In this document: positions 1 through 64,000 of the stretch, in pieces | How the letters are laid out: each line of letters starts with the position of its first letter | Numbering within the stretch: position 1 is the first letter of the stretch | Source of the DNA: Piromyces finnis finn | Lineage: Eukaryota > Fungi > Neocallimastigomycota | NCBI GenBank assembly: GCA_002104945.1 | Contig: MCFH01000021.1 | Coordinates: forward strand, 1-64,000 | DNA: 64,000 nt | Direction: 5' to 3' | The notes under the pieces: model-generated | What the model was told of the DNA's origin: nothing | The model's input: only the letters and a program-made list of their open reading frames with translations | The model's database searches: none | Position numbers and translations under genes: made by a program

Positions 1-169
1 TTTAATAAAGAGAATATTATTTATTTAAAAGAAAGGGTTATATTTCCATAAAATTATTATTTATTCATTTTTAAGGGTTATTATCTTTTATTTTTATTAT
101 AAGTCGCTATGGGTTAAGTCGTGTTTATTCGGCTAGTTTTTATTACGTTTTTATTTGAGTAGCGTATCA
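1..169. mobile_element. Right end of a family K solo LTR (truncated by the window start)
   Basis: Matches 2158-2326, ends ...GAGTAGCGTATCA and is followed by AATC. Confidence 0.85.
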
Positions 170-183
170 AATCTATTAGAAAA

Positions 184-256
184 TTAATATTGTCTTAATG
201 GTTAGTATTTAAGACATTAATCTGGATCACTCGGGTTCGACTCACACCTTGATCCA
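184..256 (+). promoter_or_regulatory. tRNA-derived Pol III A-box/B-box element (pseudo-tRNA) in an N-family LTR piece
   Basis: TGTCTTAATGG (A box, T8 at 191) and GGTTCGACTC (B box), 44 nt from T8 to G53; no acceptor or T-stem pairing. Confidence 0.7.
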
Positions 257-450
257 AAATTTATTTTAAATTATTTATTTAACAATTTAATTTATGACTC
301 ATAGAAACTTATAGAACTTATTCGAAAAAGAAAAAGTTCGAATATTCGAAAAATTAAATATTTTATGTATTTTTATCACGAGATTCATTTTATGTAATTT
401 TTAATTAATTTAAAGAATAATTTAGAAAGAAAATTTAATTTTTAATTTAG

Positions 451-1054
451 TGTAATGCTGACACAGAAAGAATAGATTAGGATATCTATTCTATTACAAT
501 AACACAAAATTTAAAATAAAATAAAAAATTGTTTTATTAAAAATATCTTTTATTATAATAGAAATTTTATTAATAACAATTACATCGATAAAATGATGAA
601 AAATATCTTCTATTTATATTTTTCCTAAATACATTTATATTATATTATAACTATTTATTTCTTATATATTATTATTTAAAATCTACACTAAAATCTTAAT
701 TATTAATAAATATTTAAACTATAACTATTTTTAGTAAAATACAATTGGCAATTCAAATTAAGTACTATTCAATTTGAATATGTGCCCATGTATTATTGAT
801 ATATTAATCATTTATTATTTATTTATTTCTATGAAAAAACAATACTAAAACTAGGGATTTAAATTGAGAATATTAATTTACTTGTTAAACATTAAAAATA
901 AATTAATAATTTATTTTGTTTTAAACTTTAATTATTAATAAATAAATTATGTCTCATTTTCTTTTTCTGAATATAATTTGTGTAACTTAAACAATAATAC
1001 TTGTGGCTTAAGTTACATTAAAGATATCAAACAGAGGCGTTTGATATCTTTACA
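451..1054 (-). mobile_element. Family M LTR (604 bp), solo, with mismatched flanks
   Basis: TGTAATG...CTTTACA, same as 12665-13268 and 18433-19036; flanks TTTAG and GTCAA are not a TSD. Confidence 0.9.
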
Positions 1055-1249
1055 GTCAACCAATATTTAATATCCCAATTATTTATACTATTCAACTTGA
1101 CTATTCCTAATTATTTTATTCTTATATTAAATAAATAATTTAACAACCTTATTATTATACTATACTAACCTTTTTATTATTTACTACTACTAAACTAACA
1201 ACTAGTTATTAACCAAACTAATATATTTTTATTATTACTGTAACGAATC

Positions 1250-2326
1250 TGATGCGTTGACCGATATATTTTTGAATAATATAATATTTTTAATAAATAA
1301 TAAATTCTAATATTTATGATGAAACAATAAATTTAAAATAAAATAAAATATGTTTTATAATTAACAAATAAATCACTCAAAAACTCGAAAATAAACTCTT
1401 TTTATTATGTTTAAATTATCTCTTTATTATATTTATAATTTATTTATTGTCTATTTATTGTCCCCCCCTTTATAAAGAAGAATTTTATCTTCCTTTTATA
1501 CATTTTCATTTATTACATGTATTATTATTTTTAACTATTAAATGTTATTATTACTATTGTTATTATTTATTAAAATTAAAAGAATAAATTAAAATTATGT
1601 CTTAGTATTATAAAATATTATAGAATATTACTTATTTGATTTTCTTATTACTTCAAAATGTTTAAATTTAGAAAAATTATTATAAATTATCATTGACTAT
1701 CATTAAATGTATAATACCTTGAATAAAATAATTAAAATTTAAAATTAAAATAATATTAAAATAAAATTAAAATGAAATTAAAATATTAAAAGTATCAATT
1801 ATTATAAACACTCATTTTATACAGAAACATAAAAGAGTTCTGTATTTTATCTTTGAAATTGTTATTATTGTTCTATTTCCAGGCTTTAAATTAATCACTT
1901 TTAGTAATAATTACTCAGTTATTTATTTGTTAATTTATATATATAAGTTTGAAAGAATTTCTAAAGAACACTTGGATAAAACACTAGAATTAATAATTTA
2001 ATGTATATCATTTTATTTTTTTAGTTTATTTATTCATTTTTATTTACTTATTATTATTTTATTATTTTAATACATTTTTGGATTGAGTCGTTTTATTTTA
2101 TTTAATAATTTATTTTATTATTATCTCTATTAAGTCGTTTTTATTCATAATTTATTATTTAATAAAGAGAATATTATTTATTTAAAAGAAAGGGTTATAT
2201 TTCCATAAAATTATTATTTATTCATTTTTAAGGGTTATTATCTTTTATTTTTATTATAAGTCGCTATGGGTTAAGTCGTGTTTATTCGGCTAGTTTTTAT
2301 TACGTTTTTATTTGAGTAGCGTATCA
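1250..2326. mobile_element. Family K solo LTR (1077 bp) inserted at bases 8-11 of an N LTR
   Basis: TGATGCG...CGTATCA termini; 4-bp TSD AATC (1246-1249 and 2327-2330); preceded by the N-LTR start TGTAACG (1239-1245). Confidence 0.85.
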
Positions 2327-3059
2327 AATCTGTTACGGTTCGAGGAATTTACTTTTATTTATAAAATATTAATAAATTTATTAATACTCAAAAATAATAT
2401 TAAAATGAAATAAGAAAAATTGTTTTATTAATAAAATTGTTTTATTAAGATATTAATATAAAATTATAAAATAAAATAAAAATAAAAATAAAAATATCTG
2501 TATATTCTCTAATTCTTATAATATACACCTTTTTATACTTTTTGTAAAAAATTAAGTAGTGTTAATTAAAAGAATTAGTCTTTAATTATTTACATTAATT
2601 TTAGTATTTAAATTACTTTTAAATGAATAATAAAATTACATTACTATTATAATAAATATTTATACATATTATTAAATTGATTAACATACATTAAAAGTTT
2701 ACTTTAAATATATTTAACTAAAGAATTTTACTATTTTACAGAAATATTATTCATAATTTTAATTAATAAAAATTCATTAACTTGATAAATTAAACTAAAA
2801 GTTCAATAAACTATAATTTTCAATATATTATTATTACTAAATTAATTTTTAAGTTTAATAAAATAAAATTTAAGTTCAATAAAAATAATTATTAATAATT
2901 TTAAATATAATTTAAGTGTATACATTAATTTACAAATAAGAATATTGTAAAGTTTTCATATATTTAGGAACAATAATGGATTAGGTCATAATCATTAATT
3001 ATGACAAGAATAACATTATTTGTTGGTTCCTTAACAAGTGCCCCCACGAAGACTCTTGC

Positions 3060-6000
3060 TTACGCAAAAGCAGAGTTAAACTTTACAATGTTCTTAAGAT
3101 GAACATTTCGGTTCATCTGAATTCCAGTGGATATATCAGCTAAAGTAACCGTATTGAATTGTTTCTTGACAACTTTGAGTGGTCCAACGAAATAAGGCTC
3201 TAACTTCGTTCGATTAAAATTTCTAACTAATACTAGATCACCGATATGGATATTTTTGCCCTTAGTCATACTTTGTTTTTCTTCCCTTCTAGTAGCCCAG
3301 TATTTATTCGCATTTTTAATATTTTCACAAGCTTCCAACGTCCACCTGTAATGATTAATAAACTTCTCAAGTAAGATTTCATCCGAAGACTGATTAATAC
3401 CCTTAGTAGGTCTGGCGGCAATATCAAAGGGTTGCTGATCTTCTCTTCCATAAACCAATTCAAAGCTAGAATGGTTTGTGACAGTATTTTTAGTAGTTCT
3501 GAGCGCCCAAAGAGCAGAAGGCAAAACTTCATCCCAATCCTTGTTTTCTGTTCCAAGCAGTCTTAGAAGCTTTCCAATTTCTCTGTTTCTATTTTCAGTC
3601 AAACCATTACTTTCAGGATGATAAGTTGAGACAAACTTGACATAGACATCATATAAGTCCAGGAAAACTTTGGTCATATCTGAGGTAAATTGGACACCGT
3701 TATCGGTTGTAATGACTTGTGGTACTCCATGCCGAGAGAAAACATTGATTAAAAATTTTATGACATCCTTTGAAGTGATATTTTCGGTGGGTTCTGCTTC
3801 GACCCATTTTGTGAAATGATCCACTGCAACTATAATATATTGGTTATTGTTACGAGTTTTTACCAATGGACCAATGATATCTAAACCCAGATGAGTGAAA
3901 GGAGCTTCAACCTCAGTTGGAAGATTTTCCGTAGGTTCTGGATATGGTTGAGGGCGATTAAGTTGGCATTTTTCACATTTGGCTACAACTCTTCGAATAT
4001 CATTAACCATGTCGTTCCAATAATAGCTTTTTCTCAGACGTTGATAAGTTTTATAATATCCTTCATGTCCAATGTTATGAGCTTCCAAAATCAATTTCAG
4101 CTTTTCATTGGTTTCCGTGATCAGTTTTCGATAATTCCTTCCATCAATAAAGTAATCCACCCCATCTATTTTGGTGAACTTTTCTTCAACAAATTCTTTA
4201 ATTACCTTAGATAGCATGGTTTCTTCTATACCTTTATTAATTTTAGTAGCTAACACTTCCTTATCTTTGTCATTTCTCATTCGAGACAGTGCATCTGCTA
4301 CAACATTCTTTTTACCTTGTTCATAACGAATATCAACTCCTAGCATACTAGCTGTTAAACACCATCTTGTTTGTCTTGCATTGTTTGGCTCCTTATTTTT
4401 AAATAATCCAATTAATGGTTTATGATCAGTATAGACGATAGTCTTGAATGGACTTCCCATTATATAAGGCTTTAATTTAGTAATGCAGTAAAATAAGGCA
4501 GTCCCTTCCAAGTCAGTAATTCCATAATTTTTTTCTGCTTTCGTCAGACTTCGGCTAATATAATGAATTGGATGTTCAATATCGGTACCTTCCTTTTGTA
4601 ATAATACTCCTCCGATTCCTTCATACGATGCATCTGTTCGGATTATAAATTCTTTCTCAAAATCAGGGAATTTCAGAATAGGCGCATTAATTAACTTTTC
4701 TTTCAATATAATAAAACTCTCTTGTTGTTCATTACACCATTTGAAAGGAACACCTTTTCTAAGCAGCTTACACAAGGGAGCAGTAAGTTTAGCATAATTA
4801 GGAATAAAATCTCTATAATATCCAATTGAACCTAGGAATGATCTTAATTCATGGATATTCGAAGGAGGTTTCCAATTTTTTATAGCTTGGATTTTGTTAT
4901 CTAATGGTTTAAGACCTTCTGTAGTTAAACGATGGCCTAACACGTCAACTTCAGTTTGCATAAAATGACATTTTTCAATATTGATTTTTAGTTTGTTTTC
5001 CCGGAAAATTGCTAAAACTTGATTTATATGTTCAATATGTTCTTCAATACTCTTTGAATAGATCAGAATATCATCAATGAAGTTATAAACACACTTTCCA
5101 ATTAACGGAAACAGAATCCGATTCATCTCCCTCTGAAATGTAGCGGGTGCTCCAGTGAGACCAAAAGGCATAACCTTGAATTGGTAATTTCCAAACTTAG
5201 TTGTAAAACTTGTCAATTCAACGCTTTCTTCATCCATAAGGATTTGATGATAGCCGGAATATAAGTCCATAGTAGTGAATATAGTTGCACCATGTAAACT
5301 ATCAAATATCTCATCTATAAAAGGAATTGAATAGGCATCCTTTTCAGACAAATCATTAACTCTTCGATAGTCCACGCACATTCTCCATTTCCCATTATGC
5401 TTCGGGACCAAAACCACCGGAGAAGACCATTCCGAGTACGATGGCTCAATTAGCTTTTTATTAATCAATTTAGACAATTCTTCCTTAAGTATATCAGATT
5501 TGAACTTGGCTAACCTATATGATCTTTGTTTAATTGGCTTTGCTCCTGGCTTTAAATTAATCTTATGGGGAGTTAAATTCGAAGGTGTTAGTTCTTCAGA
5601 AGAAGTAGCAATAATTTCAATATTCTCTTCCAATATCCGAACAATTTGTTCTCGATACTTTTCATTAAGAGTCTCAGTAAAATTTTTATTGTGAATATAT
5701 TCTGAAGGTGGTAAACCTTCAATATTTTTCAAATCACTTTTAAAATCTTCATCACCGACTCTACGTATCATACACATAATCTTTTCTTCATCATCATATT
5801 TGTTATTAATTGGAGCAATATCTTCAATAAATCCATTTGAATTAAATCTGCAAAGACTATAGCGAAGTGGGTGGATAAATAAGTTGTTATCCATTTGGGT
5901 TTTCAAATTAATTAACATATCATAAAAGGGGTCTTCTTTATCCACCACTCTAAAATCAGCAGTGATTGTAAGATCATTTATCTGGACCGGTACTCTAATA

Positions 6001-7115
6001 ATTATACCTTCCGAATAGTCATCATTTTTAGTAGCTAAACGTATTCTTCCACAACTCAATCCAATAGATTCATATTGATGGGGAAGTTTATCTAAATATT
6101 TTTTTGTTATAATACTTAAGTTGCTACAGGAATCAACTAATAATTTACCTGGTACCCCATCAACCGTTGCATCTACCATAGCGATATCTTCTTCTGATAC
6201 TTCTTTACTTTTGCTTACATACGAATGATCTACATTATTTACTAATACCGAAGTAGCATTAAAATTCTCCAGAGCTCCCACAATTTTTGTGTTGTTCTTT
6301 TCCAGTTTAAGACCTTGTGACACTTGCGTTCGTAACTTTGGAGCCGAGTTAAGTAATTGACCAAAAGTAATATTGCATTTTGTTTCGTTAAGATCTTTAA
6401 CTACATTATATTCTTCCGTATCTGCTATCATTTGAATATTTCTAGCAGTTTTCTTAACCTTCGATTCTGCAGGTTTTTCTTTCTTTTGCTTTTTCATTAA
6501 TTTATTTAGAGTTGAATTAGAAGTAGATTTGGTTGATTCACTTGTGTTATCTTTCTCTACCACCTTAGCACCTTTCTTATCTGTAATTGCAGATAACATT
6601 TCTTCTTCATCATAGTCGATAATAATAGGATCTTCCTTAGAACTTGCCAATTCATTCTTTTCTTCTTCCTTTTGTTCACTACTACTAGCACGCTCTTTAT
6701 CCCGAAGTTTTCTTTCTTTTAGTTTTTGTTCTCTGATATTCGGTTGAGCAATAATAGAAGGATGCAGTTGCTTAGGAGAAACATCTATTGGTATATTTTC
6801 TAATTCTTGTGCTTTACGTTTCCTAAGAGCAGGTGTAAGAATAGGTCTAGGATCATTTTTCAAGTTTTTGTGAAGTCGTTTTTCTTTATTATCATCTTGT
6901 TCTTTGCTTATTTTATCCAACTTCCTTTTATTAGCACATACAAAGAACTGTTCATTAATATCAGTATCTTCAAAGTCACTTTCGATTTCTTCATCATATT
7001 CTTCTTTCGACCAATCACTCTGGCTTGTTGTTTCTTCACTTGGCATTGACTGATACTGAGCTGAAGCTATTTTATTGACGATGGGAGTGCTTCTTCTCCC
7101 ACTTAATGATTTAAA
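3060..7115 (-). CDS. pol: Element A Pol (protease, RT, RNase H, integrase with GPY/F), reached by a -1 frameshift from gag
   Basis: LLVDSCSN protease, YNFIDD RT, IRTDAS RNase H, HNIGH..C..C zinc finger, LDIIGP/TDNG/E catalytic triad; frame is open from the slippery site to the listed ATG at 7046. Confidence 0.95.
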   Translation of the reverse strand, partial: FKSLSGRRSTPIVNKIASAQYQSMPSEETTSQSDWSKEEYDEEIESDFEDTDINEQFFVCANKRKLDKISKEQDDNKEKRLHKNLKNDPRPILTPALRKRKAQELENIPIDVSPKQLHPSIIAQPNIREQKLKERKLRDKERASSSEQKEEEKNELASSKEDPIIIDYDEEEMLSAITDKKGAKVVEKDNTSESTKSTSNSTLNKLMKKQKKEKPAESKVKKTARNIQMIADTEEYNVVKDLNETKCNITFGQLLNSAPKLRTQVSQGLKLEKNNTKIVGALENFNATSVLVNNVDHSYVSKSKEVSEEDIAMVDATVDGVPGKLLVDSCSNLSIITKKYLDKLPHQYESIGLSCGRIRLATKNDDYSEGIIIRVPVQINDLTITADFRVVDKEDPFYDMLINLKTQMDNNLFIHPLRYSLCRFNSNGFIEDIAPINNKYDDEEKIMCMIRRVGDEDFKSDLKNIEGLPPSEYIHNKNFTETLNEKYREQIVRILEENIEIIATSSEELTPSNLTPHKINLKPGAKPIKQRSYRLAKFKSDILKEELSKLINKKLIEPSYSEWSSPVVLVPKHNGKWRMCVDYRRVNDLSEKDAYSIPFIDEIFDSLHGATIFTTMDLYSGYHQILMDEESVELTSFTTKFGNYQFKVMPFGLTGAPATFQREMNRILFPLIGKCVYNFIDDILIYSKSIEEHIEHINQVLAIFRENKLKINIEKCHFMQTEVDVLGHRLTTEGLKPLDNKIQAIKNWKPPSNIHELRSFLGSIGYYRDFIPNYAKLTAPLCKLLRKGVPFKWCNEQQESFIILKEKLINAPILKFPDFEKEFIIRTDASYEGIGGVLLQKEGTDIEHPIHYISRSLTKAEKNYGITDLEGTALFYCITKLKPYIMGSPFKTIVYTDHKPLIGLFKNKEPNNARQTRWCLTASMLGVDIRYEQGKKNVVADALSRMRNDKDKEVLATKINKGIEETMLSKVIKEFVEEKFTKIDGVDYFIDGRNYRKLITETNEKLKLILEAHNIGHEGYYKTYQRLRKSYYWNDMVNDIRRVVAKCEKCQLNRPQPYPEPTENLPTEVEAPFTHLGLDIIGPLVKTRNNNQYIIVAVDHFTKWVEAEPTENITSKDVIKFLINVFSRHGVPQVITTDNGVQFTSDMTKVFLDLYDVYVKFVSTYHPESNGLTENRNREIGKLLRLLGTENKDWDEVLPSALWALRTTKNTVTNHSSFELVYGREDQQPFDIAARPTKGINQSSDEILLEKFINHYRWTLEACENIKNANKYWATRREEKQSMTKGKNIHIGDLVLVRNFNRTKLEPYFVGPLKVVKKQFNTVTLADISTGIQMNRNVHLKNIVKFNSAFA
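7063..7115 (-). promoter_or_regulatory. -1 ribosomal frameshift signal of A (TTTAAAT + pseudoknot)
   Basis: Slippery heptamer at 7109-7115, 6-nt spacer, stem GTGGGAG/CTCCCAT, loop GAAGC pairs with downstream GCTTC. Confidence 0.8.
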
Positions 7116-7984
7116 TGATTATCATAATAACGCTTCTTGTTTCCTTCAATAATGGCTTGAAGTTTTGGGCAATTTTGTTGATAATGACCAGGTTCACTAC
7201 AGAAGAAACAAGCTTTAATAGTTAAATTCTTCATTTTCTTGACTAGGTTATTCATTTCATCATCTTTATTAGGCTTTTTGGCTTCAGTAAAAGAAACTTT
7301 TCTCTTGTATGGTTGAAAATTATTATAACTTTTGGTTATTGCAGTAGTCGTTGGTAGATTACCATCATTATCTATTCTAGTAGATAACCTATCTACCTTC
7401 TCAGCTATCTTAAAGGCCTTTTCTAGAGTGATATCATCTTTTAAAGATACTTTTCTCCATGCTTCTTTATTATTTTGTAAAGAATCTGCATAATCTAACA
7501 CACTAATCTGCTTCTTCTTTTTCTTATCCAACTTTAAATATAAAGATCTATATCTTCTATTGAAATCTTTAACTGATTCATTTCTTCTTATACGTAGTCT
7601 TCTTAGTTCCCGTAATAACATACTTTGATCTTCTTTTAACCCATAAAATGTTTCAAGGGCATTGATAATTTTCCCAAGTGAGGGATAATCTTCTTCATTA
7701 GATTCATTTTTCTGATTCTCTTCTTCATTTTCACTTTCATATTCATCTTCACTATCACTGTCTTTATCTTCCAACTCTTGGATTACCTTTCTTGGTTCAC
7801 CCTTAGAAGTAAGCACACATGCCATGTAAATTTTCTTGGCACTAGTGATATCTTGAAGTTCAATCCATAAACTTATTTCAGAAGCCCAGGATCTTATGTC
7901 CAAATTATCTTTGGAAAGTTTTTCTATATCCTTGAGTTCCTTCTTCAACTCCTTGAAATCTATCCTTGTAGTAGAATTGCTCAT
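7103..7984 (-). CDS. gag: Element A Gag with CCHC knuckle
   Basis: CFFCSEPGHYQQNC; the ORF-track start at 8044 is a TTG, and the first ATG (MSNSTT) is at 7984. Confidence 0.9.
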   Translation of the reverse strand: MSNSTTRIDFKELKKELKDIEKLSKDNLDIRSWASEISLWIELQDITSAKKIYMACVLTSKGEPRKVIQELEDKDSDSEDEYESENEEENQKNESNEEDYPSLGKIINALETFYGLKEDQSMLLRELRRLRIRRNESVKDFNRRYRSLYLKLDKKKKKQISVLDYADSLQNNKEAWRKVSLKDDITLEKAFKIAEKVDRLSTRIDNDGNLPTTTAITKSYNNFQPYKRKVSFTEAKKPNKDDEMNNLVKKMKNLTIKACFFCSEPGHYQQNCPKLQAIIEGNKKRYYDNHLNH

Positions 7985-9496
7985 TTTCTTGTATTTTCCT
8001 TGACCGAATTTATTGCAGTACAAGATGACACAGTATAGACTCAAAAATACCTTTGATAGTCTAAAAAAAAATTATAAGTTCGAAATTCCTTTATCGACCA
8101 CTTATTAGTTGTAACCAAGCTCGAAATTCCTTTATCGACCACTTGACAGAATGAGATACAAATAATCTAGCACAGCACGTACTACCAATTATTTATTTAA
8201 ATTTTTAGTATCACTCCTTACTATCTTAGTTCAGTCAGAAAAGATGAAATTATTACTTTTGTTTTCTGTTTTTCTTATAGTTAATTATTATTTGTTTTCA
8301 ATTTACTAGCAAGAATTTTAATTTAATATTGTTATTACTGATTCAAGTTACCGACCAAATTATATATAATAGACTATTAACTAAGAGTCTTTCGTCCAAT
8401 GGTAAATGTTGCCGTCACCTTATTCACACGATCTAAGTTCCGTCACGTGCTTCAGGATCTTTCTACCACCCCTAGTATACCTCTGTTGATTAGTTAATAA
8501 TGCTTGTCTATGCTGATATAACTTGTTTAACTTAAAACAGTAAGAAAAGAATATTTCAATTAGCAATATTAAATTACTCGAAGAGAATCAACAAAAAGAA
8601 TAGATATATATATCTATATTTTTTTTTTTTTTTTTTTTTAATTAATTATTTTTTAAAAACTTATTTCTTTTTATAAAAATATAAGCCAACCTATATAATG
8701 TTAAACCATCAAGTATTATAGGTTGTGTAATTCTAAGTGAAAATCCCTCGTAGCTCTTTGATGATAGGCCACAAATATACCCGATGGTTAATATTAAATA
8801 TAATTTAATAAAAGGAAGTAACGTAATTAATTTCTTTATTATCACTAACTTAATTAGCGGAAAGAAAATAATTGATTATCTTCCCCAATTATCAGGTATA
8901 ATTGAACACCAAAGTATTACGTACAGCAGTTTAACTTGCCACGCTAAGGGTCACTTTCGAATTATTTATTTATATTTTAAAAAGAATAATTTTTAAAAAT
9001 CGTTCAATTAAAAAAAAATATTTTTTTTTTTTTTTTTAAAAAAAATTATAAATACTAAAATAATATTTAATTTATTAAAAATTTGAATTACAATAATAAG
9101 TATAGTAGAACAGCATTTCACAGCAATTTTCCAATACTTATTTAGGGTGCTTAAGTAGTTCACAATTGCCCAGCTTACCGTATTACCAGTGTCATGTAGC
9201 AATTATGCGAGGCACTTCTATTTCTCTAGCAAAATAGAAAGGTTCAGCGCTTTCCAGTATCCTACTGTGAAAGATAAACTAGACCTAAAAACTTAACCAC
9301 TAATTCCTAAATAAGTACTGCTTCTAAAGCGTACTAATTCAGTTCTACTAAAATATTATACCTTAAAGCTTCAACAGTAATATAAATATTACCTATAACT
9401 TTGAAGGGTAATAAATTTTTAAGAAATTTATATAATATTTTAGTAATATTTTAATATTACTTTATCCTATGTATTAATAATTTTTATTAATATTAT

Positions 9497-9513
9497 CCCC
9501 GATATCTCCACCA
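9497..9513 (-). promoter_or_regulatory. PBS of A, tRNA-Ala type
   Basis: TGGTGGAGATATCGGGG, complementary to a tRNA-Ala-like 3' end (...ATCTCCACCA), 7 nt from the LTR. Confidence 0.75.
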
Positions 9514-10230
9514 ATTTTTATGTTACGGTTCGAGGAATTTACTTTTATTTATAAAATATTAATAAATTTATTAATACTCAAAAATAATATTAAAATGAAA
9601 TAAGAAAAATTGTTTTATTAATAAAATTGTTTTATTAAGATATTAATATAAAATTATAAAATAAAATAAAAATAAAAATAAAAATATCTGTATATTCTCT
9701 AATTCTTATAATATACACCTTTTTATACTTTTTGTAAAAAATTAAGTAGTGTTAATTAAAAGAATTAGTCTTTAATTATTTACATTAATTTTAGTATTTA
9801 AATTACTTTTAAATGAATAATAAAATTACATTACTATTATAATAAATATTTATACATATTATTAAATTGATTAACATACATTAAAAGTTTACTTTAAATA
9901 TATTTAACTAAAGAATTTTACTATTTTACAGAAATATTATTCATAATTTTAATTAATAAAAATTCATTAACTTGATAAATTAAACTAAAAGTTCAATAAA
10001 CTATAATTTTCAATATATTATTATTACTAAATTAATTTTTAAGTTTAATAAAATAAAATTTAAGTTCAATAAAAATAATTATTAATAATTTTAAATATAA
10101 TTTAAGTGTATACATTAATTTACAAATAAGAATATTGTAAAGTTTTCATATATTTAGGAACAATAATGGATTAGGTCATAATCATTAATTATGACAAGAA
10201 TAACATTATTTGTTGGTTCCTTAACAAATC

Positions 10231-12387
10231 TATTAGAAAATTAATATTGTCTTAATGGTTAGTATTTAAGACATTAATCTGGATCACTCGGGTTCGACTC
10301 ACACCTTGATCCAAAATTTATTTTAAATTATTTATTTAACAATTTAATTTATGACTCATAGAAACTTATAGAACTTATTCGAAAAAGAAAAAGTTCGAAT
10401 ATTCGAAAAATTAAATATTTTATGTATTTTTATCACGAGATTCATTTTATGTAATTTTTAATTAATTTAAAGAATAATTTAGAAAGAAAATTTAATTTTT
10501 AATTTAGTGTAATGCTGACACAGAAAGAATAGATTAGGATATCTATTCTATTACAATAACACAAAATTTAAAATAAAATAAAAAATTGTTTTATTAAAAA
10601 TATCTTTTATTATAATAGAAATTTTATTAATAACAATTACATCGATAAAATGATGAAAAATATCTTCTATTTATATTTTTCCTAAATACATTTATATTAT
10701 ATTATAACTATTTATTTCTTATATATTATTATTTAAAATCTACACTAAAATCTTAATTATTAATAAATATTTAAACTATAACTATTTTTAGTAAAATACA
10801 ATTGGCAATTCAAATTAAGTACTATTCAATTTGAATATGTGCCCATGTATTATTGATATATTAATCATTTATTATTTATTTATTTCTATGAAAAAACAAT
10901 ACTAAAACTAGGGATTTAAATTGAGAATATTAATTTACTTGTTAAACATTAAAAATAAATTAATAATTTATTTTGTTTTAAACTTTAATTATTAATAAAT
11001 AAATTATGTCTCATTTTCTTTTTCTGAATATAATTTGTGTAACTTAAACAATAATACTTGTGGCTTAAGTTACATTAAAGATATCAAACAGAGGCGTTTG
11101 ATATCTTTACAGTCAACCAATATTTAATATCCCAATTATTTATACTATTCAACTTGACTATTCCTAATTATTTTATTCTTATATTAAATAAATAATTTAA
11201 CAACCTTATTATTATACTATACTAACCTTTTTATTATTTACTACTACTAAACTAACAACTAGTTATTAACCAAACTAATATATTTTTATTATTACTGTAA
11301 CGAATCTGATGCGTTGACCGATATATTTTTGAATAATATAATATTTTTAATAAATAATAAATTCTAATATTTATGATGAAACAATAAATTTAAAATAAAA
11401 TAAAATATGTTTTATAATTAACAAATAAATCACTCAAAAACTCGAAAATAAACTCTTTTTATTATGTTTAAATTATCTCTTTATTATATTTATAATTTAT
11501 TTATTGTCTATTTATTGTCCCCCCCTTTATAAAGAAGAATTTTATCTTCCTTTTATACATTTTCATTTATTACATGTATTATTATTTTTAACTATTAAAT
11601 GTTATTATTACTATTGTTATTATTTATTAAAATTAAAAGAATAAATTAAAATTATGTCTTAGTATTATAAAATATTATAGAATATTACTTATTTGATTTT
11701 CTTATTACTTCAAAATGTTTAAATTTAGAAAAATTATTATAAATTATCATTGACTATCATTAAATGTATAATACCTTGAATAAAATAATTAAAATTTAAA
11801 ATTAAAATAATATTAAAATAAAATTAAAATGAAATTAAAATATTAAAAGTATCAATTATTATAAACACTCATTTTATACAGAAACATAAAAGAGTTCTGT
11901 ATTTTATCTTTGAAATTGTTATTATTGTTCTATTTCCAGGCTTTAAATTAATCACTTTTAGTAATAATTACTCAGTTATTTATTTGTTAATTTATATATA
12001 TAAGTTTGAAAGAATTTCTAAAGAACACTTGGATAAAACACTAGAATTAATAATTTAATGTATATCATTTTATTTTTTTAGTTTATTTATTCATTTTTAT
12101 TTACTTATTATTATTTTATTATTTTAATACATTTTTGGATTGAGTCGTTTTATTTTATTTAATAATTTATTTTATTATTATCTCTATTAAGTCGTTTTTA
12201 TTCATAATTTATTATTTAATAAAGAGAATATTATTTATTTAAAAGAAAGGGTTATATTTCCATAAAATTATTATTTATTCATTTTTAAGGGTTATTATCT
12301 TTTATTTTTATTATAAGTCGCTATGGGTTAAGTCGTGTTTATTCGGCTAGTTTTTATTACGTTTTTATTTGAGTAGCGTATCAAATC
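10231..12387. repeat. 2157-bp tandem unit, copy 2 (pseudo-tRNA 10241-10313, M LTR 10508-11111, K solo LTR 11307-12383)
   Basis: Looks identical to 174-2330. Confidence 0.9.
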
Positions 12388-12397
12388 TATTAGAAAA

Positions 12398-12470
12398 TTA
12401 ATATTGTCTTAATGGTTAGTATTTAAGACATTAATCTGGATCACTCGGGTTCGACTCACACCTTGATCCA
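12398..12470 (+). promoter_or_regulatory. Pseudo-tRNA A/B-box element in the N 5' LTR
   Basis: Same sequence as 184-256; the AATC TSD lies at -14..-11 from the inferred +1. Confidence 0.7.
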
Positions 12471-13304
12471 AAATTTATTTTAAATTATTTATTTAACAAT
12501 TTAATTTATGACTCATAGAAACTTATAGAACTTATTCGAAAAAGAAAAAGTTCGAATATTCGAAAAATTAAATATTTTATGTATTTTTATCACGAGATTC
12601 ATTTTATGTAATTTTTAATTAATTTAAAGAATAATTTAGAAAGAAAATTTAATTTTTAATTTAGTGTAATGCTGACACAGAAAGAATAGATTAGGATATC
12701 TATTCTATTACAATAACACAAAATTTAAAATAAAATAAAAAATTGTTTTATTAAAAATATCTTTTATTATAATAGAAATTTTATTAATAACAATTACATC
12801 GATAAAATGATGAAAAATATCTTCTATTTATATTTTTCCTAAATACATTTATATTATATTATAACTATTTATTTCTTATATATTATTATTTAAAATCTAC
12901 ACTAAAATCTTAATTATTAATAAATATTTAAACTATAACTATTTTTAGTAAAATACAATTGGCAATTCAAATTAAGTACTATTCAATTTGAATATGTGCC
13001 CATGTATTATTGATATATTAATCATTTATTATTTATTTATTTCTATGAAAAAACAATACTAAAACTAGGGATTTAAATTGAGAATATTAATTTACTTGTT
13101 AAACATTAAAAATAAATTAATAATTTATTTTGTTTTAAACTTTAATTATTAATAAATAAATTATGTCTCATTTTCTTTTTCTGAATATAATTTGTGTAAC
13201 TTAAACAATAATACTTGTGGCTTAAGTTACATTAAAGATATCAAACAGAGGCGTTTGATATCTTTACAATCTCTCTCTCTAAGTCGAGCTCCTGCGAGAT
13301 TAAT

Positions 13305-16300
13305 TTATAAGGAATCTTTTCTCGAAGGAATTTCAATTACAAATGGTTGGTATCTGTGCTTGATTAGATTACCAACTTTATTCTTTCTAATTTTCATGGA
13401 GGAGTCGTTCGACTTATATTTTGACTTTTTAGAGTTTCTTTCAAACTCTTGTATTAATTGTTTATCTGGAATCTGATCTTCAGAAATCCAAGTGGATTTG
13501 TCAAATCCTTTCCATGATAACTTATAAAATGTTTCACCATTAACAGATTTCATCTTTTCAATTTTCTCTGGAATTTTTTCAATTAAATCTGTGTTAAGGT
13601 GAATGTTCCTCTTCCTACGATTAGACCTGTCGTTAAACTTGTTTTCAAAGTATGGTTCTAACAATGAAACATGAAAGACTGGATGACATCTCATTGTCTT
13701 TGGAAGTTTCAATTTGAAAGCGAGAGAACTAACTTTTTCAATTATCTCAAATGGGCCAAGCATTTGAGGTGCTAATTTTCTCTTTAGGTTAGTTCCAGGA
13801 GAATCTTTCAATAACCATACTTTCTTTCCCACTTCGAACTCCGGGGGAATCATTCTCTTCATATCGGCATATTTCTTATATGTTTCTTTTGCTTTTTCTA
13901 AGTTTTCTTTTAATAATTTAAAGTTTTCATTCATATCAATTACTCTTTGTTCAGCTCTACTAGGTCTATCATTAGCCGGGATTTCCAAGCTGAACTTTGG
14001 ATGAAAACCATAATTAGCAAAGAATGGGGATTGATTTATAGATTGTTGTAAAGTATTATTATATGCAAATTCAGCAAATGGGATAAGATCAACCCAGTTA
14101 TTCTGCTTTTTATTTATAAAACAACGGAAATATTGTTCTAATATGCCGTTCACCCTCTCCGTTTGACCATCTGTCTGCGGATGGTTGGCAGTTGATAATG
14201 AATGATTGATATTAAGAAGGTCACAAAGTCTTGACCAAAAGTCAGAAGTAAATTGCGAGCCTCTATCAGAAATGATGGAATCAGGAAGACCATGCAAACG
14301 GAAGACATTAGCAATAAAAGCATCAGCAGCAATCGAAGCAGTAGGAAGACAACGTAAAGGAATGGCGTGAGCAAATTTAGTAAATCTATCGACAACAACC
14401 ATGAGAGTTGTCATATCTCTGGACTTAGGAAGATCAACAATAAAATCAATAGAAATATCAGACCAGGGCCTACTGGGAGTGTCCAAAGGGGATAACAATC
14501 CATAAGGCTTATGTCTGGGGACTTTGGATTTGCAACAAGTCACGCAAGATTTGATAAAAGATTTAACGTCTGAATGAAACCTTGGCCACCAAAAGTTTCT
14601 GGAAATCAGTTCAGTGGTTTTCTTAATACCGAAATGACCAGCAGCAACAGAATCATGATGAAGTTCCAAAACTCTTGTCCTAAGAGATTTAGGAACATAA
14701 ATAAGATTATTATATAACAAAAATCCTTCGTTATCAATAATAACTTTATCAATATTTTTAATAGGTGCATTACATGCAGAACCATTCATTTTAAATTGGA
14801 CAATAGAATTATACAAATCGTCATTTTTAAGTTCTAATAAAATAGAATCGATTAACGGTTTGTTATCGCTATGATGAAACGAAATAGTAAGACAAGAAAC
14901 ATCAGAATTAATATTATTCTCTAAATGGTCACTTCTACGAGACAGGATATCAGGCTTACCGGATTTCTTTCCAGCTCTATAAATGAGTTTAAAATCAAAT
15001 CTGGATAAGAACAAATTCCATCTAATTTGTCTCTGAGATAACATTTCAGGTTTTCTAGGAAATGTTAAATTCTTGTGATCAGTATAAATTATGAACGGAT
15101 GGCGTGCACCTTCTAAATAATGACGCCATTCTTCAAGAGCAACTACAATAGCTAAAAGTTCCTTGTCATATATAGGATAGTTTCTTTGACAACTCGTCAA
15201 ACTTTTAGAAAGAAATGCAATAGGATGTAATTTGCCATCAAATTCTTGAGAGAGAATAGCACCGACAGCATAATTACTAGCATCAGTTTCTACAATAAAT
15301 TGTTTATTACTATCCGCATGTTTTAGAATAGGAGCTGACGTGAACAGAGATTTTAATAAAATAAAAGCGTCCTGATCTTCTTTCACCCAGTTAAAAGCAA
15401 CATTCTTTCTAGTGAGTTTGTGAAGAGGGTTTGCAATTTTAGCAAAGTCTTTAATAAAAATTCTGTAATAGTTGCATAAACCAATAAAAGACTGAACCTC
15501 TTTAACATTCTTGGGAACCGGCCAATCGAGAATTGCTTTAATTTTATTCTCATCCATTTGCAATCCATCCTTTGAAATGACATAACCAAGAAAAGTGGTT
15601 TTCTCAACATCAAACTCACATTTTTCTAATTTAACATAAAGATTATTTTCAAGTAGTTTCTTAAGTACCTTTTTAACATGCTCATGATGTTCTTCGATAT
15701 TATTAGAATAAATAAGAATATCATCAATATATGAGATAACAAAATCGTCTAAATAGTCACTAAGGACATCGTTAATGAAGTGTTGAAAAGTTGCAGGTGC
15801 ATTCTTTAATCCAAAAGGCATAACCAGATATTCAAAATGACCATACCTAGTACGAAAAGCCGTTTTGTATTCGTCACCTTCTTTAATACGAACAAGATTA
15901 TAAGCGGATTTAAGGTCTAATTTGGTAAAAATCTTAGCATTTTTCACCCTATCCAAAAGGTCACTTATTAAAGGTAAAGGATATGAATTACGAATTGTAA
16001 TATTATTCAACCTTCTATAATCAATACAAAGTCTTAAGGAACCGTCCTTCTTTTTAACAAACAAAATTGGGGCACCAGCAGGAGACGATGATTTCCTAAT
16101 AAAACCTTTATTTAAATTTTCATCTATATACTTTTTAAGTTCCTCTCTTTCAACTTCAGTTAATGGATACAAGGGTCCATAAAATAAAGTTGAATCATCC
16201 TTAAGTTTGATTTCACAATCATAAGGTCTATGAGGAGGTAACACTTCACAATTTTTTTCGTTAAACACTTCACTAAATTCTAAATATTGGGTTGGTACGG

Positions 16301-17852
16301 CGACCAATTTATCTTTATTAATATTCTTTTCATTATTATTATTACTACATGATTCATTATCATTATTACATGTTTCATTAATTTTCGTTACAATACATTT
16401 AACTTTTTTATTAAAACTAATATATTCATCATCGCTGTCATCTTCATCATTAATGGTTCTAACAAGGCGGCCTTTAACATATTCTTTTTCTTCATGGTTT
16501 GGGACGGAGGAATCTACTTTCGGTTTTTTGGTTAAGCTTCGGTCGAGAACATCATGATCTAATTGATCATTCTTGGACTTCTTTCTTGGTTTTCTTTTTC
16601 TTTTACCTTTGTTACAGTGTCTGGCACAATAACCAGAACTAAAAGCGATTTTCTTAGAGTCATAGAAAGCATTTGGATTATGCTTCTTTATCCACGGCAA
16701 ACCAAGAATAACATCAACACCGGGGACTTGTAATCCATAAAGTTGAATTACTTCGAAGTGATTTTTGCAACGGAGCATGCACTTCTCAGTCCTTTCCCAA
16801 ACACTAACAACTCCATCACTAACACCTGAAACACGGAATGGTTCCACTTTTTCCAAATTAATACCAAGTTCTTCAGCAAGACTTGGATTAATGAAATTTA
16901 ATTCAGAACCGGAATCAATTAAAACCTTAATCTTAACTTCCGAAACTTCATTGGTACTCAAGTAAAAGTCCACAAGGTTTAAATCACTTTTCACTCCCTT
17001 GACTCCAACTTTGTAAATTTTTGGATTAACAATTTTTGGAGTCCTTTCTTTCACAATTCTTAACACTTTTCTGGGCTTTACTCTATTAGGACAATTAAAT
17101 TTTAAATGTCCTGGTTGTTTACAAAGAAAACATAACCCCTTTTTCTTTTCTTCTTCAAAGTTGTCTATGTTTTCATTGTAATTTTTACTTGATCCTTGGA
17201 TATTCACATACCTTTTGCGTTTATTTTCTCTACTAATTCTAAATACATCCACATCCATAGGATCGTTAGCCCTTCTACCATTAAAATAAAATTCACTTAG
17301 AGAATTCCTTTTCATCATATCTTCAACTAAAATAGTTGAAGAAATCAATTGTTCAATTGAAGTTGGGTTTGATTCAATGAAAGCCAACTTCTCCCTAAGT
17401 GGTGGTAATAAACCTTTCAGAAACATGTAGATTTTTGCGCTGTCATTAAAGCTTGAATTTTGGCTAATACGTTGAAACTCGGTAATGTAATCTAATACCT
17501 GACCAAGTTTCCTTTGGCGAAGATTATCTAATTTACCGTTAGCTACAACGGTATCGTATCTATAACTGCCAAAATTAGCCTTCAACCTATCTACAAATTC
17601 ATCATAATGGTTTAAAACCCCACTATTATTCTTCATCAACACTGAAGCCCATTCCAAAGGTTTACCAGAGAAGTATGATATAACGAAGTCGACCTTGACT
17701 CGATCTGTATTATACAGTGTCGGTCGAGTACGAAATACCAACTCAACTCTGGTTAAAAATCCATCCAATTCTCTTTGTTTACCAGAAAATATCGGTGGAG
17801 CATTAATAATGTTCCCCGAATTCCCAGAAACACCCACAGTCCTATCACCCAT
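13305..17852 (-). CDS. Element M single Gag-Pol polyprotein with a degenerate C-terminal chromodomain
   Basis: CFLCKQPGHLKFNC, VLIDSGS, ISYIDD, VETDAS, HHDSVAAGH..C..C, FYKLSWKGFDKSTW; the track start at 17894 is a TTG, first ATG at 17852. Confidence 0.95.
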   Translation of the reverse strand: MGDRTVGVSGNSGNIINAPPIFSGKQRELDGFLTRVELVFRTRPTLYNTDRVKVDFVISYFSGKPLEWASVLMKNNSGVLNHYDEFVDRLKANFGSYRYDTVVANGKLDNLRQRKLGQVLDYITEFQRISQNSSFNDSAKIYMFLKGLLPPLREKLAFIESNPTSIEQLISSTILVEDMMKRNSLSEFYFNGRRANDPMDVDVFRISRENKRKRYVNIQGSSKNYNENIDNFEEEKKKGLCFLCKQPGHLKFNCPNRVKPRKVLRIVKERTPKIVNPKIYKVGVKGVKSDLNLVDFYLSTNEVSEVKIKVLIDSGSELNFINPSLAEELGINLEKVEPFRVSGVSDGVVSVWERTEKCMLRCKNHFEVIQLYGLQVPGVDVILGLPWIKKHNPNAFYDSKKIAFSSGYCARHCNKGKRKRKPRKKSKNDQLDHDVLDRSLTKKPKVDSSVPNHEEKEYVKGRLVRTINDEDDSDDEYISFNKKVKCIVTKINETCNNDNESCSNNNNEKNINKDKLVAVPTQYLEFSEVFNEKNCEVLPPHRPYDCEIKLKDDSTLFYGPLYPLTEVEREELKKYIDENLNKGFIRKSSSPAGAPILFVKKKDGSLRLCIDYRRLNNITIRNSYPLPLISDLLDRVKNAKIFTKLDLKSAYNLVRIKEGDEYKTAFRTRYGHFEYLVMPFGLKNAPATFQHFINDVLSDYLDDFVISYIDDILIYSNNIEEHHEHVKKVLKKLLENNLYVKLEKCEFDVEKTTFLGYVISKDGLQMDENKIKAILDWPVPKNVKEVQSFIGLCNYYRIFIKDFAKIANPLHKLTRKNVAFNWVKEDQDAFILLKSLFTSAPILKHADSNKQFIVETDASNYAVGAILSQEFDGKLHPIAFLSKSLTSCQRNYPIYDKELLAIVVALEEWRHYLEGARHPFIIYTDHKNLTFPRKPEMLSQRQIRWNLFLSRFDFKLIYRAGKKSGKPDILSRRSDHLENNINSDVSCLTISFHHSDNKPLIDSILLELKNDDLYNSIVQFKMNGSACNAPIKNIDKVIIDNEGFLLYNNLIYVPKSLRTRVLELHHDSVAAGHFGIKKTTELISRNFWWPRFHSDVKSFIKSCVTCCKSKVPRHKPYGLLSPLDTPSRPWSDISIDFIVDLPKSRDMTTLMVVVDRFTKFAHAIPLRCLPTASIAADAFIANVFRLHGLPDSIISDRGSQFTSDFWSRLCDLLNINHSLSTANHPQTDGQTERVNGILEQYFRCFINKKQNNWVDLIPFAEFAYNNTLQQSINQSPFFANYGFHPKFSLEIPANDRPSRAEQRVIDMNENFKLLKENLEKAKETYKKYADMKRMIPPEFEVGKKVWLLKDSPGTNLKRKLAPQMLGPFEIIEKVSSLAFKLKLPKTMRCHPVFHVSLLEPYFENKFNDRSNRRKRNIHLNTDLIEKIPEKIEKMKSVNGETFYKLSWKGFDKSTWISEDQIPDKQLIQEFERNSKKSKYKSNDSSMKIRKNKVGNLIKHRYQPFVIEIPSRKDSL

Positions 17853-18087
17853 CTCTAAATTTAAATTTTCAAACTCACTAATTAAGTCCTCCAACGTTAA
17901 ATATAAAACAAAATATAAAAAATGTTTTCTTACTACTGTTTCAAGTAAGTAATTTTTTTTTTTTTTTTTAAAAGAAAAAACTATTTCTACAAAAACGATG
18001 TTAGTTAATACAAAAGTTATTCAAACTCGATCTGTTATACAGTGTCGAACAAGTTTTGTATTATATAATAATAATATTAATCAGAGT

Positions 18088-18125
<38 letters not shown>

Positions 18126-18135
18126 CTTCTGCTAG

Positions 18136-18383
18136 GGTAGCAACAAAGTTTCTTCAATACTCTCTTGAACCAAGGTAGCAACAAAGTTTCTTCAATACTC
18201 TCTTGAACCAAGGTAGCAACAAAGTTTCTTCAATACTCTCTTGAACTAAGGTAGCAACAAAGTTTCTTCAATAATCTCTTGAACCAAGGTAGCAACAAAG
18301 TTTCTTCAATAATCTCTTGAACCAAGGTAGCAACAAAATTTCTTCAATAATCTCTTGAACCAAGGTAGCAACAAAGTTTCTTC
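18136..18383. repeat. 6.5 copies of a 38-bp tandem repeat in the M leader
   Basis: Unit GGTAGCAACAAAGTTTCTTCAATACTCTCTTGAACCAA, with no spacers. Confidence 0.95.
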
Positions 18384-18421
18384 GGGCGGTAGATATCCTA
18401 ACGTACTCTTGAAGTAGTTAG

Positions 18422-18432
18422 GTAATTGTTAT
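18422..18432 (-). promoter_or_regulatory. Self-priming PBS of M
   Basis: ATAACAATTAC directly after the 5' LTR is complementary to LTR bases 18555-18565, which lie about 35 nt downstream of TATAAATA (18593-18600, minus strand). Confidence 0.8.
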
Positions 18433-19274
18433 TGTAATGCTGACACAGAAAGAATAGATTAGGATATCTATTCTATTACAATAACACAAAATTTAAAATA
18501 AAATAAAAAATTGTTTTATTAAAAATATCTTTTATTATAATAGAAATTTTATTAATAACAATTACATCGATAAAATGATGAAAAATATCTTCTATTTATA
18601 TTTTTCCTAAATACATTTATATTATATTATAACTATTTATTTCTTATATATTATTATTTAAAATCTACACTAAAATCTTAATTATTAATAAATATTTAAA
18701 CTATAACTATTTTTAGTAAAATACAATTGGCAATTCAAATTAAGTACTATTCAATTTGAATATGTGCCCATGTATTATTGATATATTAATCATTTATTAT
18801 TTATTTATTTCTATGAAAAAACAATACTAAAACTAGGGATTTAAATTGAGAATATTAATTTACTTGTTAAACATTAAAAATAAATTAATAATTTATTTTG
18901 TTTTAAACTTTAATTATTAATAAATAAATTATGTCTCATTTTCTTTTTCTGAATATAATTTGTGTAACTTAAACAATAATACTTGTGGCTTAAGTTACAT
19001 TAAAGATATCAAACAGAGGCGTTTGATATCTTTACATTTAGCCACATCAGATTTAGAAAAAGTATAAATAGAAGTGATGTGAATCAAAAATTAAATAGTT
19101 GTGTTTTTATTAACTTTTAAATTTAAATCTTTATTTTTAAAAAAATTTAATAATAATAAAAAATTATTTTAAATAAATAAATTTATTGACTTATAGGGAA
19201 TACAAAATTTATTTTTCTATATAAATATTATTAATTCCTACATTAATAAATTCTTTATATAGAAACTCGTTACA

Positions 19275-19284
19275 ATAAAAACAC
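19275..19284 (+). promoter_or_regulatory. Self-priming PBS of N
   Basis: ATAAAAACAC is complementary to GTGTTTTTAT at 19101-19110, 38 nt downstream of the start of TATAAATA (19063). Confidence 0.75.
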
Positions 19285-19534
19285 CAGTTGTAACATATTC
19301 CCTTTACCTTAATTAATTTGTTTATTTTTTAAAAAAAAAAAAAATTTTTTTTAACTTATTGAAACCTTCCTGAATTTTCTTGGACTCTTTTGAACCCTCT
19401 CTTGGACTCTCTTTTGAACTCTTTTGGACTCTCTTGGATTCTCTTGGATTCTTTTGGATTCTTTTGGATTCTTTTGGATTTATTATACTGATTAAATTAA
19501 ATTAAAATTAGATATTATAAATAAAATAAAGAAA

Positions 19535-22500
19535 ATGGATGAAGAATTGATGAATAATGCTACGTTGAAGGATGGTTTCGCTGGAAATCGTCGTTTCTTT
19601 AAGGGTTTTCTTGCCAAAATAGAATTAATCTTTATGGTCTACCCAGAGCGTTACGCGGATGACGAAACAAAAATCGTTTATATCATTTCGAGACTATATG
19701 GTGAAGCTTTGAATTGGGCTGCATCATTAATTCACAATCATGATGAATGCCTATTAAATTATGACTCATTTGTTGCCAAGCTTAAATCTGTGTTTGGTGA
19801 CAACGACTCAACGTTTGTGGCTAATCAAAAACTTCGAACTATAAAGCAAAGAAAAATCGGTGAGATTCAAAAATATATTCTTGAATTTAACCGATACTCC
19901 GATGACTCCTCTTGGAACGAAAGTGCAAAAATGGACGCCTTCTTAGCTGGACTACAAGATCAAGTCGCCAATAGGATTTTAGAAATGTTTCCCGGTCCAC
20001 AAACGCTATTAAATTTACAAGTTATTGCATCAAGAATCGATTCTAGAATCGATACCAACAGAAGATTCTTCAACAACAATCATTCTAATAACACTACTCA
20101 AAACCGAAGAACTGAAGTAAATAGAAAACCTTTCACTTCAAGAAATAAGAAAACTTATGGACCGCTTTCCTCAGAAGAAAAAGCTAGAAGAATTAAGGAA
20201 AATCTCTGCCTGTATTGTGGTTCTCCAGATCATAAGTTAAGTAACTGCCCAAAAAGAAGTAAAAATGAAAAATCAGCTGGGACTCATATTTCTAACACTA
20301 CGCCTGAAAAGAAGCCTAGAATAAGATTCTCCGATAATCCCAATCTGAAACAACCAGTCTTTGAGTTCCAACTCAATACTTCCGACGTCTCCGTGAATAC
20401 TAAACTACTAATTGATTCAGGATCTCAACTTAACCTACTAGATGTGGTCTTTGCCGAAGAAAATAATATTCCTTTTGATAAATCCGTCTCTTTCAACAAA
20501 ATCTCTGGCATTGGTGGGGAACAACAAATCTTAGGTAAATCTATCCCAATTTCGATCAAATACAAAAACCACCAATGTAAAACTATATTCTATATTGTAG
20601 ACCTTCCGGGATATTGTGGCATCTTAGGTGCTGAATGGTTACATCAGCACAACCCTAATATTAACTTCGTTGAAAAAGAATTATCTTTTAATTCAAATTT
20701 CTGTCTGTCACATTGCTCTGTTATTCCTAACGTTGCCCCTACTTATGCTATTTCTTCTATTTCTAATGATTCCAAATCTTCTTGTAGCACTTCAACCAAT
20801 TCTTATATCCATGATTCAACAAAAAATCTTCCTAAAAATAATGATTCCACTATCAACCCTCCAAGCAATAAAGAAGTTTTTCTTCCTGCTGAACTCCAAG
20901 CCTTTGAAGACGTATTTAATGAAAAAGCCGCTGAACAATTGCCGCCTCACAGGCAATACGACTGTGAAATCCGTCTTAAACCGGACTCTAAACTTTTTTA
21001 TGGACCGATTTATCCTTTAACGGATAAAGAATCAATGGCATTGAAGGAATACATTGATGAAAACTTGCGAAAAGGTTTCATCAGACCTTCAAAATCACCG
21101 GCAGGTGCCCCAGTACTTTTTGTTCCGAAAAAAAATGGTGAGCTACGTCTATGTCAAGATTATAGGAAATTAAATGAAATCACAGTCCGTGATTCCTACC
21201 CTTTACCATTAATTAACGACATGTTGGAGCACTTAGGTAAAAGCAACATCTTCTCCAAACTTGATTTAAGATCAGCTTATAATCTTGTGAGGATAAAAGA
21301 AGGTGATGAATTCAAAACTGCTTTTACTTGCAAATATGGACACTTTGAATATACTGTAATGCCGTTTGGTTTGAAGAACGCGCCTGCAGTATTCCAACAT
21401 TTCATTAATGATGTGCTTGATGGAATCTTGGGAGTATTTGTCTTCAGTTATATTGATGACTTAATTATATTTTCGGAAAATTTTAAAACTCATGTTATAC
21501 AAGTCAAAGAAGTACTTAAAAGACTTAGAAAAGCCGGACTTTATGCAAAACTTGAAAAATGTGAGTTCTTTGTCCCATTTATCGATTTTTTAGGTCATCG
21601 TATATCGTCTGATGGAATATTAATGGATCCAAAGAAAATTTCATCTATCCTGGAATGGCCAACTCCTAGAAATGTTAAAGAGGTTCAAGCGTTTCTTGGG
21701 TTAGCTAATTATTATAGAAGATTCATTGCCGGTTTTGCTGATCTCGCACAACCACTTAATGCATTACTTAAAAAGGATGTTAAATTCTGCTTCTCTCATC
21801 AGTGTGTGAATTCTTTTAATTTAATGAAGACCAAATTTGCTTCTTCTCCTGTTCTTGCATACCCGAATCGTGATATACCTCTCATGGTTGAAACGGATGC
21901 AAGTAATTTTGCTATAGGAGCCATTCTTTCCCAAACGAATCCGAAAGACAATACGGTTCACCCTGTAGCATTCTTCTCCAGATCGCTTAGTTCTTCTGAA
22001 AGGAACTATCCGATCTACGATAAAGAACTTTTAGCAATTGTAGCTGCTTTAGAAAATTGGCGTCATTTACTTAAGGGGACTGCTCAGCCTTTCAAAATTT
22101 TCTCGGATCACAGAAATTTGCTTTACCAGAAGAAACCCGAAAAAATGACACAAAGATTAGTTCGTTGGTCTTTGTTTCTTGCCGAGTTTAATTTTATTAT
22201 TGTTTATCGGTCGGGTTCTGCTAATGGTAAACCTGACGCTTTATCCAGAAGACCAGATTACTTAGAAAATTTTAAGGATTCCAATGATACTCCAAATTCC
22301 GTTCTTAGACCCGAAAACTTTTGTGCCCTGGTTCTGGATAACAACCCCCTTATGGATAAAATCATTTCAAATAGCAAAGATGATAAATTCTACTTTGAAG
22401 TATGCAAATACTTAGAAACTCAAATTCCACCTGTCCCTCATTCTCAAATCGAAAACTTTAAAATTCAAGATGGTGTATTATTATTCAATGATAGGATCTA

Positions 22501-23770
22501 TGTCCCTCATGATTGTCGTTTGGAAGTTCTTAAGATTTGTCACGACTCACCCTCCGCTGGACACTTCGGACTGAAGAAAACTACTTCACTCATTGTTCGT
22601 GACTTTTGGTGGCCTTTTCTCTCTGTTGATGTTAAAGAATATGTAAAGTCTTGTGAAATATGCTGCCGTTCAAAGGACTCTCGACACAAACCTTATGGAT
22701 TTCTTTCTCCTTTGGAAATTGCTGAACGTCCTTGGTCTTCCGTATCTATGGACTTTATTACGGATCTTCCACCTTCTCAAAAGTATACTTGCATTCTCGT
22801 TGTCACTGATAGATTAACTAAATTATGTCATTTTATTCCTTTTGAGAACATTCCTTCTGCCTCCGCTACTGCTGATGCTTTCATGATCAACGTTTTTCGT
22901 CTCCATGGATTACCTAATGAAATTCTTTCGGATAGAGGTACTCAATTTACCTCTAAATTCTGGAATTCTATTTGTAAATCTTTCGATATAAACCTAAAAT
23001 TTTCTTCATCCTACCATCACCAAACTAACGGACTGACGGAGAGGGTAAACTCCGTTGTAGAACAATACTTAAGGTGTTACTCAAATTATAAAGGTTCCAA
23101 TTGGTACAAATTCTTACATCTTGCCGAATTCAGTTACAACAATGCTGTTCAAGAATCTACTAAAACTTCACCATTTTTTGCTAACTACGGCTATAATCCG
23201 AAACATTCTCCAATTTTACCAAGTCGTACCAATGTACCAATTGCGGATGAATTTACAAGAAATTTCAAAGAAATAATTAAAACTCTTAAAGATAACTTAA
23301 AGAAATCTATTGATCAACAAGAAAAATTTGCAAACAAACACAGAAGTAAAGCTCCTGAACTCAAGGTAAATGATAAGGTCTGGATTAACAGTTCTCTAAT
23401 AATGCGGAACGGTAATAAGAAGCTAAAACCTAGAAAACTTGGTCCGTACAAAATAATTGAAAAAATATCACCAGTTTCTTTCAAATTGGAGTTACCAAAA
23501 GAAATTCGTATTCATCCAGTTATCCACGTTTCAGAATTGGAACCCTACCATGAAGATAAGTTCAAAAGAAAGCAACCGCCACCTCCACCAGTTATTGTAG
23601 ATAATAATGAAGAATTTGAAGTTGAGGAGATATTGGACAAAAGAAGATATTATGGTAAAGTTCAATACCTAATTAAATGGAAAGGATATCCGATATCTGA
23701 AGCATCTTGGGAGCCAGAAAATAATTTGAATTGTCCAGAGCTACTTAAGGAATTCAACGAAAAGAAATGA
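19535..23770 (+). CDS. Element N Gag-Pol polyprotein with C-terminal chromodomain
   Basis: [33 protein letters not shown], integrase core, [21 protein letters not shown]. Confidence 0.95.
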
Positions 23771-24060
23771 TTTCAACGGAAACTTTATTTTAATTTATCT
23801 TAATTTTATTTTTAATTTTATTCTTAAAAAAAAAAAAAAAAAAAAATTATTTTCTTAAATTTTAAATTTACTTTAAGCATGTATTTAATATCAAATATAT
23901 AATATAAAAAATTATTTTTATTGTAATTCAATTAGTATAGTTTAAGTTTATAGTAGTTATATAGCCTAAAAAATTAATTTAATAAAACATAAAATGAACC
24001 CAAAGATTCGTCTGGTATCCGAATCCTGGAGGAGGACCATGTAACGAATCTATTAGAAAA

Positions 24061-24133
24061 TTAATATTGTCTTAATGGTTAGTATTTAAGACATTAATCT
24101 GGATCACTCGGGTTCGACTCACACCTTGATCCA
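24061..24133 (+). promoter_or_regulatory. Pseudo-tRNA A/B-box element in the intact N 3' LTR (empty target site)
   Basis: TGTAACG-AATC-TATTAG... is uninterrupted here, with a single AATC at 24047-24050. Confidence 0.7.
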
Positions 24134-24559
24134 AAATTTATTTTAAATTATTTATTTAACAATTTAATTTATGACTCATAGAAACTTATAGAACTTATTC
24201 GAAAAAGAATAAGTTCGAATATTCGAAAAATTAAATATTTTATGTATTTTTATCACGAGATTCATTTTATGTAATTTTTAATTAATTTAAAGAATAATTT
24301 AGAAAGAAAATTTAATTTTTAATTTAGCCACATCAGATTTAGAAAAAGTATAAATAGAAGTGATGTGAATCAAAAATTAAATAGTTGTGTTTTTATTAAC
24401 TTTTAAATTTAAATCTTTATTTTTAAAAAATTTAATAATAATAAAAAATTATTTTAAATAAATAAATTTATTGACTTATAGGGAATACAAAATTTATTTT
24501 TCTATATAAATATTATTAATTCCTACATTAATAAATTCTTTATATAGAAACTCGTTACA

Positions 24560-26394
24560 GGTAGATTACTTTATTGATGGAAGGAATTATCGAAAACTGA
24601 TCACGGAAACCAATGAAAAGATGAAATTGATTTTGGAAGCTCATAACATTGGACATGAAGGATATTATAAAACTTATCAACGTCTGAAAAAAAGCTATTA
24701 TTGGAACGACATGGTTAATGATATTCGAAGAGTTGTAGCCAAATGTGAAAAATGCCAACTTAATCGCCCTCAACCATATCCAGAACCTACGGAAAATCTT
24801 CCAACTGAGGTTGAAGCTCCTTTCACTCATCTGGGTTTAGATATCATTGGTCCATTGGTAAAAACTCGTAACAATAACCAATATATTATAGTTGCAGTGG
24901 ATCATTTCACAAAATGGGTCGAAGCAGAACCCACCGAAAATATCACTTCAAAGGATGTCATAAAATTTTTAATCAATGTTTTCTCTCGGCATGGAGTATC
25001 ACAAGTCATTACAACCGATAACGGTGTCCAATTTACCTCAGATATGACCAAAGTTTTCCTGGACTTATATGATGTCTATGTCAAGTTTGTCTCAACTTAT
25101 CATCCTGAAAGTAATGGTTTGACTGAAAATAGAAACAAAGAAATTGGAAAGCTTCTAAGACTGCTTGGAAAAGAAAACAAGGATTGGGATGAAATTTTGC
25201 CTTCTGCTCTTTGGGCGCTCAGAACTACTAAAAATACTGTCACAAACCATTCTAGTTTTGAATTGGTTTATGGAAGAGAAGATCAGCAACCCTTTGATAT
25301 TGCCGCCAGACCTACTAAGGGTATTAATCAGTCTTCGGATGAAATCTTACTTGAGAAGTTTATTAATCATTACAGGTGGACGTTGGAAGCTTGTGAAAAT
25401 ATTAAAAATGCGAATAAATACTGGGCTACTAGAAGGGAAGAAAAACAAAGTATGACTAAGGGCAAAAATATCCATATCGGTGATCTAGTATTAGTTAGAA
25501 ATTTTAATCGAACGAAGTTAGAGCCTTATTTCGTTGGACCACTCAAAGTTGTCAAGAAACAATTCAATACGGTTACTTTAGCTGATATATCCACTGGAAT
25601 TCAGATGAACCGAAATGTTCATCTTAAGAACATTGTAAAGTTTAACTCTGCTTTTGCGTAAGCAAGAGTCTTCGTGGGGGCACTTGTTAAGGAACCAACA
25701 AATAATGTTATTCTTGTCATAATTAATGATTATGACCTAATCCATTCATTATTGTTCCTAAATGTATGAAAACTTTACAATATTCTTATTTGTAAATTAA
25801 TGTATACACTTAAATTATATTTAAAATTATTAATAATTATTTTTATTGAACTTAAATTTTATTTTATTAAACTTAAAAATTAATTTAGTAATAATAATAT
25901 ATTGAAAATTATAGTTTATTGAACTTTTAGTTTAATTTATCAAGTTAATGAATTTTTATTAATTAAAATTATGAATAATATTTCTGTAAAATAGTAAAAT
26001 TCTTTAGTTAAATATATTTAAAGTAAACTTTTAATGTATGTTAATCAATTTAATAATATGTATAAATATTTATTATAATAGTAATGTAATTTTATTATTC
26101 ATTTAAAAGTAATTTAAATACTAAAATTAATGTAAATAATTAAAGACTAATTCTTTTAATTAATACTACTTAATTTTTTACAAAAAGTATAAAAAGGTGT
26201 ATATTATAAGAATTAGAGAATATACAGATATTTTTATTTTTTTTTATATTTTATTTTATAATTTTATATTAATATCTTAATAAAACAATTTTATTAATAA
26301 AACAATTTTTCTTATTTCATTTTAATATTATTTTTGAGTATTAATAAATTTATTAATATTTTATAAATAAAAGTAAATTCCTCGAACCGTAACA
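24560..26394 (+). mobile_element. 5'-truncated family A copy (A2): integrase region plus 3' LTR 25685-26394
   Basis: Near-identical reverse complement of 2331-4160, with several substitutions and small indels; followed by TTGT. Confidence 0.95.
24621..25661 (+). pseudogene. Integrase remnant of A2
   Basis: Matches the C-terminal 346 aa of A Pol; no upstream gag or RT. Confidence 0.9.
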
Positions 26395-26398
26395 TTGT

Positions 26399-28519
26399 TG
26401 ATAACGGATTGGTAGTTATATTACAACTTTTTAACTACTTCTTCTGTTATCTTATATTGTTTTATCTCGACAGCTATTGTACGAGCTTTAACAATATCTA
26501 CTAGTTTTATTAATTTATTTTAAGTTATTTTATAATTTTAATAGTTTTATTATTTTAATAATATTTATATAGAATAATAACACCAGATTTATTCTATAAA
26601 ATATTATTTATTATTAACACAATAATTACAAATTAGACAAGTTTAATTTCGTTTTTATATTTTCTTTTATTTATTGTTCTTACGCTCTTTTTAACAATAA
26701 TTTTTATTATATAAAAACTTATTTTTTGTCTTTTAAATATTATTATGTATTCACTAATTAATTATATTAACTATTATTAAAATTTAACTTATTATTAGTA
26801 ATCTAAGTCTTCTCATTTTTTACTAAAAATTATTATTATTCTTTATATTAAAAATTATTTTTATAATTTAACTCAATCAAATATATAAATTTATAAAATA
26901 TTTGATTTTATGGTAAATTATATTTTTATAATAAACTATATAAAATTATTTAATAATTATTTTATAATAAAATTTTCTACTAATATCAAATGTATAATAT
27001 ATTTATAATTATTATTTATCAAGATTTCCTCCCCTAAGATACGACTTAGTGGTAGCTGATAAAAATATTCATAAATAATAATAAATATATAAGTTTTTGA
27101 TATTTTTATACTAAATATTTAAAAATTTAAATTTTTTTTTTCTATATATATATATATATATGATAAAAATAATATAAAATAAGGTTTATAAAAAAAATGA
27201 TGAAAAATTTGAAAATTTTTATTAATAAAATTTTTTTTTCAAAGAAAAATAAAAAAATGAAGTGAAATTTTGTTAAATGTCGTAGTGTAAATATTTTTGT
27301 GTTTTTATATATTTTTGTAATGTAATTGTCGTATTATTTGTATATAAATGTTTAATGTGGTTTTATCTTTCTTTAAACTTTGAAAATAGATGAAATTTTG
27401 ATTCTAATATGTCGAAATAATGTCGTTTTAAAATTGAAGTTACTGATTTGATATAATCTTTTAGATTGAAAATAATTGAATTTGAAATACTTTCTTTTAC
27501 ACTTTTTATTATACTGAAATATATATTCTTAAACGAATTATTTGATGAGTTTTTGATTATATCATTTTGTTTATTTCGCTTTTTTCTTGATTTTAATTTC
27601 CTGTTAATATTAATATTCAAATGATTATATTTTAGAATTTTACTTTTATTTTTATATATCTTGATTTTGTGGCATTTTTCGTGAATAATTGGCGTTTTTT
27701 CTGCTTCATCACGGCCGACAAGATTTGACTTATTAATTGAAAATTTAATAAGTGAATCGTTTTTAATTCTTTTTGGAAATTTGCTGAAATTTGAATGAAA
27801 AATGTGATATTTTGGATAAAAATATTTATTTTTAAATTTGAATAAATGTCGAAATTTAATTGAATATAAAAGTTTGTTTTTATTGTTAAAAGTCGAATTA
27901 AAATTTTGAATTTTGATATTATTATTAAATGAATTAAATTGAGATTCATTAATATTTGATGGATTGAAACAATGAATCATTGAAATATTTGAAAGATTAT
28001 TTTTATTTTGTTTAAAATTTGAGAGACGAGCAACCATAATAGGAGATGAATTAGTTTTCATGTAGAGAGAGTCATCATCAGGATCAATGTATAATCGGTG
28101 ATCCTTTTGAGATTGACGACCTAATATAATATCATAACATGAATCTTCATCTTCTAGAATCCAGAATAATGCATAGATTTTTAAATCACCAAATTTAAGA
28201 GTTAAATTAACAGCTTGATTTGTTGAAATAACTTGTTTGCTAGCTAATTTAAAGAAAGTTCTCTTAAAATGTGTAATATTATGATTTGCTGATATTAAAT
28301 TAAAGAAGGATTTAGTAATAACATTAACATCAGAACCAGTATCTACTAAAACTCGGACAATGTTATTATCAATTGAGCCAATGACAGAAGTATAAAATAT
28401 TTGATTTTATGTAAATTATATTTTTATAATAAACTATATAAAATTATTTAATAATTATTTTATAATAAAATTTTCTACTAATATCATATGTATAATATAT
28501 TTATAATTATTATTTATCA
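26399..28519 (-). mobile_element. Deleted or non-autonomous element H
   Basis: 3' LTR at 26399-27021 (623 bp), PPT AGGGGAGGAAAT, 5' LTR remnant at about 28391-28519; TSD TTGT. Confidence 0.8.
27363..28390 (-). pseudogene. Aspartic protease reading frame of H fused to a low-complexity tail; no RT or integrase
   Basis: The frame upstream of the listed ATG reads VIGSIDNNIVRVLVDTGSDVN...YDIILGR...LYIDPDDD, like the G protease region. Confidence 0.8.
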
Positions 28520-29334
28520 TTGTGATAAATAATGAAATTAATAAATATAAAATTATTATTATACCTGATTTTTAAGTTAACCCTAAAAGTAACTTAAAAC
28601 AAGTTATAGTTTAATTAAGTACTTTACCAAAATTCTTAAATAAAATTAATCCTAAACACTGCATATGTTTTGATTATTGAAAGAAAATAATAAACTTTAA
28701 TTAATCGAGATCAAAATATATAACTTTTGTTAAATTAATTGTTAAATTAAATATTTAATAACTTCGTTAGTAAATTACACTTTAAAAGTAAACAAATATA
28801 ATAATTCATGTTATAAAATAATATAATTAAACACCTTTATTAAAACATTAAAAATAATTATTACTTTAATTAATTGTAAAATAAACAACTTTTTATATTC
28901 TTTAACTTTTAATTATTTCTTTTATTGTTATTTCTAATTACTTTTATTACTTTTATTGTAAATAGTTATTAATTTTATTGTTTTAATGTAAATAGTTTAA
29001 ATTTAAAAGAAAATATAAATACATGTAAATATTCTTATTTTAATCATTATTATTATTATTAATAAAGAAATATTATATAGTTAGATTAATATTTTATAAT
29101 TTTAATAATCACTTTTATACTTAAATAAATAAAATTTTAAATATTTAAATATTAGAAAAACAAGTGTTTCTAATAAAACAATTTAGTGTTTTAACAAAAC
29201 AATTTTATTAATTTTTATAAAAACGATTTTAAATCTTAATCAATATAACTTATATAGTTATAACAAAAGATATAATATAATAATCACTTTTTGAAGTAAA
29301 ATTCAAAATTAAGATTATTATCAAATTATATCAA

Positions 29335-29351
29335 TGGTCCTTCGAACCGGA
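29335..29351 (+). promoter_or_regulatory. PBS of G, tRNA-Tyr type
   Basis: TGGTCCTTCGAACCGGA, complementary to a tRNA-Tyr-type 3' end (eukaryotic tRNA-Tyr ends TCCGGYTCGAAGGA-CCA). Confidence 0.75.
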
Positions 29352-29933
29352 GAATCAAAATAAGGTAAATATATAAATTTTCTTTATATAAAAATTTCAT
29401 ATAGAATAGTAAAATATTCTATGAAATTAATTAAATAATCAAGTTATAATAGTATAGAATAGATAGTTAATAGAATAGTTAAATATTCTCAATATTTTAT
29501 CTATTTAGAAATTATAACTTATTAAATAATAAAATAATATTAAAATAATAAATCAATATTCAATATTGAAATATTATTTAAATATTATTAAATCAATATT
29601 AAAATAAAATAAATAAATTATAATACTTAATAGTATAGTATTAATATAGTAAATTGATATATAAACATTATATATTAGATAAAATATATAGATATTTTAA
29701 ATAAGAAAAGAATTAAAAAAAAAAAAAAAATAGTATAGAAAAATTATTAGATAAATAGATTGATAATATTATAAATAAGATAGTTGAAAGAATTAATTAT
29801 AATAATAAAATAGGTATATATACATTAGATATATATACATAAAAATAAATATATAATAAAAATAAATCAAAATAATAATAAATAAAGATTTAAGTATATA
29901 TATATAAAAAATATATATACACCAAACAAACCA

Positions 29934-29964
<31 letters not shown>

Positions 29965-31288
29965 ATAAAACTTTATAAATAAAAATACTTGTAAAAATAT
30001 ACTAGGAGCGTATAGAGCTCATATACAGAGTTTCAGTGTATAATTAACTAGTTTCAGTTGGTTAGAAACTATAGCTGTTAATCACTGAAGTATTTGTAAA
30101 AGTAGGACGAGTGTGAATAGCACGCTTACTTGGGGGAAGGGATTGTTAGTGTGATAAAAAGCACGCAATACAGGACTCTCAAGTTGAATACTTTTGTGAA
30201 CTCTGGCGAATAAGGAACTTTAGTCACCGAAGGCTAAAGGTTTGTCGTGAAGGTAAAGCGACATAAAAATATATAGTTTAAATTTATTTTGAGGTCTAGT
30301 ATATCACCTCTAGTTAGTAGCTTTTGCCGGTTAATTAAATTGTTGTAAGGCACTAAAAAGCGAAAAATAAATCCTGTAAATAAAGTTTTATATTTAATTA
30401 TTTTTTTTAAAAGAAAAAGAAATACATAAATTATAATTATAAATTAATAATTATAATTTATAAATTAAAGATAAAAATTATTTAATAAAAATTATAAAAT
30501 ATAATCATCGGTCAAATAAAATTAAGAGTATTGTTATAAATTTTAAATAATAAAAGCAATAATATTGAGTTGTCTTTTTAGTTAATTTTCAGCGAAAAAT
30601 AACTTTTGTTTATCTTTTCGGTTAATTAATTACTAAGATAATTAAAGTGTTTTATAGTAAGTTAGTAAGAGTGCAGTTTTATCACATATCGTGGGGGAGT
30701 AGAGCGCTAACTAATAAGTAAATATTACACCACTTAATATTTATGACGGTTAGTTAGTGGAGGTCGAAAGGCACGGTGACGAAACTGTCGGGTACTCTGA
30801 AGGTACTATAATAACATAATCAATATTATTTTCTGCTTTATAATAAAGAAATAAAAATAAACATCCTACTCTAAATTAAATATTTTTTTTAACAATACTA
30901 ATATATAAATAACTTAATATAAATAAAATATATTCTTAACATTTTCTCAAAAATAAAATCTTCTTAATTACAATAAAACTAAAACAAGTGTCTACAAGTA
31001 ACAACCGATTACTCCTTTTATATTACATTATATAAACGTTATATAAGATTATATTAATAAAAGTATAATAAATAAAATACCTGTAAATAAAATTATATTA
31101 TTGTAAATAAAGACTATTGTAAATAAAAACATATTACTGTACTTATAACTAAATTATTGTAAATAAAGATTGTTGTAAATAAAAACATATTATTGTTCTT
31201 ATAACTAAATTATTGAGAATAAATAAAAATTGAGTTTTTAAATAAAATATTAAAATAAAATTAAATAAAATAAAAATAAAAAGTAATA

Positions 31289-32257
31289 ATGGATAATACT
31301 ACTAAAGGTATTACCTTTAATAGAATACCTATTTTGGGTTCAACAAAGGTTGAATTTGATGATTGGGAATTTTCTTTCAAACATTGGTGTAATTTATATA
31401 AGGTACCAGAACAAGAAAAGTTAGAATACCTTATATCATTAACTACAGGTACAGCTAGAACAATTGTAGTTAATGCATTAAATAAAGAAACACCAGATGA
31501 TTATAATACCATCATCAAAAATCTTAAAAGTCATTTTAAGGGTTCAGTACCAAAGAATTCTAGATTATTAGAATTGTCTACTATTACAATAAAGAAAAAT
31601 GAAAGTGTATCTGAATTCAATATTAAATTTGACTCTTTAATAAATAAAACAAACTTAAAAATGTCAAATGAAATCATATTGTCCTACTATATTAATGCTT
31701 TTAGAAACCTTACTAAAACTTACGAAGCACTTTTAGAAGCTGAACCAAAAAGTTTAGAAGAAGCCAGAAACATTACTATTAAGAAAGAGAAAATTTTCAA
31801 TATAGTTGAAGAAAATAGACCAAAAATAAGAACTTCCATTAGTTCTAGAAGGTCTCCAAATGATAATAATGCTCAAAGAAATAATGATAGAGCATATTCA
31901 AATAATTTTAATAGTTATAACCGAATGAATAACAATAACACTACTCAAAATAGTTTTAAAAATTATAATAATAGAAATTATACTAATAACTACAGAAATA
32001 ATAATTATAATAGTAATATTCAAGATAATAACTACAATAATGATAACAATAATTATTCAAGATTTAATAATATTAATCAAAACGTTAAGCAAAGAAAAAG
32101 TACCTTAAAATACCCATAAAATAATGATGATGAGTTAAAAGAAATAACTCAAAAGCTTGCGGACCTAAAAATTAATGTTTGCTTAAATTGTAAAAGAATA
32201 GGTCATACTACGAATGATTGTCCAGAATTAGATGATGAATACAATCATTTAAACTAA
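31289..32257 (+). pseudogene. gag: G gag with a premature TAA at 32117-32119
   Basis: The same frame resumes to CLNCKRIGHTTNDC and ends ...NHLN* at the slippery site TTTAAAC (32248-32254). Confidence 0.9.
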
Positions 32258-35200
32258 ATAATGGGAGTAAGCAATCTCCCATAAAAACTAAAATTGCAAA
32301 TAGTTCACAAAATACACAAGAAGCACAAATAAATTCCAATATCTCTAATGAAAATAATTATTCTATTAATGCGGCTCAAAAGAAGAAAATAAATGTTAAA
32401 ACATTAGATAAAAATAAAATATCACCAAATAATAAAAGTATTGTCAAACCCTCAATACTTAACCAACCTAATATTAGGAATTTAAAACAACAAAAGAAGG
32501 CTATTAGAGATACTCGTAGAAGAAAAATTAGCGAAGATAAAGATGAAGTTATGGAAGAAACCCCAAATGAAGAAATAGAAATAGAAAGTGAAGAAGAACA
32601 AAATAATACAAATGAAATACCTTTAGAAGAAGTTACTAATACAAAAGAACATATCCAACCTATTGAAATTAATAACTCTAATGATTCTACCAATGAAGAA
32701 ACTTTTAAAAATAATAATGAAACAAGTGATGTAAAAGTAAAGAAAAATTCTGTCAAAACCAAAGTAACCACAAAAAGAAATATGACAGAAATACAAATGT
32801 TAAAAACCAAAGATAAATTTAGTATAATTAAAGAAGCAAATAATTTATATCCAAAAATAAGTCTTTCCCAATTACTTTCTGCTAGTCCATCACTTAGAAA
32901 AGAATTAGAACAAGGATGTAAACCTAAAGTTGAAAAAGTGATGTACTCCTTTAATAACTCTAATATTCCATTAATAATTGGTGATATAGATGGAAAATAT
33001 TTAAAAATTCTTTATAATACTGGCGCAAATGTCAATATCATTACTACAAATGGTTTTAATAAACTATCAAATAAAAATATTGAAAAAAGTGATGAGGAAC
33101 AAAATATAACTATTGCTAATGGTACTACTGTTCCTACAAATGTTTTTACTACTTTAAAAATAAATATTAATAATTGTTGTACTATTTTAGAAAAATTTTA
33201 TATTATTGAACAAAGTAATCCATACTTTGATATAATTTTTGGAAGAGGTATTCAAAAGAAATACCGTTTATTTATTGACCCTGATGATGATTATATATAC
33301 CAGAAAACTAAAAAAGGTTTAAAGAAAATTACAAATATTATCAATAGTAATGATAATGATGCTAATGATATTCCCTTAATGAATTCTATAATTATTTCAA
33401 AAGAAGAAAACCAAGAATTTCAAGATACGTTAAAAGAAATCTTAAATTCAATACCTGATAATATTAAATCAAAATTTGAACACATTATAAATAAATATAA
33501 AAATTGTATGGCTACATCAATGTCTCAATTAACTACTGCGGATTTAGAACCTCATTCTATAATTACTACTACTAATAAACCAATAAAATTAAAACCTTAT
33601 AAATTATCTAAGGAACATGCTGATATTTTAAAAAGTGAAATTCTTTCATTACTTGATAAAGGTTTAATTACTCCTTCTCACTCTTCATGGTCATTTCCAG
33701 TTTTACTTGTACAAAAGAAAAATGGTAAATGGAGAATGTGTATTGATTATAAAAGACTTAATGAAATTACTATTAAGGATTCTTATGCACTTCCTTTTAT
33801 TGATGAATTAATATCTTCTGTTAATGGTGCAAAAATATTTTCTGCTTTAGATTTATACTCTGGCTACCACCAAATTCCTATGAACCCAAATGATATTGAA
33901 AAAACTGCTTTTACAACGAAATTTGGTAATTATAATTTTTAAAGTAATGCCATTTGGTTTAACTAATGCTCCCGCTACTTTCCAGCGAGAAATGAATAGG
34001 ATTCTCTTACCATTAATTGGTAAATGTCTTTTTGTTTACATTGATGATATTGTTGTTTATTCTAAATCACCAGAAGAACATCTTTATCATTTACAACAAG
34101 TTTTTGAAATATTATCTAAATATAATCTTTCTCTTAATTTACAAAAATGTAAATTCTTTCAAGAAAAGGTAGAAGTACTAGGACATGTACTTACACCTAA
34201 CGGATTAAAAACTGTTCCTTCTAAAGTTCAAAGTATTGCTTTATGGAATGCTCCAAGAAATGTTAATGAACTAAGATCATTCCTAGGTTTAGCTAGTTAC
34301 TACCGCAAATTTATTCAAAATTTTTCTATTAGAGCAAGCTCTCTTTTTAATTTATTAAAGAAAGACCAAGAATATATTTGGTCACAAGAATGTAATAATG
34401 CTTTTGAAGATATCCGACAATGTCTATTAAGTGATCCTATTTTAAGTTATCCTGATTTTAATAAAGAATTTATTATTCGTACTGATGCATCAACTAATGG
34501 CATTGGTGCTGTACTCTTACAGGTGGAGGGGGACAAATTGGAACATCCAATTTGTTGTATTAGTCGTACTTTATCTACTTCAGAAAAGAATTATTCTGTT
34601 ACTGACCTTGAAGGATTAGCTATTTATTATGCAATTCTACAATTTCGTCAATATATTATAAGTAATAAAAATCCTACCATATTAATTACTGATCATAAAC
34701 CATTACTGGGATTTTATAAAAAGAATATTCCATCAAAAGGTAGACATGCTAGATGGATTGAAGAATTTAATAAATATAAAATTGAATTAAAATATGATAA
34801 AGGAAAGAAAAATGTTTTTGCTGATGCCCTTTCAAGATTACCTTCTAAAAATTCTGATGAAATAGTAAATTGTGCTTATGCAATTTTGTCTGATTTTAAT
34901 CCAAGAGATTTAGACCTACCTGAAGGAATAAAAAAATATTTTACTAAAAATTATCAAGTTGTTGATAATACTCTTTATTATAAAAAAGATGAATTATATC
35001 TTAAAGTTATTTACAAAGATGAAGATAAAAAAGATATTATTAGTCGTGCTCATTCTGTTGGTCATGAAGGTGCTGAAAAGACCACAAATAGAATTTTAAA
35101 ATCTTATTATTGGCCTGGTATTTGGAATGATGTTAGAATGTGGGTAAAGTCCTGTAGAAAATGTCAACTTTGTAGACCTAAGCCTTTACCTAACAATACT

Positions 35201-36100
35201 GAAGATAATATAATCCCAATTGAACAACCATTTACTAGAGTCGGATTAGATATAGTTGGTCCATTACCACTTACTAAACATGGAAATTCTTATATTATTA
35301 CCCTTGTTGATTATTTCACTAAATGGGTTGAAGCTAAAGCAATTCCAAATATGAAATCAGAAGAAGTAATAAAATTTTTAATAGAAGTAATAACAAGACA
35401 TGGTCCACCAGAAATAATTGTTACTGATAATGGAAGTTCATTTATTTCTGATATTACTAAAATGATGATTGATTTATATGGATCATGGGTTCATTTTGTT
35501 TCTCCTCATCACCCACAATCTAATGGTATGATTGAGAATAGAAACAAAGAAATAGGAAAAACTTTAAGACTCTTAATTGAAAATGAATCTGAATGGGACG
35601 AATATCTACCATCTGCATTATGGTCACTTAGAACTACCAAAAATTCAAAAACAAAGTTTAGTAGTTTCGAATTATTATATGGTAGAAGAGACACATGGCC
35701 ATTAGAAATAATGTTTCCCGATATTTATAAAGATCCTAATGAAACAGAAGAAGAATATATTTTTAGAAGATTTTTAAGGCATCAAAATTGGGTAAAACAA
35801 GCTACTGAATATTCTAATCATGCTAATCAATATTGGGAACATAGAATAGGTTTATCCAAAGCTTTAAAGAAGACTTATAAACCGGGTGATTATGTTATGA
35901 TAAGATTAATAGGAAGAAGTAAATTAAATCCTTATTTTTATGGTCCTTATAAAGTCGTTAATAAACAAAAATTTAATACTGTTGTACTTGAAGATCCACA
36001 TACAGGAAAACTACTTGATAGAAATGTACATATTAAAAATATTTTTCCTTACGTTCTACCAGAACAAAATTTAACTTCAAGGGACGAAGTTAATTCTTAA
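32248..36100 (+). pseudogene. pol: G pol with a +1 frameshift near 33936-33940 and a protease active-site D>N change
   Basis: An extra T in GNYNF|KVMPFG splits ORFs 32551-33942 and 33890-36100; YNTG in place of the D(T/S)G motif; FVYIDD, IRTDAS and the integrase core are present. Confidence 0.9.
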
Positions 36101-36929
36101 AAGGCCGAGAAACTGATAAATAATGAAATTAATAAATATAAAATTATTATTATACCTGATTTTTAAGTTAACCCTAAAAGTAACTTAAAACAAGTTATAG
36201 TTTAATTAAGTACTTTACCAAAATTCTTAAATAAAATTAATCCTAAACACTGCATATGTTTTGATTATTGAAAGAAAATAATAAACTTTAATTAATCGAG
36301 ATCAAAATATATAACTTTTGTTAAATTAATTGTTAAATTAAATATTTAATAACTTCGTTAGTAAATTACACTTTAAAAGTAAACAAATATAATAATTCAT
36401 GTTATAAAATAATATAATTAAACACCTTTATTAAAACATTAAAAATAATTATTACTTTAATTAATTGTAAAATAAACAACTTTTTATATTCTTTAACTTT
36501 TAATTATTTCTTTTATTGTTATTTCTAATTACTTTTATTACTTTTATTGTAAATAGTTATTAATTTTATTGTTTTAATGTAAATAGTTTAAATTTAAAAG
36601 AAAATATAAATACATGTAAATATTCTTATTTTAATCATTATTATTATTATTAATAAAGAAATATTATATAGTTAGATTAATATTTTATAATTTTAATAAT
36701 CACTTTTATACTTAAATAAATAAAATTTTAAATATTTAAATATTAGAAAAACAAGTGTTTCTAATAAAACAATTTAGTGTTTTAACAAAACAATTTTATT
36801 AATTTTTATAAAAACGATTTTAAATCTTAATCAATATAACTTATATAGTTATAACAAAAGATATAATATAATAATCACTTTTTGAAGTAAAATTCAAAAT
36901 TAAGATTATTATCAAATTATATCAGTTGT

Positions 36930-36980
36930 TGATAACGGATTGGTAGTTATATTACAACTTTTTAACTACTTCTTCTGTTA
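36930..36980. mobile_element. 51-bp terminal fragment of a family H LTR
   Basis: Identical to 26399-26449, then cut by an F LTR. Confidence 0.85.
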
Positions 36981-37957
36981 TGTTAAGTTTTTGGATTTGG
37001 TTATGCGGCCAGGTCAGAATGTTATCAATTATATAGTAAATATGTTTTTTAAGAAATTAAATTTAAATATAAAATAACCCTTTAAACTTCCAAATGAGAA
37101 ATTAATATTTATTCTTTAGAATAACTTTTTTATAAAATTTTATTTATTTATTAATAATAATATAAATGATAATATATTTAATAACTATATAATTAAGATT
37201 ATAACTATAATCTTTACAAAGAATTAAAATCGAATTCAATTCATTCTATTTTATATTCTTTGTTCAGATTATTAAATTGATAAAAATAAAGTATTACATG
37301 TAATATGTTAATAATATAATAAGATTGTTTGTTTGTTTGTTTGTTTGTTTTGTCATGACATAAAATAAAATAAACATATGATTAATCATTTAAACACTTG
37401 ATCCATTAACCTATTTTATAATAATTAAAATTATTTAATTTATAAATGTTAACCGTTACACCTAAATGGTTTAGTTCTATTTTTAGTAACAGTCACTATC
37501 ATTAATTAAATTAATATAATTAGAATTTCTATTGATATCTTTTTAATTTTCGTCAAGTCATAAGAAATGTCTATGATCCATACTTGATATCATATTAATT
37601 TTAATTTACTTATTAAAATCTTCGAATGATCATATCTTCCTTAAATGACCTGTTAGAAGGACCGCGATTGTACCAAAATGTAGCTTTTTCCTTAAGCTTT
37701 CTAAAATAACTTACAGCCGTAGCGATCGTTTTTGGCGAGTTACACCTTGTTTCGTGTTTGTTTATTTTTGGTTAAGGGTTATAGTGTATTGATATTAAAT
37801 TTTTTGAAATCATAACCCTTTCACTGAACCAAAATTTAAAAGGTGACTTTTAAAGGTGTTTTAAAATAATTATTGGGATTATTTAATTCTAATTATTATG
37901 TTTAATTAATTATAGATATTATCTGAATTTGTTTTAAATCCAGTTAATATCTTCACA
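36981..37957. mobile_element. Family F LTR with mismatched flanks (probable recombinant)
   Basis: TGTTAAG...CTTCACA, homologous to 38640-39771; flanks TGTTA and TGACA. Confidence 0.85.
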
Positions 37958-37960
37958 TGA

Positions 37961-38009
37961 CACTTTTTGAAGTAAAATTCAAAATTAAGATTATTATCAA
38001 ATTATATCA
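37961..38009. mobile_element. Terminal 49 bp of a family G LTR
   Basis: Matches the G LTR end CACTTTTTGAAG...ATTATATCA. Confidence 0.85.
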
Positions 38010-38012
38010 ACA

Positions 38013-39822
38013 TGGTACAGAATTTTATTATAAGTACCTTTTTCTTTATTGTTTGGGACACTACAACAGTTATAAATAACAAATTTATATTCTAGATGAA
38101 TATTTTTTATTATATATTATTTTATTATTTTATTTATTATTTTATTATTTTTATTACAAGTTTTATTATTTTTATTACAAGTTTTATTATTTTTATTACA
38201 AGTTTTATTATTTATAAGTATTATTTATTATTATTTTATATTATTATTTGTTTTTAAAAATAGGTATAATCTTAGAAAATAAACTAATAATATTATTAAT
38301 TCCTTCACTAAATCTAACAATAATATTATTTATTCTTCTATTATTATCACCTTATCTTTATTTTATTTATAATATAATTAATATAAACTAACTAAAACTA
38401 ACTAAAAACTAAAAACTCTTCTTCTTTTTTTTTATTATATATATACGCGTCTTTCTCTTCCTTATATAATTATATTTTTATCATCCTTATATTAAATTAT
38501 AAAAAGTTTATTTTACTTTAATAAATTATTTATAAGTTTTTAATTTAATTTAATTTACTATTCTTATTATTACTATCGTTATATAAATTTCTCAAATAAA
38601 AATATTTAAATCCATATATATTATAAGGGTTATTTCATTTGTTAAGTTTTTGGGTTTGGTTATGCGGCCAGGTCAGAATGTTATTAATTATATAGTAAAA
38701 ATGTTTTTTAAGAAATTAAATTTAATTATAAAATAACACCTTAAACTCCCAAATGAAAAATGAAAAATTTATATTTACTTTAAAATAACTTTTTATAAAT
38801 TTTTTATTTATTTAATAATAATAATATAAATGATATTATAAGTAACTATATAATTAAGATTATAACTATAATCTTTACAAAGAATTAAAATCGAATTCAA
38901 TTCATTCTCTTTTATATTCTTTGTTCAGATTATTAAATTGATATTAATAAGAATAAAGTATTACATGTAATATATTAGTAATATAATTAAATAAGTAATA
39001 AGATTGTTTGTTTGTTTGTTTGTTTGTCATGACATAAAATAAAATAAACATATGATTAATCATTTAAACAGTTGATCCTAATTAGTAATTATAAAAACTA
39101 TTCAATTAATAATTCATCATTATTAATTGATATTACCATAACATATTTGTTATAATTAAATAATTATTATTTTCAAAATTATTTCTAATAAAACTTGCCG
39201 TTAACCTATTTTATAATAATTAAGATTATTTAATTTATAGGTGTTAACTGTTACATCTAAATGGGTCTAGTTCTATTTTTAGTAACAATCGTTATCATTA
39301 ATTAAATTAATATAACTAAAATTCCTATTGATATATTTTTAATTTCATCAAGTCATAAGAAATATTTATGATCCATACTTGATATCATATTGATTTTAAT
39401 TTACCTAATAAAGTCTTTAAATGATCATAACTTCCTTAAATGATCAGTTAGAAGGACCGCGATTGTACCAAATTGTAGCTTTCTTCCTAAGCTTTCCAAT
39501 AAACCTAGTTTCATCACCGTAGCACTTACAGCCGTAGCGATCGTTTTTGGCGAGTTACACCTTATTTCGTACTTGCTTATTTTTGGTTAAGGGTTATAGT
39601 GTATTGATATTAAATTTTTGAAATCATAACCCTTTCACTGAATCAAAATTTAAAAGGTGACTTTTAAAAGTGTTTTAAAATAATTATTGAAATTATTTAA
39701 TTATAATTATTATGTTTAATTAATTATAGATATTATCTGAATTTGTTTTAAATCCAGTTAATATCTTCACATCATTTACCAAATATATGGATTTATTGCA
39801 TTTTTCTGAATGTGGTGTACCA
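38013..39822 (-). mobile_element. Family C solo LTR interrupted by F
   Basis: TGGTACA...TGTACCA; TSD AACA; more diverged than the LTRs of full-length C. Confidence 0.9.
38640..39771. mobile_element. Family F solo LTR (1132 bp)
   Basis: TG...CA with 5-bp TSD TCATT (38635-38639 and 39772-39776). Confidence 0.9.
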
Positions 39823-39827
39823 AACAC

Positions 39828-40587
39828 TGATGCAATATATTTCAAAAACACCATAAATAAAATATAATTATGAACGTTAGCAATAGGGAATGATATATGA
39901 ATAATATATTAGTTAATATTGTATTTATTTCTATTTTATAATAATAAAAATAAATAATAAAAATAATAAATTTTATAATAATATAATTAAATAGATTTTG
40001 GTTTAAAGATTCTTTATTTAATTATTATTATTATTATGATTATAACATTAATAACATTCAATACTAATAGGATCGAAAGTTATTATTGAATAAATATAAA
40101 TAGTTAAATATAACGTGTAAATATAAAAATATGTTGATGAAAGTATTATTAATGATAAAATATAACTTTTCTGAAATAGTAAAAATAAACAATAAATATT
40201 CTTTTCTTTTATAACTAATATTTAAACTGAAGGAAATATAATAAATACTAAATACGTAATTATTAACCTAAAACTAACTTAAACTAAAACTATTAATATA
40301 AAAATAAAATAAAATAAAACTAATACTTAAAACTAAAATATCAAATATTATTTATAAATGAAAAGTTCTCCCTCTTGATATCTTCTGCTTTAACACTCTC
40401 TTTTATATCTTTTCCTTTCTTGTGTAACTAATTATTCTAATGTATGTGTAACATTTGCGTCATAATAATTTATACTAATATAGTTTAATTATTATTATCA
40501 TTAGTAATTGATATACAATTTATAAAAGGATTAGATATTATTCATAAAATATTTAAAATATTATATTTTTCTATGCATCTTGTATCA
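39828..40587. mobile_element. Family I solo LTR (760 bp)
   Basis: TGATGCAA...TTGTATCA inverted termini; flanks AACAC and AACA. Confidence 0.7.
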
Positions 40588-40591
40588 AACA

Positions 40592-41449
40592 TGCTACGGT
40601 TCAAATAAGATATCACAAAACACTTGAATAGTTATAAAAATAAAAATTTATTTAATTTTAATTTTTATTCATTTAATTTATTTTTGATTTTTCAATTTTT
40701 AAAATTTTTCTCAAAAATCCTCGTACTTTTTCCAACTATCCATTATTTGAAATTTAATGGTTTTGGATAGCTAAGGATTTAAATTGATTTCATTCATAAT
40801 ATATGGATCATTCACTGTAACATATATTAATTAAATCCTTAATATATATTATGAATAATCTCTTAATATTTGAATAGAAAAATTTTTAATTTATAATTAA
40901 TAAAATTTTAATTTATGATATGTGTAACATTTTTGCATATCATATATTATATATTTAATTATGACATATAATAAAATTATATTATTCAATTAATTATGCC
41001 CTTTTTTAGACATAAATAATAATTTTTCTGTCGAGGTATCTTCTGTTTTGTGTGTAACAGTTGCCTCTTTTAGTAAAAATTATAATTAAATTCTATGTCA
41101 TAATTTCAAATTATAAAATATTATACAATAAAGTTAATTAATAAAATAAACCTTAAATAATAATAAAATACCTATAACTATTTTAATAATAAAATTTTGT
41201 AAAATTTATAAGTATAAAATATTATAAGTAATTATACTAATACTAATAATAAAGGTCTTAAATAACTATATACAAATAATATAACTATATAATAAAAATA
41301 TTAATAATTACTAGAAAAATGTATAAAAATTATATATTATAATTTTTATATTTTAAAAATAGAGTTAAACACTAGTAAGGAATATAAATAGTTGAAGGTT
41401 AATTCCTAAAATTCTAGCTAATTCAACTATTTATGTTCATTCCTTAACA
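40592..41449. mobile_element. Family J solo LTR (858 bp), termini related to A
   Basis: TGCTACGGTTC...TTCCTTAACA versus A TGTTACGGTTC...TTCCTTAACA; TSD AACA. Confidence 0.75.
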
Positions 41450-42148
41450 AACATGGTACAGAATTTTATTATAAGTACCTTTTTCTTTATTGTTTGGGAC
41501 ACTACAACAGTTATAAATAACAAATTTATATTCTAGATGAATATTTTTTTATTATATATTATTTTATTATTTTGTTTATTATTTTATTATTTTTATTACA
41601 AGCTTTATTATTTATAAGTATTATTTATTATTATTTTATATTATTATTTGTTTTAAAAAAAATAGGTATAATCTTAGAAAATAAACTAATATTATTATTA
41701 ATTCCTTCACTAAATCTAACAATAATATTATTTATTCTTCTATTATTATCACCTTATCTTTATTTTATTTATAATATAACTAATATAAACTAACTAAAAA
41801 CTAACTAAAAACTAAAAACTCTTCTTTTTTTTTTTATATATATATACGCGTCTTTTTCTTCCTTATATAATTATATTTTTATCATCCTTATATTAAATTA
41901 TAAAAAGTTTATTTTACTTTAATAAATTATTTATAAGTTATTAATTTAATTTAATTTACCATTCTTATTATTACTATCGTTATATAAATTTATTAAATAA
42001 AAATATTTAAATCCATATATATTATAAGGGTTATTTCATTTACCAAATATATGGATTTATTGCATTTTTCTGAATGTGGTGTACCAAGACATCCCGCCTT
42101 AGTTTGGACTTCGTCCCTTGAAGTCCAATTTTAAATATTTTTTTTTTA

Positions 42149-45100
42149 TTACAATTCAGAAAAATATGGAATTATATTCTTTAAGTGAATATTCCGTTCT
42201 GCAATTTCCCCTGAAATAGGATCACAAACTGTAACTGTATTAAATTCTTTCTTTATGATTTTTAAGGGTCCAGTAAAATAAGGGTCCAGTTTCCTTCTAT
42301 TGAATACTTTAACTAATACTAAATCTCCAGGTTTATATGCGGCTCTCATTCGTTTACTCTGTCGTCTCCGGTCACTCCATAATTTATTGGCTGTTTCAAT
42401 ATTATCGATGGCTTCTTGTATCCACTTATGATGTCTCACGAACTTCTGTATCCAATATTCCTCTTCGTTCTCATACTTATTCCTGTCTTTCATCAAAGAT
42501 AGTTCGAAGGGTTGTAGATCTTTGCGTCCATATAGTAGTTCAAAGCTGCTGAACTTTGTAATTTCGTTTTTACAAGTTCTAAGAGCCCATAATGCACTAG
42601 GCAGTATTTCATCCCATTCATCTTCTTCATTACCTAATAGTTTCAGATATTTGATTATCTCCTTATTCCGGTTTTCCACTTCTCCATTAGATGCAGGGTG
42701 GTATGTCGATACGTATTGGACGTACACGTCATGTAAATCCAGGAATGCCTTCGTCTTATCAGATCTAAATTGAGGCCCATTGTCTGTTACTAGAACCTCT
42801 GGAATACCATGGCGAGAAAATACCCTCTTCAAAAAGTCAATGACATCATCGGATTCTATATTCTCCAAAGCCTCAGCCTCCACCCATTTAGTTAAATAGT
42901 CCACTAGGACAATGATGTATTTATTGCCTTTATTTGTTATTGGCAACGGACCTACCAGATCAAGACCTACTCTTGAAAATGGTAAGCCTGGCTTTGTAGG
43001 TATGCTTTCAACAAAAAGGTTAGATTTCTGTGGCTTGAATTGTTGGCATCTTGGACAACACTTAATATAAATTTTTATATCGTTATTCATGCCCTTCCAA
43101 TAAAATTCCTTCTTTAGCCTATGATAGGTCTTGTATATACCTTCATGTCCGATAGAATGAGCGGCTTCAATTAGTCTGAATTTTTCTTCGTCATCATCTA
43201 TAATTCTTCTTAGTTTCCCATTACTCTTGTAGTATTGTATTCCATCCATAGTTATAAGTTTCCTATTAATAAAATCATTTATATTTTTATATTGATTATT
43301 ATTCTCACTTATTTTATTATTAGTAGTATTACTATTGTTCTCCACGATCACGTTGATTGTTTGTTTGTTATGACTTGGTCTTGGTGCTAACTGACTTTCT
43401 TCCTTACTGGTCAATCTTGATAGAGCGTCAGCTATTACATTCTTCTTTCCTTCTTCGTACAACACTTTGATTTTTAATATACTAAACGTAGTGACCCATT
43501 TAAGATGTCGATTATTGGTTGGTTCGCTATTATTAATCAATCCAACTAGCGGTTTATGGTCGGTGATTAATTCAGTTTCCAACGTATTTCCTACTATATA
43601 ATGCTTGAATTTCCTAGAACAATAATATGCAGCTGTCCCTTCTAAATCTGTTACACTATAGTTTTCTTCTGATTTATTCAGTGTCCTACTTACAAAGTGT
43701 AGTGGTTTCTCCATTCCATCTTCATCTATTTGTAAAATCACTCCACCTATCCCATTACGTGATGCATCTGTTCTAATCTTGAATGATTTATCAAAATCCG
43801 GTGGCATTAATATCGGAGCTTCTATTAGTCTTAATTTTAAGATTTCAAATGAATTATTCGCCTCTGGATTCCATTTGAACTCTTCGTCTTTCTTTAATAA
43901 CTTAAATAATGGTTTAGCATATTGTGCAAATTTATCAATAAATTTTCGGTAGTAACTTACAGCCCCTAAAAACGAACGCAATTGAGAAACATTTTTCGGT
44001 GGTAGCCAATTCATGATTACCTGCGTTTTCCCCGGAATTGGTTTAATTCCTTCTTTAGATAATACATGGCCTAGCAATTCTACTTCTTCTTGAAAGAAGT
44101 GACACTTCTCAATGTTGATTCTTAAACCATTTTCCCTGAGTATTTTAAAAACCTTTGATAAATCTCTAATATGTTCTTCCATTGTATTGGAAAAGACTAT
44201 CAAATCATCAATATAAATAAAGACACACTTCCCAATAAGGTCGAAGAAAATCCTGTTCATTTCTCTCTGGAAGGTAGCTGGGGCATTACATAACCCGAAA
44301 GGCATTACCTTGAAATTATAGTTTCCATATATAGTGGTAAAACATGTAAGATCTTCATCCTCAGGATACATCGGAACTTGGTGGTAACCCGAAAACAAAT
44401 CCATAGTAGTCAAAACAGCTTTCTTACCTACGTAGCACAGTATGTCATCAATTAGTGGTAGAGCGTAGGAATCCTTTATTGTACATTCATTTAAGCGTCG
44501 ATAATCCACACACATTCGGTATTTTCCATTTTTCTTAGGCACTAAGACTACAGGCGACGACCACGATGAATGGGATGGTTCAATTAATTTATTCTTAATC
44601 AGCTTGGTTAACTCCTCTTTCAATGCATCTGCTTGCACTTTTGATAGCCTATATGCTCGTTGTTTAAAAGGAAACGAGTTTGGCTTCAACCTGATACGAT
44701 GAGGTAGTAATTTTGTTCTACTCAGATCGTCAGTTTTAACAGCGATAACATGATTAAATTTATCAAATAGCTTTCTTACTACATCTCTAATATCTTTCGG
44801 AATTTTATTCACAATATTATTAATAATATTTTCTTTTGTTTCTAACGTTCCTTCTTTTCCTTCATTCTGGGTAGACATCGCTACTGTTATTAACATTGGT
44901 GTTTCTTCTATAGTTTCCTCCTCTGAATCCTCCCCTTTAGATTCCTGGAGATTTACATCATAATGGAGGTCTGCAATTTTCATGGGAGAATTGTTTTTAT
45001 CAATGTAATATAAATTATCATCCACAAAATTTAAACTAAACCTATTCCTTTTAAGGGAATCGATTCCAATTAATATATCAAAGATATCATCTTTTTCGAT

Positions 45101-46228
45101 AACCCTAAATATCTCTGTGAAAGTCTTCTCGCCAATTGTGATTTTTAGTTTATATATATCCGTATTCGATGAAGTATTGGAATATGCCTGAAATATTGTC
45201 TCTGTAATATTTCCTACTGGCTGCTTGTGAATCCTAAATTTGCGGAGTGCTGACTTTGTTATCATATTAACGCTGGCACATGAATCTAAGAATATTTCAG
45301 CCTCCACATCTTCTACCTTCCCGCGGACTTTGACAACTTTATGTTCTCCAAGCAAGGTGACAGCATTTGTTACTGCATTTTTGAATTTTGGTGTTAATTT
45401 CAACTTCTGGGCAAATGCTGTGCGGAATTTTGGGAACAGGTCTAATAAATTCACAAGTTTTGTTACCACTTCTGTTGAAGCTACTTCTTTAACTAAATCA
45501 TCTACCTTGAACTCTTCAAAACCATCCATTAGACGTATGTGTTTTTCAATATTTAAAATTTGTTCTTGCGGTGGGTTAGGGTTTATTTTATCTATTTCCT
45601 TCCTTTCTTGTTTCTTCATTTCAGCATTTCTTTCTTCCCGATTTTTCTTCTTTACATTCTCTATTCTTTTATCATTTAGATAGGATACATCCAAGTGTTC
45701 TAACTTCTCTACTTTGTTTAATTTTCTATTTTCCTTAGGAGTTGTTGCTTTGCTCTTATCATTCTTGCCCAATTCTTCATTTATATCATCCAACTCCTCT
45801 TCCATTTCTTCTTTTCCTATGGTTTCTATTAACTTATTTTCATCTTTGGTTGATTTTCCATCAGAATCTATTGTTATAATTTCAGAAGTGTCCAAGTTCA
45901 TCTCCTTATCATTATTATTTATATAATTCCTTCTCTTATCTAATTGCTCATTATACTTCATAGCAGCAGTTTTAATAGGCATAGGATTTCGCTGTAGTTT
46001 ATTCTCATGCATTCTCTTTATTTGGCTGGTTGTTTCCTTGTGCGCATTTTTAGCTTTGCTATTTGTGTCTTTTGATTTCTTCGTTGCAACCAAGGTTATA
46101 GACGAAGGCTCTCGGTAATTATTATTTGAGGTATTAGTATTAATTATGGTTTTATCTACCGTTGGTTGTACCACCGATAGATTGGTTTGTTTACTGGGAG
46201 TTGTCCTTCTCCCAGAGTTTAGTTTAAA
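42149..46228 (-). CDS. pol: Element C Pol (protease, RT, RNase H, integrase), -1 frameshift entry at TTTAAAC 46222-46228
   Basis: IFLDSCAS, FIYIDD, IRTDAS, HSIGH..C..C, LDLVGP/TDNG; stem CTGGGAG/CTCCCAG at 46194-46215. Confidence 0.95.
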   Translation of the reverse strand, partial: FKLNSGRRTTPSKQTNLSVVQPTVDKTIINTNTSNNNYREPSSITLVATKKSKDTNSKAKNAHKETTSQIKRMHENKLQRNPMPIKTAAMKYNEQLDKRRNYINNNDKEMNLDTSEIITIDSDGKSTKDENKLIETIGKEEMEEELDDINEELGKNDKSKATTPKENRKLNKVEKLEHLDVSYLNDKRIENVKKKNREERNAEMKKQERKEIDKINPNPPQEQILNIEKHIRLMDGFEEFKVDDLVKEVASTEVVTKLVNLLDLFPKFRTAFAQKLKLTPKFKNAVTNAVTLLGEHKVVKVRGKVEDVEAEIFLDSCASVNMITKSALRKFRIHKQPVGNITETIFQAYSNTSSNTDIYKLKITIGEKTFTEIFRVIEKDDIFDILIGIDSLKRNRFSLNFVDDNLYYIDKNNSPMKIADLHYDVNLQESKGEDSEEETIEETPMLITVAMSTQNEGKEGTLETKENIINNIVNKIPKDIRDVVRKLFDKFNHVIAVKTDDLSRTKLLPHRIRLKPNSFPFKQRAYRLSKVQADALKEELTKLIKNKLIEPSHSSWSSPVVLVPKKNGKYRMCVDYRRLNECTIKDSYALPLIDDILCYVGKKAVLTTMDLFSGYHQVPMYPEDEDLTCFTTIYGNYNFKVMPFGLCNAPATFQREMNRIFFDLIGKCVFIYIDDLIVFSNTMEEHIRDLSKVFKILRENGLRINIEKCHFFQEEVELLGHVLSKEGIKPIPGKTQVIMNWLPPKNVSQLRSFLGAVSYYRKFIDKFAQYAKPLFKLLKKDEEFKWNPEANNSFEILKLRLIEAPILMPPDFDKSFKIRTDASRNGIGGVILQIDEDGMEKPLHFVSRTLNKSEENYSVTDLEGTAAYYCSRKFKHYIVGNTLETELITDHKPLVGLINNSEPTNNRHLKWVTTFSILKIKVLYEEGKKNVIADALSRLTSKEESQLAPRPSHNKQTINVIVENNSNTTNNKISENNNQYKNINDFINRKLITMDGIQYYKSNGKLRRIIDDDEEKFRLIEAAHSIGHEGIYKTYHRLKKEFYWKGMNNDIKIYIKCCPRCQQFKPQKSNLFVESIPTKPGLPFSRVGLDLVGPLPITNKGNKYIIVLVDYLTKWVEAEALENIESDDVIDFLKRVFSRHGIPEVLVTDNGPQFRSDKTKAFLDLHDVYVQYVSTYHPASNGEVENRNKEIIKYLKLLGNEEDEWDEILPSALWALRTCKNEITKFSSFELLYGRKDLQPFELSLMKDRNKYENEEEYWIQKFVRHHKWIQEAIDNIETANKLWSDRRRQSKRMRAAYKPGDLVLVKVFNRRKLDPYFTGPLKIIKKEFNTVTVCDPISGEIAERNIHLKNIIPYFSEL

Positions 46229-47078
46229 AGCCCCTTTTCTTCCATTTCGGCAAGTTGTTTAAAAGTATATGGACATTCTATACGTTTGTGTCCATTTTGT
46301 CCACATCTGAAACATTTTATATCGGAATTTCTTTCATCAATCTCCCTTGGAATAGCATTGGTTGGTTCTATCAGGGATACCCTTTTTTCCGCATTTCTTG
46401 TTGTAGAATAAGATTTATTCATGCCTTGATAAGGGATTAAACCCATTCTACTATTATTATCATTCTGTTGATTTACATAACCATTGATGTTGCTCCAATT
46501 AGACTGTCCTCCATAAACTCTGCGGTAGCTAGTCCTAGTTCTATTGAAATATGGATATCTAAAGTTCTGGTTAATATTCTTCCTGTCGTAATATGAATTA
46601 TGCGAATCCTCTTTATTATCATTCATAAGTCCAGTATAAATCGGATGATTTAATAGAACATTATCACTTTGGGCAGCTAAAGTAACATTCCTTGTTCCTC
46701 TCCTTTGGTTAACTTGTTCATTGTTTTTCTCTTTAATTTCTCTCTCAGTATTTTCAGCTCGTTCAGCAATTTTGTAAGCTTCTTGTAGGTTCTCACAATC
46801 AGACATTCCTACCTGGGAGCACGGATAGACACGAGCACTAATAGAGTCTCTATATTCCTTCACTGTTATTAATTTCTGATATTCCCTACTTAGATTATGA
46901 TACAAGTTTCGATATCTATAATTAAACTTTTTTATAGTTTCTCCTTCCGCAATATTCATGTTTCTAAGTAGGGTCCATTTATCTCCCTCAGTAATCTTCA
47001 TATCTTCTTCGATGGCTATTTGTATTTCTTTAAGTGATGGGTAATGGACTTCATTATTTCTTCTTATTTTTAACCTTC

Positions 47079-47513
47079 TGTAAAGAAATGTGTCTTTAAC
47101 AATAAAACAAATTATAATATTTACTAAATAACTTAGTAATATTAACACTTTAAAATAATCTGTAAATTATTAATTTATAAAAATATCATTAAAAACACAT
47201 AGAATTTAACTTAATAAGTTAGTGTTTAATAATATAATTATTTATTAATAAAATCTCGATTCTTTAAAATATTTGGGAAAATTCACTCGTATTTATACTA
47301 AAAATTTTTTAAATTAATTTATAAATTTTTTTCAACTTAAAATTCTTAACCAATCAATAATCTTCATATAAAATAAAATTTAAAAATAAAATAAAATAAA
47401 ATTATAATTTTTTTTAAAATAGTATCTATGAGGTCTCGAACTAGTGTCATTCAGACTCAAAGTCTTAGCTACTAACCACTAAGACAATTTAGTTATTTCT
47501 AGTATTCATTACA
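47079..47513 (-). mobile_element. Solo LTR N2 (435 bp), a diverged relative of the N LTR
   Basis: TGTAATGAATAC...CTTTACA; 5-bp TSD GAAGG; its start aligns with the N LTR start. Confidence 0.9.
47420..47493 (-). promoter_or_regulatory. Pseudo-tRNA(Gln-like) A/B-box element in LTR N2
   Basis: TGTCTTAGTGG (T8 at 47486), GACTTTGAGTC, AGTTCGAGAC (G53 at 47441); 45 nt from T8 to G53. Confidence 0.7.
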
Positions 47514-48077
47514 CCTTCTTACAACTTCTTTGGTATCAGACTCTACTGCGGCCATAGCCCAATTATACACTTGTCTAGGCTCAATTAAATCATAGAGATC
47601 CAAAAAGTCGTTCATATCCACTACCCATTCCCATACATTCTTCCCATAGTTATCAAGTTTGGGAACCTCTTTACGTATAGTAGTTAAATCCATTTCTCAA
47701 AGATGAACTAATATTACTCTTATTATTGTTTGTCTGTTTATTATATCGCGTGATTTCTAATTGTATATATTTTTATATTTTTATTATTATTAACACGCGT
47801 ATTAATTATAAATTTATGGTATATTTTATATATAAATATAAACTATTTTATTTTAATAAATTTAATTCTTAGAACTACTTATATTATCGACTTTGGTGTA
47901 GAAGGCCTTTAGCTAAGAAGTTTTTCATTCAACAGCCGCGATCTACCCAAAGCGGTTGGTGGAAATATGTGTATTCTTCAAATTAAATAATTAAAATAAT
48001 ATAATTTAATAGTTATTTATAATTTATTATTATTATTATTATATATATTAATTTATTATTATTATTATTATTATAAA

Positions 48078-48108
<31 letters not shown>

Positions 48109-48825
48109 TTTTTGTATAATCTCTATCTATTACTCATCTATTTTCATAAATTTGCTTGTTGTACGCCCGGATTCTCCACCAAAAACTTGGTACAGAATTT
48201 TATTATAAGTACCTTTTTCTTTATTGTTTGGGACACTACAACAGTTATAAATAACAAATTTATATTCTAGATGAATATTTTTTTATTATATATTATTTTA
48301 TTATTTTGTTTATTATTTTATTATTTTTATTACAAGCTTTATTATTTATAAGTATTATTTATTATTATTTTATATTATTATTTGTTTTAAAAAAAATAGG
48401 TATAATCTTAGAAAATAAACTAATATTATTATTAATTCCTTCACTAAATCTAACAATAATATTATTTATTCTTCTATTATTATCACCTTATCTTTATTTT
48501 ATTTATAATATAACTAATATAAACTAACTAAAAACTAACTAAAAACTAAAAACTCTTCTTTTTTTTTTTATATATATATACGCGTCTTTTTCTTCCTTAT
48601 ATAATTATATTTTTATCATCCTTATATTAAATTATAAAAAGTTTATTTTACTTTAATAAATTATTTATAAGTTATTAATTTAATTTAATTTACCATTCTT
48701 ATTATTACTATCGTTATATAAATTTATTAAATAAAAATATTTAAATCCATATATATTATAAGGGTTATTTCATTTACCAAATATATGGATTTATTGCATT
48801 TTTCTGAATGTGGTGTACCAAACAC

Positions 48826-49341
48826 TGATACGAAGAGGATATTATCTTAATTCTATAAATGAATATAGAAAGTGATAATATTTGTATCTAAAATTTAATA
48901 AATAAAAATAAATAAGAAAATAAAAATAGAATAAATGATTTTTATACTTGTTCATTTGCAAGTCTTTGTTAGTTTAAAATATAAAATTATTTTATTTAAT
49001 TATAAAGTTTTAATATTTAATAACTCTTGTATTATTAAATATATATATGTTATTGTTTAATACATCTTGAATGTATGTAAATATAATCACAATTATTATT
49101 TTAATAAAATTTAATATTATTATCTAATTTTACTGGATTATTAGGAACAATTTTAAAATAAAATAATTCTATCACTATTTATACAAAATTATTATTTTAA
49201 AGTATAATTATAAACAAATATAAACTATTTAATTTAAAACTAAATAAACAATTAAATAGACAAAAAGTTTACATTTATAGTTTTTAATTTAATAATTTTA
49301 TACATGTTAATTATTTTAATTTTCAACTATCTGTGTTTTAA

Positions 49342-49372
<31 letters not shown>

Positions 49373-50723
49373 AATTCATAATTTATAAATTTAATTATTT
49401 ATCAATATCTTCGCCCTTAAGATATAACTTCGTCCCTTGAAGTTATGAAAAGAAAAATAATAGATAAAGAATTAAATTTTATAAATAATTAAAGATCTTC
49501 ATTTTATTACTTCTTCTTCTTCTTCTTAGGATTTTCTTCTTTCTTTCTTTATATGCATGTTTAATTTCTAATGTCCTCCATTAATTTATTTTTAATATAT
49601 AATTTTCCGGATATTTTTTTTTATAGTAGCTGCAGTGTCTTTTTCAAATAAATTTATTCTTCATTTATATCCACATCAAATAAAGCTTACTTAAGGTTTA
49701 TTATTATTTAAAGTTTATTTTCTGATACTTTTATTCCATTATCCACATATTATTTTGAAATTCATATAAGTTTTTAGAAGAGCGGAGCAGTGGGAATATA
49801 ATGTTTTTCATTCAGGTGAAATATACATTATAATTTTATTATTTTATAATATATAATTGGTATATTATAATTGATTATGGATTTATAATTGAATTATATT
49901 ATAATGTTTTTGTATTATAATATTGATTTTATTTTAAATAACTTGAATATTTAAAATTTTGATATTAATGTTGTTTATTTAATTATTGGAATTAAATATT
50001 TGTGAAATTTTTTTTAATATATATTAATAATATATTGGAATATATTAATATATATTGTTGAAGTATTGTTAATTCCGATTTTAATTAATTTTGAAATTAA
50101 TTAAATTTGAAGTAGCAGTAGTTTCCTATGGGGAACAGAGAGGTTCGCGTAATTCCCTCCGGCCTTAAGACTAGCTACGCAGTAGATTTTTGGATTCTCC
50201 ACCATTTGATACGAAGAAAAATATTATCTTAATTCTATAAATGAATATAGAAAGTGATAATATTTGTATCTAAAATTTAATAAATAAAAATAAATAAGAA
50301 AATAAAAATAGAATAAATGATTTTTATACTTGTTCATTTACAAGTCTTTGTTAGTTTAAAATATAAAATTATTTTATTTAATTATAAAGTTTTAATATTT
50401 AATAACTCTTGTATTATTAAATATATATATGTTATTGTTTAATACATCTTGAATGTATGTAAATATAATCACAATTATTATTTTAATAAAATTTAATATT
50501 ATTATCTAATTTTACTGGATTATTAGGAACAATTTTAAAATAAAATAATTCTATCACTATTTATACAAAATTATTATTTTAAAGTATAATTATAAACAAA
50601 TATAAACTATTTAATTTAAAACTAAATAAACAATTAAATAGACAAAAAGTTTACATTTATAGTTTTTAATTTAATAATTTTATACATGTTAATTATTTTA
50701 ATTTTCAACTATCTGTGTTTTAA

Positions 50724-50757
<34 letters not shown>

Positions 50758-50789
50758 AATTCATAATTTATAAATTTAATTATTTATCA
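48826..50789 (-). mobile_element. Small non-autonomous LTR element D (TRIM-like)
   Basis: LTRs at 48826-49404 and 50207-50789 (about 99% similar); TSD ACAC; tRNA-Ala-type PBS at 50192-50204; PPT AAGGGCGAAGA; about 800-bp interior with no listed ORF. Confidence 0.9.
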
Positions 50790-50804
50790 ACACAACAATT
50801 GAAT

Positions 50805-50886
50805 GTCAGTTTGTCCGAGTGGTTAAGGAGTCAGACTTGAAATCTGATGGGCTCTGCCCGCGCAGGTTCAAACCCTGCAGCTGACG
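50805..50886 (+). tRNA. tRNA-Ser(UGA)
   Basis: Acceptor stem GTCAGTT/AGCTGAC, anticodon arm TCAGA-CTTGAAA-TCTGA, long variable arm, T arm GCAGG-TTCAAAC-CCTGC, downstream T-run. Confidence 0.97.
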
Positions 50887-51410
50887 ATTTATTTTATTTG
50901 TTTGTGTAACATAATAAATTTTAAGTATTAAGTATTATTAAAAACATGAATATATATATATATTTTTTTTATTATCAAAATATGAAATTAAAACTTTTAT
51001 GATTAAATATTATTATTATAATATTTTATATAACACCAACACTTTATAAATAAATATTTGTATAATATGTATATATATTATTTTATATTTATTTATTATT
51101 ATTTATTTATTAATATTTGTTATTAATATTTATTATTATTTAATACAAGTTATTTAATAATGTCTTTTCTTATATTATGAAAAGAACTACATTTTAATAA
51201 TAGTAAAAAATATATATTTATATAATATTAAATAAAATTATACTTTTCATATAATTAATTTAATTAATACATAAAAATTTAAATAATATATAATTATATA
51301 ATTAATTAATAGTAAATAAAATATAAAATTATTTCATTATAATTTTAACATTCTCCCAAAAGTATAAATACTTTTATTTAATATTCATTTAATATTCATT
51401 TAATATTCAT

Positions 51411-54400
51411 TTAATATTTATGTAATAAATTATTTCTAAAAATAGACATTTTTGTAGCATCCAAATATTTTGTGAAACCATCAGCAATGTTATTTAAGGA
51501 CTTGATATATTCCAATTTAATTTTTTTCTCTTTTACCATTTCTCTTATTTTATGATACTTAATATCAATATGTTTTGATTTTGGATTAATAGTATCATTT
51601 TCAGCATTATAAATTGCTGCCTGGTTGTCAATGTTTATTACAGTACATTTATGAGTTATCCCTAACTCATTAAGTATGTTTGCATACCAAAGTGAATGTT
51701 TTCCGCACTCACATAAGCTGTAATATTCTGACTCAGCTGTAGAGGTAGCAATACAATGTTGAAGTTTCGAAAACCAACTCGTGGGACCACTTCCCATGAA
51801 GAAAACAAATCCGGTGGTTGATCTTCTGGTTACTTTGTCACTACCGTAGTCTGCGTCTACAAAGGTCTTTAAAGAAGCTTCGCCTGAATAGAGCAATCCG
51901 TAATTAATGGTTCCTTTGAGGTATTTAAAAATTTGAATAACATTCTCCCAGTCTTTAAAAGTAGGTTCTTGTGATTTTCTGGCTGCTTTGGTGACTGAAA
52001 ATAAAATGTCTGGTCTAGTAGATATAGCAAGATATAGTAAACTACCAATGGCTGCACGATACTTTGTTGGGTTATATTTTTCTTGTTTATCATCAACTTC
52101 GTTTGCTGGTTTAGGTGTTTTGCAAGGTTTACAGTTTTCTAAGTTGAATTTTCTTAAGATATCTCTAAGGTATCTTTCTTGGTGAAGTAAGTATCCATTG
52201 TTTAATTTTTCAAATTTAATTCCAATAATAAAATCTGCATATCCAATATCGGTAACTTTGTATCTTTTCTTTAGTAATTCTTTAGTTTTATTTATTTCAT
52301 AATTGTTACCTGATATTAGGATATCATCGACATATATTCCTAACAAACATTTTATATTATTGTTATCATCTTTCTTAACGAAAATACAGGGTTCACTTAC
52401 CAGTCTTTTAAATCCAATATTAGTTAAAGTATCAGTTATATTATTATTCCATTCTCGTGCTGCTTGCTTGAGACCATAGAGTGCCTTATTTAGTTTCCAA
52501 TAGCCTTTTCGGTAAGTAGAGTCTCCTTCTGGAGCATACATATAAATACATTCATTTAAGTCAGCATATAAATAAGCTGCCTTTATATCTAATTGATGTA
52601 TATAAAATTTCTTTTCTGCTGAAATAGCTGTAAGAATTCTTAGTGAATCATGTTTTAATGTTGGAGAAAATGTTTCTTTGTAGTCCGTACCGTATTCTTG
52701 AGTGAATCCTCTAGCTACTAAGCGTGCTTTATACTTGGTAATGTTTCCTTTGCTATCCCTTTTAATTTTGAACACCCATTTTGAGGTAATTACATTAGTA
52801 TTTTGTGGAACTTTGTTTATTTTTTCATATACTTTGCGTTCTTTCATATTGTTTAATTCATCATTTATAGCGTCAAGCCATCTTCTTTTATCTTTTCTCT
52901 TAAAGATTTCAAAAAAACTTGTTGGTTCTGTTATTTGGTTATCTGTCGTTGATGATTTATCAACGTTATTTATTTCTTTTCTTATTCTTTTACTAGTTGT
53001 ATACTTTTCATTATTATCCAAAATTTTTCTTTTGTTCCTTGGATAATTTGGATATTGTCTTTGTTCTACATCTAGTGAATGGTTTGGAATATAGCTTAAT
53101 GAGTTATTATTTTTTTGTTTATTTTTATTTAATTCTGATAAACTAATTCCATTGTCCAAGTCTTTAGCCTTATAAGAAATTTTGTTCTTAGATTTTCTTT
53201 CGCTTTCAATTATTTTATTTATCCTTTCTTCTTTGTTTAAGAATTTATTTCTTTTAATTTTAATTTTACTTTCATCTTCACTTTCTTCGTCACTGTCGAT
53301 TACTTTTCTTTTATTTTTCTTTTTATGAATATTATTATTGTTGTTTTTAATTTTATAACTGTTATTGTCTTTCATATTATTAATGAAGTTATTATTTATA
53401 TTATTATTTATATTATTCTTATTATGTGAATTAATAATATTAACGTTGTTATCGTCATTATTATCATTAAATTTATTTATATGATTTATGTTATTAATAT
53501 CATTATCATCATATATTTCATTAATATTTTTATTTGTTTTATTTAAATTATTATCTTCTTTTGTATTATTATTTTTATTTTTTATTTTATTTTTATTTTT
53601 TATTTTATTTTTATTTAAATCATTACTTTCATTTGAATTATTATTTTCATCTGAAATATTGTTTTTATTTGGATTATCGTTTTCATTTGAATTATTGTTT
53701 TTATTTGAATTGTTATTTTCATTTAAATTATTATTTTCATTTAAATTATTATTTGTGTTTAAATCGTTATTTTCTTTTAAAATATTATTTTCATTTAAAT
53801 TGTTATTTTCATTTAAATTGTTATTTATATTTAAATTGTTATTTATATTTAAATTGTTATTTTCATTTATGTTATAATTTTTAATGTTTTCTTTATTATT
53901 ATTGTTATAAATAATATTATCCTTATTATTATTACTATTAATGCCGATATAGTTATTGTTGGCATTATATTTTATTTTATTAAAATTATTTGGAAAATCA
54001 TTGTTATTAATGTTTGATGATATGCCAATTTCTATGTCCTGTTGAAGACTTTCGTTATCGTCCCCCTCCATTTCATTGATTAATGAATCATAATCGATGA
54101 AATTGACATTTTTGACGTTATCATCAAAATTAAAATTACCTGGTTGGTCTTCTAAAAATTCAACTACTCTTTTGATGACAATTTTAAAAGAATTTAAGTC
54201 AAAAATTCTGAATCCGGTAGAAGTGTCATCATAACCAATAAATATGCCAGGTAGCGAAGTGCTTTCAAATTTGTGTTTTTCAGTGTTACGTTTAAGATGT
54301 AACACTTTACATCCAAAAACACGAAATTTACTGTAGTCTACTGGGATATTATATAACATTTCATAGGGTACCTTCAAGTCATTTCCATTGTGAGGTAACC

Positions 54401-56537
54401 TGTTATGTATATAATTGGCAGTTCTGACTGCGTCTTCCCAGAATCTTCTACATAATTTAGCATCTTGCATCATAGTGGTAGCTGCATGGATTAGTACTCC
54501 ATTAAACCTTTCAGCGCGTCCATTTTGTTGTGGATTATATGGTACAGTGAATTGTTGTGTAATACCATGAGTATCACAAAAATTTTTAAAATTTAAAGAC
54601 TTATATTCTGTACCATTATCACTTCTTAAATATGTAATATTCTTTTTAAATTCATTGGTAACTTTATTATACCATATTTTAAACGCGTTAAACGCGTCAC
54701 TTTTATTTTTTATAAAAATTACCCATCCATATCTTGAATAATCATCTAAAAAGGTAATAAAATAATGATTACCGTATATAGATGACGCGTTAATGGGTCC
54801 AACTATATCAGTATGTACTAATTGAAGTACTTCTGTACTTTTATTAGTAGAACTATGATATGGTTGATTTTTTAATTTTGATAATGAACATGTTTCACAA
54901 ATATCTTTAATGTTTATATTTAATAATTTATTTTCAATACTTTTGGCATGAAAATGACCTAATCTTCTATGCCAAAGATGTAATTTTTCATCATTATTTA
55001 ACTTCCTAATTGAATAACAATACATTGGATTTTGTATTTGGTAGTTAAATAATTTTGTCTTTGATATATAAACATTAAATATGTTATGTTCATCTTCTCT
55101 TGATACATATATATTATTTTTATTTTTATCTTGGATAAATGCTGTGGCAGCATTATTTATATATTTAAAATTTACATTAAGACCTTCTTTAACAAAATTT
55201 GAAATAGATATTAAATTCCTTTTAATATCTGGAACATATAAAACATTTTTTAAAATTATTTGTTCTTTATTAAAGTAGCCTTTTATGTTGCCTATATGTG
55301 TAGAATAACCAACTTCACCATCCGCATAGTAAATTGGTTCTTTATGTCTTTTAATTTTATATAATAATTTAATATCGTTTGTAAGGTGAACTGATGCTCC
55401 TGAATCTAGCATCCACATACTAAAGTTCCCTTTTGATTTTATAACCTTTTTATATTTTTTATTTGAAAAATTTACTTTTACAACACTGTTTGATTCTTTT
55501 TCATATGTAGAATCATAATCCACGTTGAATAAATTTGGTGTTATATCCTTGTAGTTACTTCTTTGTTTTGTAACTACATCTGCATATTTCTTTTTATATT
55601 TTTTATTTTGTTTATTTTTATAATTTTTATTGTTTGAATTATATTCTTTTGCTAATTTTTCTTTAAATATGCAGTTTCTTTCAATGTGGCCTCTTTTATT
55701 ACAAAAATGACATATTATATCATTTTTATTTTTATTATTTTTATTTTTATAATTTGAAAATTTATTATTTTTATGATTATAATTATCATAATTTCCATAG
55801 CCACTTTCACTACTAAAAACTTGATTAAATCCAAGCCTATTACTTCGTTCCCTTTCTTCTGACCTTTGAACAGACTGAACTCTATTTGATACATATTCTC
55901 TACATAAAGTCCAGTTACCTTCATAATCGAATATATTTATCCATTGGTATTGTTTTGGCATAGCTCTGTATAAAACGGCGGCCTTTTCTTCTTCATCTAT
56001 ATGGACTCCCATGGATTCTAATGTTTCAAATTTTAAATTTAGTTTATTTACAAAACTGGCTATACTATCTTGTGGGTTGTATTTCATTCTATTCACTTCT
56101 TTAATAAGGTCAGTTTTCTTACTGGATTGGTTTCCTATATATATACTTTCTAAAGTTTTCCATATTTGGTAACCAGTAAGTGTTCTACTTTGAACATCTT
56201 CAACTGATTTTGGTGCCAATGTACTTCTAATAAACATTCTTACTTTATTATCAATAGCAAGAGTTTCATCTGTTACATTTTTATTATAGTACATGTTAGG
56301 CTCATGTGGGACTTCTTTATAATTTTCTTTTTCACTCTCTGATATATTCTTTATATATATCTTTGGAGTTTTATTTTCATCAATATATTCTTCCAAACCG
56401 CAGCATCTTAAAATATCTCTGACTTTGATCTGCCAAGCTTGAAAATTTTCTTTATTAAGTTCTATTTGGAATTTTCCTATAAAACTAGAAGGGTCCATAT
56501 TTGAACTTAGTAGATTTTTATTTTTATTATTAGACAT
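51411..56537 (-). CDS. Copia Gag-PR-IN-RT-RH polyprotein (1708 aa)
   Basis: CHFCNKRGHIERNC, WMLDSGAS, WHRRLGH, HTDIVGP/RSDNGTEY, IYVDD, FVDADY in copia domain order. Confidence 0.97.
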   Translation of the reverse strand: MSNNKNKNLLSSNMDPSSFIGKFQIELNKENFQAWQIKVRDILRCCGLEEYIDENKTPKIYIKNISESEKENYKEVPHEPNMYYNKNVTDETLAIDNKVRMFIRSTLAPKSVEDVQSRTLTGYQIWKTLESIYIGNQSSKKTDLIKEVNRMKYNPQDSIASFVNKLNLKFETLESMGVHIDEEEKAAVLYRAMPKQYQWINIFDYEGNWTLCREYVSNRVQSVQRSEERERSNRLGFNQVFSSESGYGNYDNYNHKNNKFSNYKNKNNKNKNDIICHFCNKRGHIERNCIFKEKLAKEYNSNNKNYKNKQNKKYKKKYADVVTKQRSNYKDITPNLFNVDYDSTYEKESNSVVKVNFSNKKYKKVIKSKGNFSMWMLDSGASVHLTNDIKLLYKIKRHKEPIYYADGEVGYSTHIGNIKGYFNKEQIILKNVLYVPDIKRNLISISNFVKEGLNVNFKYINNAATAFIQDKNKNNIYVSREDEHNIFNVYISKTKLFNYQIQNPMYCYSIRKLNNDEKLHLWHRRLGHFHAKSIENKLLNINIKDICETCSLSKLKNQPYHSSTNKSTEVLQLVHTDIVGPINASSIYGNHYFITFLDDYSRYGWVIFIKNKSDAFNAFKIWYNKVTNEFKKNITYLRSDNGTEYKSLNFKNFCDTHGITQQFTVPYNPQQNGRAERFNGVLIHAATTMMQDAKLCRRFWEDAVRTANYIHNRLPHNGNDLKVPYEMLYNIPVDYSKFRVFGCKVLHLKRNTEKHKFESTSLPGIFIGYDDTSTGFRIFDLNSFKIVIKRVVEFLEDQPGNFNFDDNVKNVNFIDYDSLINEMEGDDNESLQQDIEIGISSNINNNDFPNNFNKIKYNANNNYIGINSNNNKDNIIYNNNNKENIKNYNINENNNLNINNNLNINNNLNENNNLNENNILKENNDLNTNNNLNENNNLNENNNSNKNNNSNENDNPNKNNISDENNNSNESNDLNKNKIKNKNKIKNKNNNTKEDNNLNKTNKNINEIYDDNDINNINHINKFNDNNDDNNVNIINSHNKNNINNNINNNFINNMKDNNSYKIKNNNNNIHKKKNKRKVIDSDEESEDESKIKIKRNKFLNKEERINKIIESERKSKNKISYKAKDLDNGISLSELNKNKQKNNNSLSYIPNHSLDVEQRQYPNYPRNKRKILDNNEKYTTSKRIRKEINNVDKSSTTDNQITEPTSFFEIFKRKDKRRWLDAINDELNNMKERKVYEKINKVPQNTNVITSKWVFKIKRDSKGNITKYKARLVARGFTQEYGTDYKETFSPTLKHDSLRILTAISAEKKFYIHQLDIKAAYLYADLNECIYMYAPEGDSTYRKGYWKLNKALYGLKQAAREWNNNITDTLTNIGFKRLVSEPCIFVKKDDNNNIKCLLGIYVDDILISGNNYEINKTKELLKKRYKVTDIGYADFIIGIKFEKLNNGYLLHQERYLRDILRKFNLENCKPCKTPKPANEVDDKQEKYNPTKYRAAIGSLLYLAISTRPDILFSVTKAARKSQEPTFKDWENVIQIFKYLKGTINYGLLYSGEASLKTFVDADYGSDKVTRRSTTGFVFFMGSGPTSWFSKLQHCIATSTAESEYYSLCECGKHSLWYANILNELGITHKCTVINIDNQAAIYNAENDTINPKSKHIDIKYHKIREMVKEKKIKLEYIKSLNNIADGFTKYLDATKMSIFRNNLLHKY
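53560..53880 (-). repeat. In-frame 18-bp repeats (NENNNL-like) in the Copia IN-RT linker
   Basis: Asn-rich hexapeptide repeats in the translation; boundaries approximate. Confidence 0.8.
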
Positions 56538-56551
56538 TTTCTTGAGACAAT

Positions 56552-56565
56552 TGAGACTCTTAATC
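56552..56565 (-). promoter_or_regulatory. Copia PBS complementary to the tRNA-Lys(CUU) anticodon arm
   Basis: GATTAAGAGTCTCA directly after the 5' LTR is the reverse complement of TGAGACTCTTAATC. Confidence 0.75.
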
Positions 56566-57283
56566 TTTTATGATTAAATATTATTATTATAATATTTTAT
56601 ATAACACCAACACTTTATAAATAAATATTTGTATAATATGTATATATATTATTTTATATTTATTTATTATTATTTATTTATTAATATTTGTTATTAATAT
56701 TTATTATTATTTAATACAAGTTATTTAATAATGTCTTTTCTTATATTATGAAAAGAACTACATTTTAATAATAGTAAAAAATATATATTTATATAATATT
56801 AAATAAAATTATACTTTTCATATAATTAATTTAATTAATACATAAAAATTTAAATAATATATAATTATATAATTAATTAATAGTAAATAAAATATAAAAT
56901 TATTTCATTATAATTTTAACAAAAACTGTAATTAGCTTTAACAAATTTTTATTATCTATATTATAATATATATTTAAATATTAAACATTATATAAAAATT
57001 AAAATTCTATAAAATATTAATTACATAAGAAAATATTTTATATATTGTAATAATAAATAAAAAAAAATAATAATAAGTAAATAACATTAAAAAGGTAATA
57101 ACAAAATTGTTACTTATTATTTTTAATAAATTGCATTCATATATAAATGTACATAGAATTTTTCAAAAAAATATACATATATATATAAATAAATAAATAT
57201 TATATGAGAAGAAGAATAATTAATAAATTGTTATTATTCTCATTTTTAAATTATAATAGTTCTTTTTCTAATTCTAAATTCTA

Positions 57284-58840
57284 TTAATTATATGTTTCAA
57301 AAACGTCAATAAAGTTATTTAATGTTTCATTAAATGAGGAATAAAATTTACTATTAGTTTCAACTAAAATTTCCTTAATTTCCTTTAATTTATTTTCAAT
57401 AGCCATTTGAGCTTGGTAAAGACGTGCTTCTAATAAAATTTTGGATTTATTTAATTTATAAATATTACAAACAGCATTAAATTTCTTTTGAATGAAGTCT
57501 TTAAGACCTGGAATATTGTCTACCATATCATAATTAGTATTGCTATGAAATATTTCCATGGTGTGATTTGATGGATTTCCTACGAGATTAATTCGACCAG
57601 GATAAATACCATCTTTATTGATTTCAGTTTCATTTCTGACATATGGTTCTATAAGATTAGAAAGGTAATCAATACGTTTAAAAAGCTCATCAGGATTAAA
57701 TCCAGTAATTAGCATTTTTTCCAAAATACTAATAAATCTTTTCTTATTTTTATGATAAAGAATATCAATTATTGGAATTTTTCTTTCATCAGTGTACCAA
57801 TGATCAAAATCTAATTTTACATATTTATCAAATTCAACAACTGCTGTATAATTAAGAGAAATATAGCCACCTAAAACTGTTTTTAAGTTAACACCAAAGT
57901 TAGAATCATAATCATGATCAATAATCTCCCATATACCATTTGGACTTTGATAAAGATGGTAATTATGACCTATAATTAAATAATTGTCAAAAGATGAAAA
58001 AAGGTATTCAGCAATTATTGTACGAGTAAAGTTTTCAATATTAAAAATATCACTTAATTCTTCAATAGTTGTAACATTTTGTAAATCATTTGCCATATTA
58101 TAAAGTGGTTCAGTATAATTAAGATATTCATCTTTTTCATTAAAGCATTTTTTAATATTTATAGGATCTAAATTTGAGTTAAAACTTTGACAATGATAAA
58201 GTGTTCTAACATCATCATCATCATTACCATTTTGATTTTGATTATCAAAATTTTGTTTAATCCATGAAGGTTTAATACTATCCATAAGGAAATAAAGACC
58301 ATAATAATTATTATTAATATAAAGTTCAGTATAAGTTTCTTGAACTGAATGAATATTCCAACGGTTCATAAGATCAGCAGAAATTTTAGAACGAATATGA
58401 GTATAATCAGAAGCATCTGGTCTAAGACGAAGGTCTTTTCTATTATAAAATAGTTTATCTTTTTTTAATTTTAAATTAAAACCAATTCTATCTTGAACTC
58501 TTCCATAACGGCCCCCAGTTTTAAAATTAATTTTTTCATATTTTTCTTCAGATCCATCAATAATTGTAGTCATATTAACTTTTTCTTCAAAATTCTCAAG
58601 CTTATCATAATCCATATTGTATTTATAATATAAATCATATGAAGAAACTTGAGCAATTTCAATTAATTTTTTATAATTTTTTTCTGTCATATCAATTTTT
58701 ATGGTAATAACCTTTCCTTCTAATGGGTTAAAAGTTCTGTTAGAATTTTTAACATAATCCTTTGCATTCAAAAAATCACAGTTGGCTTTTACCCAACTTA
58801 AAAGACAATAAAATATACATATAAGTGTTAAATATGACAT
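57284..58840 (-). CDS. cotH: Secreted CotH-family protein kinase
   Basis: Hydrophobic N-terminus; FKTGGRYGR..GFNLKL, LRLRPDASD..IRSK, ELYINNNYYGLY, FDNY..GHNYHLY, IIDHDYD motifs; intronless. Confidence 0.9.
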   Translation of the reverse strand: MSYLTLICIFYCLLSWVKANCDFLNAKDYVKNSNRTFNPLEGKVITIKIDMTEKNYKKLIEIAQVSSYDLYYKYNMDYDKLENFEEKVNMTTIIDGSEEKYEKINFKTGGRYGRVQDRIGFNLKLKKDKLFYNRKDLRLRPDASDYTHIRSKISADLMNRWNIHSVQETYTELYINNNYYGLYFLMDSIKPSWIKQNFDNQNQNGNDDDDVRTLYHCQSFNSNLDPINIKKCFNEKDEYLNYTEPLYNMANDLQNVTTIEELSDIFNIENFTRTIIAEYLFSSFDNYLIIGHNYHLYQSPNGIWEIIDHDYDSNFGVNLKTVLGGYISLNYTAVVEFDKYVKLDFDHWYTDERKIPIIDILYHKNKKRFISILEKMLITGFNPDELFKRIDYLSNLIEPYVRNETEINKDGIYPGRINLVGNPSNHTMEIFHSNTNYDMVDNIPGLKDFIQKKFNAVCNIYKLNKSKILLEARLYQAQMAIENKLKEIKEILVETNSKFYSSFNETLNNFIDVFETYN

Positions 58841-58990
58841 TTATTAAATTAATATATTAAATAACTCTTCAACAGTATGATAGTAGTATATATTTATTCT
58901 TTAAAAAAAATTTTTTATTTAATAAACTTTGGTTAAAAAAACTTAAATAATAAAAAAAATTTCAAAGTCTTAATAATAAAAGCTATTGAT

Positions 58991-58992
58991 TA

Positions 58993-59061
<69 letters not shown>
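58991..59061. repeat. (TAT)n microsatellite
   Basis: More than 20 consecutive TAT units; boundaries approximate. Confidence 0.9.
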
Positions 59062-62000
59062 CTAAATTATATATAATAATTATAACAATATTTAAAGAAA
59101 ATGAAAATAATATACATTAATATTACTATTAATAAAAAAAAAAGTTTTTTTATTTGAAGACTTTAATTCCTTATATATAATTTTTTTCTTTAAATACTTT
59201 ATTTTTTTTATTTTTTTTAATAAAAATTAAAATGATTTTATTGGAACAAAAATAACTATTTTTAAAGGATAATAATACTATCAATAAAATAAATGTATCA
59301 CAATTATTAATAATTTAATGATAATGAATATTATAATTAGTTTAATATTAATAATAAATATTATTTTTATAATAATATTCATATTAATAATTATTACTAT
59401 TTATTACTATTATTTACAAATTATTATTATTATTATTTTTTTTTTGTATATTTATATTAATAATAAAATGCTTTGTTTTGTATTTTTTTGTATTTTAGAT
59501 AATTTGTATTAAATATTATAAATACAAATTATATAAATTTAGGTTTAATATATTTCTTTAATTAAAATATTTTATAATCAAATCTGATTTTCTTTGATAA
59601 AAAAGTTTTTAAAAAGAAGCTTAAAAATTTTTTATATAAAAATAGGAATTAAATCCATAATTTATTTACTATTTATAAAAGCAAAATACAAAAAATTAAT
59701 TTCTTTTTATTTATTTTGCTAGTTAAAAAAAAGGATTTTATTATACAGCAACAAGTAAGAATATATATCTAACATTAATCACAAAGAAAGCTTTTTTTTA
59801 CATATATAAACTTTTACAATTAAAATTATCTTTTTCGATGTTCAAAATTTCAAAAAGTAAAAATCGAATATAAAAATTATTTTTATTTATTAATTTTTAA
59901 TATTTTCCGCATTTTATTGGATGATTACTTTTGCTCCAAAAAAAATAAACCTAAAAATATTTATTCATAATGATATATCATAATAATCTTAAATGTATTC
60001 AACGCCTTTACATTCAATTCAATATATTACATATATTAATAATAAATAAATATTTGTAGAAATATTGAATTAAAATTTCAAATAAAATTATATTTACCAT
60101 TTATAGAAAGTTGCAAATGGCATTTCTCACTTTTTTCATATATTGATGACTAAATTTTTATATTTCTGTAGATAATTTAAAAGCCTTTATCATTCTAATA
60201 TGTAACTGCAATTATTTAATATATTATAATTATTGAAATGTCATTATTGTTAAATTTATTTATAATATACTAATAATATAAATTTGGATATTTATTAATG
60301 TTGCACATAGTTATACAGGAATTGGACTTTATATTATAATATATAATAATTATATTGATCTATTAATTTTAATAATATATAATAATATAAATACATATAT
60401 CATGTATTATTTTAATAAATTTTAATTTAAAAATTACCTAAAATAGAATTAATTAAATTATTATAAATTTTATTTATTATGTATATATTTTTTTTCAATT
60501 CATAAAAAGAAAAGATTTCTTTATATTTAATATATTTAAATTAAAAAAAAATAAATACTACATAATCTAATACATAAATTAATCAAATGTATGCAATAAT
60601 AAAAATGTATCAAACTACAAATTAAAAAAAAAATTAAATTTCTCATTAATATAAATAATACAGATTATATTTTAAACATATATAAATCTGAAATTGAATC
60701 TTGCTTTAACATATTTTTTATTTATCGTTTGTATACATTTTGATAAAAATTTTACTATAAAAATTTATTTTTGTCTTTTAATTATTAATATAAGTGTTAT
60801 TATAAATACTACTAACATATTAAAATAATTTTAATTATGAAAGTAATGCCTTATAAATATTATAAACTATATTAAAAAGTTTAGCCATTTTAACTATAAT
60901 TATATAAATATGTAAATTTCTCATAATATTCTATTTATATACCAATACCAATATAAAAAAAAAATAAGCTTTTATTCAATAAAAATCTGTTGTGAAAATA
61001 ATAAATTGTAGGTTTTCATTTAATTAAAAATTAGAAGAAATTTTACTTAAATCTTGTTTCTGTTTGTAACTATATAGCAATTAAAGACAATAGCATAATG
61101 TTATTATAATAAAATTCCATTGCTCAATACACATAAGTAATAAATAATAATTATTTATAATTAAGTTTTAGTTATAACTATAATTTTCAAAATTTATTTG
61201 AATTAAACCTTTTTTTTTATTGATTACTCTAATAATAAAAAATTAATGTTATTAATTTGATTTTTCATTATTTTTAAATAATATATCCTAACCAAACAAT
61301 ATCAATAATAAATTAATTTTATATATTTAACAATCAAAGGGTTAAATTTTCAAAAAATTTTATTATTATTTTTATTATTAGGTTGTTCATTTAGGTTTTT
61401 ATAATCAACTTTGTAAATATAATTTATGATAAAGAACTAATATTGTTACATTCTATTCAAGCCTAATAAATTGTAGTCTTTTCGTAATCGTGTTATAATA
61501 GCCGAAATATTTCATAAGAAAAAAGCCACCACGTAGGGTGGTAAACTGTTCTTTTTTCTCATTTCATATTTCTTAATGGTATATAATTTTTAAAATTTCA
61601 CACCCCAAGCCCTAAAAAGTTAAAAAGATCGAAATTCAAACTACATGTATTTATACATTTACATTATGGCTTAAACATCTAATCAAATATAATACATACA
61701 GATCCGTTTCAATACATTTCAATACATGTGTCATAACGTTTCACATATTAACAATTATTATTATATTTTTTAGTAATGATGTTTATATTTAAATCAATAA
61801 ACTTTTCCTTCAATATTTAACCAAAAATAAAAATAAAAATATATTATTAAATATTTAAATTTTTATAATATTAATAAAGGCGAAAAAACTATGTTAATAA
61901 TGTATAATAGTAAATTATATGAATAAAATTTTAAAGGATAAAATTACTTTAAATTATTTAAAAAATATCTTTTATTTTTTATTTATTTATTTTTTTGTAG

Positions 62001-62409
62001 TTACTTTTTTAAAATAAAATAAAATGAAAAAAAAAAAACTTTTTTGTTTAAATTAAATTTTATAAGGCTTATATTATTTTACATTTTTGAATAAAATTTA
62101 TTGACCTTTTTTTTTTTTTGTTAATTAATGTGTTATATGCATATGTAGATATGAATTAAGATTAAATACTTTTTTTTTTTTTTTTAATCTTTCTATTATA
62201 TAAATTATTATTAAATAAATAGCTATTAGAAATAATAAATTAAAATATATATTATAAATTTTTAAAAGAATAAAATAATAATTCTTTTAATTTAAATGAT
62301 AATTAAAATAGTGGATTATTTAATGGTGAATTAAATTATATAAAAAGAAATGAATATTGAAAAAAAAAGTAATCACTAGTATTAGATATTTTCCTTTAAT
62401 TCTTTCGTC

Positions 62410-62440
<31 letters not shown>

Positions 62441-62596
62441 ACATTATATGAATTATTTTAATTTTTTTCCTTGTTTTAAACTAATTTATACAATATCAAT
62501 ACGATATGTGAATTTCTTTTTGTAATTAATGATTTTTAATGTAATAATTAAATGAAAATGTAATTTTAATGCTATTTTTTTTTTTTAAATATTTCA

Positions 62597-64000
62597 TTAA
62601 ATTAATGAATTAATGATAGATTGTCCTATTTGAGGCTGTTGCTGTGGAGGAGATTGTGCATTTTTAAGTTCTGAATTACTTACACTGCTACTACGATGTC
62701 TATTACCATTAACAATAGCAATCTGACTCTTTAAACGTTTTTGAGCAACACTATCTGCAAAACGAACTTGTAATGGATGATCAGAATTTGGCAACATTGT
62801 ATTATTATAAGTATCAATGACACTTTGTGCAGCAGCTCTAGTACTGAATCTTGCAAAACCAACACCACGACTAACACCATCTTCGTTTCTTAAAATACGA
62901 TGAGAGAGAACTTTATGTGGTTTAAAAAGATTCAAAAGTTGTTTTTCATCCACATCAATTGGTAGATTAGAAATATAGATATTCATTGAAGTACTATCTT
63001 CTAAGTTCTTTAAACGACTACTATAGGATTCTTGAGATGATGGTGTACCAGAGCGAGCAAACGAGACATAATATTTTAATTTATTTAATGCATCAATAGC
63101 TTTTCTTGCTTGTTCTTCAGTTTCATACATAACAAATCCAAAACCTTTGCATTCATTAGTGCGAATATCTACCATAGCCTTTGCCGAAACGATTGTACCA
63201 TATTGTTTACACATTTGGTATAATGAATCATCTGTAGTAGTAGATGATAAATTACGAATATAGATATTTGTAGAAGGTTGAATTGGTCCATTATTAGAAG
63301 TTGCTGATGGAGTAGGTGATGATAGACTTGGCATACAAGAGTTTGAACGAGATATATTATTCATAATATTATCTTTTGGTAAATCATCTGTTATATTTTT
63401 ATTTATAATCATACTGTTATTTGTACTTAGAATATCATCTTTTTTCATAGTATAAACATCTAAAACGTCGTCTCTTTTTGAAGAAAGACTACGATTAATA
63501 CCACTCATACTACTTATGTTTGAAGTTTGACTGTTAGACTTATTAATAAATGAATTTTGAAGTTTAAATGTATTATGAATTTGATAGAGTAAAGATTTAG
63601 CACTTAACCACCAATTTGAAGCATTAGAAAGTGTAATCGGTTTACCCATTTGAATTTCATTCCGCATATCACTACATATTCCAATATGTAAATTAAATGT
63701 ATAAAGAATATATTCTAAATTTCCTGTTTCAGAATAATTAATACTATCATCTCCAAAATCTTGGAAAACAAAAATTGTTTGTAATCTAGATTTCATCTTT
63801 TTTATTATTGAATCTGTATGGTAATACCATCCTTTTAAATATAGCTGTTGATTAGCTAAAATTATTAAATCATCAGTTAATTCACTTTTAACATTATTTT
63901 GGGTGATAAAACTATTTATTTCATTAAATTTTTGTTTAGAAGTGTAAATTAAAAGATCTAAATCATTTTTTAAATAATATAATTCATTTCCTAAATTGTT
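62597..64000 (-). CDS. Two-RRM RNA-binding protein (RBMS/MSSP/Shep/Spo5-like), 5'-truncated by the window
   Basis: NIYIRNL..KGFGFVMY and NIYISNL..RGVGFARF..LQVRFAD; the frame stays open from 63796 to the window end; the 3' end may be spliced. Confidence 0.8.
   Translation of the reverse strand, partial: NNLGNELYYLKNDLDLLIYTSKQKFNEINSFITQNNVKSELTDDLIILANQQLYLKGWYYHTDSIIKKMKSRLQTIFVFQDFGDDSINYSETGNLEYILYTFNLHIGICSDMRNEIQMGKPITLSNASNWWLSAKSLLYQIHNTFKLQNSFINKSNSQTSNISSMSGINRSLSSKRDDVLDVYTMKKDDILSTNNSMIINKNITDDLPKDNIMNNISRSNSCMPSLSSPTPSATSNNGPIQPSTNIYIRNLSSTTTDDSLYQMCKQYGTIVSAKAMVDIRTNECKGFGFVMYETEEQARKAIDALNKLKYYVSFARSGTPSSQESYSSRLKNLEDSTSMNIYISNLPIDVDEKQLLNLFKPHKVLSHRILRNEDGVSRGVGFARFSTRAAAQSVIDTYNNTMLPNSDHPLQVRFADSVAQKRLKSQIAIVNGNRHRSSSVSNSELKNAQSPPQQQPQIGQSIINSLI

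Follow-up and report, generated by a model that had tools for sequence, protein, structure and literature searches.

The outermost part of the LTR of a chromovirus, N, carries an A box and a B box at tRNA spacing, and other LTR retrotransposons are inserted upstream of these boxes at a position matching the one that elements of the same kinds use upstream of a genuine tRNA gene. We estimate a probability of roughly 55% that this outer U3 is a mimic of a tRNA promoter, bound by factors and used as a target by Ty3-like elements. The window, that is, the whole stretch of DNA that was analysed, comprises 64,000 nucleotides of Piromyces finnis and contains N, its nested insertions, and one tRNA gene.

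As it stands, N occupies 11296..24559 on the plus strand, with its 5' LTR in pieces (11296-11306, 12384-12663, and 19037-19274) around the nested elements K and B. The internal part (19275-24039) holds a single open gag-pol-chromodomain ORF of 1411 aa at 19535-23770, and the element measures about 5.8 kb without its nested insertions. The Pfam domains detected were Ty3_capsid, RVT_1, RT_RNaseH, Integrase_H2C2, rve, SH3_Tf2-1, and Chromo (residues 1361-1410). With gag, RT, RNase H, integrase, and a C-terminal chromodomain in this order, N is a chromovirus; its chromodomain matches HP1-type chromodomains, and its pol matches Ty3. The 3' LTR (24040..24559, plus strand, 520 bp) is intact, and its insertion site is unoccupied. 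It begins with TGTAACGAATC at 24040, has the termini TGTAACG...CGTTACA, is preceded by a PPT-like run, and matches the 5' LTR pieces at 98.8-99.3% identity. Element B (12664..19036, minus strand) is a Ty3/gypsy element with a 1529-aa ORF, 605-bp LTRs, and the 5-bp duplication TTTAG, nested in the 5' LTR of N between the box module and the TATA box.

In the 3' LTR, the pseudo-tRNA module spans 24061..24133 on the plus strand, includes the inferred position +1, and consists of hairpin 1 with the A box and hairpin 2 with the B box. The A-box-like 11-mer lies at 24068-24078 (copy at 10248-10258) and the B-box-like 10-mer at 24111-24120 (copy at 10291-10300), their starts being 43 nt apart, a tRNA-like spacing. 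The sequence-only reading had placed the boxes in U3 at about base 20; they do lie in U3, and the module starts at LTR base 29. The copy of the 5' LTR that carries element A has the module at 10241..10313 (plus strand), which is the interval proposed earlier, 10227-10313, minus AATC; identical copies were found at 184-256 and 12398-12470. The first T4 run after the module of the 3' LTR is at 24141-24144, and this putative terminator carries little weight, as T4 runs are common at 24% GC. The module has the same orientation as the Pol II promoter of the LTR. The TATA box (24348-24357) and the inferred start (near 24387) are both downstream, about 230 bp and 320 bp away, respectively, and the earlier statement that insertions in the 5' U3 lie upstream of both is correct.

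The module folds at -18 kcal/mol (z = -3.0) and scores 72 bits with the covariance model R1. For the pattern search, the boxes first noted were generalised with the textbook consensus into degenerate A-box/B-box patterns. Only 0.01 loose A-box...B-box patterns are expected per 64 kb on both strands (300 Markov simulations), and within the window the pattern was confined to N-type LTRs and the real tRNA-Ser, which shares the A-box start TGTC with the N module. The proposal of two boxes at tRNA spacing without a cloverleaf was confirmed. ARAGORN detected no tRNA at the module, the tRNA-Ser being its only prediction, and the Rfam tRNA model did not match the N LTR alone, even at E<=10. A genuine tRNA gene was thus rejected, given the negative ARAGORN and Rfam results (gathering, E<=10), the two hairpins, and the lack of an acceptor stem. 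A role as reverse-transcription primer was also rejected, as the PBS is complementary to the start of R. A tRNA-derived SINE inserted in the LTR was rejected too, due to the lack of flanking repeats or a tail and to the constant position of the module in ten lineages; any capture must therefore have been ancient.

Two insertion events were recognised at the N module within the window. The K solo LTR (1250..2326, plus strand, termini TGATGCG...GTATCA) is inserted at N LTR bases 8-11 and is flanked by AATC at 1246-1249 and 2327-2330. Element A (2331..10226, minus strand) is a full-length Ty3/gypsy element without a chromodomain, with 707-bp LTRs that are 100% identical and minus-strand ORFs at 7103-8044 and 3060-7046. 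Among solved structures, its pol is closest to the Ty3 Gag-Pol (7q5b). Element A is flanked by AATC at 2327-2330 and 10227-10230, the latter, on the plus strand, being the downstream copy of its 4-bp target duplication, and its 5' end faces the N module. As had been proposed, K and then A entered the same AATC, which lies at -14..-11 from the inferred +1 and is uninterrupted in the 3' LTR (24040-24559). The two families were first taken to be unrelated, but K-type and A-type elements are related partners. At N, the end of the duplication is 18 nt from the first A-box base, and A chose the AATC copy adjoining the module, not the copy adjoining the LTR tip. The LTR tip of A itself resembles that of N.

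K is seen three times (also at 11307-12383 and at 1-169, the latter cut at the window edge) because a unit of 2157 bp is present in tandem copies that are 100% identical. Each unit contains 184 bp of flank, N bases 1-11, the K solo LTR, N bases 8-288 (which open with the AATC copy downstream of K), and a single B LTR. K thus inserted once, and A inserted later, into a single unit. Part of this threefold identical repeat may be an error of the assembly.

The tRNA-Ser(TGA), at 50805..50886 on the plus strand, was detected by ARAGORN and by Rfam (58.5 bits); it is the only real tRNA gene in the window and served as the control target. Upstream of it, at least five elements of the same kinds as at N are stacked on the minus strand (38013..50789), all with 4-bp duplications and all in one AACAC at -16..-12, the position given in the sequence-only reading and borne out by the junction sequences. 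The stack comprises an A2-type solo LTR with a nested M LTR (38013-39822), a K2 solo (39828-40587), an A3 solo (40592-41449), a full-length A2 (41454-48820), and S, a non-autonomous element (48826-50789); its members were recognised from junction sequences, LTR pairs, and PBS-side and PPT-side motifs. Here, 19-20 nt separate the first A-box base from the end of the duplication (S, A2, and A3 junctions), and the orientation equals that at the N module, the PBS side facing the target. The duplicated target bases vary (AATC, AACA, ACAC, and CGAA), so a simple preference for the sequence AATC, independent of the boxes, is excluded. A second module-bearing LTR, the N2 solo LTR (47079..47513, minus strand, 435 bp, duplication GAAGG), is nested in A2; its A box starts at 47486, and its upstream site is unoccupied. 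A third insertion stack was observed at a GTTGT site (26395-36930).

Similar junctions occur on two contigs of another assembly. There, one LTR end (...TATCA) joins the 5' LTR of the P0023 element at a point 20 nt ahead of that LTR's A box, and another (...TTACA) joins a further N-like LTR 19-20 nt ahead of the A box; the missing tip of the L020 LTR was inferred from a relative. For the pieces that adjoin the LTRs in L014 and L020, BLAST returned weak AT-rich matches only and assigned no family. Among the inspectable LTR copies, only 3 of 11 have a junction at the site. The distance from junction to A box is constant at 18-20 nt; counted from the LTR tip, the insertions lie at varying positions (bases 6-9, 8-11, and about 13-16).

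The module occupies a constant position in ten LTR lineages (N, N2, L002/3, L012, L014+, L014rc, L020, L023, L024, and L024rc). Their proteins share 47-75% identity, the relatives of N have ORFs of 1073-1439 aa, and the six lineages linked to a protein match are 47-56% identical to the first 500 residues of N. Outside the module, the LTRs are unalignable. The lineage alignment gave a mean column identity of 0.84 for the A box, 0.83 for the B box, and 0.58-0.62 for the spacers, and the invariant columns cluster in the boxes, unpaired loop bases included. In alignments A1 and A3, the A-box T-G and T-G-G and the B-box G-T-T-C are invariant or nearly so across the ten lineages. The two-hairpin fold is kept in all of them except the degenerate L012. 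Helix 2, which pairs the 5' half of the B box with an upstream GAACY, is 92% paired, and one of its pairs occurs as CG, UA, and UG; covariation in hairpin 1 is weak (ten sequences). A T run follows the B box by 8-20 nt in every lineage. By its sequence, the box pair is no chance motif but a module kept in ten chromovirus LTR lineages. Some related lineages do not have it (L013, and probably L025), and in the contigs of P0005, P0015, P0022, and P0027 the module was absent or the contig was uninformative. A metagenome scan with an 18-mer around the B box resulted in seven contigs, two of them relevant and both from GCA_016295205.1; IMG/VR scans with protein or DNA patterns gave no match.

The reading that we prefer is as follows. 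In this self-priming chromovirus clade of anaerobic gut fungi, the first ~100 bp of U3 would be a tRNA-derived mimic of the internal promoter of a tRNA gene, with the A box and the B box each held in a hairpin of its own and a T run after the second hairpin. TFIIIC most likely binds this mimic in chromatin and would thereby place TFIIIB just upstream, and Pol III may transcribe it into an RNA of ~80 nt with two hairpins. The chromodomain-less Ty3-like elements of this genome (A, A2, A3, and C, with their K and S partners) would find their targets via the TFIIIC/TFIIIB complex and would thus keep a set spacing on the upstream side of the A box, whether they insert at the mimic or at real tRNA genes. 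Insertions at the mimic and at the tRNA gene match in position, and we infer the targeting mechanism at the mimic from Ty3 and DGLT-A. The earlier proposal of a Pol III-type landing site in the LTR agrees with the matching A-box distance, the orientation, and the varied target bases; the role that it gave to TFIIIC/TFIIIB is putative, as are the functions of landing pad, decoy, and chromatin barrier among which it left the choice.

The cost to N would be small because an insertion at the mimic of the 5' LTR would not be copied into its progeny. The benefit would probably be a TFIIIC-type boundary or a nucleosome-free zone that shields the LTR promoter of a heterochromatin-homing element; alternatively, N may benefit from a small RNA. 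A broader claim, which we put forward tentatively and at less than even odds, is that the mimic has been selected clade-wide as a portable TFIIIC/TFIIIB boundary for the element's promoter, with the side effect that each LTR becomes a landing site and nested islands are seeded.

A DNA promoter requires neither the conserved hairpins nor the pairing of the 5' half of the B box with an upstream segment, and both point to an added or alternative role at the RNA level. In another reading, the module is mainly a structure of RNA or single-stranded DNA that derives from a tRNA and acts in cis, and its boxes persist for the hairpins and not for Pol III factors. As part of U3, it lies in the 3' untranslated end of the N genomic RNA, where it might be used to form the 3' end, to stabilise or package the RNA, or in a step of reverse transcription. 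The retention of both hairpins in every lineage but the degenerate L012, the compensatory CG/UA change in helix 2, and the failures both of the module as a cloverleaf and of R1, the covariance model built on the two-hairpin structure, to recognise the real tRNA all fit such a structure. However, it leaves unexplained the tRNA-equivalent landing distance, which was found at two insertions within the window and probably at two outside it. Moreover, the columns without variation are those box positions that are critical for a promoter, unpaired loop bases among them, and the covariation support for helix 1 is weak. We consider this reading unlikely as the main role; the two roles do not exclude each other. 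The module may also be an LTR-borne Pol III gene, whose two-hairpin RNA of ~80 nt is selected, as has been suggested for Cassandra and Helenus, with targeting as a by-product and without a boundary role. Conserved boxes and hairpins, the T run that every lineage has 8-20 nt past its B box, and the precedent of Cassandra, which is transcribed from a 5S promoter (PMC10886601), speak for such a gene. However, TRIMp3 elements are believed to use their Pol III promoter for a short RNA of their own, whereas the 5.8-kb N has its own TATA box and self-priming start ~320 bp further on, so a Pol III unit cannot make the N genome; T runs, moreover, are uninformative in this base composition. On balance, this reading is doubtful too.

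If the boxes were a decaying tRNA or SINE relic, K and A would have chosen AATC by sequence, bendability, or a preference for LTR tips. In the window there are only two independent events, the K and A integrases are probably related, the site is near the LTR tip, and the tip of A resembles that of N, all of which suits a coincidence. This explanation is nevertheless very improbable and already disfavoured: the module is kept across ~50% protein identity in LTRs that are otherwise unalignable, the target bases vary, A took the module-side and not the tip-side AATC, the A-box spacing is constant (18-20 nt) whereas the LTR-tip distance is variable, and the same families stack at a real tRNA gene.

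The sequence-only reading knew of no description of this arrangement, which holds in part. LTRs with Pol III promoters are known from Helenus, Cassandra, and Ajax, the TRIMp3 group of LTR retrotransposons, in which this promoter derives from tRNA or 5S sequences (Kojima 2024, PMC10886601); these are miniature non-autonomous elements only, without evidence of targeting. TRIMp3 elements measure 0.3-1.3 kb and are thought to be transcribed by Pol III, and the conserved A and B boxes of Helenus (TRGCY...YGG and GGTTC) are read as Pol III promoters, whereas autonomous partners must, as argued there, use Pol II promoters (PMC10886601). The N LTR resembles Helenus in having conserved A and B boxes in a tRNA-derived segment that usually encodes no functional tRNA in Helenus and encodes none in N; Helenus also occurs in fungi, and its function is likewise deduced from conservation. 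However, N is autonomous, with 5.8 kb, a 1411-aa ORF, and its own TATA box and start downstream; its host belongs to the Neocallimastigomycota; its module, a derivative with two hairpins, lies at the outer border of U3; and, judging from the insertions, other elements treat this module as a tRNA gene, a kind of targeting unreported for Helenus. From its sequence layout, it is unlikely that the N RNA is made from a Pol III promoter, as in TRIMp3.

Ty3 of S. cerevisiae and DGLT-A of Dictyostelium integrate some 12-15 bp ahead of the mature 5' end of tRNAs, Ty3 via TFIIIB (PMC5006619). The A, A2, A3, and C elements and their K/S partners have a Ty3/gypsy pol and, like DGLT-A and unlike Ty3, do not have a chromodomain, and the A/K-type kin enter the tRNA-Ser at -16..-12, repeatedly at one site. 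They differ in the 4-bp duplication and in the host, a fungus of a different phylum. Their pol is related to Ty3 in sequence; tethering of the integrase by TFIIIB is putative. We know of no description, for Ty3 or DGLT-A, of a target inside the LTR of another retrotransposon. Integration profiles of TRE5-A on the Dictyostelium rDNA element (PMC5391098) and of Tj1 in S. japonicus (PMC4600332) have been taken as a read-out of Pol III complexes. The logic here is the same, a Pol III-directed retrotransposon exposing cryptic sites of the Pol III machinery; as far as these two accounts go, however, theirs are experimental profiles at host loci, whereas ours are fossil insertions at a cryptic site carried by a mobile element.

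In yeast, tDNAs and B-box-only TFIIIC sites act as chromatin boundaries, and TFIIIC-bound B boxes halt the spread of heterochromatin. The gypsy insulator of Drosophila, which binds Su(Hw) and not TFIIIC, lies in the 5' untranslated region. It likewise provides a mobile element with its own boundary element, a possible function of the N module, which differs in lying in U3.

For the phylum Neocallimastigomycota, whose transposons have hardly been described, these data provide a first view of tRNA-directed integration. Such modules can also inflate or confuse the annotation of tRNA and Pol III genes in these very AT-rich genomes. If the mimic binds the Pol III machinery, then autonomous and not only miniature retrotransposons carry Pol III promoter modules, and N would offer both a natural case of one transposon family creating the integration targets of another and a means of studying how elements that seek out heterochromatin maintain active promoters. 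If the reading as a portable boundary is true, one family would multiply the safe harbours of another.

The window, with a G+C content of 24%, consists almost wholly of nested LTR retrotransposons, apart from its single real tRNA gene, tRNA-Ser(TGA) at 50805-50886, an RRM gene and a CotH kinase domain ORF on the reverse strand (57284-58840); the CotH family is notably expanded among anaerobic gut fungi. The chromovirus N carries an open gag-pol ORF of 1411 aa (19535-23770) with capsid, RT, RNase H, integrase, SH3 and a C-terminal chromodomain that matches HP1-type chromodomains. Its best solved relative was Ty3 Gag-Pol, and the best named relative of the polyprotein was from Orpinomyces; JGI, ENA and Logan assemblies supplied most of the others. 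These relatives place the window in an anaerobic gut fungus (Neocallimastigomycota), with which the CotH ORF is consistent. For interrupted elements, comparisons were made piece by piece. The 3' LTR of N (24040-24559) is intact; the 5' LTR comprises bases 1-11 (11296-11306), bases 8-288 (12384-12663) and a remaining piece (19037-19274), separated by a solo LTR of family K (11307-12383) and by the Ty3/gypsy element B (12664-19036; 5-bp duplication TTTAG). A tandem array of 38-bp period lies inside B near its LTR (18073-18420).

The upstream part of N belongs to a 2157-bp unit present in three tandem copies with 100% identity (1-2335, 10222-12392 and 12215-13268). Each unit contains a 184-bp flank, N bases 1-11, K, N bases 8-288, beginning with the downstream copy of AATC, and one B LTR. 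We infer, as the simplest cause, that a B LTR upstream of N recombined unequally with the one nested in N, while the triple repeat could also be an assembly artefact. In one unit, a full-length element A (2331-10226), whose 707-bp LTRs are 100% identical, lies between K and the remainder of the N LTR. The bases flanking N, 1234-1238 on the 5' side and 24560-24564 on the 3' side, do not form a matching target duplication. A truncated second copy of A (24560-26394) adjoins the 3' LTR, and 184 bp of unrelated sequence flank the 5' LTR. At this locus, N is probably a recombinant or lies in rearranged DNA.

Near the start of the 3' LTR, an A-box-like 11-mer (24068-24078) and a B-box-like 10-mer (24111-24120) start 43 nt apart, and no tRNA detector tried accepted this region, in agreement with the sequence-only reading of boxes at tRNA spacing without a cloverleaf. 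A loose box-pair pattern, expected by chance 0.01 times per 64 kb, matched only N-type LTRs and the real tRNA-Ser within the window. The junctions read N bases 1-7 plus AATC, K, AATC, A, and AATC plus N from base 12 onward, and the intact 3' LTR, with its single AATC, represents the empty site. Therefore, K and A were two successive insertions at the same four bases, as had been proposed. The K insertion predates the tandem duplication and the A insertion postdates it, with A taking the AATC copy adjoining the module (the segment holding both boxes), not the copy adjoining the LTR tip.

As a control, we examined the tRNA-Ser, upstream of which five elements with 4-bp duplications are stacked: an A2-type solo LTR (38013-39822), a K2 solo LTR (39828-40587), an A3 solo LTR (40592-41449), a full-length A2 (41454-48820) and the non-autonomous S (48826-50789). 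The junctions read only AACA, AACAC or ACAC, so all five entered the same five bases, -16..-12, where the sequence-only reading had placed them. The A box starts 19 nt from the end of the duplication for S, 20 nt for A2 and A3, and 18 nt at the N module. A, A2 and S all turn their PBS side toward the target, and orientation is equal at both targets. Because the duplicated bases differ between N and tRNA-Ser, AATC is not a sequence preference, the alternative that had been named as fatal to the proposal. The insertion position at the module matches real-tRNA targeting. Ty3 and DGLT-A insert about 12-15 bp ahead of the 5' end of the mature tRNA, a position that for Ty3 is the Pol III start site, reached via TFIIIB (PMC5006619); the stacked elements occupy an equal position. 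A full-length copia-type element (50995-56921; 1708-aa ORF, duplication AAAAC), with an 18-bp-period array in the copia ORF region (53440-53960), lies about 105 bp downstream of the tRNA-Ser, and B lies about 195 bp downstream of the N module. These positions, one case each, might point to another type of Pol III-linked targeting, on the downstream side, or be meaningless.

K and A had been regarded as unrelated families, a view that did not survive comparison. S has the same PBS as A2, a PPT-adjacent motif is common to S, A2 and the autonomous element C, the LTR tips of C (TGAT...ATCA) are of the K/S type, and the pols of A, A2 and C are similar Ty3/gypsy types that lack a chromodomain. K and A inserted in independent events, probably with targeting machinery of one kind. 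The same kinds of element form a second stack (24560-36985), joined by TTGT, TTG and GTTG, which contains the truncated A copy, S2 (26399-28519), C (28523-36924) and 57 bp from the start of another S2-type LTR; it looks like repeated insertion at one GTTGT site whose target gene is not visible any more. Two 1-kb copies of LTR M (36984-37957 and 38640-39772) are about 89% identical; one is nested in an A2-type solo LTR, and a 48-bp copy of the C LTR end comes after the other.

Further LTRs were obtained from contigs encoding N relatives and by one pattern scan. All have terminal bases near-identical to those of N, with the module 17-35 nt further in. The ten module lineages comprise N, N2 (a solo LTR in the window, 47079-47513), L002/L003 (P0029), L012 (P0011, with degenerate boxes), L014+ (P0023), L014rc, L020, L023 (P0026), L024 (P0031) and L024rc; in the six linked to a protein match, identity of that protein to N's first 500 residues is 47-56%. 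The module is absent from at least one related lineage, L013, and probably also from L025. G+C-rich islands occur in the long leaders of N relatives (L014 1680-1800, L025 about 230-500, L002 about 1020-1180), the L014 island including the palindromic B-box-like GGTTCGAACC.

Two junctions outside the window, both from assembly GCA_016295205.1, were found at the module. In L014, the first five bases are missing from the 5' LTR of the P0023 element, and the sequence next to it ends in ...TATCA, an LTR end of K/S type oriented as in the window; given a 4-bp duplication, the site is 20 nt from the A box. In L020, roughly the first twelve bases of an N-like LTR are missing, and an LTR end ...TTACA borders on it, 19-20 nt from the A box. 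Classification of the two abutting pieces assigned no family. The sites vary relative to the LTR tip (bases 6-9, 8-11 and about 13-16) and agree relative to the A box. Three of the 11 LTR copies with a visible upstream edge have a junction in this zone, representing four events; elsewhere, the only two other N-family LTR disruptions observed were those by B in N and by a copia-like element in L022.

In the ten-lineage alignment, invariant columns are concentrated in the boxes, where column identity averages 0.84 and 0.83, compared with 0.58-0.62 in the spacers. Nine of ten folds form two hairpins, one holding the A box and the other pairing the 5' half of the B box with an upstream GAACY; the L012 fold is weaker and nested. 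Fold z-scores were -2.9 to -3.6 in five lineages. Pairing in helix 2 reaches 92%, and one of its pairs occurs as CG, UA and UG; covariation support for helix 1 is weak. A covariance model of the 62-nt non-coding module, searched against 131 kb, matched only module copies and did not find the real tRNA-Ser. A present-day tRNA function is excluded; a tRNA origin is likely, as the 5' half aligns well with the D-arm region of tRNA-Ser.

The module could also have served N itself, as the source of its genome RNA or as its reverse-transcription primer. The first role is unlikely, and the second was rejected. N has its own promoter downstream of the module, with a TATA box at 24348-24357, and the start segment about 30 nt after it is complementary to the PBS just past the 5' LTR (PBS 19275-19284, first bases of R 24387-24396). 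This pairing covaries in L024 (about 5345-5360), which indicates that N-family elements self-prime from their own RNA start, like Tf1, instead of using a tRNA primer. Thus, the module would not make the N genome and is not its primer.

On the best reading, the module is a tRNA-gene mimic recruiting the Pol III machinery, for which we infer factor binding and transcription. A TFIIIC-type boundary at the outer edge of U3 would be an attractive role, since N has a canonical chromodomain, and the conservation of the hairpins speaks for an additional contribution from an RNA-level role or a small Pol III RNA. The arrangement had been thought undescribed, which does not hold for LTR Pol III promoters as such: Helenus, Cassandra and Ajax carry tRNA- or 5S-derived ones, and are miniature, non-autonomous and thought to be Pol III-transcribed (PMC10886601). 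Unlike these, N is an autonomous chromovirus and therefore not a Helenus. A search of the literature on transposons and tRNA targeting in Neocallimastigomycota found no paper. What stands as new is a clade of autonomous chromoviruses in Neocallimastigomycota whose module lies upstream of the Pol II promoter, together with fossil insertions as evidence that Ty3-like elements target it.
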